Origin: an uncultured Pseudomonadales bacterium
GTDB lineage: Bacteria > Patescibacteriota > Microgenomatia > UBA1400 > CAYNFZ01
Direction of reading: 5' to 3'
Length of the DNA stretch: 46,925 nucleotides
Assembly: GCA_964398525.1 (NCBI GenBank)
Contig: CAYNMS010000008.1
Span: forward strand, 1 to 46,925
Part shown: positions 1 to 46,925 of the stretch, one piece after another
How positions within the stretch are numbered: position 1 is the first letter of the stretch
How the letters are laid out: every line of letters begins with the position of its first letter
The notes under the pieces: model-generated
Seen by the model: only the letters and a program-made list of their open reading frames with translations
Database searches by the model: none
What the model was told of the DNA's origin: nothing
Program-made: the position numbers and the translations under genes

Positions 1-371
1 ATGATTTGTGAAAGGCGATCTATGGCAATAATACGGGTGGATAGATAAAAACAAGAATTGACCGGACGGCTTAAATGAATATCTAGTTCGCCAGTATTAA
101 CTAGCTGGGGAAGTAAGCGGACATTTTTTCGAAAGACTAATGCAAAAATGGCAGACATCAAGCGATAAAGAGCATAAATTAAAAAAACTTCGCCTTTGCT
201 CCAACCGGAAATAGTGTCAGTGTGGAAAAACATGACTTCTAAACCAAAAATGGTGACAAAAGACCAGGCGATTTCAACAAAAATGTTGGTGACAAAATTG
301 GCTTTGAAACCAATTTCTCTAATGAGACTGGTGCGAGTGAAGTAGTAGAGAAGTGAGATATATCGTTTCAT
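1..371 (-). CDS. ABC-2 family transporter permease, N-terminal part (runs off window edge)
   Basis: Hand translation of the minus strand from ATG at 371: MKRYISLLYYFTRTSLIREIGFKANFVTNIFVEIAWSFVTIFGLEVMFF... It is hydrophobic and starts 1 nt after the stop of the upstream permease gene. It is absent from the ORF track because it is truncated. Confidence 0.6.
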   Translation of the reverse strand, partial: MKRYISLLYYFTRTSLIREIGFKANFVTNIFVEIAWSFVTIFGLEVMFFHTDTISGWSKGEVFLIYALYRLMSAIFALVFRKNVRLLPQLVNTGELDIHLSRPVNSCFYLSTRIIAIDRLSQI

Positions 372-372
372 A

Positions 373-1167
373 TTAACCACCAAGAGCGGAGTAAAGGCGA
401 ATGCCACTGCGCCAGAGAATAAGCGAAATCAGAGTAAAGGTGGAGATCCAGAAAAGTTGAATAGTAAAGCCGTGGAGAATTTGAGAGTTAGACAGGGTGC
501 CTAGTAATAGCTCTAAGGGGAAAGAGACTAGGTAGCGAAAAGGCAAGAGAAAAGCAATTTGCTGAAGCGGGGTGGGAAACAAGAAAATGGGGGCAACTCG
601 ACCACCCAGGGTGTAGTCGGCGATATCGTTTAAGTTTAAAAGAGAGGAGACATCATCCATCCAAAAAGCAAGAAGACCAATGATGGTTTCCAGGAGGAAA
701 CTTAGAATAGCAGAAAAAACTAAGGCAAAGAAAAATTGGATAAGAAGAGCGGGGCTTAGGTTTAGCTTGAGAGTAAAAAGCCAATGGGAAATAAAGATAA
801 AGGGTAGGATAAAAAAGATTTTTAAAAATTTTTCGGCAAGATTGTTGGAAATAGAATCAATAAAGGGGAAAACTGGTCGAAGTAGACGAAGACTAAATTT
901 TCCGGTACGGATTTCTTGAGCCATAAAGATTCCGTGCCAAGAGCCGATGAGTACGGAAGTGAGAGGAATTAGACTGTAGTAGTTGATGAGGGGTTGGAGC
1001 TGGGAAGTGACAGAGGCAGAAGATTTAGCAATGGCAAACCAGACTAAGAGATTGGTAAAAGGAAAGGCAAAAGTTTCAAACATCCAGATGAAGATCATGC
1101 CCCGATAGGCAACAGTTTCTTGGAGTTGAACAGTGAAGAATTTTTGTAATAGCTTGAATGACTTCAT
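373..1167 (-). CDS. ABC-2 family transporter permease
   Basis: 264 aa polytopic membrane protein resembling ABC-2/DUF990-type permeases. It is paired with a second permease directly downstream. Confidence 0.65.
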   Translation of the reverse strand: MKSFKLLQKFFTVQLQETVAYRGMIFIWMFETFAFPFTNLLVWFAIAKSSASVTSQLQPLINYYSLIPLTSVLIGSWHGIFMAQEIRTGKFSLRLLRPVFPFIDSISNNLAEKFLKIFFILPFIFISHWLFTLKLNLSPALLIQFFFALVFSAILSFLLETIIGLLAFWMDDVSSLLNLNDIADYTLGGRVAPIFLFPTPLQQIAFLLPFRYLVSFPLELLLGTLSNSQILHGFTIQLFWISTFTLISLILWRSGIRLYSALGG

Positions 1168-1198
1168 GAGAGGATTTTAGCAAAACCCAGATAAGTAA

Positions 1199-1221
1199 AA
1201 GCCGCTCTTAACGAGCGGCTT
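1199..1221 (-). terminator. Hairpin downstream of hup (AAGCCGCTC-GTTAA-GAGCGGCTT, then TTTAC)
   Basis: 9-bp inverted repeat seen 24 nt after the hup stop. The T tract is weak. Confidence 0.45.
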
Positions 1222-1244
1222 AAATAACAAGTGGTAAAAAAGTT

Positions 1245-1520
1245 TTACCAAACGATTTTCTTTAGTGGTTTACCAACACGGAAATTAACGACGCGGTGAG
1301 ATTTAACTGTTTGACGCTTGGTCTCCTGGCCAAAGGGAACAACTTCTTTGTCGCGAACTTTGCTTAAGTAAAAAGTGCCAAAACCGGAAAGAACTACCTT
1401 TTCACCTTTTTTGAGAGAACGTTTGATCTCATCTAAGAAAATGTCCACCGATTCGGTGGCAGCTTTTTTGGTTAGGTGGCCCTTTTTGGCAACAACATCT
1501 ATTAATTGAGACTTGGTCAT
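1245..1520 (-). CDS. hup: HU family DNA-binding protein
   Basis: 91 aa. MTKSQLIDVVA...SGFGTFY...RVVNFRVGKPLK matches the HU/IHF fold signature. Confidence 0.9.
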   Translation of the reverse strand: MTKSQLIDVVAKKGHLTKKAATESVDIFLDEIKRSLKKGEKVVLSGFGTFYLSKVRDKEVVPFGQETKRQTVKSHRVVNFRVGKPLKKIVW

Positions 1521-1641
1521 GGATTACCCCTTTTGTCACTAAAATTTGGCTATGTATCCACTTTAGTAACCAAAAAGGTTAGTGTCAATGGGTAAAGTGT
1601 CGGAATTAGGTAAGAATTGGAATCGCCAGAGTTGAAGTTTA

Positions 1642-3192
1642 TTATTTAGCAACTTCTTGGGCTCGAGTTTCACGAATGACAGTGACGGTAACCGTACCCG
1701 GATAGGTCATTTCGTTTCTGATGCGCTCTTTGATATCAAAGGCCATCTTTCTAACGGCTTCATCGTCAACTTTTTGGGGTTTGACGACAACACGGACTTC
1801 ACGGCCGGCTTGAAGAGCATAGGCTTCATCGACACCTTCATAGGAAGTAGCGATTTCTTCGAGTTTGTTGAGACGTTTGACGTATTCGTTATAGTTTTCA
1901 TATCGAGCACCGGGGCGGGCACCAGATATGGCATCGGCGACATAGACGAGAACGGCTTCCGAAGAAGAAAAGGGTTTGTCTTCATGGTGTTGCTCGACGC
2001 AGTCGATGACATCTTGCGGGATGTTGAATCTTTTGAGGAAATTAACCCCAAGCTCGACGTGACTGCCTTCTTCGTCGTGGATGACTTTACCGATGTCATG
2101 CAAAAGACAACCAAGGCGGACAATATCGGCATCAGCACCGACTTCTCTGGCGAGGGCGATACCTATTTTGGTTTCTTCTAAAGTATGGGTAATCATGTTC
2201 TGGCCATAGGAGAAGCGGTATTTAAATTCACCAAGCTTGGCCACAATTTCGCGAGGCAGATTGTAAACACCAACTGCGTGACAAAGCTTTTTACCCTCTT
2301 CAAACATGATTTTTTCGATGTCTTGACGGGCTTTGGCGACATACTCTTCGATGCGGGTAGGTTGGATACGCCCATCGGCAACTAGTCGTGAGAGGGAGAC
2401 TTTGGCGATTTCGCGGCGAACCGGATCGAAACTACTTAAGCGGACTTCACCGGGTGTTTCATCGAGATCGACGTCAACTCCGGTAGCCTGTTCAAAAGCA
2501 CGAATGTTGCGACCTTCTTTACCGATAATTCTCCCTTTACTGTCTTCTTGAGGAAGTTTAACGGTTGAGACGGTGTATTCGGCGACATGGTCGGTGGCTC
2601 CGTGTTTCAGAGCGTCGACAATAATCTCCCGGGCTTTATTGTCGGCTTCTTCTTTGGCTTTATCCTCGGCAGCGGTGATGGCTTTGGCCATGTCGACTTG
2701 TAGCCTTTTTTCGAGAGTGTTGAAGATGATTTGTTTGGCTTCTTCTTTATTGAGACCAGCGATTTCTTGAACCCGATCGGCATAGCGTTTTTTGAGTTTG
2801 TTTAACTCATCGAGCCTGACTTGAAGCGTATCTTGTTGTTCTTTGAGAAAACGTTCCCGGGCTTCGGTGGCAGCTTGGACACGGGCAAGATCGGTTTCTT
2901 TGCGGGAAAGATCAAGCTGTTTTTGGTTGAATTCGTTTTGACGGCGACGAGATTCTTCTTCAGCTTGTGATCGGATTTTGAGCGCTTGGTCTTTGGCTTC
3001 GAGAATTATTTCTCTAGATTTAGCCTCGGCTTCCCTTTTGGCCTGATTTAAAAGGGCTTGATGATCGATCTGGGGTTGGGGACGAGAAGGACGGTGACGG
3101 GGTTTACTGCGGCGTGGCGGTTTGGAGGGAGTGGTAATAACTGGTTTTTTCCCAGGTTGAAATACTCCTGAAAGAGTTTTGAAAAGTGACAT
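1642..3192 (-). CDS. rny: Ribonuclease Y
   Basis: 516 aa with a coiled-coil region, a KH motif (GRIIGKEGRNIRAFEQATGVDV) and an HD domain (LLHDIGK...EQHHE). Confidence 0.9.
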   Translation of the reverse strand: MSLFKTLSGVFQPGKKPVITTPSKPPRRSKPRHRPSRPQPQIDHQALLNQAKREAEAKSREIILEAKDQALKIRSQAEEESRRRQNEFNQKQLDLSRKETDLARVQAATEARERFLKEQQDTLQVRLDELNKLKKRYADRVQEIAGLNKEEAKQIIFNTLEKRLQVDMAKAITAAEDKAKEEADNKAREIIVDALKHGATDHVAEYTVSTVKLPQEDSKGRIIGKEGRNIRAFEQATGVDVDLDETPGEVRLSSFDPVRREIAKVSLSRLVADGRIQPTRIEEYVAKARQDIEKIMFEEGKKLCHAVGVYNLPREIVAKLGEFKYRFSYGQNMITHTLEETKIGIALAREVGADADIVRLGCLLHDIGKVIHDEEGSHVELGVNFLKRFNIPQDVIDCVEQHHEDKPFSSSEAVLVYVADAISGARPGARYENYNEYVKRLNKLEEIATSYEGVDEAYALQAGREVRVVVKPQKVDDEAVRKMAFDIKERIRNEMTYPGTVTVTVIRETRAQEVAK

Positions 3193-3372
3193 GATACCTT
3201 CCTAACGGAATATACATTAAATTCCAATGCTGGATATTGATATTTGATTGGAGATACAAACAGTCAACAAAAAAACGCAAATCAGGAGTGAGCGAGGTTA
3301 AACAGTTTGCGGGTAAATCATTAAAAACAAAAGTTACTTAATAGGTTAACTATCTGAATCTCTCGGGATATT

Positions 3373-3846
3373 TTACTCTTGGGCTAACCATTCGTCAATC
3401 GCAGCGGAGATGACAGAAGCGGTATAGCCCCTCTGGTAAAGGTAATTCTTGGCCTTGGCTTTGGTCTTGAAAAGGTTGGACTGTTTGAGCTTTGAAGCCC
3501 GTTTTTCAAGAAGCTTGACTGCGGAGGCAATTAGCTTGGATTGATCGGCGTTATTTAGATTTTGTAAGATAATTGGGTCCTCCACTCCAAGAAACTTTAG
3601 TTTTTGGCGAATAAAAGTAATTCCCTTGCCTTTGGAGATATAGCTGGTGACAAGTTGCGAGGCAAAAGCCTGATCATCCAAAAGCCCCATAGATTCAAGA
3701 TCGGCAACGATAGCGTCAATCTGGTCGGCTTGGGTGGTTTTGGAGCTTAAATACCGCTTCATTTCAGAGATGGAGCGGGAGCGGAATTTTAGATACCCGA
3801 CGGCCAGGTTAAGCAGTCTGGCTCTTGGGTTGGGATTGTTTGGCAT
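3373..3846 (-). CDS. recX: Recombination regulator RecX
   Basis: 157 aa with a RecX-like N-terminus ([19 protein letters not shown]), immediately downstream of recA. Confidence 0.8.
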
Positions 3847-4882
3847 GAATTTTTTCCCGAACCTTTTTCTCGATTTCTTCCATGAGCTTGGGCTTTTCCT
3901 CTAAGACAGCTTTGGCCCCTTCGCGGCCTTGAGCTAAAACTTCACCTTGGTACTTAAAGAAACTACCGGATTTTTCGATAACATCATGTTCGACGGCAAC
4001 GTCGACTATACCGCCAGATTTGGAAATGCCAGAGACGTTCATGATGTCGAATTCGGCAATTTTAAATGGTGGGGCGATTTTGTTTTTGACAACTTTGGCC
4101 CGGTGACGTGAGCCGACGATTTCGTCGCCATCTTGAATGTTGCCGATTTTACGCATATCGATTCTGACTGAGGCGTAGAACTTGAGAGCTTGGCCGCCAG
4201 TAGTAGTTTCGGGATTGCCAAACATAACGCCGATTTTCATACGCAGTTGGTTGGTAAAAATGACAACGGTTTTAGAGCGATTGATGGCACCGGCTAATTT
4301 GCGCATAGCTTGACTCATGAGCCGAGCCTGAAGACCGATAATGGAATCCCCCATCTCGCCTTCGATTTCAGCTTTGGGAACAAGGGCGGCGACCGAGTCG
4401 ATAACTAGGACGTCGATACCACCGGATCTGATCAGGGTTTCGGCGATTTCTAGTGCTTGCTCGCCGCTGTCAGGTTGAGACATGAGAAGACTGTCGAGAT
4501 TAACCCCGATGGCTTTGGCTCGAACAGGATCGAGGGCATGTTCGGCATCGATGAAAGCAGCGTCACCGCCTTTTTTCTGGGCTTCGGCGATGATATGAAG
4601 ACACAGGGTAGTTTTGCCGGAGGCTTCGGGTCCATAGATTTCCACGATACGGCCTCGAGGAACACCGCCGGCACCGAGGGCTAAGTCTAGGGCAAGGGAA
4701 CCGGTGGGAACGGTGGCAATATTTTTAAGAAGGGCAGCCTGATCGCCAAGACGCATAATGGAACCGGTACCGAATTGTTTTTCAATTTGTTGCATGGCAA
4801 TTTTGACGGCTTCGACACGCTGGCTATCACTGGGGTTTGGTTGTGGCATGACTACCTCTTGGTTTTTCTTAGGTCGACCCAT
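3809..4882 (-). CDS. recA: Recombinase RecA
   Basis: Walker A motif [10 protein letters not shown] plus FIDAEHALD and [15 protein letters not shown] lies upstream of the ATG at 4882. An internal ATG (MPQPNP...) is an alternative start. Confidence 0.95.
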
Positions 4883-4989
4883 ATATCTCCTTTTGGTGAT
4901 TTAGAGTAATATAAACATACTTTTCGGGTAATTACAACCAAATCTTTCTGGTTTTTATTTGGGTTTATTTCTAAGGTATAATGGGCAGA

Positions 4990-5019
4990 TTGACAAGTGA
5001 ATAGATTTGGGCGGAGAAT
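4990..5019 (+). promoter_or_regulatory. Candidate sigma70-like promoter for tRNA-Pro (TTGACA-18 nt-GAGAAT)
   Basis: Perfect -35 hexamer at 4990..4995 and a weak -10 at 5014..5019, 18 nt before the tRNA 5' end. Confidence 0.3.
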
Positions 5020-5036
5020 AAAAATCTCGGCCAAAA

Positions 5037-5107
5037 CGGGGTGTAGTATAGTGGTAGTATTTACGCATGGGGTGCGTAAGGTACAGGTTCGATTCCTGTC
5101 ACCCCGA
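5037..5107 (+). tRNA. tRNA-Pro (anticodon GGG)
   Basis: Folded by hand as a 71-nt cloverleaf: acceptor CGGGGTG/CACCCCG, anticodon stem TACGC/GCGTA, loop AT-GGG-GT with G37, T arm ACAGG-TTCGATT-CCTGT, discriminator A. C1-G72 is typical of tRNA-Pro. No CCA is encoded. Confidence 0.9.
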
Positions 5108-5611
5108 CACTTCGATTTCGCAAGGCGAATGAGAAGTGAGCTGAGCCTGCTGAAGCTCTGAACTATTTGAAGAGCCGAAGCTCATCTCACTAGCTTTGCT
5201 TCACTCAGTGTCTTCGACTCTTTGTTTTCGATTTTTGCTCAGGGTGTACGATGTTTCAACAAGCTCAACATCTTTGACCAATTATTGAATGAGTCGAAGA
5301 GCCTCGAGCGAAACGGGGTGAAGCCTAGAGGCACAGATATTGACTCCACTTAGAGTCTACCCCCTTTCTTATTTTGATTCGGTGGCTTGAGAAGTTGCAA
5401 CTTAGATTAGATTAAATCTATGTATGGCAATTGTGTGATTGGTTTAAATGTTTGCGCTAGCAATAAATATTGACAGAATTATCTCTCTCTTTAAGCTGAA
5501 AAGGAATCGGTCTCAAATTGTCTGTATTTGGTCTGTGATTTTGGGTAACACTTAACTACAGTGAAATATTCCCATGTTGAGAAGCTAGAAAAATCTAATT
5601 TGAGGATAAAT

Positions 5612-5620
5612 TGATATAAT
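5612..5620 (+). promoter_or_regulatory. Extended -10 element TGATATAAT overlapping the first ATG of the 216-aa ORF
   Basis: TGn+TATAAT read directly in the sequence. If it is used, the real start codon would be the ATG at 5640. Confidence 0.3.
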
Positions 5621-6269
5621 GCTTGTCCTAATTTTTGATATGGAAAAAAAATTAAAATTAAATTTGGGGGAAGTTGGATTCCCCCATGCTCATAGATTTA
5701 CTTCCTCTACTGGAATACCTGTACCTTGGAAGGGCTGTGATGGGGTCATTCTTCCCAGACTGATTATTTTTGAAGAGCCAGGAAGTGATTATGACATTCA
5801 TCATGAAATTTACTCAGAAAGAGTTAGGAACTGTAATGGAGAAATTTATTATGGTGATATCTATAAGCCGGAGTCTTTAGAGGAAATTCCACAAATGGGA
5901 CTGCTAGTTCTTGAGAATGTGGTTACAGATCCAGGACAAATCCAGAAAGATTGGTATGGCTTAATTAGATTTTTGGACTCTAAGATAGCACCTGGTGGAC
6001 TTGTATTATTTTCTGATCATATTTATCCTGGATCCTTATATCTTGGGGTTCCCCATGAGGAAATTAGAAAAGAAGTAAGTCAAAGTGACTCATTTGAGGT
6101 ATTGTATTTTGATCCACTGGAAAAGGGGACAGTTGAAGATCACACAAGAGCTCTGAATAATTGTAAAGAAATACTCAATTCTTTGGGCATGATGGATCAA
6201 GCACTCGATTCAGGACTTGATGAATTGCATAAAGTTAATTGGCATTGGTTGATATTGCAGAAAAAGTAG
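5619..6269 (+). CDS. Hypothetical protein (orphan) with weak class I methyltransferase-like motifs
   Basis: 216-aa ORF. IIFEEPGSDYD, LLVLENVV and KIAPGGLVLFSD resemble SAM-methyltransferase motifs I, IV and post-IV. This is motif-level resemblance only. Confidence 0.5.
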   Translation: MLVLIFDMEKKLKLNLGEVGFPHAHRFTSSTGIPVPWKGCDGVILPRLIIFEEPGSDYDIHHEIYSERVRNCNGEIYYGDIYKPESLEEIPQMGLLVLENVVTDPGQIQKDWYGLIRFLDSKIAPGGLVLFSDHIYPGSLYLGVPHEEIRKEVSQSDSFEVLYFDPLEKGTVEDHTRALNNCKEILNSLGMMDQALDSGLDELHKVNWHWLILQKK

Positions 6270-6292
6270 GCATTACTTTCCTTAATAATAAC

Positions 6293-6361
6293 CGACAAGA
6301 GTTTCTCCTGAGGGGATTTTTGATGTCCTTATACAAAAGTAGAATCTCTTGAGAAATCTGG
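6293..6361. repeat. Island repeat type C, copy 1
   Basis: 47 of 69 positions identical to 7041..7109 in an ungapped hand alignment. Shared blocks are AGGGGATTTTTG, AAGTAG and CTCTTGAG. Confidence 0.7.
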
Positions 6362-6364
6362 TTA

Positions 6365-6640
6365 TTACTTGTTCTTAAATTCTCGATCCACGCTTTGACT
6401 CAGAAACATTTTCATCAGAGATTGGTACGGCACATCTTTTTTATTAGCAAGTTGTTTAATTCTCATCAACAAATGAGACGGCAACCTTAAGGAAATAGAT
6501 TCTGTTGAAGGTTTTAAGTTTGATAAGTCTAATTCTACTGACTTTGACCAATCAACATAATCAGTTGAATCATGAGTTGCCCAAAACTCTCGCTCTTCAT
6601 CTTCGTTTTTGAATTGTGGAATTGGTTTAAGCTTTGTCAT
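6365..6640 (-). CDS. brnA: BrnA-type antitoxin (CopG/RHH-like)
   Basis: 91 aa. FKNEDEEREFWATHDSTDYVDW followed by a C-terminal RHH-like segment. Overlaps brnT by 14 nt. Confidence 0.8.
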   Translation of the reverse strand: MTKLKPIPQFKNEDEEREFWATHDSTDYVDWSKSVELDLSNLKPSTESISLRLPSHLLMRIKQLANKKDVPYQSLMKMFLSQSVDREFKNK

Positions 6641-6920
6641 AGATATTTTTCTCCTTTTTATTCATATCTCTTATGGAGATAATCCTAATTTTATTACTTC
6701 TGATTGTATATGAGACAAATAATTTACGATTATCATTTGTTTCCCCAAGAGCTTGAAAGCGCAATTCCTTTCCTGAGTGCTTTTCATCTAATACTGAAAG
6801 AAAAGGCTTATTAAAGAAAACTTCTTCAGCTTCCTTTGCGTCTACTTTATGTTTCTGCCAGTTTTTATCTTTGTTTCCAGTATCCCATTCAAAAGTAATT
6901 GGCCTCGGTAATTTCTTCAT
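6627..6920 (-). CDS. brnT: BrnT-type ribonuclease toxin (DUF497)
   Basis: FEWDTGNKDKNWQKHKVDAKEAEEVF signature. Start trimmed to MKKLPRP at 6920, because the track's upstream extension to 6983 runs through the non-coding repeat also found at 10218..10266. Confidence 0.8.
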   Translation of the reverse strand: MKKLPRPITFEWDTGNKDKNWQKHKVDAKEAEEVFFNKPFLSVLDEKHSGKELRFQALGETNDNRKLFVSYTIRSNKIRIISIRDMNKKEKNIYDKA

Positions 6921-6966
6921 TGCATTTAGTATATTATGATAATATACTGATGTCAATTTGCTATAG

Positions 6967-7016
6967 TTCCGAATTAAACACAAAGGTTCTACTTTAGTCC
7001 TACGCTAAGGCTTCGG
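6967..7016. repeat. Island repeat type A, copy 1
   Basis: Aligns with 10218..10266. The core AAAGGTTCTACTTTAGTCCTACGCT is identical over 25 nt (6982..7006 versus 10232..10256). Confidence 0.85.
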
Positions 7017-7040
7017 AATTACACAGTCGGTCACAATATT

Positions 7041-7109
7041 CGACTCATGATTCTCTCCAGGGGATTTTTGGAACTATTGTACATAAGTAGGACCTCTTGA
7101 GGGATCCAG
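7041..7109. repeat. Island repeat type C, copy 2
   Basis: See 6293..6361. It contains AAGTAGGACCT (7085..7095), whose reverse complement matches 10 of 11 positions of AGGTTCTACTT (6984..6994). Confidence 0.7.
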
Positions 7110-7133
7110 CGACATTTCTGATAATATCAATAT

Positions 7134-8276
7134 ATGTCAGATTCAAGCGAAGGTGTGCCCGCATCCTTAAGAGATAAAATTGTTAGAAGTATTGATGGTC
7201 AAAAGCCAAGCTGGAAAAATGTTTTGTCAAGAAAAGTTGTTGGACGAAGAAGTTCAGTAGATAGTTACCCTGAAAAGATCGAGGAGATACCTGCTACGGC
7301 ACCAGCTCAAGAGCAGTCAACTTCGACTGAAATTAACTTTTCTCCCATAATAGAGTACTTTTATGAGCTAGGGAAAAAGCCGTTAGTCTCCCTAGAGAAA
7401 ATGATTGGTATTCCTGAGGGAAGTCGTTCACAAGGCAATGTTATTGCTAATTTAGTGGCTAATAATTGTTTTGAGGAAGAGACGGAAACAAGCTTTATTG
7501 AACAAGGTTTAGATGGTCACCTAATTGGTGTGGGAGCTGCAAGCATTTTCTGTATGATTGAAGGATTTAGTGAATGTCAATCATTTACCGGTATTGATGT
7601 TCATCCTAGCCCCGTTGCTATTGGAAGAGTTATTACTGAATTACTGGGTGAGAATGACACCTTTGAAGATTTTTTTACTTCGTTAAGTGACGAAGACAAG
7701 CTCAAAGACAAACTAGAAGAGATGGGTTTACCAGAGGGATATTTTGATGAAACTGCACAGAGTGTTAAAGATGCAATTACTCAATACAATAAAGTCAAAA
7801 GCAGCTACCCAGGAATGCGAGCAGAGGGATTTAATGTTCACAATATGGACAAGAAAAATCTCTTTCCACTCAAGTCTATAGAGAGGCATTATAAAGAATT
7901 CATGAACTTAGCTAGATCAGGCAATATGCATTTTATCCAGGCAGATTTCCTTGATTCAACTGTATGGAGGGGCTTAAATCGAGCCGCTCCACAAATAAAA
8001 GATGCTAATAATTTAATATTTTGCAGTAATGCTATTGATCATGAATTCCGATCAAGGTTCGAGAAGTGGGACCAATGGTCTCAAAACGGAAAAGTTAATA
8101 TGGCAATCTCTGAACAAGTTGCTCTTGGAGGAGCGACTGCTTTTAACTTTGCAGATTGGGAATCCAGTAGATTCGTATTCACTTTGACAAGTCTAAGATA
8201 CGAGTTACAGCTAACAGATGAACCACCTGTTTATGGCTATGATGAACAACAAGGTCGTCCAACTCTTATTAACTAA
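7134..8276 (+). CDS. Hypothetical protein (orphan): disordered N-terminus plus divergent Rossmann/SAM-methyltransferase-like domain
   Basis: 380-aa ORF. LIGVGAASIF...FTGIDVHPSPVAI...MHFIQADFLD...NLIFCSNAIDHEF occur in the order of class I methyltransferase motifs I, II, III and IV. Confidence 0.55.
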   Translation: MSDSSEGVPASLRDKIVRSIDGQKPSWKNVLSRKVVGRRSSVDSYPEKIEEIPATAPAQEQSTSTEINFSPIIEYFYELGKKPLVSLEKMIGIPEGSRSQGNVIANLVANNCFEEETETSFIEQGLDGHLIGVGAASIFCMIEGFSECQSFTGIDVHPSPVAIGRVITELLGENDTFEDFFTSLSDEDKLKDKLEEMGLPEGYFDETAQSVKDAITQYNKVKSSYPGMRAEGFNVHNMDKKNLFPLKSIERHYKEFMNLARSGNMHFIQADFLDSTVWRGLNRAAPQIKDANNLIFCSNAIDHEFRSRFEKWDQWSQNGKVNMAISEQVALGGATAFNFADWESSRFVFTLTSLRYELQLTDEPPVYGYDEQQGRPTLIN

Positions 8277-8321
8277 AACTTATTCCCGTACTGAATTCCG
8301 AACCGGCTTGCGTATGAAGAG

Positions 8322-8383
8322 TTCTACCCCTTCGACTAACTGCGCTCGCTTAGGATCTATGACTTTCGTTCACGATATTCGAC
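8322..8383. repeat. Island repeat type B, copy 1
   Basis: 57 of 62 nt identical to 9769..9830 by hand alignment. Starts 45 nt after the stop of the 380-aa ORF. Confidence 0.9.
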
Positions 8384-8494
8384 TCAGAGAATAGATTAAG
8401 AATTCTCGATCTGGGATTTGGAAAATTTGATTTTTACCCAAATGTTGTGTGAAATTTTCATTCTTGAGGAAAGACTTTAAGAGGAGATTGGAAA

Positions 8495-9733
8495 TTGAGC
8501 CTCTTGAGGAATGTTAATTTGGCATATAATATTTTGGTGAAAACTAGATCTCTTAAAAGTAATCTTCAAGTTGCATATTTCTTATCATTTGTTAGTCAGT
8601 TATTTTTTCCAATCGCCATTTGGTTGTTTTTTTACTCCAAGTTTTTGGATTTTAAACAAATCGCTCTAATGACTGCTGTGGGAAGTATCGCCACCATACT
8701 TTTTGAAATCCCAACAGGTGCTTTTGCCGATATTGTGGGCAGGAAAAAAGCCATCGTATTATCTTATTTATTGTTTGCTGTGAGTATGTTGCTGACAGCA
8801 TATTCTCAAACTTTTATAGTCTTTGTTTTATTGGGAGTGGCGAGCGCTCTGGTTAATGCTTTGTATTCTGGAAGTCTTGAAGCACTTGTTTATGACACCT
8901 TAAAAGAGTCAGGGAGAGAAGTAGAATATGACCAAGTGATTTCTAGGATGGATGCTATCGCATGGTTGGGCCTGTTCGTGGGTTCAGTAACGGGAGGGTT
9001 TTTGTTTGCAGTTTCTTACAGATTACCTTTTTTAGCACAGGCTTTGATTACATTTCTGGCTTCTATTTTTGCACTTAAACTAAGCGAGCCTTCTATTGAT
9101 TCAGAGAAACATAAGTTGAGCGACTTTGTTGTTCAAAACACTAAGGGATTCAGAGAACTGTTTCACAGTCGAGCAACTACTAGATTGGTTATAATTTTTA
9201 TTACTATTGGTGCAGGTTATGATATTGCTGCTTCGATTCTTGGAATTTCTCAGGCAAAAGAATATGGAATTGCTCCTGAGATTGTGGGAATCATTTTTGC
9301 AGCCGGATATATCATTTCAGCATTAGCGTCTCATTTTTATCCAATGCTGAGATTAGTCTTAAATAACAAGGCAATTTTGTTGGTTGCTGTTACAGCTTTG
9401 CTTTCAAGCTTTTTGCTGGCTCAATTTGTTGGAGTTATGTTGGGAGCTGGATTAATTATTCTTCGGATTTCAAGTTCTACCTTGTTTAGAAATACTAGGT
9501 CAGTAATGCTAAATCCTTTCTTTTCTTCCAAAAATCGAGCTACCGCACTATCAACCATAAATTTGTTAACAATACTTCCCTACGCGTTGCTGGCTTATTT
9601 CATTGGAGACTATATGGATAAATCATCCCCAAATTCATTTGCTTTTCTTTTGGGCATAGGAATTGCATTTTCTCTATTGTTTACAGAAATACTTTTCTGG
9701 TTCGTTGAGAGATCAAAAAGATCTATTAATTAG
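8495..9733 (+). CDS. MFS transporter
   Basis: 412 aa with about 12 hydrophobic segments and the MFS loop motif GAFADIVGRKKA. TTG start preceded by GAGGAG. Confidence 0.85.
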   Translation: MSLLRNVNLAYNILVKTRSLKSNLQVAYFLSFVSQLFFPIAIWLFFYSKFLDFKQIALMTAVGSIATILFEIPTGAFADIVGRKKAIVLSYLLFAVSMLLTAYSQTFIVFVLLGVASALVNALYSGSLEALVYDTLKESGREVEYDQVISRMDAIAWLGLFVGSVTGGFLFAVSYRLPFLAQALITFLASIFALKLSEPSIDSEKHKLSDFVVQNTKGFRELFHSRATTRLVIIFITIGAGYDIAASILGISQAKEYGIAPEIVGIIFAAGYIISALASHFYPMLRLVLNNKAILLVAVTALLSSFLLAQFVGVMLGAGLIILRISSSTLFRNTRSVMLNPFFSSKNRATALSTINLLTILPYALLAYFIGDYMDKSSPNSFAFLLGIGIAFSLLFTEILFWFVERSKRSIN

Positions 9734-9768
9734 TTTAGTCTGGTAGACAGCCCAACTTAACTCAAATA

Positions 9769-9830
9769 TTCTACCCTTTCGACTCATTGCGCTCGCTCAG
9801 GATCTATGACTTTCGTTCACAATATTCGAC
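9769..9830. repeat. Island repeat type B, copy 2
   Basis: 57 of 62 nt identical to 8322..8383. Starts 35 nt after the MFS stop. Confidence 0.9.
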
Positions 9831-9889
9831 AGATCTCCTAAGGACTTTCAATTCTAATGCGAAATTGATAGAATCAAATCCTGACAGAC

Positions 9890-10207
9890 ATGCTTTTAGT
9901 GTATATAACCTGCGACAGTGTGGACCAAGCAAAAGGTATTGCTAATCATTTAATGGATAAGAGACTTTGTGCTTGTGTGAATATATTCCCAGAAATGCAA
10001 CCAATGTTCTTTTGGCCACCAAAGTCGGGCAAAATCGATGTGAGTAAAGAAGTGGTATTGATTGCCAAAACGGTTGAATCAAAATATCAGGAGTTGGAGA
10101 AAGAAGTGACTAAAATTCATAGTTACGAAGTGCCTTGTATCTTTGCCATTCCGGTGACCCACGTGGCCAAATCTTATTACGACTGGTTAGTTGGAGAAAT
10201 GGAATAG
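9890..10207 (+). CDS. cutA: Divalent-cation tolerance protein CutA
   Basis: 105 aa. RLCACVNIFP...FFW...VLIAKT...IHSYEVPCIFAIPV...YYDWL matches the CutA1 pattern. Confidence 0.85.
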   Translation: MLLVYITCDSVDQAKGIANHLMDKRLCACVNIFPEMQPMFFWPPKSGKIDVSKEVVLIAKTVESKYQELEKEVTKIHSYEVPCIFAIPVTHVAKSYYDWLVGEME

Positions 10208-10217
10208 GTTTCTCATC

Positions 10218-10266
10218 TTCGAACTAAACAAAAAGGTTCTACTTTAGTCCTACGCTGAAGCTTCGT
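10218..10266. repeat. Island repeat type A, copy 2
   Basis: See 6967..7016. Starts 10 nt after the cutA stop. Confidence 0.85.
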
Positions 10267-10297
10267 AAGGGCAATGCAATATCCGACCCTGTTTGAA

Positions 10298-10321
10298 ATG
10301 ACCCTAGGAAGGGTCATTTTT
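10298..10321 (+). terminator. Rho-independent terminator after cutA (ATGACCCT-AGGA-AGGGTCAT-TTTT)
   Basis: Perfect 8-bp stem, 4-nt loop and T run, read directly. Confidence 0.7.
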
Positions 10322-10467
10322 GTCTGGTACTTTCAGTTCTTTTAGAATGTGTTGTGAATTATTGCTTCTTGAGGAACTTTTTTTGAAAGGCTACTGGAAT
10401 CGAACCCTTCGAGAACACTTATCCCTAAACAATACCAAAAAGTGAAGAGAATTTTTCTGGGTTGAAA

Positions 10468-10815
10468 CTAAGTTTGTGGGTTCAACAAATGGTTCCATCC
10501 TTCTCTTTGTCTTTCGTCCAAATACAATCTGTGATAATTGCCAGCTTGAGTAACAATAAAAGGCTCGCTATCCCAAGATAGATAGAGATCCTCTTTTCTT
10601 TGTCGGGCCAAGTCTTTCATTGGTTCAACTATCAGACTAATTTGATCGCCTGCCATGACTTCCGAAACAATAGGGTCTTCTGAAGTCCCATCTCCTCTCA
10701 TTTTAATGCTTCGACCCTCTGACTCGTTAAACAGAAAATACTCTCTGTACTTAGAGTCTAATTTTTGAGTCAGTACTTGATCAATAATCCATCTTGGTGA
10801 TTCAATTGATCTCAT
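10468..10815 (-). CDS. Hypothetical protein (orphan)
   Basis: 115-aa ORF with no recognisable motif. It is the only long ORF in its region. Confidence 0.45.
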   Translation of the reverse strand: MRSIESPRWIIDQVLTQKLDSKYREYFLFNESEGRSIKMRGDGTSEDPIVSEVMAGDQISLIVEPMKDLARQRKEDLYLSWDSEPFIVTQAGNYHRLYLDERQREGWNHLLNPQT

Positions 10816-10942
10816 AAATAATTTCAGTTAAATAGTAATTGATGCATCAAAGTATATCATTCATACGTATCCAAAATCATGCTGAACTCGCCGGGTTTAT
10901 TCTGAATCAAATTATCAAATAAGGTCTTCTTTCATACACTAG

Positions 10943-11155
10943 CCTAGACAAAACAAGTCTGCTATTAGGCCTTTATTTATTTGGTTTCGCGGGCCTGAGA
11001 TAATTGAAAAAAGTTCTCCTAACTCAATTGCTTTTTTATTAGGTGCGGATATAGTGTTTGCTTTAATGCTAGAAAACGTAGTTTTCTGGTTTATTAGCAG
11101 AACTAGGAAGATTTCTAAATTGCTTGATAGATTGAAGATAATGGGTATGTTGTGA
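10943..11155 (+). pseudogene. 3' remnant of an MFS transporter paralog
   Basis: Hand translation gives ...EKSSPNSIAFLLGADIVFALMLENVVFWFISRTRKISK...*. This aligns with the C-terminus of the 8495..9733 protein (DKSSPNSFAFLLGIGIAFSLLFTEILFWFVERSKRSIN), 16 of 35 identical. There is a TAG upstream at 10940 and no start or N-terminal domains. Confidence 0.65.
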
Positions 11156-11241
11156 ATGAATTTTAAATGTTTGGATGTAAGGCAAAGGCTGAGACTAGAC
11201 CTGCAAACTAGAAAAAATTTATTTTGTGTAAAATGATGTAG

Positions 11242-11988
11242 ATGAAGATTACACTTTTACAGTGGAATGTGTGGACAAAGGAAAAGCCAGAAAAGGTGGT
11301 AAGTTTGATCAGATCCGTTGACCCTGATATTGCTTGTTTGCAAGAACTTACGATTAGACCTAAATCAAGTGGTTTGTTGGATGTGCCCGAGTTTTTGGCA
11401 AATGAACTGGAATATAAACACCACTACATCACTGCCCATGAGTGGCAAACTGATGCGGGACCTAAAAAGCAGGGAAATGGGATATTTTCGAGATTTGCAA
11501 TTGAGAATAAAAGACACAAATTTGTTCAAGTACCGTCTAAGGAAATTTCGAGAGATTATTCAGACGAAGGCAGAGTGTTGGTGAAGGGAGATATACTATT
11601 AGATAAAAAGAGAATAACGGTAGTAACAACTCATTTGTCATATACAGACAGATTTGTTGAGAATGAGAAAAAATTGACAGAAGAGGAAAACCTAATTAGA
11701 GAGTTGAAAACAATTAAGGGAAAGTTGATTTTTGCAGGAGATTTAAATACGACAGAGAATTCTTACTTGGTAAGACAATTGGATCAACTGATGGTTTCAG
11801 CCGGACCAGACTATGGCAACAAAACTTGGACCACCAAACCATTTGAATATATGGGGTTTGTGGAAGATAAGTTGGCATGGAGACTTGATTATGTGTTTGT
11901 CAGCAAAGACATAAAAGTACTTAAGAGTAAAATAATTGATACTAACTTTTCGGACCACTTGCCGATTTTGGTGGAAGTGGAGATTTAG
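11242..11988 (+). CDS. Endonuclease/exonuclease/phosphatase (EEP) family protein
   Basis: 248 aa. LLQWNVW...DIACLQE...GDLN...SDHLPILVEV are EEP catalytic motifs. Confidence 0.85.
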   Translation: MKITLLQWNVWTKEKPEKVVSLIRSVDPDIACLQELTIRPKSSGLLDVPEFLANELEYKHHYITAHEWQTDAGPKKQGNGIFSRFAIENKRHKFVQVPSKEISRDYSDEGRVLVKGDILLDKKRITVVTTHLSYTDRFVENEKKLTEEENLIRELKTIKGKLIFAGDLNTTENSYLVRQLDQLMVSAGPDYGNKTWTTKPFEYMGFVEDKLAWRLDYVFVSKDIKVLKSKIIDTNFSDHLPILVEVEI

Positions 11989-12026
11989 GTATCATTAATT
12001 TAAATTTGGAGTGATATACTGGCCAT

Positions 12027-12467
12027 ATGAAAATTGGGGTGGATTTTGTGGGGGTGAGTACGTCATTTTACTGTAATGATGGTAGGGGTAATTACTTATT
12101 GCATAAGCGAGGTAAGAATTGCAGGGATGAAGTCGGAAAATGGGATCCGGGTGGTGGAAAGTTGGAGTTTGGACTAACACTAGAGGAAAATGTCTTGAAA
12201 GAAGTAAGAGAGGAATACGGATGTGAAGGAACAATTCAAAGAAAATTGCCTGCATATAACTTGATAAGAATAAAAGGGAATCTTGAAACTCATTGGGTAG
12301 TGATTCCTTTTTTAGTGCTGGTTAAGAAAAGCGAGGTAAGGAATAATGAACCGGAAAAAATTGAAGAAATGGGATGGTTTAGGATAAATGAACTGCCAGA
12401 GCCGTTACATCCCGGAATTTTCTATACTTTAAAACACAATAAAGAGTATTTGTTGGATCAGAGTTAA
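12027..12467 (+). CDS. NUDIX hydrolase
   Basis: Nudix box GGGKLEFGLTLEENVLKEVREEYG. Confidence 0.85.
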   Translation: MKIGVDFVGVSTSFYCNDGRGNYLLHKRGKNCRDEVGKWDPGGGKLEFGLTLEENVLKEVREEYGCEGTIQRKLPAYNLIRIKGNLETHWVVIPFLVLVKKSEVRNNEPEKIEEMGWFRINELPEPLHPGIFYTLKHNKEYLLDQS

Positions 12468-12491
12468 AGAAGGTCATGAAATGAGGATTAG

Positions 12492-12926
12492 ATGAAAATT
12501 TCTAAAGCACTGGTGGCGCCAATTAACAATGAAGGACAGATTCTGTTGCAGGATAGGGAAGGGTTTTTGCCTCCGCCGTGGGGATATTTTGGGGGATCTG
12601 TAGAAAAAGGAGAAACGACAATAGAGGCAGCTATTAGAGAAATTGAAGAAGAGTTGGGAGTGAAGTTGAAAACCGGAGATTTGATGGAGGTAGGTAAATT
12701 TGTAGCCAGACTTGAAGGTGGAAAAGAGATTGTGAACTTTGTATATATTTGGAGGATTAACCATAAGCTTGATGAATTGAAGTTAAATGAGGGAAAAGCG
12801 ATGAAATATGTAAGTTTTGATGAGGCAAAGAGGTTACTCACATTTGGAGCGGATAAAGAGATTTTGGAGGCGGTGAAAAAGATGGTGGGATCAAAAAAAG
12901 ATAAATTGCCAGAGGATTCGATCTAG
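12492..12926 (+). CDS. NUDIX hydrolase
   Basis: Nudix box GGSVEKGETTIEAAIREIEEELG. Confidence 0.85.
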   Translation: MKISKALVAPINNEGQILLQDREGFLPPPWGYFGGSVEKGETTIEAAIREIEEELGVKLKTGDLMEVGKFVARLEGGKEIVNFVYIWRINHKLDELKLNEGKAMKYVSFDEAKRLLTFGADKEILEAVKKMVGSKKDKLPEDSI

Positions 12927-13019
12927 CTGTCAGGTGAGAAGTAGATAAACTGAGAGTGAATTATCTTTGCGTTTTTATTACACTGTTGAGGAGATCAATA
13001 AGTAGTACAGGAGGAAGAC

Positions 13020-13241
13020 ATGAAGCTTCCAAAAAATATTTTGTTACTGTTGGCCGGACTCATGCTGTTGGCAGGATGTAATACGGTACCATCTGAAGAG
13101 ATGAATACCGAAACCGGAATAGAAACACAACAGGATCAAACTCAAGAAGTCGATTGGCAAACTATGGAAGAAGAGCAATATCAGGATGATATGGAAGCAG
13201 AACAAATGGAAAGCGAAGACGAAGTAATGATGGAACAGTAG
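13020..13241 (+). CDS. Small acidic Met/Glu/Asp/Gln-rich lipoprotein
   Basis: Signal peptide with lipobox LLAGC. The mature part is about 50 aa and strongly acidic. Confidence 0.6.
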   Translation: MKLPKNILLLLAGLMLLAGCNTVPSEEMNTETGIETQQDQTQEVDWQTMEEEQYQDDMEAEQMESEDEVMMEQ

Positions 13242-13276
13242 GAAACATTAGGTATTAGGATACAGGGGATAGTAAG

Positions 13277-14965
13277 ATGTTACTGGTCGGGTTTGCCTTT
13301 ATTGCAGGATTGGTAACGGTACTGTCCCCTTGTATTTTACCGATATTACCGCTAGTACTGTCAGTCTCGGTAGGAGAGGGTAAAAGAAGACCTTGGGGGG
13401 TAGTGGTAGGTTTTGTGGCAAGTTTTGTATTTTTTACACTGTTTTTGGCAAGTTTAGTAAAGTGGTTTGGGATATCGGCTGATGTGTTAAGGCATGTATC
13501 TGTTGTTATGATCGGGTTATTTGGTATGTCGCTATTGATACCAAAGACTCAGGTAATTCTGGAAAGTTTGTTTAGTAGTCTGAGCAAATATATTCCTAAA
13601 AAACAGAGACAAGGTTTTGGGGGAGGAGTGTTACTTGGGATATCTTTAGGACTGATTTGGACTCCGTGTGTGGGGCCAATTTTGGCTTCGGTAATTGCGC
13701 TGGCATTGACGGGGACTGTGTCTGGAATAGCGGTGGTGATTACACTGGCTTATGCAACTGGAACAGCAATTCCGATGCTTTTGATCATGTATGGGAGTAA
13801 AGGTTTGATGGCAAAGATGCCTGTTTTAAGACAGAATTCAGCAAAAATTCAAAAAGTGTTTGGAATAGTAATGATAGGGGTGGCGGTGGCAATTTTTTTG
13901 GGCTGGGATAGACAGTTTCAAACTTGGATATTGGATAGATTTCCGGGCTATGGAACGGGTCTGACGGCAATTGAGGACAATGAGTTGGTCAAAAATCAGT
14001 TGGAATCATTGAGTGGAGAAGGTCTAGAAGGGGGTTTGCTATTTGAAATTCAAGAGGCAATGAATTATCCAGTAGCACCGGAATTGGTGGGTGGAACGGG
14101 TTGGATTAATTCTGAACCACTAAAAATTCATGAAGAGTTGAAGGGAAAGGTGGTGTTGGTAGATTTTTGGACCTATTCGTGTATCAACTGTATTCGGACA
14201 CTACCGTATTTGACTCAATGGTATGAAAAATACAAAGATGAAGGCTTGGTAATTGTGGGAGTGCATGCACCTGAATTTGAGTTTGAAAAAGAGCGGGAAA
14301 ATGTGATTGAAGCCATGAAAGATTTTGGGGTTTTGTATCCAGTGGTTCAAGATAATGAATTTAGGATTTGGAGAGCTTACGAAAACCGCTATTGGCCAGC
14401 AAAATATCTAATCGATAAACAAGGAAGAATTGTGTACACCCATTTTGGTGAAGGTGCATATCAAGAAACTGAGGAAAAGATTGTGGAACTTTTGGGAGCA
14501 GAGGTAGAGATAGCGGTTGAGCTGGATGAGAAAAAGAGAAAACAGACTCCAGAAATATATTTGGGGTTTGGGAGAGCTCAAGATTATGTGGCAGAGTTGA
14601 GGATAGCTGAGAATGAGGTGGCAGAGTATAGTTTTTTGGAGACCAGATCGGATGAAGTGGGGCTAAGAGGCAAGTGGAGAGTGGAGGAAGAAAGAATAAT
14701 AGCCGAAGAAAACGGGGCAGAATTGGAACTGAATTTCTTAGGTCAACAGGTGTATTTAGTAATGAAAACCAGGGAAAATGAGGGTGAAGTGGAAGTGTGG
14801 TTAGATGGAGAGCGGGTTTTAGAGACTGGTGATACACAAGATGGAGTAATTAAAGTAGAAAAGCCGAGAAAGTATGATGTGGCGGAAAGTGATTATGGGC
14901 GTCACCAGCTGAGATTGGTGTTTGATGAAGGGGTGAGTGCTTACGCGTTTACTTTTGGAAGTTAG
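13277..14965 (+). CDS. DipZ-like protein: CcdA/DsbD transmembrane domain fused to a thioredoxin-like domain
   Basis: N-terminal multi-TM region with Cys in TM1 and TM4 (LSPCILP, WTPCVGP). Periplasmic redoxin domain with WTYSCINC. A C-terminal beta-rich domain follows. Confidence 0.8.
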   Translation: MLLVGFAFIAGLVTVLSPCILPILPLVLSVSVGEGKRRPWGVVVGFVASFVFFTLFLASLVKWFGISADVLRHVSVVMIGLFGMSLLIPKTQVILESLFSSLSKYIPKKQRQGFGGGVLLGISLGLIWTPCVGPILASVIALALTGTVSGIAVVITLAYATGTAIPMLLIMYGSKGLMAKMPVLRQNSAKIQKVFGIVMIGVAVAIFLGWDRQFQTWILDRFPGYGTGLTAIEDNELVKNQLESLSGEGLEGGLLFEIQEAMNYPVAPELVGGTGWINSEPLKIHEELKGKVVLVDFWTYSCINCIRTLPYLTQWYEKYKDEGLVIVGVHAPEFEFEKERENVIEAMKDFGVLYPVVQDNEFRIWRAYENRYWPAKYLIDKQGRIVYTHFGEGAYQETEEKIVELLGAEVEIAVELDEKKRKQTPEIYLGFGRAQDYVAELRIAENEVAEYSFLETRSDEVGLRGKWRVEEERIIAEENGAELELNFLGQQVYLVMKTRENEGEVEVWLDGERVLETGDTQDGVIKVEKPRKYDVAESDYGRHQLRLVFDEGVSAYAFTFGS

Positions 14966-14992
14966 GTCTTTTTGGTTTGTTAAAATGTAAGG

Positions 14993-15742
14993 GTGAAAAG
15001 TGAACTAAATTGGGCAGAAAATTTGGTAAGGCAAGCGGGAGAAGTATTGATTGAATTTCGGGGAAAGAAGCTAAAAAGGAAAATCAAAGAGCATCTGAAT
15101 GATTTTGCAACTGAAGCAGATGAAAGGTCTGAGGAGTTGTTGATCAGTAGCATCTATAAAAATTTTCCCAGGGACAACATATTGGCTGAGGAGTCGGGGT
15201 GGATAAAAAATGAAGGTTTAACTCAAAGGACCTGGATCATAGATCCGTTGGATGGAACGACTAATTTTGCTGACGGGTCAGATGATTTTGGAGTGATGAT
15301 GGCTTTGGCTGAGGGAGAAAGGCTTTTGTGGGCAGTGATTTATAACCCAGTATTAGATATTTTAATGAAAGCATCGGTAGGAGATGGAGCCTGGATTAAT
15401 GGAGAAAGAGTAAATCTTAAACTAGACAAGGAAGTGACAAACCTGAAAGTACAGGCACATGATAACTTAAAAAATAAACTTGAAGCACAGGGGGTGGAAG
15501 TGGTGCCAATAATGTCGTCCGTGAGTGCTGTGTTTGAGCCATTGAGTGGAATTACGCAAGGAAGAGTGGATAACTTAGGTAAGATTTGGGATTTGGCACC
15601 ATCGGCATTAATTCTAAAAGAGGCTGGGTATAAAACCGGAGACTTTAAGGGAAATGAGTATCTTTGGAACCAAAGCCAGAATTTGTTGGCCGTGCCTGAA
15701 GGAGTACATAGGAAGATGGTGAAAATATTAAGCAAAGATTAA
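14993..15742 (+). CDS. Inositol monophosphatase family protein
   Basis: ILAEESG and WIIDPLDGTTNF motifs. GTG start. Confidence 0.85.
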   Translation: MKSELNWAENLVRQAGEVLIEFRGKKLKRKIKEHLNDFATEADERSEELLISSIYKNFPRDNILAEESGWIKNEGLTQRTWIIDPLDGTTNFADGSDDFGVMMALAEGERLLWAVIYNPVLDILMKASVGDGAWINGERVNLKLDKEVTNLKVQAHDNLKNKLEAQGVEVVPIMSSVSAVFEPLSGITQGRVDNLGKIWDLAPSALILKEAGYKTGDFKGNEYLWNQSQNLLAVPEGVHRKMVKILSKD

Positions 15743-15746
15743 GCTT

Positions 15747-16394
15747 GTGTTTGGTTTAGTTTCGGGTTTAAATAAGGGGGTGGTTAAGATTCTGACATAT
15801 TTTAAAGAAATTGATCCAGTTATGTATAAAGCAGCAAGAGAATTTGGTGTGGATGAAATTGTTAAACTCAAAAAAGAAGATTATTTTAGTAAGCTAGTGC
15901 GAGCGATTGTGGGACAACAATTGTCGACAAAAGCGGCAACGACAATTAATGATCGGTTGTCGAAATTGCTTGATGATCGAGTAGAACCGGAAATTATATG
16001 GAAAACGAATGACGAATTGTTGAGAGGAGTGGGCTTGTCTAGGGCTAAAGGTGTATACATCAAGGATCTAGCGCGCCACTACCTTGAGGGGTTGATAGCT
16101 TGGGAGAGACTAGAAATGATGGAAGATGAGGTGGTGATAACGGAATTGATTAAAGTTAAGGGGATAGGCAGATGGACAGCGGAGATGTTTTTGATGTTCA
16201 CATTAGGAAGAGCGGATGTTTTTTCGGTTGGTGATTTGGGGCTTAGACGAGCGATGGAAAGAATATATGAATTGGAAAATCCCAGTGAAGCACAATTGTT
16301 GGCGATGAGCGAGAAATGGTCGCCTTATAGAACTTATGCCAGTATGGTTTTGTGGAGAAGTTTAGATAAAGTTAACAAAACGAAAACAGTTTGA
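15747..16394 (+). CDS. DNA-3-methyladenine glycosylase II / HhH-GPD family
   Basis: VKGIGRWTAEMFLMF...VGDLGLRR is a HhH-GPD motif. The start codon is uncertain (GTG at 15747). Confidence 0.8.
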   Translation: MFGLVSGLNKGVVKILTYFKEIDPVMYKAAREFGVDEIVKLKKEDYFSKLVRAIVGQQLSTKAATTINDRLSKLLDDRVEPEIIWKTNDELLRGVGLSRAKGVYIKDLARHYLEGLIAWERLEMMEDEVVITELIKVKGIGRWTAEMFLMFTLGRADVFSVGDLGLRRAMERIYELENPSEAQLLAMSEKWSPYRTYASMVLWRSLDKVNKTKTV

Positions 16395-16409
16395 ACGAAT
16401 AGCATAGAT

Positions 16410-17021
16410 TTACAGAAATTTTTTGATGAATTGGAGCCGGTGATGAGGACTAGGACCGAATTGTTTTACGGCTTGTCGATGGATTAAGGTGCCGTAGCCT
16501 TTGTTTTTGTGCCAAGCGTAATCGGGATAATCGGGGCTGATGGAAGTGATGAAATGGTCGCGTTCAACTTTGGCCAAAATGCTAGCCGCGGCGATAGAGT
16601 AAATCTGTTGATCGCCTTTAACGATGGAGCGTACCGATTGAGGGTGAAGCCAAGGAAAAGTAGGACGATCACGGCCGTCGACTAAAACTATATTGACAGG
16701 AAGACAGGCTTGAAGAGCAAGTTTCATGGCAAGAAAGGTAGCGGCAGTGATGCCATGTTGGTTAATTATGGAGACAGAGGCATAACCTATTCCAAAGGCT
16801 AGGGCTTGGGAGCGAATTGATTGAGCAAGAAGTTGCCGCCGAGCTGGTAGGAGTTGTTTGGAGTCGGTTATGCCAGGGATTGGCTGATGTTCCTCTGGAA
16901 AAACTACGGCTGCGGCCACGACGGGACCAGCCAGACAGCCACGACCGACCTCGTCAACCCCGGCGACGGCAATATAGCCTTGAGTGAAGGGAATTTTTTC
17001 ATAAGCAAAAGTCAGAGACAT
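16410..17021 (-). CDS. rnhB: Ribonuclease HII
   Basis: GVDEVGRGCLAGPVVAAAV and DSKQL motifs. Confidence 0.9.
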   Translation of the reverse strand: MSLTFAYEKIPFTQGYIAVAGVDEVGRGCLAGPVVAAAVVFPEEHQPIPGITDSKQLLPARRQLLAQSIRSQALAFGIGYASVSIINQHGITAATFLAMKLALQACLPVNIVLVDGRDRPTFPWLHPQSVRSIVKGDQQIYSIAAASILAKVERDHFITSISPDYPDYAWHKNKGYGTLIHRQAVKQFGPSPHHRLQFIKKFL

Positions 17022-17129
17022 AAAGATAATGTAGCTTAAAGGTTATGAATTACCAAATTTATCGATGTGTAAGATTTACTTACCAGAGAGAGTGAGTTAA
17101 AATTACAGCCTACCTATTAATAAAAATCC

Positions 17130-18578
17130 ATGATTATGAAGAGATTGACAAAAATTGTAGCAACGATTGGACCGGCGAGTGAATCTGACGAGATGATTGA
17201 AAAATTGATTGAGGCGGGCGTGGACATTTTTAGATTTAACTTTAAACATAACAGTGTGGAATGGCATGAAGAGATGATTAAGAGAGTCAATAGCGTGGCT
17301 AAAAAGATAAACAGGCGGGTGGGAACTTTGATTGATTTACAGGGACCCGAAATTAGAATAAATATTCCGGTTGAGCAGATGGAGATAGATGAAGGAGAGA
17401 TGCTTTATTTGGGTGAAGAGGTGTTTGAAGACAAGGATAAGAAAGGGTTTTCTATTTCTCATCCGGATATTATTGAACATCTAAAAGACGGACAAGATGT
17501 AATCGCTGATGATGGTGCGTTTGAGTTTAGGGTAGTTAAAAAGGATGGGGCAATCTATTTGTTATCAAAAACTACCGGGGTACTTAAAACAAGAAAGTCA
17601 TTCAATATACCTGGAGCAGATTTTCCCTTTCCCGTTTTGATCGATCGAGACTTTGACGGACTTAGATTGGCAGAGAGACAGGAGGTTGATTACGTGGCAT
17701 TGTCGTTTGTGAGAAGCGCAAAAGATCTGGGAGTGTTGAGAGAGGAAATGAGTAAATTTAACATTAAAGCCAAAGTGGTGTCAAAGATTGAGACCCAAAA
17801 AGCCTTGGATCACTTGGAGGAAATAGTGGATGCTACCGATGGAATAATGGTGGCTAGAGGTGATTTGGGGGTGGAGTTACCGTTTGAACAAGTGCCTTAT
17901 TGGCAAAAAAAATTAATTGAGATGTCGATAGAGAAAGGTAAATTTGTGATTACGGCAACGCAAATGTTAGAGAGTATGATCGTGCAGCCCCGAGCTACCA
18001 GAGCAGAAATTAGCGATATCGCCAATGCTACTTATGATTTGACAGACGCGGTGATGCTGTCAGCGGAGAGTGCAAGTGGAAAGCATCCGCTCAGAGCAGT
18101 TCAGGCGATGCGACGGACAGTGGAGTTTAATGAAAAGAAGCAATTTATTGATACCCGGGTGAAATTTCAACTGGAGATGAAGGATCCAGAGGGACTGATT
18201 TGTGACGCCGCGTATGACTTGTATCAGGAAATGTTTAAGAAAGAAATGCCGGTGGTTGGGTTTATGGTATTTACTCATACTGGCAGAACGGCCAGGCTGA
18301 TGAGTATGTTTAGACCCAGAATGCCAATTTTTGCTTTTTGCCCGGACACCGAGGTGGCTGAAGGCTTGACGGTTAATTATGGCGTATATCCGATCGTGGA
18401 AGGTAAGACTTACAAACAGAATGTAAGAGTGACCCATAATCATGTGTTGGCAGGAATGAAGTATCTAATCGAGAGGGGTTTTATAAAAAATGGTGATAGA
18501 TTAATTGTGCTACATGGTGATTTTTGGGCTGTAGAGGGGGGAACCTCGACCGTTAAGTTGGTGAAAGCTGACATTTAG
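17130..18578 (+). CDS. pyk: Pyruvate kinase
   Basis: KIVATIGPAS, MVARGDLGVE and TQMLESM motifs. Confidence 0.93.
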   Translation: MIMKRLTKIVATIGPASESDEMIEKLIEAGVDIFRFNFKHNSVEWHEEMIKRVNSVAKKINRRVGTLIDLQGPEIRINIPVEQMEIDEGEMLYLGEEVFEDKDKKGFSISHPDIIEHLKDGQDVIADDGAFEFRVVKKDGAIYLLSKTTGVLKTRKSFNIPGADFPFPVLIDRDFDGLRLAERQEVDYVALSFVRSAKDLGVLREEMSKFNIKAKVVSKIETQKALDHLEEIVDATDGIMVARGDLGVELPFEQVPYWQKKLIEMSIEKGKFVITATQMLESMIVQPRATRAEISDIANATYDLTDAVMLSAESASGKHPLRAVQAMRRTVEFNEKKQFIDTRVKFQLEMKDPEGLICDAAYDLYQEMFKKEMPVVGFMVFTHTGRTARLMSMFRPRMPIFAFCPDTEVAEGLTVNYGVYPIVEGKTYKQNVRVTHNHVLAGMKYLIERGFIKNGDRLIVLHGDFWAVEGGTSTVKLVKADI

Positions 18579-18596
18579 GGTGTATAATCTCAACTG

Positions 18597-18788
18597 ATGG
18601 ATGAAGCCTGGGAAGCCCTTGCCAGATATAAGTTCCTTGCTGAGCAGTTAAAAGATCTCAAGCGTGAGTTGTGGATGGATTTATTTTGGTGTGAAGAAGC
18701 CGAACTGTCATTGTCAGAAGCAGAAGAAGAATTGGACAGACTAAAGCTTTATATCAACATGAACTACGAAGTCAGACGTGTAGATTGA
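18597..18788 (+). CDS. Hypothetical small acidic helical protein
   Basis: 63-aa ORF 18 nt after pyk on the same strand. No recognisable motif. Confidence 0.3.
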   Translation: MDEAWEALARYKFLAEQLKDLKRELWMDLFWCEEAELSLSEAEEELDRLKLYINMNYEVRRVD

Positions 18789-18844
18789 TATTAAGGCTTA
18801 CGAAAATTTTTTAGGATTGATTAGGGGAGAGAAAAAAAGGCCGC

Positions 18845-19282
18845 TTAACGCTTGGGTGATTGCTTTTTGGCTCGAGCTTTGCCACCAGTGCCGATTTTCC
18901 GGCGCTCACGTTTTCTAGGGTCTCGAGTTAGTAAACCTTGTTTTTTAAGAACTGGTCGATAAGTTTCATCGGCTACAACTAAGGCACGAGCAATACCGTG
19001 GAGCATAGCACCGAGTTGGGAGGAGGGACCGGAGCCAACTATTTTGGCTGTGACAGAATATTTAGCCAGAGTGTCAGTGAGTTGGAGGGGTTTGGCATAA
19101 GTAAGTCGAGCGTTGGGGATAGTGAAATATTGACCAACAGGCAAACCATTGACAGTGATGTCTACATTGTTGTCTTTGGTGGTTTTGTGGTAAAGCCTGA
19201 CTCGGGCAATAGCGCGTTTGCGGCGGCCAACGGCGTGAATATATTCGGGCTTGGTTGGCGTTTGGGTCTTTTTGGTTGGCAT
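18845..19282 (-). CDS. rpsI: 30S ribosomal protein S9
   Basis: GRRKRAIARVRL...ARAKKQSPKR. rplM-rpsI synteny. Confidence 0.93.
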   Translation of the reverse strand: MPTKKTQTPTKPEYIHAVGRRKRAIARVRLYHKTTKDNNVDITVNGLPVGQYFTIPNARLTYAKPLQLTDTLAKYSVTAKIVGSGPSSQLGAMLHGIARALVVADETYRPVLKKQGLLTRDPRKRERRKIGTGGKARAKKQSPKR

Positions 19283-19300
19283 AGAAATTTAATGGTTAAT

Positions 19301-19723
19301 TTAAGATTGTGACTGAAGTTTGTCTGTGTAGGGATGATCAGAGCCGGTAAAAACTTTGAGGCGACGAAGGCGGGGTGAGCGGAGTTTATTTTTAGGTAAC
19401 ATGTTTTTGACGGCAAGTTCGATGACTCTGGTAGAATTTTTAGTCATGAGTTCACCAAGGGTTTCTGCTTTGAGACCACCAGGGTAGCCACTGTGGTGGT
19501 AGTAAACTTTTTTCTTGGTTTTGCCGCCGGTAGTTTGGATTTTGTCAGTGTTGATGACAATGACATAGTCGCCACAGTCCAAATGAGGAGTGTAGTAGGG
19601 TTTGTGTTTACCGATGAGTTTGGTGGCAATTTGAGTGGAGAGCCGGCCAAGAATTTGATCGGAGGCGTCTAAAATATGCCATTGGCGTTTGATGTCTGAG
19701 GGTTTAGTGGAGGCGGTTTTCAT
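19301..19723 (-). CDS. rplM: 50S ribosomal protein L13
   Basis: RQWHILDASDQILGRLST...KHKPYYTPHLDCGDYVIVIN. Confidence 0.93.
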   Translation of the reverse strand: MKTASTKPSDIKRQWHILDASDQILGRLSTQIATKLIGKHKPYYTPHLDCGDYVIVINTDKIQTTGGKTKKKVYYHHSGYPGGLKAETLGELMTKNSTRVIELAVKNMLPKNKLRSPRLRRLKVFTGSDHPYTDKLQSQS

Positions 19724-19738
19724 AGATAAAGATATTGA

Positions 19739-20224
19739 TTATTTTGTAGACTTACTTTTCGAACTAGAGGATTTAGTCTTGGAAGTTTTTTTGGTATTGG
19801 TTTGAGCAGATTTGGCTGGTTTGGTTGGGACTTTTTTGGCTGGAGAAGTGACGAGTGTAGGAGGCGTAAGTGGATCGGTGAAGCCAAGTTTGACGGTGAG
19901 AGTATTATCGCCACGGCGACGATCTAGGCGCACTAATCGGGTGTAACCACTGGTGCGGGAAGTGAACTGAGGAGTAAGGTGGTCAACGAGACGATTAGTG
20001 ACTTGTTTTTGGTTAAAAAAGGCCTGGATGTCACGACGAGAAGCGAGGGTGTTTTGACGGGCTTTGGTGATTAATTTATCGACTGTGCCCTGAATGCTTT
20101 TGGCTTTGGCATAGGTGGTGACAATTTCACCTTCCAAGACCAAGGAGCGGATAAGACTTTTGAATAAAGCCTGACGCTGGTTGGTATTACGGTTGAGCTT
20201 TTTGCCCTTGACTCGATGTTTCAT
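19739..20224 (-). CDS. rplQ: 50S ribosomal protein L17 (with K/S/T-rich C-terminal tail)
   Basis: MKHRVKGKKLNRNTNQRQALFKSL... Follows rpoA. Confidence 0.93.
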   Translation of the reverse strand: MKHRVKGKKLNRNTNQRQALFKSLIRSLVLEGEIVTTYAKAKSIQGTVDKLITKARQNTLASRRDIQAFFNQKQVTNRLVDHLTPQFTSRTSGYTRLVRLDRRRGDNTLTVKLGFTDPLTPPTLVTSPAKKVPTKPAKSAQTNTKKTSKTKSSSSKSKSTK

Positions 20225-20227
20225 AGT

Positions 20228-21157
20228 TTATTCAGATTTAAAAGAAACTTCTTTTTGTGACAAGGCGTCTTCAACTAGGGAAACCGAGCGGTCACCTAAG
20301 TTTTTGACTTTGGAAACCTCGTCTTTAGTAGCTTTGGAGAGATCGGCTACAGTTTTGTAACCACCTTTTCTAAGCGCGTTGGCGATTCGGGTGGGAAGAT
20401 CGAGTTCTTCGACAGTGAGTGAGAGGGTTTCACTAGGATACCTGTCTTGAGCGACATCGTCTTCGGTCTGAGGAGTTTGGACTGGTTCGAAAATCTGCTG
20501 GAAGTGTTCGACTAGAATACCAGCGGACTCTTCTAAGGCTGTTTGAGCTGATTTAGTACCATTGGTCCAGATTTCTAGGACCAACTTGTCGTAGTCAGTG
20601 CGACGACCGACACGGGTGCTTTGGACAGTGGGGTTAACTCGACGTACAGGAGAAAAGAGGGCGTCGACAGGAATGACACCAATGGTGCTGGTGAGGCGTT
20701 CTTCGGCAGGAGAATAGCCTGTGCCAGTCTCGACAGTTAACTCCATGCTGAGTTGAGAGTCTTTGGTGGCGAGATTGGCTAGAACTAAATCGGGGTTGGT
20801 AATAGTGACCCCAACGGGAGTTTGAATTTGGGAGGCTTTGACTTCACCTGGGCCTTTGGCTTCAAGTTTGAGAGAGGCGGAATTGCCACTTTCGAGTTGG
20901 ACGTTTAAAGATTTTACATTTAAAACCAGTTCGACAATATCTTCACTCATACCTTCAAGGGTAGTGAATTGATGACGGACGCCTTTGACTTTGATAGAAG
21001 TAACCGCTGCACCCTGAAGAGAAGTGAGAAGAACTCGGCGGAGGGCATTACCAAGAGTGTGGCCGTAGCCTTGTTTGAGAGGCTCGAGAGCTAATTTGGT
21101 ATAGTTTTGACTTTGATTGTCTTCAACTATAGAGACTGTAAATTTTGGATCCAACAT
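20228..21157 (-). CDS. rpoA: DNA-directed RNA polymerase subunit alpha
   Basis: GHTLGNALRRVLLTSL plus a C-terminal HhH domain (LDLPTRIANALRK). Confidence 0.95.
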   Translation of the reverse strand: MLDPKFTVSIVEDNQSQNYTKLALEPLKQGYGHTLGNALRRVLLTSLQGAAVTSIKVKGVRHQFTTLEGMSEDIVELVLNVKSLNVQLESGNSASLKLEAKGPGEVKASQIQTPVGVTITNPDLVLANLATKDSQLSMELTVETGTGYSPAEERLTSTIGVIPVDALFSPVRRVNPTVQSTRVGRRTDYDKLVLEIWTNGTKSAQTALEESAGILVEHFQQIFEPVQTPQTEDDVAQDRYPSETLSLTVEELDLPTRIANALRKGGYKTVADLSKATKDEVSKVKNLGDRSVSLVEDALSQKEVSFKSE

Positions 21158-21171
21158 AATTCTCCTTGCTA

Positions 21172-21780
21172 TTAACGAGAATAAAACTCGACAATTAATT
21201 GTTCATTGATGTCTTCGGTAATGTCTTCGCGCTCGGGCAAGCGATCGACAAGACTGACAGCTCCTTTGCGTTTTATCCAGCCAGGAATACCCTGAGCGGA
21301 ATTTTTAAGATGTTCGGAAATGTAGGGGATTTTGATAGCGGTACTTGAAAGAGAAACGGTTTCACCAGGTACGACTTGATAAGAAGGTATGGTAACTTTT
21401 TTCCCATTTACATTGGTGTTGCCGTGATTGATGATTTGGCGAGCGGCAGCCCGAGTAGGAGCCAAGCCTGAGCGGTATACGACATTGTCTAGACGACGTT
21501 CAAGTTGAATGAGAAGGGCTGCGCCGGTAGCTTTGGGGTTTATGGTAGCTCGATCAAAGTAGCGTCGGAACTGTTTTTCTAAGACACCATATGTAATACG
21601 GGCTTTTTGTTTTTCGAGAAGCTGAAGGGCATATTCGGAGAGTTTGCGGCGACCACGACGACCGTGTTGACCGGGGAGAACGTTTAGGCGTTTGGCGACT
21701 TTGATCGGGTTGGTACGAAGACCAAGATCGGCGCCGATTTTGCGTTGGAGTTTGTTTTTAGGTCCTGAGTAGCGTGCCAT
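21172..21780 (-). CDS. rpsD: 30S ribosomal protein S4
   Basis: MARYSGPKNKLQRKIGADL... and synteny. Confidence 0.95.
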   Translation of the reverse strand: MARYSGPKNKLQRKIGADLGLRTNPIKVAKRLNVLPGQHGRRGRRKLSEYALQLLEKQKARITYGVLEKQFRRYFDRATINPKATGAALLIQLERRLDNVVYRSGLAPTRAAARQIINHGNTNVNGKKVTIPSYQVVPGETVSLSSTAIKIPYISEHLKNSAQGIPGWIKRKGAVSLVDRLPEREDITEDINEQLIVEFYSR

Positions 21781-21795
21781 AGAAATTTTGGATAA

Positions 21796-22191
21796 TTAGC
21801 GATTGTGTTTCTTTTTTCGTGGCCTGGTGCCGTTGTGTGGAATAGGGGTAACGTCGGCGATTAAATCGATTTTAAGGCCAGAGCCGCGAAGCACACGAAG
21901 AGCGGCATCCCGGCCAGGTCCAGGGCCTTTGATATAGACTTCAATGTGGCGAAGACCGTAGGTTTTGGCTTGATTGACTACACCTTCGATAGTGATAGTG
22001 GCGGCGTAGGGGGTGGATTTTTTAGATCCAGAGAAACCAGCCTTGCCAGTACTACCGGCGCTGACGACGTTGCCAGAGGTGTCACTGATGGTTACCAAGG
22101 TGTTGTTGAAGGTGGCGGTAACGTACATATGGCCTTTAGTTAAGATGCGGTTGGGTTGACTGGGCTTTTTGGTGGCTGGTTTATTTGCCAT
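21796..22191 (-). CDS. rpsK: 30S ribosomal protein S11
   Basis: [18 protein letters not shown]...[11 protein letters not shown]. Confidence 0.95.
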
Positions 22192-22204
22192 AGAAAATTA
22201 CTCC

Positions 22205-22597
22205 TTATTTTTTAGTCGAACTCTGGGCTTGATCTTTAGAGATAGCCCCGATGGTGGCGCGACGTCCACGTTTGGTACGAGCGTTGGTTCGAGTACGCTG
22301 GCCGCGTGAAGGCAGACCGGCGGCATGACGTTGGCCTCGATAGGCACCGATGCGACGAAGGCGTTCGACATTATCGCGGATTAGTTTTCTTAAATTACCT
22401 TCTGTATTGATTTTTTCCATTGCCCGTTGAAGGCGAGAGACGTCGTCGTTACTGAGTTTGTGAGCTCGGGTTGCGGGATCGATGTTAGCCTCCGAGAGGA
22501 TTTCAGTGACATTTTGACGACCTACACCGTAAACATAGGTAAGGGCTATATCGATGCGTTTGTTGTCTGGTAAGTCGACTCCGGCGATGCGTGGCAT
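22205..22597 (-). CDS. rpsM: 30S ribosomal protein S13
   Basis: MPRIAGVDLPDNKRIDIALTYVYGVGR. Confidence 0.95.
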   Translation of the reverse strand: MPRIAGVDLPDNKRIDIALTYVYGVGRQNVTEILSEANIDPATRAHKLSNDDVSRLQRAMEKINTEGNLRKLIRDNVERLRRIGAYRGQRHAAGLPSRGQRTRTNARTKRGRRATIGAISKDQAQSSTKK

Positions 22598-22627
22598 AAA
22601 TTAACTGAAGTTGATTAATAAATAGGT

Positions 22628-22741
22628 TTAACCTTGGCGTTGTTTATGACGCGGGTTGTCACAGATAACGCGAAGATAACCGTGACGTTTAATGAGTTTG
22701 CAGTTTTTGCAGCGTTTTTTGATACTAGCTTTAACTTTCAT
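22628..22741 (-). CDS. rpmJ: 50S ribosomal protein L36
   Basis: Below the ORF-track cutoff. Hand translation gives [37 protein letters not shown] (37 aa), in the canonical position between infA and rpsM. Confidence 0.9.
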
Positions 22742-22756
22742 TTAGATACCTTGAGT

Positions 22757-22787
22757 CAATAAAAACCCGGTCAGGGAAGTACCTGAC
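22757..22787 (-). terminator. Hairpin after infA (GTCAGG-TACTTC-CCTGAC, then CGGGTTTTTATTG)
   Basis: 6-bp stem with a T run offset by 4 nt, between infA and rpmJ. Confidence 0.3.
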
Positions 22788-22807
22788 TTTTAAGTTTGGG
22801 CTCATCG

Positions 22808-23047
22808 TTATTTATTTCGATAAGTAATGCGACCGCGTTTAGGATCGTAGCGGCTGACCTCACACTTAACTTTGTCTCCGGGCATAACTTTGATTCGATA
22901 CATTCTCATTTTCCCAGAAAGGGTGCAGAGAATGGTTTGACCAGAGAGGTTTTCAGGTGCGTCCTCGTCAAGTTTGACTCGGAACATTGTGTTTGGTAAG
23001 GCTTCGGTAATGATGCCTTCAATTTGGACTGTATTTGAATCTGTCAC
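22808..23047 (-). CDS. infA: Translation initiation factor IF-1
   Basis: [12 protein letters not shown]...[17 protein letters not shown]...[14 protein letters not shown] start. Confidence 0.9.
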
Positions 23048-23102
23048 GTTAAGTGGATGATCTATTTGAGCCTGGTGATTTTAACAGATAGATTGATGTT
23101 TC

Positions 23103-23840
23103 TCAAGTGGTGATGGCTGTGACCACGAGAGGTTTGTCGGCAGTTAAGATTATGGTCTCCTCAAAGACGGCAGATAGGTTTCCGTCTCGAGTAGATATGG
23201 TCCATCGGTCCGGGGCGGTGACAGTGTGCCAATCACCTTGGACGTACATGACCTCGATGGCTAAAGCTTGGCCTTGAGTAAGGACCGGGGTATTGGTGCG
23301 GCTCCCGGAAGTGAAACAAGGGATGGCCGGGTTTTGATGAAGTTTCTTGCCGACACCGTGGCCAGTCAAGTCACGGACAACCTGGTAACCAGCGGCTTCG
23401 ATTGATTCTTGGATAGCGTTGCTGATATCCCAAACATGGTTTCCAGGCCTAGCTTGGTCGATAGCCAAGGGAAGTGTGTCGATTCCAGCTTGGAGAAAAT
23501 GTCGAGTGGTGTCGGGAGCTGATCCAACGATGAAAGAGGTGGAAGTGTCGGTGTGGTAACCTTTGAAGTATAGACCAACATCGATGGTGACTAAATCACC
23601 AGATTTTAATGTGCCTTTGGGAATACCGTGGACTATGCCTGAGTTAATGTTGATGCAGGTTGACCAGTGATAACCAGGAACCATTTTGAAGGAAGGTTGA
23701 CCACCGGTTTGGTTGAGAAGTTTGGTGGCGAGGGCTTCGATTGACTCGAGATCAGTACCGGGTTTGGCTGAATTAACTAACTGTTGTTTGACTTCAGCCA
23801 AGAGTCGACCACCTTGGACTTGAGGGGAAGTAGGTATCAC
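23103..23840 (-). CDS. map: Methionine aminopeptidase type I
   Basis: GIVHGIP...DLVTIDVG...GYHTDTS...LTGHGVG...EVMY metal-ligand motifs. GTG start overlaps the adk stop (GTGA). Confidence 0.9.
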   Translation of the reverse strand: MIPTSPQVQGGRLLAEVKQQLVNSAKPGTDLESIEALATKLLNQTGGQPSFKMVPGYHWSTCININSGIVHGIPKGTLKSGDLVTIDVGLYFKGYHTDTSTSFIVGSAPDTTRHFLQAGIDTLPLAIDQARPGNHVWDISNAIQESIEAAGYQVVRDLTGHGVGKKLHQNPAIPCFTSGSRTNTPVLTQGQALAIEVMYVQGDWHTVTAPDRWTISTRDGNLSAVFEETIILTADKPLVVTAITT

Positions 23841-24385
23841 TGAAGTGGATCCAGTACTTGGCAGATATCGGAAAAAATGGAGTCTATGTCGCGTTCGCCA
23901 TCAATTTCGGTTAGAAGATTTTGATCACGATAATAATCAACGACTGGCTGGGTGTGTTTATGAAAACTATCAATGCGTTTTCTTAAGGCTTGGAGAGTGT
24001 TGTCTTCACGGATACCGTCTTCAACACGTCCCGAAAGTCGCCAAAGAGCCTCTTTGTCAGAAACGACTAAGTAAAGGACGCGATTGATACCATTTTGGAA
24101 CAGCTCGGCTTGGGCAACGGTACGGGGAAAGCCATCAAGAATATAGCCTGACTCGTATTCGGGTTTACTTAAATATTCTTCGACAATTTCTACAGTTTTA
24201 TCGTCGGGCATGAGAGCACCGGAGTTGATGGTTTCTTTGACGTAACGACCCCATGGAGTTTTCTCTTTGGACATTTCTCTGAAGATGTGACCGCTACTTA
24301 AGTAAGGTATGGAGTATTTCTCGGAAATGAGATTTCCTTGAGTAGATTTTCCTGCTCCCTGAATGCCGATTATGACTATTTTCAT
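23837..24385 (-). CDS. adk: Adenylate kinase (short LID form)
   Basis: GIQGAGKSTQ P-loop and ILDGFPRT. Confidence 0.93.
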   Translation of the reverse strand: MKIVIIGIQGAGKSTQGNLISEKYSIPYLSSGHIFREMSKEKTPWGRYVKETINSGALMPDDKTVEIVEEYLSKPEYESGYILDGFPRTVAQAELFQNGINRVLYLVVSDKEALWRLSGRVEDGIREDNTLQALRKRIDSFHKHTQPVVDYYRDQNLLTEIDGERDIDSIFSDICQVLDPLQ

Positions 24386-24411
24386 AATCTTTCCCGTTAG
24401 TTAGCAATTGA

Positions 24412-25692
24412 TCAACTGTCGATGAAGCCTTCGTAACTTCTCATGACCAGCTGACTTTCAAGTTGTTTGGCAGTTTCGAGTACAACCGAAACAACGATGA
24501 GAATACCCGCGCCACCTAAAGTGAGAGTGGAAACACCAGTAAAGATTTGAGCAATACTTGGCAGAATAGCGATAACCCCCAAAAAGAGAGCGCCGGCTAA
24601 GGTAATGCGGGTAAGAATATAGTTTAGGTAACGGGCGGTAGGTTGGCCGGGACGAATACCAGGGATGAAACCGCCATTTTTCTTGATTTGATCAGCAATT
24701 TTTTGAGGGTCAAAAACTATGGCAGTGTAGAAATAGGTGAAACCGACGACTAAAAGGAAATAGGTCAGATTGTAAAAAAGGCTGGCAGGATCAAAAAGCC
24801 TAGAAATGGTAGTGCCAAAACTGGCGAAAGTGGGGTTACCGGAAGAGATGAGGAAGCGACCAACTAATGAGGGAAGCAGGACCAGGGAGACGGCAAAGAT
24901 AATGGGGATCATGCCGGCTTGATTGATTTTGAGAGGCAAGAAGGTGGTTTGACCACCATAGAGCCTTGAACCGCGAACCCGTTTGGCGTATTTAACCGGG
25001 ACTTTTCTTATAGCTTCGTTGACGGTAACGACGGCGGCGACAACAACGAGACTAAGGAGAGACAAGGCCAGAATCAGGCTAGTTTGGTCAAAGGTAACGG
25101 TGGAGAGTGTTTGAAGGAAGGTAACTGGTAGACGAGCGATGATACCGGCGAAGATGATGAGAGAAATACCGTTGCCAATACCGTATTCTGAGAGAATTTC
25201 CCCAAGCCACATGAGGAAAATGGTGCCGGTGACCATAGTAAGAATGATAGTGACGAGTTGAAAGGGGGATTGGGTGACTAAAATGTTTTGGCTTTTGAGA
25301 ATGCTTATGACACCAATGCTTTGGAAGACAGCAAGGGGAACGGTGAGCATGCGAGTGTATTGGTTGATCTTTTCCCGTCCAAAATCGCCCTCTTTGCTAA
25401 GTTCTTCGAGCGAGGGAATAACCATGGTGAGGAGTTGGAGAATAATTGAGGCACTAATGTAAGGCCCCAGACCCATGGCTAAGATAGAAAAGTTGACCAA
25501 CGTGCCTCCAGAGAAAACGTCCAGAAGACTTAATAACTGGTTGCTGGCAAAAAACGCTTGAAGACTGGCAGTATCCACACCAGGAACCGGCAGGTGGGCG
25601 ACAAAACGGTAGATAGCAAGTACTAGAAGGGTGACGGCAAATTTGCGTTTAAGTTCAGGGATGGCTAAAAGGCGCTTGATGACGTCGATCAT
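24412..25692 (-). CDS. secY: Preprotein translocase subunit SecY
   Basis: 426 aa with 10 TM segments, in the canonical position after rplO. Confidence 0.95.
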
Positions 25693-26159
25693 GAAGAGGA
25701 TTTTTTAGATGGGGAAGGAGAATAAGTCCCACCAGCTTTTTTTATTTGGTCAATAGCTGAGGCAGAGGCAGGAATTCCTTCGACATGAAGGCTAACTTGA
25801 AGTTGACCTTGGCCTAGAAGCTTGATTTGTCCTGAAGCGGCTTCAGCTAAAGTAACCAGTTTTTCTTTTACCAGAATTTCGGGGGTGATGCGAGTACCAG
25901 CTTTAAAGCGGTTTAGTTGAGTGAGGTTGAGGGTGATGGTGTCTGGTTTTAGGCTTTTGAAACGGTCCTTGCCTCGAAGAAAAGGCAACCGGCGGGAAAA
26001 AGGAAGCTGACCACCTTCAAACCAAAGGGGGACACTGGAGCGGGATTTCTGGCCTTTTTGACCACGACTGGAGGTGTGGCCGCCATTGCGAGAACCGTAA
26101 CCACGGCCTAGTCGCTTTTTACCGGTAGCAGAAATTTTGGGTAGCTGATGTAAGTTCAT
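25689..26159 (-). CDS. rplO: 50S ribosomal protein L15
   Basis: [11 protein letters not shown]...GQKGQKSRS. Confidence 0.93.
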
Positions 26160-26161
26160 GA

Positions 26162-26878
26162 TTATTTAGTCTTTTTGGTTGATGAAGTTTTTTTGGCTGG
26201 AGCTTTTTTTACATGGGAAGGAGTAGTTTTAGCTTGAGGTTTGGGTTGAGGTTTGGGTTGAGGTTTGGGTTGAGGTTTGGGTTGAGGTTTGGGTTGGGTT
26301 TTGGGTTGGGTTTTGGGTTGGGTTTTGGGTTGAGGTTTGGGTTGGGTTTTGGTGTCAGGTTTGGTGGTAACAGTTGGCTGGGGTGTGGATTGTTTGGTGT
26401 CGAGCTTAATACCTTTGATATCGGCGACTCGGCGAATGTGGCGGAGAGCTTCAAAAGTGGCATAAACGTTGCTAGCTTGATTGTTGCTACCCAGGATTTT
26501 GCTGACAATGTTTTTGACACCGGCGGCTTCGACGACGGCACGAACAGCACCGCCAGCAATGACTCCAGTACCAACCGGGGCTGGTTTGAGAAGAACTATG
26601 GCTGCACCTTTTTTAACTTGAACCTGAAAAGGGATGGTGTCGCCGTGAAGAGGCACGGTAAACATGCGTTTTTTAGCCCGGCGGGAAGCTTTTTGGATGG
26701 AGGAGAGAACATCAGGGCCTTTGCCTAAACCAACGCCAACTTTACCCTTTTTATCCCCGACGACGACGACGACGGAAAAGCCTATTGAATTACCACCTTT
26801 GGTTTTTTTGGAGACACGGTTGACTTGGACAACTTTTTCTTCGAATTCTTGGGGTTGAGATGAATTGTATCTGGCCAT
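26162..26878 (-). CDS. rpsE: 30S ribosomal protein S5 with PKPQ/PKTQ repeat tail
   Basis: The S5 core ([24 protein letters not shown]...) is followed by a low-complexity extension of about 75 aa. Confidence 0.93.
26234..26353. repeat. 12-bp tandem repeat, about 10 units (TTGAGGTTTGGG / TTGGGTTTTGGG)
   Basis: Read directly. Encodes (PKPQ/PKTQ)n in the S5 tail on the minus strand. Confidence 0.95.
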
Positions 26879-26879
26879 A

Positions 26880-27239
26880 TTAAAACTCCAATCCTTCCTG
26901 TCTGGCAGCTTGGGCTAGGGATTTGATACGCCCGTGATATTGATATTGACCGCGGTCAAAACAGACAGTTTTGATCTTTTTTGACTGAGCTTGTTTAGCT
27001 AAAAGTTGACCGACCTGGCTGGCTATTTCTGATTTGGTTTTGCCTTTTAGTGAAGTTTTGGGCAGAGAATAATCTGAAGCAGAAACCAATGTTTGGCCGG
27101 TTTGGTCGTTAATAATTTGAGCGTAAATATGGTGATTGGAGCGATAGACAGTAAGACGAGGCCGTGACTGGGTACCGTAGAGGCTGGAGCGGACACGGGC
27201 TTTTCTTTGACTGGCTTTGGTGTTGTAGCGTTTAATCAT
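26880..27239 (-). CDS. rplR: 50S ribosomal protein L18
   Basis: RPRLTVYRSNHHIYAQIIND...FDRGQYQYHGRIKSLAQAARQEGLEF. Confidence 0.93.
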   Translation of the reverse strand: MIKRYNTKASQRKARVRSSLYGTQSRPRLTVYRSNHHIYAQIINDQTGQTLVSASDYSLPKTSLKGKTKSEIASQVGQLLAKQAQSKKIKTVCFDRGQYQYHGRIKSLAQAARQEGLEF

Positions 27240-27245
27240 AGTTTT

Positions 27246-27791
27246 TTAGGCTGCGGCTTTGGCAGCTTTACCTGCTTTGCGGCGAACGGCTTCGCCGGCG
27301 TAACGAATACCTTTGCCTTTATAAGGTTCGGGTGGGCGGAATGAACGGATGGAGGCGGCTGCTTGGCCGACGGCATGCTTGTCTAGGCCAGAGACTATTA
27401 TTTTATTATTGCCTTCGATGTCGAGCTTGATACCCTCGGGACTGGCAAATTCTATGGGGTGGGAATAACCTAGAGTGAGAGAAATTTTGTTGCCTTGTTT
27501 GGCGACACGATAGCCGGTGCCAACCAACTCTAAAGTTTTGGTAAAGCCTTGATTAACACCTTCAACCATGTTGGAGATAAGGCGTTGGAAAGTGCCTTGA
27601 AGGCTGCGGGCAAGTTTGGTTTCGTTTTTTTTGACAACGAGGAAGTGATCATCTTGTGATTTTAAAGTGATTAAAGGGTGGAGGCTGAGGGAAAGTTCGC
27701 CTTTGGCACCTTTGACGGTAACATGACTGCCCTCGTGGGTGAGAGTAGTGCCGCTTGGAAGAGTGATGGGTGAATTACCAATGCGTGACAT
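27246..27791 (-). CDS. rplF: 50S ribosomal protein L6
   Basis: MSRIGNSPITLPSG...GYSHPIEF...PEPYKGKGIRY. Confidence 0.93.
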   Translation of the reverse strand: MSRIGNSPITLPSGTTLTHEGSHVTVKGAKGELSLSLHPLITLKSQDDHFLVVKKNETKLARSLQGTFQRLISNMVEGVNQGFTKTLELVGTGYRVAKQGNKISLTLGYSHPIEFASPEGIKLDIEGNNKIIVSGLDKHAVGQAAASIRSFRPPEPYKGKGIRYAGEAVRRKAGKAAKAAA

Positions 27792-27794
27792 AAC

Positions 27795-28184
27795 TTACCA
27801 AATTTGACAAATAATTTCTCCGCCGACTCCGGCTTTTTTGGCTTCTCTATCAGTAAGGATTCCCTGGGAGGTGGTTAGGATAATGGAACCGTGGCCAGAG
27901 AGAGTAACGGGAATGCTGTGGGCGTTGACGTAGATACGTCGACCTGGTTTACTGATACGTTTGACTTGAGTGATGGCCGGGTCGTTGGCTTGATAGCGGA
28001 GGGCAAGGCGTAAATGAGTGTGTCCGGCCAGAGAGGTGTCTTCGACTGATTCCAGATAGCCAAGACTTTTTAGCTTGTGGGCAACAGCGGTTTTTAGTTT
28101 GGAATGGGGAACGTCAACGTGTTTTTTGTTGGCTAAGTAGGCGTTTCTGATTCTGGTGAGCATGTCGGCTAAAGGATCGGTCAT
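27795..28184 (-). CDS. rpsH: 30S ribosomal protein S8
   Basis: Start trimmed to MTDPLADMLTRIRNA (ATG at 28184). The longer track ORF would overlap rpsN. Confidence 0.92.
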   Translation of the reverse strand: MTDPLADMLTRIRNAYLANKKHVDVPHSKLKTAVAHKLKSLGYLESVEDTSLAGHTHLRLALRYQANDPAITQVKRISKPGRRIYVNAHSIPVTLSGHGSIILTTSQGILTDREAKKAGVGGEIICQIW

Positions 28185-28209
28185 GTTTTGTTTAAATAAA
28201 GTGTATAAA

Positions 28210-28395
28210 TTACCAGCTACTTTTGGTGACACCGGGAAGTTCACCTTTAAGGGCAAATTCACGGAAACAAAGACGACAGAGACCGAAATAGCGCATATAG
28301 GCGCGGGGACGACCGCATCTTTGACAACGATTAATTTTTCTGGAGGAGAACTTGGGAGTTCTTTTGGATTTGACGATGAGTGAAGTTTTGGCCAT
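28210..28395 (-). CDS. rpsN: 30S ribosomal protein S14, type Z (zinc form)
   Basis: Start trimmed to [12 protein letters not shown]. CxxC...CxxC motif (CQRCGRP...CRLCFRE). 61 aa. Confidence 0.92.
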
Positions 28396-28399
28396 ATTT

Positions 28400-28951
28400 T
28401 TAGTTAGTTGTTGATTTGACAAAAGGAACACCCAGCAAGGAAAGTAATTCTCTTGCCTGTTGATCAGATTGAGTGTTGGTCACTAGGGTAATTTGCAAAC
28501 CCCGAATGGTGTCAATTTTATCATAGTTTATTTCAGGGAAAATAATCTGTTCTGTGAGACCAAAATTATAGTTACCTTGACCATCAAAGGAAGTGTCGGG
28601 CAGACCCTGAAAATCCTTGACCCGAGGCAAGACGATGCTGACAGTTTTATCGAGGAATTGATACATGCGCTCTCCGCGGAGAGTAACACTAACGCCAACC
28701 AAGTCTCCAGCGCGGAGTTTGAAACCGGCAATGGACTTTTTGGCTCGGCGCAAAGCTGGCTTTTGGCCGGTTATGGCAGAGATTTGCTCGACAACGTTGG
28801 CGACGGCTTGGTCGCGGTGTTGGTCATCAGTGACACCTACATTGACAATAATTTTTACCAATTTTGGCAAGGCTAGAGGGTTTTTTATAGCAAATTCTTT
28901 AGCTAATTTTGGGGCGATAGTTTCTTGGTATTTTTGTCTGAGTCGGTTCAT
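28400..28951 (-). CDS. rplE: 50S ribosomal protein L5
   Basis: [16 protein letters not shown]... and synteny. Confidence 0.93.
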
Positions 28952-28956
28952 AGAAG

Positions 28957-29337
28957 TTATTTAGATTTATTTTTAGCTGAAGAGGTTTTTTTGTTTTGTC
29001 TAGACTTAGGAGTGGTCTTGGAGGCAGGTTTATCGAGTTCGGTACCAGATTTTTTAGCAATGCGGATTTTACCCCCTTGGGGCAAGAGTTTGTAGCCGAT
29101 GCGGGTGGGCACTTTTGCAACCGGGTCGATGAGGGCGACGTTAGAGGTGGGTAGGGGTCGCTCCATTTCAAAGATGCCGCCTTCTACTCCTTGACGGGGT
29201 TTAAGATGACGCTTGTAGAGATTAGTCCCTTTGACAACGACGCGGTTTTTACCGGGCAAGATGCGGGAGATTTCTCCTTTTTTGCCTTTGTCTTTGCCGG
29301 CAGTAACGATGACTTGGTCGCCGAGTTTAAATTTCAT
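28957..29337 (-). CDS. rplX: 50S ribosomal protein L24 (with basic tail)
   Basis: MKFKLGDQVIVTAGKDKGKKGEI (KOW motif). Confidence 0.93.
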   Translation of the reverse strand: MKFKLGDQVIVTAGKDKGKKGEISRILPGKNRVVVKGTNLYKRHLKPRQGVEGGIFEMERPLPTSNVALIDPVAKVPTRIGYKLLPQGGKIRIAKKSGTELDKPASKTTPKSRQNKKTSSAKNKSK

Positions 29338-29344
29338 AGATCCT

Positions 29345-29719
29345 TTAGAGAACTTCCGGTGCTAATGAAGCAATTTTGTTGTAGCCGGCTTCTTTGACCT
29401 CACGGGCAATTGGGCCAAAGATACGAGTGGCAAGAGGGGTTTTGGTGCGGGCGTTTTCAATGATGACCACGGCATTATCGTCAAAACGGATAGCGGTGCC
29501 GTCTGAGCGGCGAGTTTCTTTTTTGGTGCGGACAACGACGGCTTTGACCATTTGGCCTTTTTTAATTTGACCTTGAGGCTCAGCTTGAATTACAGAGGCG
29601 GTAATGTGGTCGCCGATGTAGCCGAAGCGACGGGAAGAACCACCGTGAACTTGGATTAGTCGGAGACGACGTGCACCGGAGTTGTCGGCAACGCGAAGAA
29701 CTGAGCGAAGTTGGATCAT
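29345..29719 (-). CDS. rplN: 50S ribosomal protein L14
   Basis: Start trimmed to [21 protein letters not shown] overlap with the rpsQ stop. Confidence 0.93.
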
Positions 29720-29973
29720 TGTTGCTCCTTGGTGGGGATAGTAGCTTTTTGATTGACTTCGACGATTATCCAACTTTTGGTTTTACTAAAAGGCCTAGAA
29801 GGGCTGATGGTGACAAGGTCACCGATACCGACGCCTTTTTCGTCATGAACAAGGTATTTTTTGGTACGTTTGACGGTTTTTTTATAGACGGGGTGCTGCC
29901 AACGGGATTCAATCGAAACGACAGCGGTTTTTTCCATACGATTGCTGATAACGGTGCCGGTTAAAGTTTTCAT
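29716..29973 (-). CDS. rpsQ: 30S ribosomal protein S17
   Basis: Start trimmed to [19 protein letters not shown]. Confidence 0.92.
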
Positions 29974-29974
29974 G

Positions 29975-30175
29975 TTAGCTTGCTTGTTTTTGGCTGATAA
30001 TGGTATTGATGATGGCAATTTGGTGTTTTAAGTTGGAAGCAGATTTAAGGTTTTTTTCTTTGCCAATTTGAATTAAGTGTCGGGTTTGAACCAGTTGGCG
30101 ACGGAGATTGGCTAATTGGCTCTGAAGCTCGGTAACACTGGATTGGTGGAGTTTGGCTTTGGCTTGGGATTTCAT
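29975..30175 (-). CDS. rpmC: 50S ribosomal protein L29
   Basis: 66 aa helical protein in the canonical position between rplP and rpsQ. Confidence 0.88.
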   Translation of the reverse strand: MKSQAKAKLHQSSVTELQSQLANLRRQLVQTRHLIQIGKEKNLKSASNLKHQIAIINTIISQKQAS

Positions 30176-30178
30176 ATT

Positions 30179-30586
30179 TTATTCCTTAGAGATAAGGATA
30201 GTTTTCATAGGAATTTTATGTGAGGCTTTTCTTAAAGCTTCGAAGGCTATTTCCGGAGTGACGCCTGAGACCTCGAAGAGGACACGGCCGGGTTTGATGA
30301 CGGCTACGTAAGACTCGATGTCGCCTTTGCCGGAACCCATTTTGGTACCAGCACCTTTTTTGGTAATCGGTTTATCGGGGAAAATGCGGATCCACATTTT
30401 ACCACTTCTTTTAGTAGTAGCCGAGATCTTTTTGCGGGCAGCTTCGATTTGGCGGGAGTTAAGCCAACCACGCTCAACGGCTTTGATGGCAAATTCACCA
30501 AAATTAATTTGGTTGCCTCGAGTGGCAACACCAGAGCGTTTGCCGCGAAAGTCTTTTCGGTATTTGCGTTTTTTGGGTTGTAACAT
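30179..30586 (-). CDS. rplP: 50S ribosomal protein L16
   Basis: Start trimmed to [20 protein letters not shown] overlap with rpsC. Confidence 0.93.
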
Positions 30587-31239
30587 TAGTTGATTTCTCC
30601 TTTGTAAACCCAAACCTTGATGCCAACGTAGCCAGATTTAGTTAGAGCTGGCGATTGGGCGTAATCGATATCAGCGCGCAGGGTTTGAGTAGGAACTGTG
30701 CCTTTAGTGTAGGTTTCGGTTCGGCCAATTTCTGCACCTGCTATTCTACCAGATAGGACAATCTTGATACCTTTGGCGCCAGATTGCATAGCCCGATCGA
30801 GAGCCATGGAAACTGCACGTCGGTGAGGATAACGTTTGGAAAGCTGATCTTTGAGGCGTTCGACGACGAGGATGGCTGAGGTCTCGGGATTTTTAACTTC
30901 GATAATTTCGTCTAAATCTATTTTAGGAGCATGGGCGTCGCGAGGATTGATGTGGAGGAGTTTTTGAATGTCTTTTTTAAGTTGTTCAAGATTAGAGCCA
31001 CCTCGACCGATGACAACACCTGGACGGGAGACATGGATACGAATGCCGATTTTTTTAACAGAGCGCTCAATTTGAACTTGAGTGATGCCGGCGGAGCGAA
31101 GCCGTTCTTCAAGAAAGCGACGGAGTTTGACATCTTCCAGGGCATTAGCCTGATAAGACTTAGGGTCGGCGTACCAACGAGATTTCCAGGTGTAGAAGCT
31201 GCCGAGGCGAAAGCCGTGAGGATTTACTTTTTGTCCCAT
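30586..31239 (-). CDS. rpsC: 30S ribosomal protein S3
   Basis: [13 protein letters not shown]... and a KH domain. Confidence 0.95.
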
Positions 31240-31251
31240 AAGTTCCTAAGT

Positions 31252-31644
31252 TTATTTTGTAGTTTTTTTAGTAGTTGATGACTGGGTGGGCTTGGTAGAA
31301 GGTGGCGTGGACACCTTGGGGGTTAAGGTGATAAGAATATGACTGGTGCGTTTGAGAATGGTGTGGGCTCTACCTCTTGAGACAGCCTGGAAGCGTTTGA
31401 GAATGGGGCCTTCGTTGATCTGGATACTATCAAGCTTTAGATTCTCAGGTTTAAGGTTGTAGTTGGTGGAAGCGTTGGCTACTGCCTGGTTGAGAACCCG
31501 GTAAAGTTCTTGAGCTGATTTGACTTTGATAAACTGAAGTTGTTCCAAAGCCTGGTCCAAGGGTAACTGGCGCAGTGAATCGGCGGTGCGACGGAGTTTT
31601 TGCGGGGTAATTCTAATGGATTTGGCTTGAGCGGTAATTTTCAT
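31252..31644 (-). CDS. rplV: 50S ribosomal protein L22 (S/T/K-rich tail)
   Basis: IRITPQKLRRTADSLR...RGRAHTILKRTSHI. Confidence 0.92.
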   Translation of the reverse strand: MKITAQAKSIRITPQKLRRTADSLRQLPLDQALEQLQFIKVKSAQELYRVLNQAVANASTNYNLKPENLKLDSIQINEGPILKRFQAVSRGRAHTILKRTSHILITLTPKVSTPPSTKPTQSSTTKKTTK

Positions 31645-31652
31645 AATAAGTT

Positions 31653-31937
31653 TTAAGTTTTAGTAAGCAAGCGCTTAACGATAGTGCCATGGCTTCTGAA
31701 AGTTCTGGTGGGGGCAAATTCTCCTAGTCGATGGCCAACCATGGATTCGTTGACGAAGACTTCCTTAAAGTCGCGGCCGGTGTGGACAAGAAATGTGTGG
31801 CCGACAAATTCCGGGGGAATTTGAGAAGCACGGGCCCAAGTTTTGATAGGCTGTTTTTGGCCGGAGTCTTTTTGACGTTCAACTTTGAGAAGAAGTTTGG
31901 GGTCGATAAATGGTCCTTTTTTTGCTGAGCGAGCCAT
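31653..31937 (-). CDS. rpsS: 30S ribosomal protein S19
   Basis: [16 protein letters not shown]...HTGRDF...[13 protein letters not shown]. Confidence 0.95.
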
Positions 31938-31939
31938 GT

Positions 31940-32779
31940 TTATTTTTTCCTACGGTCTTTAATAATGTATTTGTCAGAATATTTACGGCTGGTACGAGTC
32001 TTTTTACCCAGTGTGGGCTTGCCCCAAGGGGTCTTGGGGTGCTTGAGACCAACTCCAGAACGACCTTCACCGCCACCGTGGGGGTGGGAGCCAGGATGTT
32101 GAGCAGTGCCCCGGACAGCGGGACGCCAACCCATATGGCGGCGGCGACCGGCATTACCGAGACTGACGTTGGAATGTTCGACGTTACTGACCTGGCCGAT
32201 GGTGGCGTGACAGGAGATGTTGATCAGGCGAATCTCTTTGCTGGGCATCATTACAGCGGCAAAATTACCTTCTTTGGATTGAATGGTAGCGGAAGAGCCA
32301 GCGGAGCGAACCAGTTGGGCACCCTTGCCTGGTGTTAATTCAAGGTTGTGAATTGGAGTACCGACAGGGATATTTTCAAGGGGCATGGAATTGCCTGGTT
32401 TAATATCGGCTTTGGCTGAGGAGATGATGGTGTCGCCGATTTTTAGGTGGGTGGGGGCGAGGATGTAGCGTTTGTCGCCATCGGCGTAAACAACAAGAGC
32501 AATATGCGAGGAGCGGTTGGGGTCGTATTCAATAGAACTGATGCGGCCTAAAATATCAGGTTTGTTGCGTTTGAAATCGATAAGACGCAGTAGGCGTTTG
32601 TGGCCTCCGCCCCGGTGCCTGATGGTGACACGACCCGAGGAATTGCGGCCAGAGGATTTCTTGACACGACCTGAAGTCAGCCCTTTTTGGGGTGAATTGC
32701 TGTTGCCGAGAGCGTGAGCGGTGGAACGAGAGTAGTGGCGACGGCCGGGAGTGGTGGGTCTGTGTTGAGTAATAGCCAT
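31940..32779 (-). CDS. rplB: 50S ribosomal protein L2
   Basis: [13 protein letters not shown]...[10 protein letters not shown]. Confidence 0.95.
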
Positions 32780-32781
32780 AG

Positions 32782-33078
32782 TTAGTCTTGATCCAGTTCA
32801 AAAAGATTGATTTTATCACCGGCTTTGAGCGTGATACGAGCTTTCTTGGAATCGGGACGAACTCGAGTTTGTCGAGTTTTGGGGAGCCTGTAAGCTTTGC
32901 CGGCAAGTTTAGCGGTGTTAACGGAGATAACCTTAACTTGATATTGCTGCTCCACTGCCTGTTTAATCTGGTCTTTGGTGGCAGAAAGATCGACCTCGAA
33001 GGTAAAGACATTGACAGAGGCGTCTTTAAGGCTTTTTTCGGTAATAATGGGTTGCTTGAGAATGTAGGTTAAGTTCAT
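32782..33078 (-). CDS. rplW: 50S ribosomal protein L23
   Basis: [11 protein letters not shown]...FEVD and synteny. Confidence 0.92.
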
Positions 33079-33713
33079 AATAAAGTGGTTGAGTTTAAGT
33101 AAACTGATTGGAGTTTGTCAAGACTCTCGGGGGTAAAGACAAGGTGTTTGGCATTGATGACTTCAAAGGCGTTGAGACGGGAGGCTTGAGTAACTGAAAT
33201 TTGAGGCAAGTTGGCTGAGAAGCGGATAAGAGGAGTATCTGAGGTGGGCAAAACTAGGAGTATTGAAGGGGCTTGGGGAAGGAGTTTTTTGATAACATTT
33301 TCGAGTGATTTGGTGGAGTCAACGGCAGATTCAAGACCTGACACCACGGATAAGTTGGAAGCTTGGGTGGAAAGTGCTTGAAAAAGAGCTTGGCGACGAA
33401 GAGTTTTACTTAGACGAAGCTGGTAGTTTTCCATACCGGTGGGTCCGTGGGCTTGGCCACCACCGACAAAAATGGGGGCTTTTCTGGAGCCGTGACGAGC
33501 ACGACCAGTGCCTTTTTGGCGCCAGACTTTGGCAGTAGTACCCACGACTTCACCTCGAGATTTAGCCCGTTTGGTACCTTGGCGCTGGCGGGTAGAATAG
33601 ACGTGGAGATATTGCGCCATAACAACTGGATTAAGAGGGACTGAAAAAATTGTCTCAGGAAGGGTGACGGTTGAGGCCTTAGTACCGGTTGGGGTTAAAA
33701 CTTTAAGTTTCAT
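33075..33713 (-). CDS. rplD: 50S ribosomal protein L4
   Basis: WRQKGTGRARHGS...GGGQAHGP. Confidence 0.93.
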   Translation of the reverse strand: MKLKVLTPTGTKASTVTLPETIFSVPLNPVVMAQYLHVYSTRQRQGTKRAKSRGEVVGTTAKVWRQKGTGRARHGSRKAPIFVGGGQAHGPTGMENYQLRLSKTLRRQALFQALSTQASNLSVVSGLESAVDSTKSLENVIKKLLPQAPSILLVLPTSDTPLIRFSANLPQISVTQASRLNAFEVINAKHLVFTPESLDKLQSVYLNSTTLL

Positions 33714-33715
33714 AG

Positions 33716-34501
33716 TTATTCAGTTTCAGGGGTTTGATTGGTATCGGGAGTGGGAGAATCGGTTGAGGTGGTATTTGGGTTGGTGTCAGGGGTTGGGGAG
33801 TCCTGGGAATCAGGTGTCGGTGTTTGAGGGGTGGGGCTATCGGAGAGTAAACCAGGGAAAGTGGTATTGCCAGTGATGGTGATAGAAACCAAGCTTTGAA
33901 AATGTCCGGGGAGGGAACCTTTAAGCCAAACCTCTTTATTTTGGTCATCGACTTTAACGATGATGAGATTTTTGACGGTAAAACGTTGGTTGCCGTAACG
34001 GCCAGCCATTTTTTTGCCTTTATAGACTCGGCCTGGAGTGGTACCTTGGCCAATGGAGCCAGGAGCCCGGTGACGGTCGGACTGACCATGAGTACGAGGG
34101 CCGCCAGCAAATCCCCAGCGTTTGATGACACCGGCAAAACCGCGACCTTTGGAATAGCCGACTACTTTGACTTGGTCACCAACTTTTAGGTGTTGTGTAG
34201 GCTGGATCTCTTGGTTGAGGGAGGCATCTTCGATGGGTGTTTCTAGGCGGATTTCGCGAAGATGACGAGGAGTGGTTTTGAGTTTGAGTTGGTCAAATTT
34301 TGCTCGAAGGGGTTTAGTAAGGCGTTGAGGAAGCTGTTGGCCAAAGGCAACTTGAAGTGCGGTATAGCCGTCCGAGTCGGTGGACTTAATCTGGGTAAGA
34401 GTAAGTGGGTGGGTTTTTACCACAGTGATGGGCAGGCGCTTGCCGGATTGGTCCCACGCCTGGGTCATGTGAGTTTTGGTGCCGAAAAATGTTTTAATCA
34501 T
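33716..34501 (-). CDS. rplC: 50S ribosomal protein L3 with P/T/D-rich repeat tail
   Basis: GTKTHMTQAWD...GRGFAGVIKRWGFAGGPRTHG. The tail is DSPTPQTPTPDSQDSPTPDTNPNTTSTDSPTPDTNQTPETE. Confidence 0.93.
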   Translation of the reverse strand: MIKTFFGTKTHMTQAWDQSGKRLPITVVKTHPLTLTQIKSTDSDGYTALQVAFGQQLPQRLTKPLRAKFDQLKLKTTPRHLREIRLETPIEDASLNQEIQPTQHLKVGDQVKVVGYSKGRGFAGVIKRWGFAGGPRTHGQSDRHRAPGSIGQGTTPGRVYKGKKMAGRYGNQRFTVKNLIIVKVDDQNKEVWLKGSLPGHFQSLVSITITGNTTFPGLLSDSPTPQTPTPDSQDSPTPDTNPNTTSTDSPTPDTNQTPETE

Positions 34502-34521
34502 AAAAAAAGGCCGAAACGGCC
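34502..34521 (-). terminator. Terminator-shaped hairpin GGCCG-TTT-CGGCC plus T7, abutting the rplC ATG
   Basis: The minus strand reads GGCCGTTTCGGCCTTTTTTTATG. An alternative 7-bp hairpin, GAAACGG/CCGTTTC (34515..34537), shares its 3' arm. Confidence 0.45.
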
Positions 34522-34609
34522 AGGTTTCCCGTTTCTAATCTGTGTATGGTTTTTAACTGTAGAGCAAAGCTACTCCTTGACTGTTAGTAGGTGCCCGAAA
34601 CCAGAATGG

Positions 34610-34918
34610 TTACATTTTGATTTCAATACCAACTCCGGCGGGCAGTTCGAGATGCATGAGGGCATCGATGGTTTTTCCGGTTGGTTCTTTGATGTCGATG
34701 AGACGCTTGTGGGTGAGAATTTGAAAGTGTTCTTGAGCGTCTTTATCGGTATGGGGTGAGACCACAACGGCAAATCTTTTCCGATGGGTGGGCAGAGGGA
34801 CAGGACCGACGACTTTAGCACCAGTTCCCAGGGCAGTTTCGAGGATTTTCTTGGCGGCTTCGTCGATGACGCGGTGGTCGAAGCTTTTGAGCCGGACCCT
34901 AATTCTACCTGCTGCCAT
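34610..34918 (-). CDS. rpsJ: 30S ribosomal protein S10
   Basis: [16 protein letters not shown]...THKRLIDI. Confidence 0.95.
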
Positions 34919-34936
34919 AAAGTCTCCTTAAAGAGC

Positions 34937-34966
34937 ATCAATCCCGGCTTTGAGACCGGGATTGAT
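34937..34966 (-). promoter_or_regulatory. 11-bp perfect hairpin between tuf and rpsJ (ATCAATCCCGG-TCTCAAAG-CCGGGATTGAT)
   Basis: Read directly. There is no T run after it, and it is followed by the AAGGAG of rpsJ. It is probably an mRNA processing or stability element, or a weak terminator. Confidence 0.4.
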
Positions 34967-34975
34967 AAAAGAATT

Positions 34976-36163
34976 TTATTTTAAAATCTTAGTAATAACG
35001 CCGGCACCGACGGTCTTGCCACCTTCACGGATAGCAAAGCGAAGTCTTTCTTCGACGGCGACGGGGACGATGAGTTTGGCAGTCATTTTGGCATTGTCAC
35101 CCGGCATGACCATTTCGACACCTTCGGGAAGATTGATTTCCCCGGTAACGTCGGTGGTGCGAATGTAAAACTGAGGTCGGTAGCCACTAAAGAAAGGAGT
35201 ATGACGACCACCTTCTTCTTTGGTGAGGATGTAAACTTCGGCTTCGAACTCGGTGTGAGGGGTGATAGAGTTGGGTTTGGTCAAGACTTGACCACGCTCG
35301 ATGTCGTCTTTTTCAACTCCGCGAAGGAGAATGCCGACATTGTCACCGGCTTGACCGGAATCGAGGGTTTTTCTAAACATCTCCACACCAGTAACGGTGG
35401 ATTTTTTGGATTGTTTGAGTCCGACGATTTCAATCTCTTCACCAACTTTGACTTGGCCTCGGTCGATACGACCGGTAGCCACAGTGCCACGGCCTTTGAT
35501 GGAGAAGACATCTTCAACTGCCATCAAAAAGGGTTTATCAACGTCTCGCTCAGGAAGAGGCACGTATTCATCAACAGTTTTCATGAGTTCGAGGATACCT
35601 TTTTGAGCTTCGGCGTCGCCTTCCAGGGCTTTGAGGGCGGAAACCCGAACGATAGGAGTTTCATCACCGTTATATTTGTATTTGGTGAGAAGTTCACGGA
35701 TTTCGAGTTCAACAAGATCAAGAAGCTCGGGATCGTCGACGGCGTCAACTTTGTTAAGAGCAACGACGATGCGAGGCACACCGACTTGATTGGCCAGAAG
35801 AATGTGTTCACGAGTTTGAGGCATAGGACCGTCGGTAGCGGCGACAACTAAAATGGCACCATCCATTTGAGCGGCACCAGTAATCATGTTTTTAACGTAG
35901 TCGGCGTGTCCGGGAGCATCGATGTGAGCGTAGTGGCGGTTTTCGGTTTCGTACTCCATGTGAGAAACGTTAATGGTGACACCGCGTTCTCGCTCTTCGG
36001 GGGCCTTGTCGATGTCTTCAAATTTCATAGCTTTAGCTAAACCTTGGGTAGCAAGAGTGGTGGTAATGGCGGCGGTAAGAGTGGTTTTGCCATGATCGAC
36101 GTGGCCGATGGTCCCAATATTAACGTGGGGTTTGCTGCGTTGGAATTGCTTGCTGTCAGACAT
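34976..36163 (-). CDS. tuf: Elongation factor Tu
   Basis: [18 protein letters not shown] and NKVD motifs. 395 aa. Confidence 0.97.
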
Positions 36164-36205
36164 AGTTCTCCTTAAATATTTTATTTAGGACACAATAATT
36201 AATTA

Positions 36206-38350
36206 TTATTTGTCAGAGTCAGATTTGCGGGTTGAATTTACGATGGATGAGGTGATGTTTCCAGGGACTTCGTCGTAGTGACTAGGCTCCATGTAATAAC
36301 TAGCTCGACCCTGGGTCATGCTTCGGAGTATTGTAGCATACTTGCCTAACTCTGCCAAGGGAACCAGAGCATGAATAATTCTGGTTTTGCCTCGAGTTTG
36401 AGTGTCTTGGATTTGAGCACGCTTGCTGGAGAGGTCGCCGATGATATCACCCATATAGTCTTCAGGGCTGGTGACTTCTACTTTCATGATGGGCTCGAGG
36501 AGGATGGGGTCGGCGGCTTTTGAAGCTTGTTGGAACGCGTAGGACCCGGCAATTTTGAAGGCAATTTCACTGGAATCAACTTCGTGGAAAGAACCATCGT
36601 AAACGATTACTTGAATATCGACCATGGGATAACCGGCTACAACGCCGTTTTCCATGGCTTCTTGAATACCCTTTTGGATGGCGGGTATGAACTCAGCGGG
36701 TATTGCTCCACCTTTGACTTGATTTAAGAATTCGAAACCTTCACCGCGAGTTTTAGGCTCAATTTTGATAAGACAATGACCGTATTGACCCCGGCCACCA
36801 GATTGGCGAATGTATTTACCTTCACCTTCGGCATATTTTTTGATGGTTTCGCGGTAGGCAACTTGAGGCTCACCAACGTTGGCGTCAACTCGGAATTCGC
36901 GTTTGAGACGATCAACGAGGATTTCGAGCTGGAGTTCACCGACACCGGCAATTAGGGTTTGGCCCGTTTCTGGGTTGACTTTAATTTGGAATGTAGGATC
37001 TTCTTCAGCGAGTTTGTTGAGAGCTAAACCCATTTTTTCCTGGTCGGATTTGGTTTTGGGTTCGATGGCAAGAGAAATGACAGGCTCGGCAAAAGTGATG
37101 CCCTCAAACATGATGGGTTCGTTTTGATTACTTAAGGTATCACCGGTGGCGGTTGATTTGAGCCCGACAATAGCGACAATTTCTCCGGCCAAAGCTTCTT
37201 TGATCTCTTCTCTGGTGTTAGCATGCATGAGCAAGAGGCGGCCGACACGCTCTTTTTCGCCTTTAGTGGCGTTGTAGACATAGGAGCCTGAAGAGAGTTT
37301 GCCAGAGTAAACACGAGCGAAGGTGAGTTTGCCCACATGAGGGTCGGTTTGAATTTTAAAGGCTAAGGCTGAGAATTTTTCATCTGGGACTAATTGGCGG
37401 ATCTCCTCGGCGCCAGTTTCAGGATTAATGCCTTTGATTTCTTTAATGTCCTGAGGAGATGGAAGGTATTCGACGACTGCATCGAGAAGAAGTTGGACAC
37501 CTTTGTTTTTGAGGGAAGAGCCGCACATGATGGGGACAAGATCGTAGCTGATGGTGGCTCGGCGAAGAGCAGCTTTGATTTCGTTAACGGGGATTTCTTG
37601 GCCGTTTAAATATTTTTCGAGAAGGGCATCGTCGGTTTCGGCGATTTGTTCAATAAGGCGTTGGCGATATTCCTGAACCTGGTCTTTCATGTCGGCGGGA
37701 ATATCGTCGGAGAGGGTGTATTTAGCACCAGTTTGATCGCTTTCCCAGATGACAGTTTTTTGTTCGAGGAGTAAAACAACACCTCTGAAGGTGTTTTCAA
37801 CACCAATGGGAAGAGTGATGATAGCGGGATTGGCGCCGAGTTTTTGATGAACATCTTCGACTGTGGCAAAAAAGTCGGCTCCCAGCTTGTCCATTTTGTT
37901 GACGAAACAAATGCGAGGCACGTGGTATTTATCGGCTTGTCTCCAAACAGTTTCAGATTGAGATTGGACACCTTCTTCGGCATCAAGAACGGTAACACCA
38001 CCGTCTAGAACACGGAGTGAACGTTCGACTTCGGCAGTGAAGTCGATGTGGCCAGGGGTGTCGATGATGTTGAAGCGGTAAGGGGTTTGGGGGAGGTGAG
38101 TGTCAAGTGCGGGAGTCCAGAAGGTAGTGGTGGCCGCAGAAACGATAGTAATACCTCTTTCTCGCTCTTGATCCATCCAATCCATTTGAGTGTCACCTTC
38201 GTGGACTTCACCAAGTTTGTAGGTCTTGCCGGTGTAGTAAAGAATGCGCTCGGTAGTGGTGGTTTTACCGGCGTCGATATGGGCGATTATGCCGATGTTA
38301 CGGATGTGTTCAAGGGGTAAATCCCGTTGTTGAGGTTTGGCTTGGGCCAT
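36206..38350 (-). CDS. fusA: Elongation factor G
   Basis: [20 protein letters not shown] and NKMD motifs. 714 aa. Confidence 0.97.
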
Positions 38351-38360
38351 AGAAATAGCT

Positions 38361-38391
38361 TAAAAAAATAATAAAAAGAGTCTGAGACTCT
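38361..38391 (-). terminator. Hairpin AGAGTC-TCA-GACTCT plus a T-rich run, between rpsG and fusA
   Basis: The minus strand reads AGAGTCTCAGACTCTTTTTATTATTTTTTTA, starting 6 nt after the rpsG stop. Confidence 0.45.
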
Positions 38392-38397
38392 AACGGA

Positions 38398-38877
38398 CTA
38401 CCAGCGGAAGTGGGCAAAAGCCTTGTTGGCTTCGGCCATTTTGTGGGAGTTAATCTTTTTTTGAACGGCTCCACCTTCACCATTGGCTGCATCGAGCAAT
38501 TCGGCTGCGAGTTTTTGTGAGAAGGTATGAAACTCTCGGTTAGGGCGCTTGCCAGCTTCGGAAACTAACCATCGAATAGCCAAAGATGTGCCCCGGTTGG
38601 TTCTGACTGGTGTTGGGACCTGATAAGCGGCTCCACCAACGCGGCGAGAACGAACTTCCATTTGAGGGATGATATTTTTAAGGGCTAAATCTAGAACCTC
38701 GAGAGCATCTTGTTTGGTCTCTTGGGAAACTAGATCCAATGCCTCATAAACTTGAGCTTGGGCCACGGTTTTTTTACCTGACTTCATAGCTCGATTAATA
38801 AGTTTGGCCACGGTGCGATTGGCAAACTTTGGATCTGGATTGTTGGGGCGAGGACGTATAGTTTTTGAGCGAGCCAT
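38398..38877 (-). CDS. rpsG: 30S ribosomal protein S7
   Basis: PDPKFANRTVAKLINRAMKSGKK...AHFRW. Confidence 0.95.
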   Translation of the reverse strand: MARSKTIRPRPNNPDPKFANRTVAKLINRAMKSGKKTVAQAQVYEALDLVSQETKQDALEVLDLALKNIIPQMEVRSRRVGGAAYQVPTPVRTNRGTSLAIRWLVSEAGKRPNREFHTFSQKLAAELLDAANGEGGAVQKKINSHKMAEANKAFAHFRW

Positions 38878-38895
38878 AGTTTTGTATTTGATTTA

Positions 38896-39354
38896 TTAGG
38901 ATGCAGCAGCAGTGTCGCCAGAGGGAGTAGCAGCATCTTTGCGGCTGCCTTCTTTGGCGGTGCCGTATTTGCTACGGGAAGTTTTTCTGCCTTGGACCCC
39001 GGCACAGTCATATTTGCCACGAACGATATGATATTTGACACCTGGCAAGTCCTTAACACGACCGCCACGAACCAAGACGATTGAGTGTTCGGCAAGATTG
39101 TGGCCTTCTCCCTGGATGTAGGCTGTGATTTCCTGACGGTTACTTAGGCGGACACGAGCGACTTTACGAAGAGCGGAGTTGGGTTTTTTGGGAGTCATGG
39201 TTTTTACCAAGACACAAACGCCACGTTTTTGGGGGTTGGTGGCAGAAGAGATGTAGCGATTGATGGAATTGTAGTTTTTTCGCAGAGCTGCAGCTTTGAC
39301 CTTTTTGGGCTTGGAGCGGCGACCTTTTCTGATAAGTTGATTTATGGTTGGCAT
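38896..39354 (-). CDS. rpsL: 30S ribosomal protein S12 (with C-terminal extension)
   Basis: [12 protein letters not shown]...[16 protein letters not shown]...[17 protein letters not shown]. Confidence 0.95.
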
Positions 39355-39383
39355 ATGAGTAAAAGATTTTACTTGATTTGGAT

Positions 39384-39406
39384 CAAAAAAACAGCGGAGG
39401 ACCGCT
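39384..39406 (-). terminator. Rho-independent terminator after rpoC (CAGCGG-TCCT-CCGCTG-TTTTTTT)
   Basis: Perfect 6-bp GC-rich stem plus T7, 100 nt after the rpoC stop and 30 nt before the rpsL ATG. Confidence 0.65.
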
Positions 39407-39505
39407 GCTTGTTTCGGTCTTCTCGACTGATTTTTTAATGTCAGGAGTTGTGAACTGGCATTACGGCGTATTGTACCAAAGTTTTCTCCGAGTGGCTAGA
39501 GGAGA

Positions 39506-42500
39506 TTAGGCAACAATTGCAGCCCGCTTCGGATTGCTGGGAATCAGACGGCCGATAATGACGTTTTCTTTGAGGCCTAAGAGTTCATCTTCTTTACCCT
39601 CGGCAGCTGCGTTAGTGAGAACAGAGGTAGTGTGTTGGAAAGAAGCGGCTGAAAGCCAAGAAGCGGTGTAGAGAGCAGAATTGGTGATACCCAAAAGGAT
39701 GACTTGAGCGCTGGAGGGTTCACCGCCTTCGGCCATAACTTGATTGTTTTCCTCTTCAAAGCGGCTCTTATCGACGATTTCTCCAGGTAAAAAGCTGGTA
39801 TCGCCGGTAGTTTCGATTTTAACTTTGTCGCACATCTTTCTGATGATGACTTCGAAGTGCCTGTCGTTGATAGTAATACCTTGAGATTCATAGACGGCCT
39901 GAATGGCGCTTAAGAGATATTCCTGGGTTTGACGAAGACCGCGAATATCGAGTAATTGTTTGACATCCAGAGGACCAGTGCTGAGTTCTTGACCTACGTC
40001 GACCAAATCACCGTCAGCAACCTTGAGAATGTTGGTTAAAGGAATGGTATAGGTTTTTTCTTCGACAGGTTTGCTGGTAGTTTTGACAGTGACGAGGTAG
40101 CCCCGATCGGTTTCTTCAACAGAGACTTTACCGGACAATTCGCTGATGGGGGCGGCAAATTTGGGTGAGCGAGCCTCAAAAAGTTCTTCGACACGGGGAA
40201 GACCTTGGGTAACGTCTAAACCAACGATACCACCGGCGTGCTTGACACGCATGGTGAGCTGAGTGCCTGGCTCACCAATGCTTTGGGCAGCGATGACGCC
40301 AGCCGGGATACCGATTTCAGCCGGTTTTTTAGTGGAGAAATCCCAACCATAACATTTAGCGCACAAGCCAATATGAGATTGGCAGGTAAGCGGGGAGTAG
40401 ACATCGACAGATTTGACACCAGCGGCATCAAGAGCATCGGCTAATTCCTCATCGATTAAATCGCCAGCTTTGGCTAAAGTTTTGGTTGAGTTTGGTGCCT
40501 TAACAGAAGAGGCGAGGAAGCGGCCGACAAGGCGGTGTTTGAAGAGTTTTTCGCGGGGTCCTTGAGCTTCGATGGTAATGAAATCTGAGGTACCACAGTC
40601 TTCTTGACGAATGATAGCATCGTGGGCGACGTCAACGAGACGGCGAGTGAGATAACCAGCATCGGCAGTTTTTAGCGCGGAGTCGGTTAAACCTTTTCTG
40701 GAGCCGCGGGAAGAAGTGACGTATTCAAAAATGGATAAGCCTTCTCTGAAGTTACTTTTGGTGGGGAGCTCGACAATTTTTCCAAGTGGATCGACAACGA
40801 GACCGCGCATGGCTGCAAGTTGTTTGACTTGATCTTTGCTGGCACGAGTACCACCAGATTCAATGATGATTTTGACCGCGTTGGTTGGCGAGAAATTTTG
40901 CCAGGTTCGATCGGCGATTTCGTCGGTGGTTTGAATCCAAATTTCATTACTGAGACGGCGTTTTTCTTCAAGAGTAATGAGTCCTTCTTTGTAGTTTTCT
41001 TGAATGTCTTCCGCTTTATTATTGGCGGCTTCAATGAGATTTTGTTTTTCGTCGATCATGACACAGTCATCTACGGAAACGGATAAGCCAGAAATGGTGG
41101 CGCCACGGAAGCCTAAGTTTTTAAGATCATCTATTAATTTGGTGGTTTCCTGTCTGGTACACTTGGCAATCGAAAGACGGATGAGATCTTTGATACTCCC
41201 AGCATTGATGGCTCGGTTTTGGAAAGGTATGGCTTCAGGCATGAGTTCGTTGAACTGAATACGGCCGATAGTGGTAGAAATAATTGTGGCTGGTTTACCA
41301 AATTCTGTAACCAAGCGAACTTTGATGGGTTGGCGTAAGGTTACCTGTGACAGAGAATGAGCAAGTAAAGCTTCTTCGGCAGAACCAAAGATTGAGGGAT
41401 GAGGCTGTGAGTCTGGATCAATAGAGGTGAGGAAGTAGCAACCGAGGGCCATGTCTTTGTTGGGGATAGTGATGGGGGAGGAGTCGGCGGGCTTGAGGAG
41501 GTTGTTACCTGGCATCATCAATTCTTTGGCTTCCTCGATGGATTTTTTGGAGAGAGGAACGTGAACTGCCATCTGGTCTCCATCGAAGTCAGCATTATAG
41601 CCGGAACAAACAGTGGGGTGAATCCGGATGGCGCTACCTTCTACCAAGATGGGGTAGAAAGCTTGGATACCGAGCTTGTGAAGTGTGGGGGCACGATTGA
41701 GGAGGACGGGGTGGTCGGTGATGATGTCCTCGAGTATGTCAAAGACCTCTGGGGTGCGGCGTTCGATTGCGTGCTTGGCGGATTTGACGTTGGGAGCAAT
41801 CCCGTGTTTGATTAATTCGCGGAGAACGTAAGGCTTGAAAAGCTCAAGGGCCATGTCTTTGGGAATACCACATTGATTAAGCTGAAGTTCGGGACCGACG
41901 ACAATGACGGAGCGGCCTGAGTAGTCGACTCTTTTACCCAACAGATTTTGGCGGAAGCGACCCTGCTTGCCTTTGAGCATGTCGGAAAGGGAGCGGAGAG
42001 GTTTTCTGGTAGCGCGTCTGCTGGTGCGAGATTGAGAAGAGTCGATGAGGGCATCGACGGACTCTTGGAGCATACGCTTTTCGTTTCTTAAAATGATTTC
42101 GGGAGCACCAAGATCGATAAGGTGCTTGAGGCGGTTGTTACGGTTGATGACGCGACGATAAAGGTCGTTAAGGTCGGAGGTGGCAAAACGGCCTCCAGAG
42201 AGTTGAACCATGGGGCGTAGGTCCGGAGGGATGACGGGGAGATTTTTGGTGATCATCCAGGAGGGGGCAATGTTGGCTTTCTTAAAACCTTCGGCTACAC
42301 GAAGTCTTTTAGTGGCTTTGATGCGTTTTTGGCCGGTGCTACTTTGGATTTCGGAGCGAAGCTTGGAGATGAGTTTTTCTAAATCGACGTCTTTGATAAG
42401 TTCAACTACTGATTCGGCACCCATGCCGACACGAAGGAAATCGACGGCGTCATATTGGGCGAGCTTGAGGTATTCATCCTCGGTAAGGAGAGATTTTTTC

Positions 42501-43213
42501 TTGGTGCGCTTGACCATGTCGGCGATGGCTTTATAGACAGCTTGGGCGTTGTCAATTTCGGTAGCAAGTTCGTCCTTGATGGAAAGGATGGCTTGTTTGG
42601 TTTTGACTTTTTGCTCTTCGACGGTGAGAAGTTGTTGATCGGTGTTGGTGATTTTGGCTTTGATGTCCTTGATGGCATCTTTGCCAAGTTGTTTGGCGGT
42701 TTCAATTTCTTCTTTGGCTTTTTGGCGAAGTTGTTCTTCTTGCTCTTGAAGAGAGTCTTGCAGTCTAATAAATACTTCTTCTTTTTTGTCAGCGTTGACT
42801 TCAAGAACAACGTATTGGGCAAAATATATGACGTTACTTAAATTTCTAGGGGAGATGTTTAAAAGGAGGCTGAGTTTGGAGGGAGTGCCTTTAAAGAACC
42901 AGATATGGGCCACGGGGGAGGCCAGAGAAATGTGACCCATGCGTTCACGGCGGACGCGAGATTGGGTGACTTCGACACCGCATTTGTCACAGATGATACC
43001 TCGATAGCGGATTCTTTTGTATTTGCCACAATAACATTCCCAGTCTTTGACGGGACCAAAGATGCGTTCACAAAAAAGGCCATTTTTCTCGGGTTTGAGA
43101 GTGCGATAGTTGATGGTCTCGGGTTTGGTGACTTCACCATGGGACCAGGATTTAATGACCTCGGGAGAGGCTATTTGGATTTTAAGACCGTTGAAATCGA
43201 CAATGTTACGCAT
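39506..43213 (-). CDS. rpoC: DNA-directed RNA polymerase subunit beta-prime
   Basis: Zn finger [23 protein letters not shown]. Catalytic NADFDGDQM. 1235 aa. Confidence 0.97.
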
Positions 43214-43237
43214 AGTTTCCTGAAGCTGACTGTTAAC

Positions 43238-46200
43238 TTATTGCCCGGCGACTTGGGCTTCGGCCAATTCCTCTTCATCAGGTTCCTGTGAAGAAGTGTC
43301 CTCAGTTTCGTCTGAATCTGGTGTCTGGGGAGAAGTGGTTTCTTCATCCGCAACTTCGACTTCAGCTTCGATGACCCGAGTGGGGACGACATCAAGACTG
43401 AGGGAATTTAATTCTTTGACTAAAACTTTGAATGACTCGGGAATGTTAGACTCGGGAATGGGTGAATCCTTGACGATGGCTTCGAAGGCCTTGGCTCTAC
43501 CAACGACATCGTCTGATTTGATGGTGAGCATTTCTTGAAGGGTGTGAGCGGCTTGGTGGGCTTCGAGGACCCACACTTCCATTTCTCCTAAACGCTGACC
43601 ACCCATCTGGGCTTTTCCACCGAGAGGTTGCTGGGTGACTAAGGAGTAAGGACCGGTGGAGCGGGCGTGGATTTTATCTTCTACCATGTGGCTTAATTTG
43701 AGAATGTAGCCGACGCCAACCACGGTGGATTGGTGATAGGCTTCTCCGGTACGACCGTCAAAAAGAGTGGTTTTACCATTTTCGGGAAGGCCGGCTTTTT
43801 TAAGTTCGTCTTGAATGAGGTTTTCAGAAATTTCTTCAAAAACTGGTAAAGCGACTTTGTAACCCATTTTTTGGGCAGCCCAGCCCAGGTGGGCTTCTAG
43901 AAGCTGGCCCATGTTCATACGGGCAAGAACTGAAAGAGGTGAAATGATGATATCAACCGGAGTGCCGTCTTCCAGATAAGGCATGTCGGCAACGGGGACA
44001 ATTTTGCTGATAACCCCTTTGTTACCGTGGCGACCGGCTAATTTGTCACCAACAGTGACTTTTCGAGTTTGAGCGACACGGACGACGACTTTTTTGAGGA
44101 CGCCGGGGTCGAGTTCGTCGCCTTCGTCCCGGTCAAGGACTTTAACATCGATAACGGTACCGGATTGACCATGAGGCATACGAAGAGAAGTGTCGCGGAC
44201 CTCGCGGGCTTTTTCTCCGAAAATGGCTCGAAGCAGGCGCTCTTCTGGAGTGAGTTCAGTTTCACCTTTGGGGGCGATTTTGCCGACGAGGATATCGTTA
44301 CTGGTAACGTTACTGCCGATGGCGACCACGCCATCTTCGCTGAGGTTGGCAAGATCGGCTTCACCGACGTTGGGGATATCTCGAGTGAGTTCTTCCGGAC
44401 CCAGTTTGGTATCCATAACGTAGGCTTCGTGTTCGTTAATATGGATGGAGGTTAAGAGATCTTGATGAACGACCCGGTCTGAGATAACAATGGCGTCTTC
44501 GTAGCCTAAGCCATCGAGAGAGGCGTAGGCGATGGTGAGGTTTTGGCCTAAGGCGAGTTCTCCAGATTCAGAGGCAGGTCCATCGATGATAAGCTCACCT
44601 TTGGCGACTTTATCACCAACAAAGACAACCGGATTTTGGGAATAACAAGTACTTTGAGCGGAACGGATAAATTTTTGGAGATAGTAAGTTTCGGTGTTGC
44701 CGTCGAGATGGATGTACTCACGTTGACTGTCGGGGTTATCATCGATTTTTTGGTTAGAGTCAACTTTGATGACGACTTTTTGACCGTCAACATAGGTAAC
44801 CTCGCCGGCATGACGGGCGTAGATAGCGCGTTGCATGGCTTGGACGACGACACTTTCCATACCGGTGCCCACAATAGGAGCCTCGGGTTTAATTAAAGGA
44901 ACAGCCTGGCATTGCATATGAGTGCCCATGAGAGCACGATTGGCTTCGTCGTGGCTAATGAAGGGGATGAGAGAGGCAGAAGTGCCCACAACTTGGCGGG
45001 AGACGACGTCAATATATTCAACTTGTTCGACTGAAGCTTCAAGGAATTCCCCCTGATAGCGTACCGGCACCCAATCTTTGGTAATAAAGCCTTTCTCGTC
45101 GATGTCGACTTCGGCATGAGTAACGTAGTGGTCTTCTTCTTCGTCAGCCTGAAGGTAGACGATGTCTCCGGTGACTTGCATGCGGGTTTGTTTACCTTGA
45201 GTAGTTTTGATAACTTTTCGATAAGGGGCTTCTAGAAAGCCATACGGGTTGATGCGGGTGTAAAGGGCCATGTAGGTAACTAGACCAATATTGGGTCCCT
45301 CGGGCGAGCGGACGGGGCAGATACGCGAATACTGAGAGGCGTTAATGTCACGCATGCTAAAGGAGGCGCGTTCTCGAGTAACTCCACCTGAGCCCATAAC
45401 AGAGAGGCGACGGAGGTTGTCGATTTCGGAGAGGGGGTTGGTTTGGTCTAGGATGGTAGAAAGGCGGTTTCGTCGGAAAAACTCACTGATGGTGGCGATG
45501 ATGGGACGGGCATTTACCAGACTTGAAGGGGTGATAGTTTCGTCGGTTTTGGTGAGAGACATTTTTTCTCTAATGGAGCGCTCTAAACGAAGCATGCCGA
45601 CACGGAAAGCAGCATTGGCAACTAGTTCACCAACTCGGCGAACACGGCGATTGCTTAAATGATCAATGTCGTCCACTTTGCCTTGACCGTTTTGAAGACC
45701 AATGAGGTATTTAAGTGAGGAGACAATGTCTTGGTTGGTGAGGGTGTGGTTGGTGGGGGCAGTTTCTTTATCGTGTTTGAGACGACGATTAAGCTTGTAG
45801 CGGCCGACTTCACCAAGATCGTAGCGGCGAGGATCGAAAAACATTTGTTTGAGAAGTTCGGCAGCGTTATCTAAAACGGCGGGTTCGCCGGGGCGCATGC
45901 GCTGATAGATTTCGATGAGAGCTTCTTCACGGGACTTGGTAGGATCTTTGGCAAGAGTGGCGTGTATGAAAGAATTGTCGAGGTCGGTGTCGACGTCGGA
46001 GAAGAGTTTGAGAATCTCTTCAGGAGATTCGTAACCGAGAGCCCGGAGTAAAACGGTTGCAGGGATTTTGCGGTGGCGATCAATTTTAATGGAAACAACG
46101 TTGTTTTTAGCCACCATGATTTCCAGCCAGGAACCGCGTAAAGGCCGAAGCTCGGCTTTATAGAGCATGCGACCGGTGGATTCATCGATTTCCCCTGAGT

Positions 46201-46615
46201 AAAAAACTCCCGGAGAGCGGACAAGTTGATTGACAACGGCACGCTCGATACCGTTGATGATGAAAGTACCGGTGGGGGTCATTTTGGGAATGTCACCTAA
46301 AAAGATATCTTGAGAAGTGGTTTTGCCGGTTTGTTTGTTGGTTAGAGTAGCCTTTACTTTTAAAGGCATATCAAAACTTAAGCCTTTTTCTTTGGCTTGG
46401 CTGGGGGTAAGTTTAGGAGGAAGGAAAGAATAGTCACTAAATTCAAGCTGCCAGTTTTTGCCGGTAAAATCTTCGATTGAGCCAATTTCGGTGAAAACTT
46501 CTTTGATGCCTTGATCCAAAAACCATTGATACGACTCTAATTGAACAGCGACTAGGTCCAACTCGGGGAGCTTGATGTTTGTCTTTCCCCAATAAAGTCG
46601 TTGTGGCTTTGGCAT
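43238..46615 (-). CDS. rpoB: DNA-directed RNA polymerase subunit beta
   Basis: Conserved blocks GPNIGLV, HGNKGV and MNVGQ-like MNMGQLLE. 1125 aa. AGGAG lies 8 nt upstream of the ATG. Confidence 0.97.
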   Translation of the reverse strand: MPKPQRLYWGKTNIKLPELDLVAVQLESYQWFLDQGIKEVFTEIGSIEDFTGKNWQLEFSDYSFLPPKLTPSQAKEKGLSFDMPLKVKATLTNKQTGKTTSQDIFLGDIPKMTPTGTFIINGIERAVVNQLVRSPGVFYSGEIDESTGRMLYKAELRPLRGSWLEIMVAKNNVVSIKIDRHRKIPATVLLRALGYESPEEILKLFSDVDTDLDNSFIHATLAKDPTKSREEALIEIYQRMRPGEPAVLDNAAELLKQMFFDPRRYDLGEVGRYKLNRRLKHDKETAPTNHTLTNQDIVSSLKYLIGLQNGQGKVDDIDHLSNRRVRRVGELVANAAFRVGMLRLERSIREKMSLTKTDETITPSSLVNARPIIATISEFFRRNRLSTILDQTNPLSEIDNLRRLSVMGSGGVTRERASFSMRDINASQYSRICPVRSPEGPNIGLVTYMALYTRINPYGFLEAPYRKVIKTTQGKQTRMQVTGDIVYLQADEEEDHYVTHAEVDIDEKGFITKDWVPVRYQGEFLEASVEQVEYIDVVSRQVVGTSASLIPFISHDEANRALMGTHMQCQAVPLIKPEAPIVGTGMESVVVQAMQRAIYARHAGEVTYVDGQKVVIKVDSNQKIDDNPDSQREYIHLDGNTETYYLQKFIRSAQSTCYSQNPVVFVGDKVAKGELIIDGPASESGELALGQNLTIAYASLDGLGYEDAIVISDRVVHQDLLTSIHINEHEAYVMDTKLGPEELTRDIPNVGEADLANLSEDGVVAIGSNVTSNDILVGKIAPKGETELTPEERLLRAIFGEKAREVRDTSLRMPHGQSGTVIDVKVLDRDEGDELDPGVLKKVVVRVAQTRKVTVGDKLAGRHGNKGVISKIVPVADMPYLEDGTPVDIIISPLSVLARMNMGQLLEAHLGWAAQKMGYKVALPVFEEISENLIQDELKKAGLPENGKTTLFDGRTGEAYHQSTVVGVGYILKLSHMVEDKIHARSTGPYSLVTQQPLGGKAQMGGQRLGEMEVWVLEAHQAAHTLQEMLTIKSDDVVGRAKAFEAIVKDSPIPESNIPESFKVLVKELNSLSLDVVPTRVIEAEVEVADEETTSPQTPDSDETEDTSSQEPDEEELAEAQVAGQ

Positions 46616-46642
46616 ATGTGGCTCCTAGCGAAGGCTATTTGT

Positions 46643-46671
46643 GACAAAAAGGGGGCAATAAAAAATTGCCC
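46643..46671 (-). terminator. Leader hairpin GGGCAAT-TTTTT-ATTGCCC followed by CCTTTTTGT, upstream of rpoB
   Basis: 7-bp stem plus T run, located between the candidate promoter (46775..46803) and the rpoB RBS. Confidence 0.45.
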
Positions 46672-46774
46672 TGGGAGAAATGTGTGGTACCCAGTGCGCG
46701 GTGGGCATGAAAGTTCTTTGAAGTAAGCAAAATAGAGCGTACCGAGTACGCCTAATTGACGTTAAGCTTGGTGT

Positions 46775-46803
46775 AATATATCAGGCGGATGCCTAAGTGT
46801 CAA
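46775..46803 (-). promoter_or_regulatory. Sigma70-like promoter for rpoBC (TTGACA-17 nt-TATATT)
   Basis: The minus strand reads TTGACA CTTAGGCATCCGCCTGA TATATT. The -35 is perfect, the spacer is 17 nt and the -10 matches 5 of 6 positions. It lies about 160 nt upstream of the rpoB ATG. Confidence 0.55.
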
Positions 46804-46925
46804 CTGAAACGAGAAGGGAATTATAAATCAAGCGTTAGGGGATAACAAGCTTATCGAAGATAGCGGTCAATATTTTGTTGGTGCTCGAGGTAAGTGGTGG
46901 CATAGTGCATTTGAGATCCTTGAGA

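Follow-up and report, generated by a model that had tools for sequence, protein, structure and literature searches.

The region directly 3' of tRNA-Pro(GGG) in the window (the whole 46,925-nucleotide stretch analysed here) is a real, strain-variable cassette locus, distinct from a classical integron. Its host is a Patescibacteria (CPR) bacterium with a tiny genome, and close relatives have, lack or replace individual units of it. We tentatively read it as a strain-variable array of cassettes, each made of a promoter-like module (Y or Z), a gene or toxin-antitoxin (TA) pair, and a repeat (X), with exchange by recombination at X. A site-specific mechanism is favoured, with homologous recombination as its close rival, and an undescribed cassette-capture system is possible.

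The island comprises ~6 kb of AT-rich accessory DNA (5109–11241), with recA and recX to the left of the tRNA gene; the order recX-recA-tRNA-Pro(GGG) recurs in two distant CPR relatives (L002 and L004). GC content was 0.370 in the island, against 0.445 at 1–5036 and 0.472 at 16395–46925. GC3 of the island genes was 0.29–0.35, CutA excepted (0.415), against 0.49 for recA and 0.42–0.50 for ribosomal and rpo genes. The break is abrupt at the tRNA side; on the far side composition shifts gradually, with a block (11242–16394) at GC 0.40 and GC3 0.35–0.40. A preliminary description had judged the region AT-rich by eye, placed it directly 3' of the tRNA gene with the recA side on one flank, and noted two long spacers (510 and 426 bp); all of its descriptive points were reproduced, and the compositional break, whose absence it would have taken as refutation, is present. 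As it had also observed, there is no visible recombinase: the window has no integrase or transposase, and no recombinase was found there, in the 2.9 kb that precede it, or in fragments from any relative. Other genes of the window encode RNase Y, HU, ABC2 permeases, RNase HII, pyruvate kinase and the ribosomal/rpoBC super-operon. The left end of the array consists of:

5037–5108, + strand, tRNA-Pro(GGG), called by ARAGORN (Rfam tRNA, 61 bits), the fixed left anchor of the array.
5109–5307, + strand, the S0 leader, a conserved, structured stretch of ~200 nt directly after the tRNA.

S0 is 96.8% identical to its counterparts in relatives L091 and L092, as against 92.1% for neighbouring core genes. 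Its consensus fold has three hairpins, without covariation, the third (5211–5300) closed by a 10-bp stem, TCTTCGACTC/GAGTCGAAGA. Folding z-scores were −2.75 for a longer + strand stretch (5100–5420) and −2.06 for the − strand of 5105–5312; S0 matched no Rfam family.

Relatives yielded three arrangements of the locus, the only ones recovered and all from short contigs: form A, that of the window; form B, with core identity to the window of ~92%; and form C. The genes, whose calls in the preliminary description were confirmed (by Pfam for BrnT/BrnA, MFS and CutA), are:

5308–5618, + strand, region upstream of ORF216, specific to form A with no form-B counterpart, GC 0.36.
5619–6269, + strand, ORF216, a cassette gene of forms A and C, not in form B.
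6365–6640, − strand, brnA, BrnA/CopG antitoxin (Pfam CopG_antitoxin, 1.5e-33).
6627–6920, − strand, brnT (Pfam BrnT_toxin, 8.7e-26).
7134–8276, + strand, ORF380, a cassette gene missing from form B.
8495–9733, + strand, MFS transporter (Pfam MFS_1, 1.4e-24), missing from form B (L105, L106, L107).
9890–10207, + strand, CutA (Pfam CutA1, 6.7e-30), missing from form B.
10468–10815, − strand, ORF115, in reverse orientation, in forms A and B.
11003–11121, + strand, decayed MFS 3' fragment inside the 426-bp distal spacer.
11242–11988, EEP (Pfam); two NUDIX genes were also called.

The three ORFs that had been described as lacking a recognisable family indeed matched nothing in Pfam, NCBIfam, PADLOC, PHROGs or PDB sequences, and the AlphaFold model of ORF380 was poor (pLDDT 40). 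The decayed MFS fragment, likewise noted earlier, matches 9614–9731 at 63%; the distal spacer that holds it is conserved in form B. The brnA-brnT cassette (6365–6920) is reversed, occurs in forms A and B, is 95.8% identical to that of L091, and has a promoter-like TTGACA-17-TATACT at 6956–6928 (− strand). ORF380 homologues (51–64% identity) sit in unrelated contexts. CutA homologues of the same 90% cluster have other neighbours (DUF5680-CutA-EamA), and there nucleotide homology is confined to the CDS. A 57% identical ORF216 homologue in relative L119 has a short X on both flanks.

The shared non-coding repeats reported earlier for the island spacers are real, and none occurs in the rest of the 47-kb window (the other ~41 kb) or in the core part of L105. 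Spacers hold three kinds of module: X, then a hairpin followed by a T-run, then a promoter-like Y or Z. In the window these are:

6267–6296, + strand, degenerate short X (..TAGGCATTACTTTCCTTAATAATAACCGAC), overlapping the ORF216 stop codon.
6297–6356, + strand, Y1, a hairpin and T-run (6304–6316), then the box AAAGTAGAATCTCTTGAG.
6964–7047, + strand, X1, long, left direct repeat of the ORF380-MFS-CutA block.
7047–7125, + strand, Y2, with end box AAGTAGGACCTCTTGAGG at 7085–7102.
8305–8393, + strand, X2, long, subtype b, 92% identical to X3 over 62 nt (nhmmer E = 4.9e-15).
8441–8512, + strand, Z1, promoter-like, ending in GAGCCTCTTGAGG.
9746–9842, + strand, X3, long, subtype b, from repeat comparison and nhmmer.
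10215–10289 or 10215–10299, + strand, X4, long with an internal deletion, right direct repeat of the ORF380-MFS-CutA block.
10296–10321, + strand, hairpin and T-run resembling an intrinsic terminator, directly after X4.
10346–10413, + strand, Z2, 74% identical to the Z copy of relative L094.

X is 34–80 nt long, with a long form of ~80 nt and a short form of ~34 nt, and has conserved 5' (AAAGGTTCTAC) and 3' (TCGTTCACAATATYCGAC) boxes in constant orientation. It lies 3' of each + strand island gene, and likewise of the genes before X copies in L094 and L119; all 14 X copies found (nhmmer, E below 1e-14) share polarity within their own contig. The degenerate short X aligns with the short X of L119 and L120, and the same short form occurs at L094 1–33. 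Because long and short X have only the two end boxes in common, the conserved parts are the ends, which fits a site rather than decaying duplications. Y1 is 72% identical to Y2, has a terminator-like match and aligns with Y copies of L107, L119 and L120; Z1 resembles Z2, L094 132–218 and the L119 Z copy (71%). The Y2 end box repeats the X 5' box in inverted form and gives ORF380 its −35-like TTGAGG, in a promoter-like TTGAGG-17-GATAAT at 7097–7125. The terminator-like hairpin after X4 is strong (a 10-bp stem in the centroid structure) and is kept in form B (L107). Across ~60 kb from the host's own lineage, and across 14.5 kb from a second genome, the repeat copies are clustered. Between genomes X, Y and Z are 71–91% identical, as against 64–69% for the adjoining coding sequences. 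All five TTCGACTC octamers of the window fall inside 5213–9785, with 1.6 expected by chance.

The breaks between forms fall on X. Form B (L105, L106, L107) lacks the stretch 7047–10219, with ORF380, MFS and CutA, which X1 and X4 bound; in its place is a single X of 77 nt, which matches X1 as far as 7046 and X4 from 10220 onward. In a three-way alignment this X is X1-type through ..CAGTCGTTCACAATAT and has the X4 right flank from TGTTTG, so the switch lies inside AATATYCGACYC, the last ~12 nt of X, and outside a 25-nt perfectly identical tract in its 5' part. The first unit, to which 5308–5618 belongs, is ORF216 and a short X in form A, and GIY-YIG, a Gp49/HTH pair (HigBA-like) and a long X in form B. 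To its right, homology between the forms restarts at ..CCGAC|A, followed by Y; to its left, homology stops ~7 nt past the third S0 hairpin (~5307), with no obvious X 3' box there. Form C (L119) runs HigA, short X, Z, the homologue of ORF216, short X and Y, so that it has these units in a different order while their junctions stay the same. This first-unit left junction apart, mapped junctions lie at the X 3' end (...YCGAC|) or at most ~12 nt from it. The earlier suggestion of a hypervariable tRNA-linked locus with cassette-like units is thus borne out by three arrangements in close relatives with break points on X, and alignment to relatives showed gene order differing between forms rather than conserved. 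Forms A and B occur together in one metagenome (JGI 3300009868; L104 versus L091 and L106). Turnover is slow, since 23 BrnA-carrying contigs held forms A and B only and 10 form-A contigs were at least 99.94% identical with no indel. The short relative contigs recovered held no excision product.

If exchange is site-specific, X would be the recombination site, and Y/Z-gene-X units or blocks of them would enter the array behind a resident X or be cut out there. The site-specific recombinase responsible would have its gene at another place in the genome, and the tyrosine recombinases of the host, Xer for example, suggest themselves first. The array would have its fixed entry end in the tRNA-Pro 3' end together with the conserved S0 leader, and units, each with its own promoter from Y/Z, could work in both orientations. 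In favour of this reading are the X-bounded indel and the position of its switch, the junctions of the first unit and of form C, the single polarity and conserved ends of X, the conservation of X, Y and Z between genomes, the presence of forms A and B in one metagenome, and a direct repeat of the tRNA-Pro 3' end in form B that marks a past integrase-type event. Counting against site-specific exchange, the dyad symmetry of the X 3' box is weak (TCG..N11..CGA) and X has no significant fold; the missing recombinase, the left junction of the first unit, and the small number of arrangements with their slow turnover weigh on the same side. We also observed that X with its hairpin and T-run resembles a plain 3' UTR and terminator module, which counts in the same direction.

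Homologous recombination can explain much of the data with no dedicated system, and we regard it as a serious possibility, though on balance a doubtful one. X would be a 3' element, the hairpin a terminator and Y/Z a promoter, all shared by island genes and serving as portable homology; unequal crossing-over by RecA, or replacement by homologous DNA taken up from related strains, would delete, insert and reshuffle the genes between them. The adjoining recA, the missing recombinase, the promoter-like site in Y2 and the terminator-like hairpins after X all agree with this, as do X1 and X4, direct repeats 90% identical (over 49 nt) around the 3.25-kb indel. Forms A and B moreover diverge in mosaic fashion along the locus (92% to 98%), a pattern suggestive of frequent homologous exchange. 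The switch, however, would be expected in the 25-nt identical tract and not where we observed it, in a segment where X1 and X4 share 10 of 12 bases; this argument fails if the internal deletion of X4 arose after the exchange event. Homologous recombination spreads variants, but leaves unexplained why long and short X keep just two end boxes and why X, Y and Z are conserved above the flanking genes across genomes. Nor can X1 and the single X of form B be 3' UTR elements where they stand, since they follow no + strand gene.

The X-Y pair could instead be a small non-autonomous mobile or hairpin repeat (of MITE, REP or Correia type) in an ordinary variable region, with the indels as side effects; we think this improbable. 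Like Correia, REP/BIME and ERIC elements and MITEs, X-Y is intergenic, carries terminator- and promoter-like signals and has long and short variants; in L119 and L120 its X 5' box and Y end box make a perfect inverted repeat of 12 bp, and at 6983–7100 of the window the match is near-perfect. Copies 90.6% identical sit in different genomic contexts, and folding of the L119 element gave z-scores of −2.3 and −3.8 for its two strands. The copies of the window, L107 and L120, in contrast, fold non-significantly; in X1 plus Y2 both ends pair, yet z is only −0.95. Unlike such elements, no copy shows a target-site duplication, the copies are clustered in a single array in one orientation, and most X (X2, X3, X4 and the form-B single X) have no inverted partner Y. 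The indel junction, too, is at the X end and not at the ends of the X-Y element.

About 160 nt past the tRNA, form B repeats 19 nt of the tRNA-Pro 3' end in direct orientation, the mark of a past integrase-type event at the anchor. The whole island might have grown by successive integrase insertions at tRNA-Pro (accretion of tycheposon or CIME type) and then decayed, with X a degenerate att remnant and the integrase genes lost, which we consider unlikely. Islands seeded by tRNAs, with degenerate elements and partial tRNA copies scattered through them, are described in streamlined Prochlorococcus genomes (bioRxiv 10.1101/2020.12.28.424599). As in tycheposons and CIME-ICE islands, the locus directly adjoins the 3' end of a tRNA gene, belongs to a small genome, has a distinct composition with a sharp break at the tRNA, and varies among co-occurring strains with a partial tRNA direct repeat retained in form B; ORF380 homologues adjoin tRNA-Gly(CCC) in other genomes. 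Yet local alignments of X to tRNA-Pro were not significant (p = 0.10–0.99), the tRNA covariance model gave no match on X, no other stretch of the window repeats the tRNA 3' end, and no tRNA is visible near the X copies of L094, L119 and L120. In contrast to such islands, the units here are single genes, set off from each other by a repeat family of their own that is not tRNA-derived, with neither integrase nor integrase remnant.

The resemblance to a sedentary integron or CALIN put forward in the preliminary description holds for the logic of the array, but not for the defining features. As in those arrays, mostly single-gene units each end in a site of variable length (35–100 nt here) with conserved ends, in one polarity, TA pairs are reversed, content varies between strains, and junctions lie at the site 3' end. 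Unlike them, the island has no IntI, and, as had been noted before, the RYYYAAC/GTTRRRY cores are missing, with no pair in any spacer. Folding both strands, proposed earlier as a check for attC-like hairpins, gave X single-strand folds no better than shuffled sequence (z −1.9 to +2.0). X as an attC site is ruled out by the lack of core motifs, significant ssDNA fold and IntI. The units bring their own promoter-like modules, the junction falls mid spacer element rather than at a hairpin base, the array begins at a tRNA and not at attI/Pc, and the host is a CPR bacterium. That the locus is a true integron left without its integrase (a CALIN) is therefore highly improbable.

For site-specific exchange at X, the pdif (XerC/XerD-site) modules of Acinetobacter plasmids offer another comparison. 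These are small, often carry TA pairs or transporters, and have no recombinase of their own; the island likewise has small modules (TA, transporter) between short conserved sites. pdif sites are 28 bp long, recognisably dif-like and alternating in orientation, whereas X is 34–80 nt, always direct, and without a recognised dif-like 11-6-11 structure. If a host recombinase were to act in trans here, as with pdif, the absence of an enzyme at the island would be explained.

The island (5109-11241) begins at the base right after tRNA-Pro(GGG), and its accessory genes and spacer modules are arranged as follows.

Features of the tRNA-Pro locus
5037-5108, plus strand: tRNA-Pro(GGG), divergent from recA and recX
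5619-6269, plus strand: ORF216
6267-6296: degenerate short X, after ORF216
6297-6356: first Y module
6304-6316: weak hairpin TCTCCTGAGGGGA-TTTTTG, after X
6365-6920, minus strand: brnA/brnT
6964-7047: X1
7047-7102: Y2, start sequence ATGATTCTCTCC
7134-8276, plus strand: ORF380
8305-8393: X2
8441-8512: Z1
8495-9733, plus strand: MFS transporter
9746-9842: X3
9890-10207, plus strand: CutA
10215-10299: X4
10296-10321: strong hairpin and T-run, after X
10346-10413: Z2
10468-10815, minus strand: ORF115
11003-11121: decayed MFS 3′ fragment

This gene content bears out the preliminary description of the locus, and the compositional break judged there by eye is measurable. Island GC was 0.370, compared with 0.445 leftward and 0.472 at 16.4-46.9 kb; GC3 was 0.29-0.35 in island genes, 0.49 in recA and 0.42-0.50 in ribosomal and rpo genes. 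The change is abrupt at the tRNA (GC3 falling from 0.49 to 0.29) and gradual at the far side, GC3 being 0.35-0.40 in the EEP/NUDIX/DsbD block. ORF216, ORF380 and ORF115 had no matches in Pfam, NCBIfam, PADLOC, PHROGs or PDB sequences, and AlphaFold models were too poor to use (pLDDT 40 for ORF380, 54 for ORF216). That no recombinase is visible in the window also held: no recombinase or transposase domain, and no integrase gene or remnant, was found there or in the 2.9 kb farther upstream that is present in a relative's contig (L081).

The contig is of CPR/Patescibacteria origin, with a RecA that shares 68-72% identity with those of Candidatus Cerribacteria and unclassified Patescibacteria MAGs. 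The remaining genes encode RNase Y, HU, ABC-2 permeases, RNase HII, pyruvate kinase and the ribosomal/rpoBC super-operon. Beyond the left end of the window, L081 and a second contig (L109) carry six tandem ABC-2 type permease paralogues (PF06182), on the left side of HU and RNase Y. GC skew of the plus strand is positive (0.0-0.5) across 1-46925, giving a monotonically rising cumulative curve, and the ribosomal super-operon with rpoBC (18.8-46.6 kb) is on the minus strand, so these highly expressed genes are C-rich on their coding strand. Ribosomal protein S5 (26162-26878, minus strand) has a C-terminal tail of about 70 aa of KTQP/KPQP repeats, encoded by a 12-nt tandem repeat at 26190-26388.

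Relatives are known from short metagenomic contigs, among which three arrangements were recovered in all, forms A (that of the window), B and C. Contigs encoding exactly identical proteins represent one population; 10 of these match the window at 99.94% identity or higher, and none of the 10 has an indel relative to it. Contexts of BrnA revealed no strain-level variation beyond forms A and B. Distant relatives (L001-L004) have only the recA-tRNA-Pro anchor in common with the window and were too divergent for cassette scoring. Form B was reached through a search with the fast-evolving RecX, which gave one relative at 89% identity and from there contigs L091 and L092; look-ups of cluster members added L104-L108. 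Across the RNase Y-recA core its nucleotide identity to the window is ∼92%. In window orientation the order of form B is recA, tRNA-Pro, an insert of ∼160 nt, a 19-nt tRNA repeat, S0 (the leader that follows the tRNA), GIY-YIG, a Gp49/HTH (HigBA-like) pair, a long X, Y, brnA/brnT, a single X, a hairpin, Z2, ORF115 and EEP. It thus differs from the window in having the small insert, with a copied tRNA end as its border, in having GIY-YIG and HigBA where the window has ORF216, and in lacking the 3.25-kb block Y2-ORF380-X2-Z1-MFS-X3-CutA. Forms A and B occur together in metagenome JGI 3300009868 (L104, 99.6% identical to the window; L091 and L106, form B). Form C, on contig L119, was located through an ORF216 homologue (57% identical) and has the order HigA, short X, Z, ORF216 homologue, short X, Y; its HigA is 91% identical to that of form B. 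These comparisons support the earlier suggestion of a hypervariable tRNA-linked cassette locus.

Two further observations concern neighboring gene content. In form-B contig L105, a segment of ∼880 nt (7058-7938) stands in for window 12878-13190, the 3′ end of the second NUDIX gene plus a 73-aa ORF. It carries small ORFs, HTH_19 (66 aa) followed by ORFs of 120 and 82 aa, that resemble a toxin-antitoxin module; X is absent from its junction, making this another variable spot, close to the island but not part of it. A CutA homologue from the same 90% cluster lies on a 76-kb contig (L100, JGI 3300025150) with many defence genes around it: a DNA methylase, a HATPase_c_3 protein, RhuM, KilA-N, a Type ISP restriction-modification enzyme and an OLD-like nuclease.

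Each spacer was compared by BLAST with the whole window, and the spacer repeats proved confined to the island. Both ends of X are conserved, as a 5′ box (AAAGGTTCTAC; GAAGAGTTCTAC in subtype b) and a 3′ box (TCGTTCACAATATYCGAC), with a centre of ∼40 nt between them. The centre comes in two subtypes, with X1 and X4 90% identical and X2 and X3 92% identical; short X, found in relatives, consists of both boxes without the centre. For every plus-strand island gene X starts 0 to ∼40 nt past the stop codon. An nhmmer profile found X copies in a single orientation throughout and only inside the arrays, in ∼60 kb scanned of this lineage and 14.5 kb of another genome (L094). X subtype b and S0 5211-5280 look alike by eye, but nhmmer did not pick up the similarity and we make no claim of it. 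X is followed by a small hairpin plus T-run and then by a promoter-like module, Y or Z, which share the terminal sequence ...GAACCTCTTGAGR. The end box of Y2, just upstream of ORF380, provides a TTGAGG −35-like hexamer 17 nt from GATAAT.

The modules recur in other genomes. In L094 a 435-aa gene has Z before it and X after it, the contig ends in a short X, and the ORF380 homologue is followed by a degenerate X. A short X-Y in another genome (L120) is 90.6% identical to the L119 copy and adjoins an inositol monophosphatase only 34% identical to that of the window. Identity of X, Y and Z across genomes was 71-91%, versus 64-69% for the adjoining coding sequences, which suggests that the modules are either under constraint or moving. 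Scanning of a metagenome collection with the long-X pattern gave no match and missed even the JGI copy in L091, indicating that the collection lacks these contigs; viral scans turned up nothing beyond chance 18-mers and tRNA arrays of phages.

The X 5′ box reappears, inverted, as the Y end box. The resulting pair, AGGTTCTACTTT and AAAGTAGAACCT, is perfect in L119 and L120 and imperfect in the window, and occurs in X-Y composites only. The composite ends can pair, with a significant fold for the L119 copy alone (z = −2.3 and −3.8); folds of the window, L107 and L120 copies were not significant. Such terminal inverted repeats would be expected if X-Y were a MITE-like element, which we consider quite improbable: no target-site duplication was seen by eye at the flanks of the X copies, which are clustered and in one orientation, and most have no Y partner.

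Junctions between forms were mapped at X. Alignment of the form-B contigs to the window runs as far as 7046 and picks up again at 10220, and their single X (77 nt) matches X1 and X4 alike. In a three-way alignment with X1 and X4 it is of X1 type through ...CAGTCGTTCACAATAT, including the left flank and the centre, which X4 has lost, and then has the X4 right flank, starting TGTTTG. This combination places the switch within AATATYCGACYC, at the X 3′ end, on the premise that the internal deletion of X4 is older than the event; the perfect 25-nt tract shared by X1 and X4 lies further 5′. At the first variable unit, the right junction in both forms A and B reads ...CCGAC, then A and Y, and form C has Z-ORF216-X between ...CCGAC and Y. 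All mapped right-hand junctions are therefore at the X 3′ box, and the variable unit can be described as Y or Z, gene(s) and X, inserted behind an X already in place. On its left side, the first unit has its junction ∼7 nt past the third hairpin of S0. No excision product was seen among the short metagenomic contigs.

The locus is a variable array whose units are delimited by X, and its indels and replacements end at X. The reading we favour, tentatively, is that X is the recombination site of a recombinase encoded elsewhere. It is suggested by the position of the switch point, the finding that long and short forms have just the two end boxes in common, the uniform polarity of every copy, the conservation of the modules across genomes and the duplicated tRNA end of form B. 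Its main rival, a serious contender that we rate somewhat lower, takes X, the hairpin and Y/Z to be shared expression signals that provide portable homology for RecA. Homologous exchange of this kind would agree with our finding no recombinase and with the mosaic divergence between forms (92-98%), but fits the junction position and the conservation pattern more poorly.

At the anchor itself, the 19-nt copy of the tRNA 3′ end in form B (GGATTCCTGTCACCCCGAC), ∼160 nt after the tRNA, argues that integrase-type events have happened at tRNA-Pro, though it bounds only the tiny insert and not the whole island. The window has no direct repeat of the tRNA 3′ end with three or fewer mismatches. The insert (L091 1918-2079; also in L092) contains two GC-rich hairpins, CCCCGCTAAGCGGGG and GTCAGCTTAGCTGAC, and resembled nothing elsewhere and no Rfam family; Rfam E-value scans of X, S0 and the insert matched tRNA only. 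An island built of decayed tandem integrations at the tRNA, in tycheposon or CIME style, is rather improbable, as X is not similar to the tRNA. Derivation of X from tRNA-Pro was rejected (local alignment against shuffles, p = 0.10-0.99; nothing from Rfam on X1 alone). Separately, 5316-5338 (AACGGGGTGAAGCCTAGAGGCAC) weakly resembles the tRNA-Pro 5′ end (AACGGGGTGTAGTATAGTGGTAG; local alignment p = 0.008, uncorrected for 10 tests) and may be the degraded relic of a partial tRNA, lying at the first variable junction. ORF380 homologues lie directly beside, or 2.3 kb from, tRNA-Gly(CCC) in other genomes (tRNA at L096 117-190 and L093 7613-7684), so this orphan gene is recurrently tRNA-linked.

S0, a 200-nt leader with predicted structure, is 96.8% conserved between forms A and B, above its neighboring genes. 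Its third hairpin (5211-5300) is closed by TCTTCGACTC/GAGTCGAAGA, and fold z-scores of the region were −2.75 (5100-5420, plus strand) and −2.06 (5105-5312, minus strand). No covariation was detected in S0, attributable to there being only seven substitutions.

The likeness to an integron or CALIN proposed in the preliminary description did not survive as a label, since IntI, attC cores and a single-stranded hairpin were all missing. Absence of the canonical cores had been noted there already, and a regex scan agreed, with a RYYYAAC...GTTRRRY pair in none of the island spacers; the island's only two such pairs both span mostly coding sequence. Folded as single-stranded DNA on both strands, X1-X4 behaved like shuffles (z −1.9 to +2.0), with no conserved hairpin on either strand. 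These folds and the negative motif scan rule out X as attC, and a true CALIN, an integron array that has no integrase, is effectively excluded.

A new site-specific cassette system at this locus is plausible but unproven. It is possible, if doubtful, that Patescibacteria have a so far undescribed cassette-exchange system with integron logic, in which X is the site, tRNA-Pro/S0 the primary site and the recombinase encoded elsewhere. At the 3′ box of an X already in place, units of promoter, gene and X would be captured and let go again. A host Xer-type enzyme is a candidate recombinase; the X sites are not hairpins of attC type, and IntI is absent.

CPR/Patescibacteria genomes are ∼1 Mb, with few recognised mobile elements. 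To our knowledge there are no genetic tools for them, and the route of accessory-gene gain and loss is largely obscure. The locus offers a concrete, testable unit of gene flux in CPR: a conserved X of 34-80 nt marks the 3′ end of each accessory gene, and close relatives, even from one metagenome sample, differ by whole units at X. If X is a true recombination site, this would be a second cassette system besides integrons, independently evolved, and a handle for gene insertion into CPR genomes. If X represents only shared expression signals that serve as portable homology, the locus would still show a streamlined genome keeping a small flexible region beside a tRNA.

Among known systems, Xer-dependent modules are flanked by dif-like XerC-spacer-XerD sites, whose orientation alternates in pdif modules; X copies are all direct repeats, at odds with pdif modules. 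Tycheposons, ICEs and CIMEs likewise start at a tRNA 3′ end and deviate in composition, but here the locus has no integrase gene or remnant. The array departs from integrons in that no IntI-type tyrosine recombinase lies beside it in the window or the 2.9 kb upstream, and resembles integrons and CALINs in its strain-variable content and in having its junctions at a site, the X 3′ end, across forms A, B and C.

Follow-up and report, generated by a model that had tools for sequence, protein, structure and literature searches.

Introduction

CIMEs arise where elements that lack a recombinase accumulate in tandem at tRNA genes (PMC5704250). The tycheposon islands of Prochlorococcus also lie at tRNA genes (bioRxiv 10.1101/2020.12.28.424599), and the ssrA islands of Dehalococcoides are a further case of tandem accretion (PMC3146451). 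According to these reports, accessory DNA is located directly behind a tRNA gene in units without their own recombinase and with repeats between them, older copies are pushed inward and decay, and strains differ by whole units. The islands that they describe have direct copies of the tRNA 3′ end (att) as their borders, with an integrase in at least some of the units. The pdif modules of Acinetobacter plasmids are small, often encode toxin-antitoxin systems and are moved by XerC/XerD at short sites, which are 28 bp long (11-6-11) and alternate in orientation (PMC13141974).

Integron platforms and the integrase-less CALIN are characterized by a fixed platform, a variable first slot, short unit-end sites in one direction and toxin-antitoxin units. 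The cores of integrons follow a consensus of the GTTRRRY type. Structured sequences directly 3′ of a tRNA and on the same strand are furthermore found in tRNA 3′ external transcribed spacer RNAs, e.g. 3′ETS-leuZ of E. coli.

Here we analysed a stretch of 46,925 nt (from here: the window), contig C8 of the 1.28 Mb genome of an uncultured Patescibacteriota bacterium, which consists of 63 contigs and is rated 100% complete. An initial annotation had described the 510 bp behind the tRNA-Pro(GGG) gene of this window as non-coding, strongly structured and dense in nested inverted repeats, and had proposed that they encode a structured ncRNA or represent an attI-like platform or a pile-up of decayed att scars. 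We report that these 510 bp combine a hairpin-bearing fixed spacer, the scar of a duplication and leader DNA of a swappable gene, an anatomy that is well supported. The explanation that we prefer, to which we give about an even chance, is that they form the composite left border of a strain-variable accessory-gene array behind tRNA-Pro(GGG), the units of which would be exchanged at TCGA-type cores.

Data

Strains were compared by means of the Logan contigs of the public runs X5, X9, X11 and X12, which stem from four studies, none flagged as a possible source; the strain evidence hence consists of assembled metagenome contigs, not of reads. X11 carries an RNA-Seq label but is flagged 'probably DNA', and its contigs gave no information about transcription. 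Part of positions 4700–10500 is present in 20 of the 22 listed public runs (11 studies). Gaps of X12 within the stretch reflect low depth and are no finding.

Results

The tRNA-Pro(GGG) locus and the neighbouring genes

The features of the locus are compiled in Table 1. Upstream of tRNA-Pro, recA and recX are located on the minus strand. The first accessory gene behind the stretch, for a 216-aa unknown protein, has a homologue in one of the 285 other genomes of the order; it is followed by a BrnT/BrnA pair on the minus strand, genes for a 380-aa unknown protein, an MFS transporter and CutA, and more small genes. The GC content is 0.34–0.39 over positions 6001–12000, i.e. in the array, vs. 0.44–0.48 in the flanks. 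The order HU-rny-recX-recA-tRNA-Pro(GGG) is kept in two genomes of the same family. In one of them an IS3-like transposase gene lies directly 3′ of tRNA-Pro and a glycosylase gene is reached after 2 kb, vs. 10.6 kb in the window, where this gene is located at 15747; in the other genome the contig stops exactly at tRNA-Pro. A search of a plasmid collection returned no match.

Table 1. Positions of the features discussed in this work, given in coordinates of the window.
Feature	Position	Strand	Evidence or remark
Sigma-70-like promoter match (TTGACA / 18 nt / GAGAAT) 5′ of tRNA-Pro	4990..5019	+	10/12 consensus positions
tRNA-Pro(GGG)	5037..5107	+	ARAGORN; Rfam RF00005, 61 bits vs. cut-off 29
Fixed spacer ('platform') holding H1 (5117–5129), H2 (5135–5191) and H3 (5211–5300)	5109..5304		Common to co-occurring strains
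H3, long imperfect hairpin; perfect 10-bp outer stem with TTCGACTC and its reverse complement	5211..5300	+	RNA fold z
Strain break point 5304|5305, 6 nt past TCGAA of the right arm of H3	5301..5308		End of the X5 variant; X5 joint
Decayed duplicate of the 5′ half of tRNA-Pro and of the 11-nt leader before it	5302..5343	+	Local alignment vs. 5026–5065, score 32
Decayed copy of the H3 region	5344..5441	+	vs. 5198–5291, score 35.5; reached by 5/2000 shuffles and 3/1734 genomic control windows
AT-rich upstream DNA of the first accessory gene	5442..5618	+	GC 0.32–0.36; ordinary fold ranks; not significantly similar to the tRNA locus
First accessory gene, 216 aa, no Pfam family	5619..6269	+	Possible start at ATG 5640
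Unit-end motif AATAACCGAC after the first gene	6287..6296	+	Identity of the variant resumes 6 nt later, at 6303
Boundary repeat A1, ends in AATATTCGAC	6967..7044	+	Limits set by the joints in X5 and X11
Boundary repeat B1	8322..8383	+	92% identical to B2
Boundary repeat B2	9769..9830	+	92% identical to B1
Boundary repeat A2, then hairpin and T-run	10220..10287	+	X9 joins A1 to the tail following A2
Decayed tRNA-like sequence closing the array on the right	10385..10440	−	Scores 30.5–35.5 vs. tRNA loci; 0/1000 shuffles as good

In agreement with the initial annotation, 5108–5618 contains no ORF of at least 60 aa that runs from a start to a stop codon. The longest stop-to-stop frames overlapping this interval measure 109, 68 and 60 aa, and Pfam searches with seven open frames of the 510-bp stretch yielded nothing above cut-off. 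A promoter scan, in which the overall number of sites was no higher than in shuffles, suggests that several units of the array have their own promoters; the match upstream of tRNA-Pro is a consensus match only. By eye, TGATATAAT at 5612–5620 looks like an extended −10 box, a site not called by the scan. No terminator was predicted from tRNA-Pro to position 6304, and the first T-rich tract after tRNA-Pro is found at 5363–5376. A small conserved hairpin motif occurs 3′ of several other tRNAs in this genome.

Folding is confined to the first 200 nt

The individual inverted repeats described initially exist, partly at slightly shifted positions. The small hairpin TTCGC-AAG-GCGAA (H1) lies at 5117–5129 rather than at 5116–5128, and the hairpin with 12-nt arms (H2) is formed by 5135–5146, not 5134–5145, and 5180–5191, with 11 of 12 bases complementary. 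As claimed, TCTTCGACTC at 5211–5220 pairs with GAGTCGAAGA at 5291–5300 (H3). Also real is the 11-mer whose reverse complement occurs in the type B copy, at 9778–9788; by simple arithmetic, comparing 510 nt with an island of 5 kb should yield about one match of this kind by chance.

Folded as RNA, the whole stretch reached a z of −1.89 on the plus strand (4 of 100 shuffles as good) and of −2.49 on the minus strand (1 of 100). Piecewise folding of the plus strand gave z values of −1.61 for 5109–5200 (13 of 200 shuffles), −3.43 for 5200–5310 (−34.3 kcal/mol; 2 of 200) and −1.65 for 5300–5375 (11 of 200). The minus strand RNA of 5200–5310 reached −31.2 kcal/mol and a z of −2.70 (2 of 200 shuffles), while with DNA parameters this segment did not exceed shuffles (z −0.71 and −1.84). 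Among the 2230 non-ORF windows of 110 nt in the genome, the one starting at 5201 ranks 30th on the plus and 101st on the minus strand; eight windows starting between 5326 and 5501 rank 392–1136 on the plus strand in the same comparison.

From these ranks and the piecewise z values it follows that the density of inverted repeats is limited to the first 200 nt, where it is chiefly due to one hairpin. The AT-rich half from about 5366 is unstructured. The observation of a structured non-coding stretch was therefore partly confirmed: the wording 'strongly structured' fits the 90-nt hairpin H3 and, weakly, the two smaller hairpins, but not the second half.

Neither Rfam nor relatives support a structured ncRNA

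In Rfam searches, only RF00005 passed the cut-off, i.e. the tRNA itself; the next best match reached 27.8 bits vs. a cut-off of 52 and overlapped the tRNA. In a DNA search of 61 relatives, 43 genomes matched, all of them in the tRNA part alone. With the island as query, 89 of the 286 genomes of the order matched, in brnTA, cutA and the MFS gene; short matches within the 510 nt were at noise level. The query 5195–5375 had a best non-self match of 26 nt in these 286 genomes (E 3.7e-4), which is at noise level. When metagenomes were scanned with the 23 nt at the 3′ end of the tRNA, 70 loci were returned, which according to BLAST have only the tRNA in common with the window, and there is no paralogue of the stretch or the spacer elsewhere in its own genome. 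The proposed structured ncRNA thus finds no support, the Rfam match being the tRNA only and conservation in relatives lacking.

The pattern TTCGACTC-N55-85-GAGTCGAA was present in 5 of the 285 other genomes of the order, but a reversed control also matched in 5 genomes, so this count is at chance level. The pattern match in genome G185 has a 23-nt inner stretch in common with H3 (1 of 1000 shuffles as good), which BLAST did not recover and which is possibly an analogue of H3.

These data also bear on an explanation in which the first 200–270 nt would be transcribed together with tRNA-Pro as a structured 3′ trailer and the hairpins, above all H3, would act in RNA, as a processing site, as a barrier to read-through before the accessory genes or as a small RNA cut from the trailer. 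Such a trailer would resemble the tRNA 3′ETS RNAs in being structured, directly 3′ of the tRNA and on its strand. H3 lies on the strand of the tRNA with no terminator predicted before 6304, and among the four folds tested it folds best as plus strand RNA; the position of the first T-rich tract and the hairpin motif behind several other tRNAs agree with this explanation as well. Nevertheless, the minus strand folds nearly as well, no Rfam family matches and nothing is kept in relatives. The strain SNPs give no sign of constraint: three of the five are unpaired in the minimum-energy fold, in which 37% of the positions are unpaired (not significant), and one of the remaining two breaks a pair. 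Unlike the tRNA 3′ETS RNAs, the stretch is not conserved, and over half of it belongs to a strain-variable segment. H3 may have an RNA role in a tRNA-Pro trailer, but we consider this explanation as a whole quite unlikely.

The border contains a decayed duplicate of the tRNA-Pro locus

The alignment of 5302–5343 to the tRNA-Pro locus covers the leader, the 5′ strand of the acceptor stem (7/7 bases identical) and the D arm. None of 2000 dinucleotide shuffles and none of 2322 contig windows scored as well, and tRNA-Pro(GGG) was the best of the 44 tRNA loci of the genome for this segment. In the adjoining copy of the H3 region the fold has been lost (z −0.11). Because the two copies adjoin, 5302–5441 is interpreted as a second copy of the unit 5026–5301, which is strongly diverged and lacks about 132 nt (the tRNA 3′ half, H1 and H2). 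The junction 5301/5302 between the copies lies within 3 nt of the strain break point 5304|5305. A third copy of the tRNA locus was not detectable in 5445–5618.

The 'fragments of the island repeat family' annotated at 5332–5364 do resemble the 3′ end of the repeats but are better explained as part of the decayed tRNA-Pro copy. The idea of piled-up decayed att scars was right in that 5302–5343 and 5344–5441 are decayed copies, but these do not include the tRNA 3′ end: a search of the window for the 20 nt at the 3′ end of tRNA-Pro, allowing up to 3 mismatches, returned the gene and nothing else. Downstream of the 44 tRNA genes of the genome, inverted copies of tRNA 3′ ends were not found beyond shuffled controls.

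Neither ARAGORN nor Rfam called the tRNA-like sequence at 10385–10440; it falls into a segment of 69 nt (10384–10452) that is skipped or replaced in the X5 and X9 contigs. As in CIMEs and tycheposons, partial or decayed tRNA copies are thus present in the island, at 5302–5343 and, on the minus strand, at about 10385–10440.

Strains share the spacer and differ from position 5305 on

In X5, a variant contig (depth 33.5) covers about 5090–5305 with five differences (5124, 5151, 5166, 5185, 5222) and then ends; the reference form is present in the same run as a contig spanning 5275–5643 (depth 4.9). X9 holds 5091–5443 in the reference form with one difference. A further X5 contig of 1771 nt (depth 39.8) joins 5304 to 6967–7044, the A1 sequence, which is followed by six other letters and then by 6303–6926. 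The joint of 7044 to 6303 with the identical six letters was also found in X11. For the joint of 5304 to 6967, the left side comprises only 30 letters; as 1147 letters precede 6303 in this contig, we infer that 30 nt overlap the platform and are followed by about 1 kb of unrelated letters and then by an A-type repeat. In X9, A1 (to 7046) is joined to 10317 via 28 letters that resemble the tail after A2, and units 7047–10288 are therefore missing.

According to the contigs of X5, X9 and X11, the strains thus share 5109–5304 and differ in whole gene units after 5304, as seen for CIMEs and tycheposons; units were gained or lost at site boundaries, with joints at 5304, 7044/6303 and 7046/10317 (X5, X11 and X9 contigs). 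The initial annotation had suggested checking whether variable cassettes begin directly 3′ of the stretch in other genomes. Since the strains differ from 5305 on, the start of the variable part is not 5618 but a point within the stretch, 196 nt behind the tRNA.

Boundary repeats and the register of the break points

The repeats A1, B1, B2 and A2 are all in direct orientation, and A1 and A2 are about 90% alike over 46–49 nt. When compared with the platform together with their flanks, the scores of B1, B2 and A1 were reached by 12, 25 and 50 of 1000 shuffles, respectively, the last being marginal. The likeness of B1 and B2 to the platform may therefore be called weak, with p of about 0.01–0.05 in a series of several tests; A2 and R1 showed none. 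Folding of the repeats was not above shuffles on the plus strand (z: A1 −1.73, A2 −1.51, B1 +0.82, B2 +1.06) or on the minus strand (A1 +0.69, A2 −1.87, B1 +1.44, B2 −0.20), and neither dyad symmetry nor a hairpin was found in them. Rfam returned no tRNA-like match to the boundary repeats in 6000–10900. Their interpretation as tRNA-Pro copies was rejected, the likeness of the A and B repeats not exceeding shuffles and other tRNAs scoring higher.

A TCGA-type core, (T/C)CGAC, closes each of the five gene units of the array, and the arms of H3 carry a TCGA core. TTCGACTC occurs 34 times in the genome, with five instances within 5000–10500, two of which are the arms of H3. The motif [AG]ATA[TA][TC]CGAC, which like the rule '6 nt after the core' was defined after inspection of the sites, occurs 16 times in the genome and five times in the array, once at the end of each of the five gene units. 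The break 6302|6303 lies 6 nt past CCGAC in the reference; at this place, TTCGAC and a further 6 nt are found in the variant. In X9, TTCGAC is followed by six letters that read as the first two of the A1 spacer and the last four of the A2 spacer. With three junctions, this register is compatible with a crossover inside the 6-nt spacer, and no more than that.

The array lacks a recombinase

Among 11 proteins scanned across 5619–14965, none contained a Pfam recombinase domain, and there is no integrase in a unit or at the edge of the island, where CIMEs and tycheposons would lead one to look. Matches to PF00589 and PF00239 in this genome are restricted to contigs C1, C3 and C21. The two tyrosine recombinases, both encoded on other contigs, are Xer-like and reach 122 and 65 bits vs. 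the cut-off of 265 of the integron-integrase model TIGR02249, and one large serine recombinase gene adjoins tRNA-Gly on another contig. Nothing links these recombinases to the site 5304/5305. A search of the genome for a canonical dif site gave no match.

In view of these scores, the lack of a recombinase and the folds of the repeats, the locus is no integron, no pdif set and no case of classical accretion at tRNA 3′ ends. A true attI served by an integron integrase could account for the directional array of gene units with a toxin-antitoxin unit on the opposite strand and for the variable first slot next to a fixed platform. However, there is no intI nearby, the neighbours being recA/recX and accessory genes, both tyrosine recombinases remain far below the model cut-off, the boundary repeats do not fold as hairpins and GTTRRRY-type cores are absent. 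Membership in the integrons is already refuted, and we attribute hardly any probability to it. The attI-like platform proposed initially holds as an analogy, with 5109–5304 fixed and the sequence variable from 5305 on, but not as an assignment to integrons.

Discussion

The anatomy, the duplication and the strain differences at the points described here are observed features of the locus. With integron platforms and CALIN it has in common the fixed platform, the variable first slot, the short unit-end sites in one direction and a toxin-antitoxin unit; it differs from integrons by the lack of an integron integrase and of attC hairpins, by other cores, by several apparent unit promoters and by its anchorage at a tRNA gene. 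Like CIMEs, tycheposons and the ssrA islands, it contains accessory DNA directly behind a tRNA gene, in recombinase-less units with repeats between them and with whole-unit differences between strains, and its older copies appear to have been pushed inward and to decay. Unlike these islands, it has no copy of the tRNA 3′ end and no integrase in the array, and the repeated part consists of the leader, the tRNA 5′ half and the spacer with its hairpin. The small modules, the short sites and a recombinase encoded elsewhere would be shared with pdif modules, the more so as the only tyrosine recombinases of the genome are Xer-like; in contrast to pdif, all four repeats are direct, and comparison with Table 1 of the pdif report (PMC13141974) revealed no 28-bp site. 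Judged by titles and abstracts, a literature search on integrons or attC sites of Patescibacteria and on tRNA islands in CPR bacteria gave no description of such a locus among the matches listed.

The composite-border explanation that we prefer would comprise the following steps. The scar at 5302–5441 would have been left when DNA that carried or duplicated the border was added behind it. Recombination at the unit ends, about 6 nt beyond the core, would bring in gene units, swap them or remove them. The exchange would be catalysed by a trans-acting enzyme, the platform serving as anchor; as the array encodes no recombinase, this enzyme would have to be encoded elsewhere. The identity of this enzyme and a possible role of the hairpin itself are matters of inference. 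For site-specific recombination, as opposed to homologous or illegitimate events, we see somewhat less than even odds. Only three break points were seen, and homologous recombination in shared flanks would give the same strain pattern. The locus lacks a copy of the tRNA 3′ end, by which integration targeted to a tRNA gene is usually recognised.

The main alternative is that the stretch is neutral debris: a tandem duplication of the tRNA-Pro locus would have decayed in place, leaving the hairpins as remnants and the spacer and its hairpin without a role, and the strain differences would stem from homologous recombination of the ordinary kind, or from deletions, between repeats that resemble each other and between flanks that the strains share. 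Indeed, the likeness of A1 and A2 is enough for a homology deletion of the type seen in X9, no recombinase is encoded nearby, the stretch has no homologue in the 286 genomes of the order, the folding of most of it does not surpass that of other non-coding DNA, and the duplicate copy lost its hairpin. Debris of this kind does not readily account for two break points in one register, 6 nt past a TCGA core, for a local enrichment of the core of about 30-fold, or for a first slot that holds two unrelated segments with sharp limits in the strains of a single sample; H3 moreover belongs to the 30 best-folding of 2230 non-ORF windows. Taken together, decay in place combined with homologous exchange is in our view clearly less probable than the composite border, though of some weight.

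The initial interpretation is thus partly supported. For annotation, the 'structured' spacer should not be named an ncRNA, since more than half of it is made up of leader DNA of a swappable gene and of a duplicate that has decayed.

A wider idea, which we consider unlikely at present, is that the hairpin platform and the unit ends, TCGA(A/C) plus 6 nt, are the docking sites of an undescribed trans-acting system that stacks and swaps recombinase-less units behind tRNA genes of Patescibacteria. If true, this would be a functional counterpart of the integron without an integron integrase, without attC hairpins and, here, without copies of the tRNA 3′ end. Concrete sites at which it could be tested would then be 5304/5305 and the unit ends. 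Bacteria of the candidate phyla radiation have tiny genomes with few recognisable mobile elements, yet their gene content differs at the strain level; an exchange of units behind tRNA genes by an enzyme encoded elsewhere would, if confirmed, explain this flexible gene pool.

A small hairpin recurring near tRNA genes

A small hairpin recurs in the window and elsewhere in the source genome (G000), including within A1 and A2, two of the direct boundary repeats in the array of strain-variable accessory genes behind tRNA-Pro(GGG). Its stem is variable and comprises 5–7 bp, with compensatory changes, while the loop of approximately 14 nt, T[AT]CGC[TC]AA[AG]GCTTC, is conserved. Five tRNA genes of the source genome carry the element within 100 nt 3′ of the gene. 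At the 10 loci examined in other genomes, identity amounted to 86–95%, and in five of them a tRNA gene was located at most 50 nt away. The hairpin had no match in Rfam.

Positions of the described features (window coordinates unless a contig is named)
Feature	Position	Location
Hairpin-plus-T-run	6303–6322	after first accessory gene
19-nt palindrome and promoter	6919–6957	just upstream of brnT
Annotated brnT start (TTG)	6983
Small hairpin	6998–7020	inside A1
Hairpin-plus-T-run	7051–7073	after A1
31-nt direct repeat	8441–8471	upstream of MFS gene
Small hairpin	10248–10270	inside A2
31-nt direct repeat	10346–10376	after array
tRNA-like sequence	10385–10440 (−)	right end of array
Small hairpin, further copies		G000 contigs C4, C12, C39; loci L109–L126
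IS3-like insertion, L106	9081–10410	G001, contig C30
tRNA-Tyr repeat, L137	6575–7060	G185, contig C25

Sequence elements within the window

The right end of the array holds a decayed, tRNA-like sequence in which D-loop and T-arm motifs are present. Its score was equalled by none of 1000 shuffled sequences, and neither ARAGORN nor Rfam yielded a call. The enclosing 69-nt segment is skipped or replaced in contigs from two other samples.

Two similar short hairpin-plus-T-run sequences, TTCTCC...GGGGATTTTTG, are placed 3′ of unit-end motifs, the [AG]ATA[TA][TC]CGAC sequences that close the gene units. Comparable hairpins follow A2, and a weaker form is found 3′ of the boundary repeats B1 and B2. 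The two copies of the 31-nt direct repeat share 81% identity and may constitute a shared promoter or operator.

Upstream of brnT, a near-perfect palindrome overlaps a sigma-70-like promoter (11/12, minus strand). These elements are probably the promoter and operator of brnTA, under autoregulation; the annotated brnT start codon is probably too far upstream.

GC skew was positive in all 1-kb bins of the window (1–46,925) but one, with a maximum of +0.50, hence the cumulative skew climbs nearly unbroken. The entire contig is on one replichore and its strand asymmetry is unusually strong.

tRNA-associated sites in other genomes

In another family, each of the tRNA-Thr, -Val and -Glu genes at loci L132 (G077), L133 (G089) and L134 (G107) has behind it a terminator hairpin whose loop reads CTTGT and, next, an inverted copy of the gene's own T-arm. 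In at least two of these three loci, the tRNA tail recurs in direct orientation about 150 nt further on. Such arrangements resemble mini-insertions, or integration sites that have been emptied. In genome G185, the 3′ half of a tRNA-Tyr gene is directly repeated (perfect over 49 nt) around an insert of about 270 nt, immediately followed by a TTCGACTC...GAGTCGAA hairpin; this contig possesses its own family of 48–112 nt repeats in several places.

Within the family of the source genome, the tRNA-Pro gene at L106 is followed within a few bases by an inserted IS3-like transposase with two ORFs, and at L105 (G003, contig C5) the contig end coincides exactly with the tRNA-Pro end. Across the family, the site behind tRNA-Pro is apparently a hot spot for insertions.

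Follow-up and report, generated by a model that had tools for sequence, protein, structure and literature searches.

What are the short repeats that recur between unrelated genes in a 46.9-kb stretch of DNA (46,925 nt; hereafter the window) from a CPR (Patescibacteria) bacterium? CPR bacteria have tiny genomes and rely on hosts and on gene exchange. The initial annotation had described a type A repeat of ~50 nt with a 25-nt identical core, and we confirm it: positions 6970-7018 (copy A1) and 10220-10268 (copy A2) are identical at 44 of 49 nucleotides (90%, E = 8e-10), with the 25-mer AAAGGTTCTACTTTAGTCCTACGCT as the core of both. The two copies of type B are 92% identical to each other over 62 nt. 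All A and B copies terminate in CACAATATTCGAC, CACGATATTCGAC or TGCAATATCCGAC (7032-7044, 8371-8383, 9818-9830 and 10275-10287), in agreement with the earlier view that the two types converge on a common 3′ motif. Taken alone, the alignment of A with B (68% over ~80 nt) has an E-value of only 0.12. Because they share their ends, their position past stop codons and short bridging forms, however, the sequences support A and B as variants of one family, in which a variable middle separates the 5′ core RTTCTAC from the 3′ end ATAT(T/C)CGAC.

Within the window, the repeat motifs are confined to 6.2-10.9 kb. Counts of the hexamers TTCGAC and TTCTAC were uninformative owing to codon bias, and an Rfam search with gathering and E-value thresholds returned tRNA-Pro as its only hit above threshold and no RNA family for the elements. 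The known elements number only about a dozen, from five genomes. Across nine metagenome runs no dispersal of the family was seen: type B appeared only as B1 and B2, and type A in few contexts.

Anatomy of the array

The repeats are part of six tandem units with a modular anatomy (Table 1). Their proximal boundary is formed by the last four bases of a tRNA-Pro gene, CGAC (5105-5108); the synteny of RecA and tRNA-Pro is kept in relatives, and variant contigs join other DNA exactly at the tRNA-Pro end. The 196-nt segment behind the tRNA is 97% identical in a sister strain (L040). In other contexts it lies behind a short 3′ element and not behind the tRNA, with the loose end reading ...GGTTCTACTTTCGTTAATAATAT / CGACACTTCG. 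The segment may serve as an entry site or encode a small RNA.

An element of type A, type B or the short form lies 10-25 nt past the stop codon of every co-oriented ORF. The + strand carries all of the elements, including those that flank brnTA and ORF115, which are reversed, so that the frames have a single orientation. The 5′ modules are promoter-like, with TTGAGG, a spacing of 15-18 nt and then, shortly before the ATG, GATAAT or TATAAT, and are conserved upstream of unrelated genes; most CGAC ends have a hairpin and T-run behind them. The reversed brnT has a promoter-like site of its own at 6956-6928 (11/12 match). The possibility that the repeat is a 5′ UTR specific to brnT, which the initial annotation had considered, is excluded, since A2 and the sister-strain copy A′ adjoin other genes and the orientation is fixed.

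Table 1. Coordinates of the tRNA-Pro gene and of the units behind it in the window
Feature	Position	Strand	Remarks
tRNA-Pro(GGG)	5037..5108	+	ARAGORN and Rfam
Structured non-coding segment, 196 nt, after tRNA	5109..5304	+	fold z = -3.6
Unit 1	5305..6296	+	D-like 5′ module (~5545-5618), ORF216, X0
ORF216	5619-6269		no family
X0, degenerate short 3′ element	6261-6296		ends AACCGAC
Unit 2	6297..7044	+	C0, brnA and brnT reversed, A1
5′ module C0	6303-6361
brnA	6365-6640	-	Pfam CopG_antitoxin 1.5e-33
brnT	6627-6920	-	Pfam BrnT_toxin 4.9e-26
3′ element A1	6967-7044		core 6982-7006, ends TTCGAC
Unit 3	7045..8383	+	C1, ORF380, B1
5′ module C1	7051-7133		TTGAGG-17-GATAAT; holds right arm 7085-7095 of the inverted repeat annotated earlier
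ORF380	7134-8276		no family
3′ element B1	~8296-8383
Unit 4	8384..9830	+	D1, MFS transporter gene, B2
5′ module D1	8384-8536		aligns with D2 and L052
MFS transporter gene	8495-9733		Pfam MFS_1 1.4e-24
3′ element B2	~9750-9830
Unit 5	9831..10287	+	E, cutA, A2
5′ module E, short, C-like	9831-9889
cutA	9890-10207		Pfam CutA1 6.7e-30
3′ element A2	10217-10287		core 10232-10256, ends TCCGAC
Unit 6	10288..10949	+	D2, ORF115 reversed, Sw
5′ module D2	10288-10420		terminator-like hairpin at 10297-10325
ORF115	10468-10815	-
Sw, terminal short 3′ element	10921-10949		AAGGTCTTCTTTCATACACTAGCCTAGAC; aligns with L014 and L013 terminal elements

Turnover of units between strains and genomes

The sister strain (L040, L043 and L045) shares the tRNA, the 196-nt segment, brnTA, ORF115 and the backbone with the window. 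It carries GIY-YIG and Gp49/HTH units in place of ORF216 and lacks ORF380, the MFS transporter and CutA, a block of three cassettes that sits in the window exactly between ...CGAC TC and TGTTTG. Whole cassettes thus turn over at CGAC(+0-2): this is where the breakpoints of the three-unit indel and of the unit replacement lie, and at least seven independent metagenome contig junctions break at CGAC plus or minus 2. In line with the comparison that the initial annotation had proposed, the elements mark points at which gene units are gained or lost between the strains. The CGAC at the cassette breakpoints comprises the same four bases as the tRNA end. Contigs with the window's own RecA, BrnA or CutA mostly have the same gene order, and L039 is 100% identical to the window.

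The element at the corresponding sister junction is of A1 type through its 3′ end, which rules out a crossover inside the 49-nt stretch of A1/A2 homology as the source of the indel. Elements are homogenised within each genome: A1 and A2 of the window share GGTTCTAC, and A′ and sisA of the sister strain share GGTTTTRC and four other states. Between the strains, junction elements are 78-90%, cassette ORFs 99-100% and the backbone ~96% identical.

The cargo also occurs outside the array. CutA proteins at least 90% identical to that of unit 5 are encoded in operons of other CPR genomes, and DNA homology of cutA to other genomes is limited to 9867/9882-10206, that is, to about the ORF; its ancestral ATG is now CTG. 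Homologues of ORF380 are found in ordinary contexts (L048 and L049) and in another framed array (L052), which has short, A-like, C-type and D-type modules. The same frame types recur in different genera with unrelated cargo between them, and related elements frame such cargo in three more distant CPR genomes. In L014, the order after tRNA-Pro...CGAC is a D-like module that contains CTCTTGAGGAATG, then ORF361, which is unrelated, and then a short element ending ...ATCCGAC; L013 and L017 have a terminal short element. Among the RecA-anchored relatives, of which the nearest outside the species is 82% identical, L011 has no element. Pattern scans for short elements yielded one chance match in GTDB genomes, only the L013 species and one chance match in JGI metagenomes, and nothing or chance coding matches in IMG/VR. 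With the whole array as query, blastn found no match among plasmids or phages.

Proposed mechanism and competing readings

On the basis of these observations, we propose a site-specific cassette array that resembles an integron but has sites other than attC hairpins, a reading to which we give even chances. In this reading A, B, X0 and Sw are the 3′ frame elements of six tandem single-gene cassettes, in an array that starts at the tRNA-Pro 3′ end of a CPR bacterium. Each cassette has a 5′ module, in most cases a small hairpin and T-run ahead of the promoter-like CTCTTGAGG and a -10 box; a cargo ORF, which may point either way; and a 3′ element (5′ core AAAGGTTCTAC, variable middle of 0-40 nt, 3′ end TTTCGTTCACAATATYCGAC). 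The elements would act as attachment sites for a site-specific recombinase encoded outside the window, which would exchange strands at or beside YCGAC. A cassette would insert 3′ of a resident YCGAC, either the tRNA end or the end of the preceding cassette, and such insertion would build a head-to-tail array that is functionally integron-like. The sites would work as duplex sequences or direct TTCKAC repeats, not as folded attC hairpins. More tentatively, and with prospects somewhat below even, the locus may represent a CPR cassette-capture system distinct from integrons, in which a trans-acting recombinase would assemble promoter-bearing single-gene cassettes head to tail at the tRNA-Pro 3′ end through asymmetric, non-hairpin sites (TTCTAC core, variable middle, YCGAC end) that are homogenised per genome.

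No recombinase gene was found in the 46.9-kb window or in the related loci that we fetched, and comparison of ORF216, ORF380, ORF115, ORF361 of L014, and ORF502 and ORF435 of L052 with Pfam and PADLOC revealed no convincing recombinase. Circular cassettes and empty-site reads were absent from the assembled contigs, in which forms of low abundance would go unseen. At 5304/5305, the left border of the first cassette, CGAC is missing from the + strand, and the hairpin with a T-run that could terminate the upstream gene falls past the proposed cassette border. Microhomology-mediated deletion at CAATATYCGACYC is a possible cause of the single three-cassette indel.

No platform other than integrons is, to our knowledge, well understood as a stockpile of single-gene cassettes, and how cassettes originate is not yet settled. 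A second platform with different sites would mean that cassette arrays evolved more than once. It would also provide a new pair of site and recombinase to look for, and unusually clean material on cassette origin, as cutA and ORF380 are each known in two states, the framed cassette and the ordinary gene. Our search of the literature for CPR integrons or CPR cassette arrays brought up no paper on the subject. If the elements were regulatory modules instead, the locus would still be a clear case of modular gene turnover at a CPR tRNA gene.

The regulatory alternative holds that A and B, together with C and D, are intergenic modules that serve as 3′ UTR elements, as terminators and as reusable 'mobile' promoters, and that act only as homology patches for homologous or microhomology recombination after DNA uptake. 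The promoter-like modules before unrelated genes and the T-run hairpins after most CGAC ends fit this explanation, as do recA, the presence of dprA in relatives and the mosaic divergence between the strains, which is typical of homologous recombination and has one tract boundary inside ORF115. Promoter reuse in prokaryotes has been ascribed to putative mobile promoters, which likewise consist of homologous promoter-like modules before unrelated genes; they would cover the 5′ modules only, however, and leave the 3′ elements, the fixed orientation and the array unexplained. Moreover, the frames C0-brnAT-A1 and D2-ORF115-Sw cannot be promoter or 3′ UTR of the reversed genes, the 3′ elements have no terminator-like fold, and the insertion between 5′ core and 3′ end in A and B breaks a fixed -35/-10 spacing. 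The A1-type sister element excludes a crossover in the long A1/A2 homology, and the capture of the cutA ORF alone is not accounted for. We consider the regulatory alternative rather unlikely.

Quite improbable, in our judgement, is accretion at the tRNA gene, by which the elements would be decayed att-site scars, namely partial tRNA-Pro 3′ ends left by successive small integrase-bearing elements whose content was mostly deleted later. Integration targeted to the tRNA does occur at this locus, as 18 nt of the tRNA 3′ end, GATTCCTGTCACCCCGAC, are exactly repeated on both sides of a 160-nt insert in the sister strain. As in tRNA-gene islands with tandem accretion, the array begins exactly at the tRNA 3′ end and its modules are separated by direct repeats that share the terminal bases of the tRNA (YCGAC); the core GGTTCTAC also recalls the T-loop GGTTCGAT. 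However, the similarity of the short elements to the tRNA 3′ end, which such an origin would call for, is not significant (33-1917 of 2000 shuffles are as good). The distal elements Sw, S14 and S13 share only YCGAC-like ends with the tRNA, and the true 18-nt repeat is restricted to the insert of the sister strain. A1 and A2, and likewise B1 and B2, are far closer to each other (90-92%) than to the tRNA, and the same element types are kept across genera. In contrast to island modules, the units are single ORFs (0.45-1.4 kb) trimmed to coding sequence, not remnants of integrase elements, and neither an integrase gene or fragment nor another mobility gene was seen in the array.

Comparison with known recombination systems

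Complete integrons have a gene for the tyrosine recombinase IntI, an attI site and a Pc promoter beside the array, whereas a CALIN is a cluster of attC sites lacking the integron integrase; attC sites carry imperfect inverted cores, R″ (RYYYAAC)/R′ (GTTRRRY) and L″/L′, that pair in the folded single strand. It is very unlikely that the locus is a classical integron array or a CALIN with A and B as divergent attC sites. As in sedentary chromosomal integrons and CALINs, the units are head to tail and mostly single-ORF, toxin-antitoxin cassettes are reversed, the sites are homogeneous per genome, content varies between close strains and cargo is trimmed to the ORF. Each site lies just 3′ of its ORF in one orientation, with the border inside the element, and B2 has an RYYYAAC-like heptamer (ACTTAAC) on its 5′ side. 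The sites lack the RYYYAAC/GTTRRRY cores, however; the element alignments contain no complementary cores, there is no R″/R′ or L″/L′ inverted pairing, and single-strand folds of A1, A2, B1 and B2 on both strands (z -1.4 to +1.6) are no better than those of shuffled sequences. Borders fall after YCGAC and not between the G and TTRRRY, most units bring their own promoter-like module (60-150 nt), and the array adjoins a tRNA gene in place of intI and attI, with no intI or other integrase gene in the window or the related loci.

Small gene modules with short bounding sites and a recombinase encoded elsewhere in the genome, as postulated here, are also known from the Xer-dependent pdif modules of Acinetobacter plasmids. 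Their sites, unlike the asymmetric, 30-95-nt and uniformly direct ones of this array, are 28-bp dyads in alternating orientation, in which two partly palindromic 11-bp arms for XerC and XerD enclose a 6-bp spacer; at the junctions studied here, the left flank CACAATATTCGAC and the right flank TTCTCCTGAGG are not mutual inverted copies. IS200/IS605-type elements and their non-autonomous derivatives resemble the array in their asymmetric, non-inverted ends and the lack of target-site duplications. They insert 3′ of a fixed tetranucleotide, which could equal the last bases of an element and would then favour tandem arrays, but the locus has neither conserved subterminal hairpins nor tnpA or tnpB, and its copies are not dispersed. 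As the sites show neither dyad symmetry nor a significant single-strand fold, they match no characterised type of recombinase site.

The inverted repeat that had drawn attention to A1 does exist, AGGTTCTACTT (6984-6994) pairing with AAGTAGGACCT (7085-7095) at 10 of 11 positions, and the arm in C0, AAGTAGAATCT (6338-6348), matches the A core equally well. It is marginal at most: 17 of 300 junction shuffles yield an 11-mer inverted repeat as good or better, and the 12-mer with up to two mismatches occurs seven times in the window against 5.1 expected. Folding of the region on both strands, run as 6975-7110, did no better than shuffles (z = -0.95 on the + and -0.08 on the - strand), nor did folds of whole junctions (z -1.65 to +0.7). 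At the sister junction of A′ and C0′ the arms match at only 7 of 11 positions and do not covary, the right arm is absent from other copies, and the only duplication at the indel is the site itself, not a target-site duplication. A MITE-like or foldable element bounded by the 11-bp inverted repeat, with full and half copies, as the initial annotation had envisaged, is thus refuted by the failure of the arms to co-occur or covary, the very outcome that it had named as decisive, and the copies are not dispersed.

A 7-bp stem in A1 (TTCCGAA/TTCGGAA) was likewise set aside, being disrupted in A′ (TTCCAAA/TGCGGAA). Two details of the locus had escaped the initial annotation: a degenerate short 3′ element (6261-6296) comes before the putative 'half site' at 6293-6361, and the 5′ module behind the copy at 10218 is another one, D2.

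Repeated modules downstream of tRNA-Pro

Self-comparison and alignments of the window reveal that, in the gene-sparse stretch from tRNA-Pro to about 10950, ORFs alternate with repeated modules of two kinds; beyond this stretch lie Exo_endo_phos, two NUDIX genes, DsbD and others, followed by the ribosomal protein and rpoBC operons. This alternation defines six units, each made up of a 5' module, its cargo and a 3' element, between the CGAC end of tRNA-Pro and the short element Sw. The cargoes are, in order, ORF216, brnA/brnT (reversed), ORF380, an MFS transporter, CutA and ORF115 (reversed). All frames lie on the + strand irrespective of cargo orientation, and their motifs are found nowhere else within the window.

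Features of the locus and the modules that frame its cargo
Feature	Position	Strand	Description
RNase Y, RecX, RecA	1642-4882	-	
tRNA-Pro(GGG)	5037-5108	+	last four bases CGAC (5105-5108)
Non-coding segment	5109-5304		196 nt, directly 3' of tRNA-Pro
D-like stretch			5' module before ORF216
X0	6261-6296	+	short 3' element
C0	6303-6361	+	type C 5' module
A1	6970-7018	+	type A 3' element; 25-mer core 6982-7006
C1	7051-7133	+	type C 5' module
B1	8322-8383	+	type B 3' element
D1	8384-8536	+	type D 5' module
B2	9769-9830	+	type B 3' element
E	9831-9889	+	short version of type C 5' module
A2	10220-10268	+	type A 3' element; 25-mer core 10232-10256
D2	10288-10420	+	type D 5' module
Hairpin	10297-10325		terminator-like
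Sw	10921-10949	+	short 3' element

The 3' elements start 10-25 nt past the stop codon and consist of a 5' core (AAAGGTTCTAC; in type B ATTCTAC/GTTCTAC), a middle that varies and a 3' end that reads TTTCGTTCACAATATTCGAC or a variant of it. The middles of types A and B comprise 35-40 nt and differ from each other; X0, Sw and further forms in other genomes are almost devoid of one. The type A repeat described in the initial annotation was borne out, with A1 and A2 identical at 44 of 49 positions (E = 8e-10) and sharing the 25-mer core AAAGGTTCTACTTTAGTCCTACGCT. Its proposed kinship with type B also holds: A1, A2, B1 and B2 all terminate in CAATAT(T/C)CGAC, which in type A follows a dissimilar stretch. 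B1 and B2 are 92% identical. In both of them TTCGAC occurs directly after the 5' core (GTTCTACCCCTTCGAC; 8331-8337 and 9778-9784), so that type B could be parsed into a minimal element followed by a 26-nt spacer and another element truncated at its 5' end, and may be what remains of an emptied cassette.

The 5' modules start immediately 3' of CGAC. Type C carries a small hairpin and T-run at its start and CTCTTGAGRRA at its end, with a -10-like hexamer 15-19 nt further on, a few bases ahead of the ATG; type D spans ~100 nt and contains two TTGAG motifs. The hexamers of C1 (7120-7136) and D1 (8524-8539) are only about 6-8 nt from ATG or GTG, a spacing that suggests mRNAs with no leader or a very short one. 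For the MFS gene, the annotated TTG start (8495) may have been placed too far upstream.

Inverted repeat and folding

An 11-bp inverted repeat at A1 had been taken as the sign of a MITE or a foldable recombination site. The repeat is present (6984-6994 versus 7085-7095, 10 of 11 positions; an arm at 6338-6348 matches equally well), but it is weak, as 17 of 300 junction shuffles scored equal or better. Folding of 6975-7110 was no better than that of shuffled sequence (z = -0.95 and -0.08). In the sister-strain junction, composed of elements A' and C0', the arms match at 7 of 11 positions only and do not covary, an outcome that the initial annotation itself had named as refuting its proposal.

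Single-stranded DNA folding of A1, A2, B1 and B2 on both strands likewise did not exceed shuffles (z from -1.4 to +1.6), nor did whole-junction folds, and an Rfam search returned tRNA only. A 7-bp stem in A1 (TTCCGAA/TTCGGAA) is disrupted in the sister copy. The elements are thus not attC-like hairpins. The single good hairpin, within D2, resembles a bidirectional intrinsic terminator. Direct copies of TTCKAC, two in type A and three in type B, and a small AAAG/CTTT dyad in the 5' core are only suggestive of a half-site logic; the likeness of the core to a tRNA T-arm is statistically not significant.

Inverted repeats, target-site duplication and copy distribution all speak against the MITE reading. 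In the four metagenome runs examined for it, type B is represented by B1 and B2 alone, and across all runs compared type A is represented by the array copies and a few other contexts; database scans for the short element yielded no further members, and blastn against plasmids and phages gave no match. The family is thus no dispersed repeat of the MITE or REP kind.

Strain variation and cargo origin

Assembled contigs of other metagenome runs, placed on the locus, display two variant joints: 7046 to 10317, skipping 3270 nt, and 7044 to 6303 with ATACTA in between. Several loose contig ends begin or end exactly at 5104/5108, 7044 or 10287. In a sister strain (loci L040, L043 and L045) the order is tRNA-Pro, a 160-nt insert, the counterpart of 5109-5304, GIY-YIG, a Gp49/HTH toxin-antitoxin pair, A', C0' with brnA and brnT, the type A element sisA, D2' with ORF115, Sw and Exo_endo_phos. 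Two other units stand in place of the ORF216 unit, and the ORF380, MFS and CutA units are missing as a block with exact edges (...CGAC TC on the left, TGTTTG on the right). As sisA is of A1 type all the way to CGAC, this difference cannot stem from crossing over within the long A1/A2 homology; it requires either a precise event at YCGAC(+2) or use of the 13-15-nt microhomology CAATATYCGACYC.

Divergence between window and sister strain is markedly uneven: the backbone is about 96% identical, the brnAT ORFs differ at 6 positions in 550 nt and the ORF115 block at none in about 445 nt; the junction elements are 78% (C0), about 90% (A1) and about 78% (D2) identical. Paralogous elements of one genome have variants in common, namely GGTTCTAC in A1 and A2 of the window, and GGTTTTRC plus four further states in A' and sisA, which indicates homogenisation within each genome. 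In this respect they are like the attC sites of chromosomal integrons, which are homogenised within a genome. Compared with L045/L043, the cassette ORF blocks 6362-6912 and 10505-10953 are 99-100% identical and the junction modules 10-22% different, with one tract boundary inside ORF115 (10468-10504). This pattern, amid a backbone difference of ~4%, points to recent recombinational exchange between strains. At a second strain-variable spot (12877-13203 versus L043) about 330 nt, comprising the second NUDIX gene's end and most of ORF73, are swapped in the sister for about 900 nt with four small ORFs, one encoding an HTH protein; A/B-like elements were not noticed at this spot.

Several other CPR genomes encode CutA proteins of at least 90% identity in ordinary operons that lack the frames. 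DNA similarity to those genomes is confined to the ORF (9867/9882-10206), whose ancestral ATG has become CTG in the window. ORF380 has four homologues (58-63% identity): those of L048 and L049 reside in ordinary contexts, and that of L052 within another array, which features a short element (AAAGGTTCTACTTTCGTTAATAATATCCGA), an A-like element following the homologue (AGAGGTTCACCTTTAGTCCTTGAG) and C-type and D-type 5' modules ahead of unrelated genes, including an MNT/HEPN pair. At the distal array edge, 11003-11150 is a frame-readable remnant that resembles the C-terminus of the MFS gene of the array (63% to 9614-9731) and is not followed by a B element; it suggests an older, truncated MFS gene.

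Related loci and rival explanations

The window belongs to a CPR (Patescibacteria) bacterium that occurs in bioreactor and activated-sludge metagenomes. The closest RecA outside this species is 82% identical, named matches are Microgenomates or Patescibacteria, and the tRNA-Pro/recA adjacency is conserved among relatives. Downstream of the L014 tRNA (...CCCCGAC) come, in this order, a D-like module with CTCTTGAGGAATG, an ORF of 361 aa that is not related to ORF380, and the short element GAACTAAACACAAAAGTTCTACTTTCATTCACTAGATCCGAC; L013 and L017 harbour a 1.3-kb island closing with AAAACGTTCTACTTTCATTTACTAGATCCGAC. These short elements align with Sw, including CTTTCATNCACTAG, and Sw and the L014 element share the upstream TGCTGAACT; L011 has no such element. 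The frame types thus predate the species, and in relatives they surround other cargo.

The repeat is biologically meaningful, though for another reason than first proposed. One-orientation frames, whole-unit turnover at a tRNA-shared point, ORF-trimmed cargo and cross-genus conservation are best fitted by a site-specific cassette array, with the repeat putatively marking the cassette ends in an integron-like array at tRNA-Pro. Strand exchange would take place at or beside YCGAC through a recombinase encoded elsewhere, and a cassette would be inserted 3' of a resident YCGAC; no recombinase was found in the window or the related loci retrieved. Some features count against this model or are left unexplained by it: sites with neither dyad symmetry nor fold, a first unit whose left border (5304/5305) has no CGAC on the + strand, and terminator-like hairpins beyond the proposed border. 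The locus would fall among known kinds, cassette arrays or tRNA-linked recombination hotspots, with sites unlike any characterised family; we consider a distinct cassette-capture system possible, though less likely than not.

Spread of regulatory modules by homologous recombination explains the data in part, as it accounts for promoter-like 5' modules and mosaic divergence, but not for frames that keep their orientation around reversed cargo, for sisA having an A1-type end or for the capture of ORFs alone. A reading as accretion scars of tRNA-targeted elements gains plausibility from L040, where, at the position matching 5108/5109, the 160-nt insert lies between exact 18-nt direct repeats of the tRNA 3' end (GATTCCTGTCACCCCGAC). 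This insert resembles what is left of a classical tRNA-targeted integrative element and shows that insertions of a second kind occur at tRNA-Pro. The accretion reading does not fit the array elements, however: they are not significantly tRNA-like, resemble each other, are conserved across genera and delimit single ORFs. A classical integron is rejected on the structural tests for attC.

Next to the tRNA, the 196-nt segment (97% identical in the sister strain; fold z = -3.6 versus shuffles) holds the inverted pair GTCTTCGACTC/GAGTCGAAGAG. In one other metagenome contig it is preceded by a short 3' element (...AATAATAT abutting CGACACTTCG) rather than by a tRNA; it could be the array entry site or a small RNA. 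The 29 nt at 5303-5331 are 76% identical to the tRNA-Pro 5' end and upstream flank (5026-5054; CTCGAGCGAAACGGGGTGAAGCCTAGAGG); ARAGORN detects no tRNA there, and the match may represent a tRNA fragment or chance. L012 and L013 carry genes near the recA-RNase Y block for bAvd/23S_rRNA_IVP, accessory proteins of diversity-generating retroelements. A small GIY-YIG gene adjoins tRNA-Pro there and, in the form of a cassette, in the sister strain.

Follow-up and report, generated by a model that had tools for sequence, protein, structure and literature searches.

A family of oriented, conserved non-coding elements at gene boundaries in a tRNA-anchored island of a probable CPR bacterium

Introduction

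The accessory genes in one variable island of a small-genome bacterium, probably a member of the Patescibacteria/CPR, appear to be separated by a single family of short, oriented, non-coding DNA elements. Copies sit at nearly every gene boundary in the island and at its tRNA-proximal edge, and the unit that they have in common is better conserved between related bacteria than their protein genes. The family suggests that gene modules are marked or joined in a manner not yet described. Our preferred explanation, to which we give a probability of about 0.4, is that the units are att-like joints of inserted single-gene modules.

Few mobile elements have been recognized in the ultra-small bacteria of the CPR, and the gain and loss of accessory genes in these lineages is poorly understood as a result. 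Literature searches turned up no description of such repeats in CPR genomes. The starting point was a sequence-only reading of one stretch of DNA (46,925 nucleotides, called the window below) that singled out a 62-nt non-coding repeat, type B, as an element of its own. We find that type B is not a separate entity: both of its ends are common to another long form, type A, and its 3' half copies a ~28-nt unit that is found by itself as well. How are these units arranged, how well are they conserved and what might they do?

Results

An island anchored at tRNA-Pro

The island (5109 to ~11240) is a low-GC region that lies directly past tRNA-Pro(GGG), beside recA. GC content falls from 0.48 to 0.34-0.40 immediately past the tRNA gene, and GC3 is 0.29-0.41 in island genes as against 0.42-0.53 in core genes. 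The island contains orphans, a toxin-antitoxin pair and a gene remnant. On one side the array is flanked by tRNA-Pro and recA/recX, on the other by housekeeping genes; tRNA-Pro also lies beside recA in five relatives (L060, L061, L062, L065 and L068). Domain searches found no recombinase, integrase or transposase gene in the 47-kb window, and Pfam, NCBIfam and PADLOC revealed no integrase or integrase remnant among the island proteins. In window coordinates, the features are:

3809-4882, minus strand: recA, on the other side of tRNA-Pro (RecA and RecX by Pfam)
5037..5108, + strand: tRNA-Pro(GGG), fixed anchor at the proximal edge of the variable island (ARAGORN, Rfam)
5332..5394, + strand: first junction after the tRNA (direct reading), with the next three features as its parts
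5332-5346, + strand: R-like fragment CACAGATATTGACTC
5352-5383, + strand: degenerate short unit GAGTCTACCCCC-TTTC-TTATTTTGATT-CGG
5386-5394, + strand: promoter-block motif CTTGAGAAG
6262..6297, + strand: short (S-type) unit with degenerate 5' end, GCATTAC-TTTCCTTAATAATAAC-CGAC-A (nhmmer short-unit model, E=8e-8)
6287..6358, + strand: terminator-like hairpin with T-run (6304-6322) and CTCTTGAGA block; direct repeat of 7035-7106
6966..7047, + strand: type A copy 1 (A1; repeat search; nhmmer E=2e-20; 44/49 identical to 10220-10268)
7035..7133, + strand: junction tail, a weak T-run hairpin and block CTCTTGAGG (7094-7102) (blastn and promoter/terminator scan)
8297..8386, + strand: type B copy 1 (B1), leader 8297-8321 and 62-nt core 8322-8383 (nhmmer E=3e-15; PWM 37.5)
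8441-8471, + strand: block AATGTTGTGTGAAATTTTCATTCTTGAGGAA, upstream of the MFS gene; 81% identical to 10346-10376
8501-8513, + strand: second CTCTTGAGGAATG, upstream of the MFS gene; identical to L061 3853-3841
9750..9833, + strand: type B copy 2 (B2), leader 9750-9768, 62-nt core 9769-9830, S-like 3' unit 9804-9831 (nhmmer E=5e-17; PWM 37.5)
10218..10290, + strand: type A copy 2 (A2), 5' 49 nt intact, 3' unit with ~8-nt deletion (…GCAATATCCGAC) (nhmmer E=3e-15)
10296..10321, + strand: strong hairpin AAATGACCCT-AGGA-AGGGTCATTT plus T-run, in minimum-energy and centroid folds
10346..10376, + strand: second copy of block AATGTGTTGTGAATTATTGCTTCTTGAGGAA; no + strand gene after it
11003-11121, + strand: 3'-end remnant of a second MFS gene (63% identical to 9614-9731 over 119 nt, blastn E=1e-6)
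11145-11175, + strand: third, weaker TGTTGTGAA block, following the MFS remnant (direct reading)

The last two entries (11003..11175) belong to a module that has decayed, at the distal end of the array. Judging from its predicted fold, the hairpin at 10296-10321, which starts 9 nt past A2, is likely an intrinsic terminator.

The type B repeat is real, sharply bounded and non-coding

The two type B copies, 8322-8383 and 9769-9830, are 57/62 identical with five differences, just as first noted, and the claim that this conservation is far beyond chance holds (blastn E=7e-19). The flanks align at the random level (ungapped identity 7/30 upstream, 6/30 downstream), which makes both boundaries sharp. 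The 380-aa ORF stops at 8276 and the MFS ORF at 9733, which leaves the 45-nt and 35-nt gaps that had been reported. TTCGAC recurs at 8331 and 8378 in B1 and at 9778 and 9825 in B2, a spacing of 47 nt where about 48 had been given. Because the copies differ at five positions, any insertion would not have been recent.

The sequence-only reading was mistaken in finding stops in every frame. Frame +1 is open across both copies, frame +0 is also open in B2, and a 58-aa ORF (8218-8394) that passes through B1 is annotated by gene callers on some public contigs. Its conclusion that type B is non-coding is nevertheless borne out, since translation of the aligned copies shows that four of the five substitutions alter an amino acid in the open frame and the translated repeat, used as a protein-search query, returned no match. 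These results, together with the indels that distinguish types A and B, rule out a coding micro-exon.

A modular family with conserved ends

Further copies exist, contrary to the refuting condition set in the sequence-only reading: four long and three short copies or relics lie in the window and related copies in three other genomes. All seven in the window are on the + strand within 5.2 kb; repeat search, blastn, nhmmer and PWM scans found no family copy in the remaining 41.7 kb. The shared core is a ~28-33-nt unit, AAAnGTTCTAC-TTTC-N12-CGAC-T, into which the long forms A and B place 32-35 extra nucleotides between TAC and TTTC. Thus the ends of the unit are conserved and the length of its center varies (0, 32 or 35 nt). 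Conservation ends directly after CGAC(T), and the spacing from TAC to CGAC is exactly 16 nt in all seven well-preserved units, which come from four genomes. Types A and B also carry an A-rich leader that starts 0-34 nt past the upstream stop codon. In A1 the order is leader block CGAATTAAACACAAAGG, TTCTAC, a 32-nt insert and the S-like 3' unit ATTACAC-AGTCGGTCACAATATT-CGAC-T (7018-7045); the corresponding 3' unit of B1 is CTATGAC-TTTCGTTCACGATATT-CGAC-T (8357-8384).

Six copies occupy gene boundaries between 6262 and 10290, two adjoining relics (5332-5383) lie 230 nt downstream of the tRNA, and the genes in between are unrelated. The + strand orientation holds also where the neighboring BrnT/BrnA module is reversed and where the gene downstream is on the minus strand. 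Type B is one block of a longer modular junction, in which the unit is followed by a terminator-like hairpin and then by a promoter block. The junction tail after A1, for instance, carries the promoter TTGAGG-17-GATAAT at 7097-7125, with an ATG at 7134; its homolog in L112 (5283-5328) reads TCTTGAGG-18-TATAAT-8-ATG. The closest pairs are nested: B1 and B2 flank the MFS gene only, and A1 and A2 flank 380aa-B1-MFS-B2-CutA. Likewise, the blocks at 6287-6358 and 7035-7106 (blastn 69% over 72 nt, E=6e-8) bracket the reversed BrnT/BrnA toxin-antitoxin module.

The short unit at 6262-6297, within which the stop codon of a 216-aa ORF falls (6267-6269), has a PWM score of 30.7 against a shuffle maximum of 18.1 and matches L112 9-30 at 20/22 positions. 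The fragments at 5332-5346 and 5352-5364, in which the sequence-only reading saw the end of one unit abutting the start of the next, are present as described, but each taken singly is no better than chance (8 matches versus 6.4 expected, and 81 versus 63). What meaning they have comes from their position and from a similar arrangement, GGGTTCTACCC...CTCTCTTGAGGAATG, directly past tRNA-Pro in the related genome L061.

The unit is better conserved than the genes around it

The unit recurs beside unrelated genes in three other genomes, L061, L062 and L112. As in the window, L061 and L062 have it in a variable region beside the conserved recA/tRNA-Pro anchor. The unit cores of these two genomes are identical at 30/33 positions, with flanks at the random level (9/34 and 8/32). 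Between them recA, rny and hup are ~75% identical, whereas the unit matches at 34/37 positions; no other non-coding stretch of the two can be aligned, and the unit is not in a syntenic position. Between the window and L112, the 380-aa gene is 71% identical and the type A element 82-89%. One L112 copy (1556-1634) has a decayed 3' unit and a conserved 5' half, with no co-oriented gene downstream, and the L112 contig terminates within a unit, as expected of an assembler at a multi-copy repeat. On this comparison of sequences, a non-coding site that stays 91-92% identical between genomes of ~75% coding identity must do something.

Wider searches gave less. The pattern TTCTAC-N30-50-TCACRATATTCGAC had 22 single matches each in GTDB representative genomes and JGI metagenomes, all of them chance matches to a 14-mer; the pattern predates recognition of the short unit and is too strict, and would miss the copies in L061, L062 and L112. 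Scans of viral contigs produced chance matches only, the one recurrent match being inside an 854-aa phage gene, and BLAST against plasmids and phages found nothing relevant. No copy of the B subtype itself appeared outside the window in these searches. The total recovered is only about 12 copies in four genomes, with no mappable crossover point.

Gene order is the same in ~30 public contigs of the strain

By identity of their RecA, 380-aa or MFS proteins we collected ~30 public contigs that represent the same strain and derive from about 20 sequencing runs in three accession series. They share one gene order at 99.9-100% identity, and none has an empty site, circle junction, excision or reshuffling. 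Head-to-tail joining of units by recombination, as first proposed, may have occurred; the fragments near 5340 are at chance level, and the ~30 contigs display no excision, empty site or alternative order, so we infer such joining and do not observe it.

Known identities that do not fit

The family does not belong to a known class of RNA. In Rfam 15 only tRNA-Pro passes, and no match overlaps a copy when the cutoff is relaxed to E<=10 for the window and to E<=1 for L061, L062 and L112. RNAalifold on five copies returned 0 consensus pairs on either strand; this fold and the lack of an Rfam match rule out a structured RNA or known RNA family. Folded as DNA, the four long copies have z-scores of -1.6 to +1.3 relative to shuffles on both strands. 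The idea that type B acts as a 3'-UTR RNA or an sRNA thus gains no support from structure or covariation, neither of which was found.

Nor is the repeat derived from the tRNA gene, as an att repeat might be: blastn of all island intergenic regions against the window at word size 7 gave no match to 5037-5108, and the one fragment that resembles a tRNA, an 11-mer at 10396-10406 on the minus strand, is unrelated. A MITE or IS end was rejected since the repeat search lists no inverted pair involving the copies, all of which are direct. Likenesses to DnaA boxes, parS, LexA boxes, dif and com-boxes were weak by eye and were dropped. An attC core regex, run over 5109-11400 on both strands with cores 50-150 nt apart, gave two candidates, one within a 115-aa coding region and the other spanning the start of the first gene; neither is at a repeat. 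We also considered whether the 380-aa orphan might be a divergent sigma factor recognizing the repeats. Its phmmer match to sigma-A regions 1.2 and 2 (E~0.1) was lost with a 5-sequence profile and in Pfam, and the candidate was set aside.

Discussion

Proposed joints of inserted modules

We propose that an incoming module carrying one unit would recombine with a resident unit, leaving the insert flanked by two direct copies, and that repeated insertion would build up the array. The exchange would be catalyzed by a site-specific recombinase encoded elsewhere, or would occur by RecA-dependent exchange between conserved junctions after DNA uptake. Several observations favor att-like joints. Conserved ends around a center of variable length are found in other recombination sites, and the closest pairs are nested. 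The copies are confined to the island in a single orientation, with sharp edges and conservation above that of genes, in DNA of foreign-looking composition. Other observations count against joints: the window encodes no recombinase, the units have neither the inverted-repeat core typical of tyrosine-recombinase sites nor a hairpin, and gene order is invariant in the ~30 contigs. So does the likeness of the 3' half to a promoter region, along with the decay of 3' units that no gene follows, both of which fit a regulatory role.

Possible regulatory DNA of the downstream gene

That role is the basis of the main rival explanation, which we consider somewhat unlikely. Each unit would be a promoter or operator in which an A-rich tract lies upstream of a GTTCTAC box and a CGAC box, with a constant 16 nt between the two boxes. 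An alternative sigma factor, or a regulator of accessory genes specific to the lineage, would recognize it, and the repetition would reflect a control signal shared by several island genes. CGAC or CGTC is a common -10 box in ECF-type promoters. The invariance of the spacing in 7/7 units is what such a promoter would have, and conservation stops right past CGAC(T), where transcription would start. For six of the seven well-preserved units a gene in the same orientation lies 60-230 nt downstream, and in two copies that lack one (A2 and L112 1556-1634) the 3' unit is decayed. The 3' half of the unit and of type B also resembles the promoter region of the 380-aa gene (GGATC..GAC.TTTC...ATAATATC).

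On the other hand, all 28 nt are conserved, spacer included, which is unusual for a two-box promoter, and the 5' halves of A2 and L112 1556-1634 are conserved though no gene follows. Within 10-20 nt after three of the window copies there is a terminator-like hairpin (6304-6322, 7052-7070 and 10296-10321), and the copy at 6262-6297 is directed toward a convergent gene, at its 3' end. The downstream genes have promoter-like sites of their own nearer the start codon, and the clear promoters of this organism are canonical, as in brnT (TTGACA-17-TATACT). A sigma-70 consensus scan, for hexamers with a 16-18-nt spacer, points neither way: it flagged no unit apart from a B2-specific site at 9744-9772, and the boxes are non-canonical, though set at a fixed 16-nt TAC...CGAC spacing.

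Transcribed elements, scars or attC sites as less probable alternatives

Could the copies instead work as RNA, transcribed with the upstream gene as an unstructured 3'-UTR element, such as a Rho loading site or a binding site for a protein or small RNA? Most begin 0-34 nt past a co-oriented stop codon and ahead of a terminator-like hairpin, and their + strand, rich in pyrimidines, shows no more folding than shuffled sequence (z = +1.0 to +1.25 for the B copies). We find this improbable, however, given that no co-oriented gene precedes A1 or the L062 copy and that Rho loading sites lack sequence conservation, yet the core is 91-92% identical at 75% coding identity. Conserved structure and covariation are absent from both strands, as is an Rfam match.

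Local duplication that left a functionless scar, or chance similarity, would agree with the restriction of the B subtype to this window and with the chance matches that were all the reference-genome, metagenome and viral-contig scans gave. It is very improbable in view of the E value of 7e-19 and of homologous units in three other genomes, which have unrelated neighbors, sharp edges and identity above that of coding DNA. Integron attC sites, whether as an integrase-less cluster (CALIN) or a chromosomal-integron array with its integrase outside the window, are barely credible: the layout is integron-like (single ORFs, co-oriented sites from the stop codon, a reversed toxin-antitoxin cassette, orphans) and leader block CTAAACAMAAAGGTT seems to resemble the attI1 crossover region AAAACAAAGTT, but both defining structural features fail, as no junction has an RYYYAAC...GTTRRRY pair with paired ends and neither single-strand folds (no better than shuffles) nor the consensus fold (0 pairs on both strands) yield a hairpin, and the window has no intI-like gene.

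Comparison with known systems

Integron cassette arrays and CALIN are still a useful comparison. In them, too, the genes are mostly single, unrelated and often orphans, and behind each lies a short site in the same orientation that begins at the stop codon or close to it; these sites have conserved ends and centers of varying length, a toxin-antitoxin module is reversed and a fixed anchor adjoins. The island differs in that its sites form no imperfect palindrome or hairpin and have no R''/R' core sites, the window contains no IntI, attI or Pc, promoter-like blocks belong to the modules themselves and a tRNA gene serves as the anchor.

In the hyperplastic regions of T4-type phages, promoter-bearing repeats (PeSL cassettes) flank ORFs. 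These, too, are regulatory modules repeated between genes, which combine a promoter with a terminator-like hairpin and have small, unrelated genes as neighbors, and homology-driven shuffling is possible in both. Here, however, the setting is a bacterial chromosome, the conserved unit is not a stem-loop, and neither mini-circles nor shuffling were seen. REP/BIME, ERIC, BOX, RUP and Correia elements are also short, non-coding, intergenic and multi-copy, but they are palindromic or have terminal inverted repeats and occur genome-wide in both orientations; the present family has no inverted repeats and a single orientation and is clustered in one variable locus.

Additive islands anchored at tRNA genes arise by serial site-specific integration, as in the tycheposons of Prochlorococcus (bioRxiv 10.1101/2020.12.28.424599); accretion of integrase-less elements beside integrative conjugative elements is another example. 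Such islands resemble ours in adjoining a tRNA gene in a streamlined genome, in their direct repeats between successive inserts, in the decay of older inserts and in atypical composition. In those systems, however, the repeats duplicate part of the tRNA 3' end, and integrase genes, whole or fragmentary, are present. In the window the repeat is unlike tRNA-Pro, no integrase was found and each insert consists of one gene of 0.5-1.5 kb.

Implications

If the units are recombination joints, they would mark a new cassette-capture locus and provide a search handle for the enzyme. A fuller version of this proposal, which we regard as rather unlikely, is a cassette system distinct from integrons in an ultra-small (CPR/Patescibacteria-like) lineage. 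In such a system, promoter-bearing single-gene modules would be serially inserted beside tRNA-Pro/recA at a ~30-bp oriented double-stranded site (GTTCTAC-N16-CGAC), through a recombinase encoded elsewhere or homology-driven exchange after DNA uptake. Were it correct, reduced genomes would own a dedicated locus for sampling accessory genes. If the elements are instead promoters or operators, they would define a lineage-specific regulon of accessory genes. Under either reading, the 28-nt motif allows a direct test in metagenomes that already exist.

RESULTS

Composition and boundaries of the repeat

The sequence-only reading described two 62-nt copies of a repeat, type B (B1 and B2), and both lie where it placed them, with 57 of 62 positions identical (blastn E=7e-19). 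The similarity is sharp-edged, because the 30 nt on either side of the copies agree at only 7/30 and 6/30 positions, the random level. The distances from the upstream stop codons to the copies, 45 and 35 nt, are as claimed, and each copy does contain two TTCGAC motifs, spaced 47 nt apart. The statement that stops occur in all six frames does not hold: one frame runs through both copies without a stop, and a 58-aa ORF (8218-8394) passes through B1. The conclusion that the element is non-coding stands, because four of the five differences between B1 and B2 alter the amino acid in the open frame, related copies of the repeat differ by indels, and the translated repeat has no match in a protein search. 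The further copies that the reading proposed to look for exist, both in the window and in three other genomes.

Repeats and other features of the locus (window coordinates; all repeat copies on the + strand)
5037-5108, tRNA-Pro(GGG); the low-GC stretch begins directly after it
6262-6297, + strand, short form of the unit
6966-7047 and 10218-10290, + strand, type A repeat (A1 and A2), 44/49 identical in the 5' part
8322-8383 and 9769-9830, + strand, type B repeat (B1 and B2)
11003-11121, remnant of a second MFS gene, ~119 nt, 63% identical to 9614-9731 (the last ~119 nt of the intact MFS gene)
Island gene order: 216-aa orphan; reversed BrnT/BrnA toxin-antitoxin pair; 380-aa orphan; MFS transporter; CutA1; reversed 115-aa orphan

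Types A and B are alike at both ends, starting with GGTTCTAC and ending with TCACAATATTCGAC. In a short form of ~28-33 nt, the unit, these two ends are fused directly (consensus AAAnGTTCTAC-TTTC-N12-CGAC-T). The long forms consist of the unit plus a 32-35-nt insert between TAC and TTTC; the short unit recurs as the 3' half of B (8357-8384, 9804-9831) and of A1 (7018-7045). Seven copies or relics, including relics at 5332-5383, lie within 5.2 kb, and HMM and PWM scans found no unit in the other 41.7 kb of the window. Past the unit, every junction bears additional repeated blocks: a weak T-run hairpin (after A2, a strong terminator at 10296-10321); TGTTGTGAA; and CTCTTGAGG, which forms the -35 region of promoter-like sites, for example TTGAGG-17-GATAAT at 7097-7125. 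The distance from the CTCTTGAGG block to the -10 varies at these sites (about 18-24 nt), so the block may not be a -35 box.

The promoter-like sites of island genes carry a TG-extended -10 box (TGATAATAT, TGCTATAAT, TGATAAAAT).

Promoter-like sites (L112 and L061 are contigs of other genomes)
Window 7097-7136
L112 5283-5328
L061 3850-3805, minus strand

The start codon follows just 6-9 nt downstream, which suggests that island mRNAs are leaderless or near-leaderless. The brnT promoter is near-consensus (TTGACA-17-TATACT) and overlaps a palindrome, TAGTATATTATGATAATATACTA (6923-6960, minus strand), that is probably the antitoxin operator.

The island and its host

The island has a GC content of 0.34-0.40 versus 0.45-0.50 elsewhere in the window, and a GC3 of 0.29-0.41 in its genes versus 0.42-0.53 in core genes; recA and recX lie on the opposite side of tRNA-Pro. 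None of the island orphans matched Pfam, NCBIfam, PADLOC or PDB sequences. A set of 5.8 billion proteins contains only four homologues of the 380-aa orphan (7134-8276), at 58-63% identity; their genomic contexts all differ, and one sits on a 1.2-Mb contig. The invariant motifs of this protein, IGVGAAS, FTGIDxHPSP and NLIFxSNxIxH, are reminiscent of a class I SAM-dependent methyltransferase; the 216-aa ORF (5619-6269) has a similar motif containing PGG. The intergenic MFS fragment, 1.3 kb past the intact gene, is read from its similarity as a decayed second MFS module.

Near the distal end of the array (10393-10410, minus strand), GGTTCGATTCC is, in inverse orientation, an 11-mer identical to the tRNA-Pro T-loop region (5086-5096); ARAGORN called no tRNA there, and it may be a partial tRNA from an integration long ago. 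A relative has a comparable reversed tRNA-like end, TGGTGGAGAATCGAAC, immediately past its tRNA-Pro (L062 8265-8240). AACGGGGTG (5312-5320), ~200 nt beyond the tRNA-Pro gene, repeats the 5' end of that gene (5035-5043); for a window of this size, a 9-mer match is near chance.

From 18.8 kb onward the window is filled by the rpoBC/ribosomal-protein cluster, on the minus strand. The + strand shows a positive GC skew throughout the window (+0.08 to +0.5), especially at 18800-46600; the coding strand of the cluster is thus C-rich, which is unusual for highly expressed operons. A homologue of ribosomal protein S5 (26162-26878, minus strand) ends in a low-complexity tail of (K/T)PQP-type repeats, encoded in about 17 tandem units of 12 nt (26190-26388). 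The best named relatives of RecA are Patescibacteria or Microgenomates MAGs (72-76% identity) and the closest, nameless ones are ~80% identical; only these RecA neighbours and the gene content inform the taxonomic placement.

Copies in other genomes

Some 30 public contigs with identical RecA, 380-aa or MFS proteins are 99.9-100% identical to the window with gene order unchanged, and are the same strain. In relatives whose RecA is ~80% identical, the recA-recX-rny-hup synteny and the neighbouring tRNA-Pro are preserved; beyond the tRNA, gene content is wholly different. The recA/tRNA-Pro neighbourhood is a hotspot in these relatives. One has an IS3-type transposase beyond the tRNA, another a gene for a GIY-YIG endonuclease located between the tRNA and recA, and bAvd/23S-rRNA-IVP-type genes occur near ABC-2 transporter genes.

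Hotspot regions in relatives
L062 8383-8646
L065 2628-3771
L062 12207-12569

Units in three other genomes
L061 (GCA_042576625.1), downstream of a 361-aa orphan that is unrelated
L062/L063 (one organism), in the variable region beside tRNA-Pro; a glycosylase gene lies downstream
L112 (SRR18766856), type A copy (E=3e-18) after a 435-aa orphan
L112, decayed copy after a homologue of the 380-aa orphan, 59% identical

In L061 a GGGTTCTACCC...CTCTCTTGAGGAATG junction immediately follows tRNA-Pro, and the end of L112 falls inside a unit. Past the 380-aa homologue, adjacent small ORFs of 65 and 100 aa (L112 4594-5208) resemble a single gene interrupted by a stop codon, which would make them a pseudogene within the L112 array. 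L061 and L062 share ~75% identity in recA, rny and hup versus 34/37 in the unit (30/33 in the core, with random flanks), their only alignable non-coding DNA. Between the window and L112, the 380-aa gene is 71% and the type A element 82-89% identical.

DISCUSSION

We tentatively propose, with a probability of about 0.4, that gene modules were inserted here and that the units would be att-like joints left between them. The units keep a single orientation regardless of gene direction, have sharp edges, and are conserved at the ends and variable in length at the centre. They start at or just past the upstream stop codon, are confined to a variable locus of foreign composition that has a fixed anchor, and adjoin unrelated genes in different genomes. 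The most similar pairs nest around inserts: B1/B2 around MFS, A1/A2 around 380aa-MFS-CutA, and 6287-6358/7035-7106 around the toxin-antitoxin pair. Against this proposal, the window contains no recombinase gene, the ~30 same-strain contigs show no population-level variation, no crossover point could be mapped, and few copies were recovered (the DNA scans of two large collections used a pattern that demanded the long-form ends, not the short unit).

The main rival, that the unit is a regulatory site, we consider less likely. It would account for the TAC-to-CGAC spacing of exactly 16 nt in every intact unit and for conservation that stops at the expected position of transcription start. A co-oriented gene lies downstream of most intact units, and two copies that lack one show decayed 3' units. 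In three copies, however, the unit is followed by a hairpin resembling a terminator, and the spacer is conserved too.

Other identities were rejected: a structured single-strand element (no stable fold on either strand, z -1.6 to +1.3; the covariation analysis that the sequence-only reading had suggested gave zero consensus pairs among five copies, either strand), a known RNA family (no Rfam match), an inverted-repeat element (the copies lack inverted repeats) and a tRNA-derived repeat (no similarity to tRNA-Pro). Plasmid, phage and viral collections held no match to the repeat. The layout resembles an integron, yet the site does not pass the tests that define attC, with no attC-type core sites at the repeats. 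The island is also similar to tRNA-anchored additive islands, for example tycheposon islands (bioRxiv 10.1101/2020.12.28.424599); here, in contrast, the repeat is no partial tRNA and no integrase is present.

The unit is more alike between genomes than the coding DNA, so the element is either strongly constrained or passed between lineages. Joints of inserted modules and regulatory sites are compatible readings, not exclusive ones, because repeated regulatory modules can act as recombination substrates.
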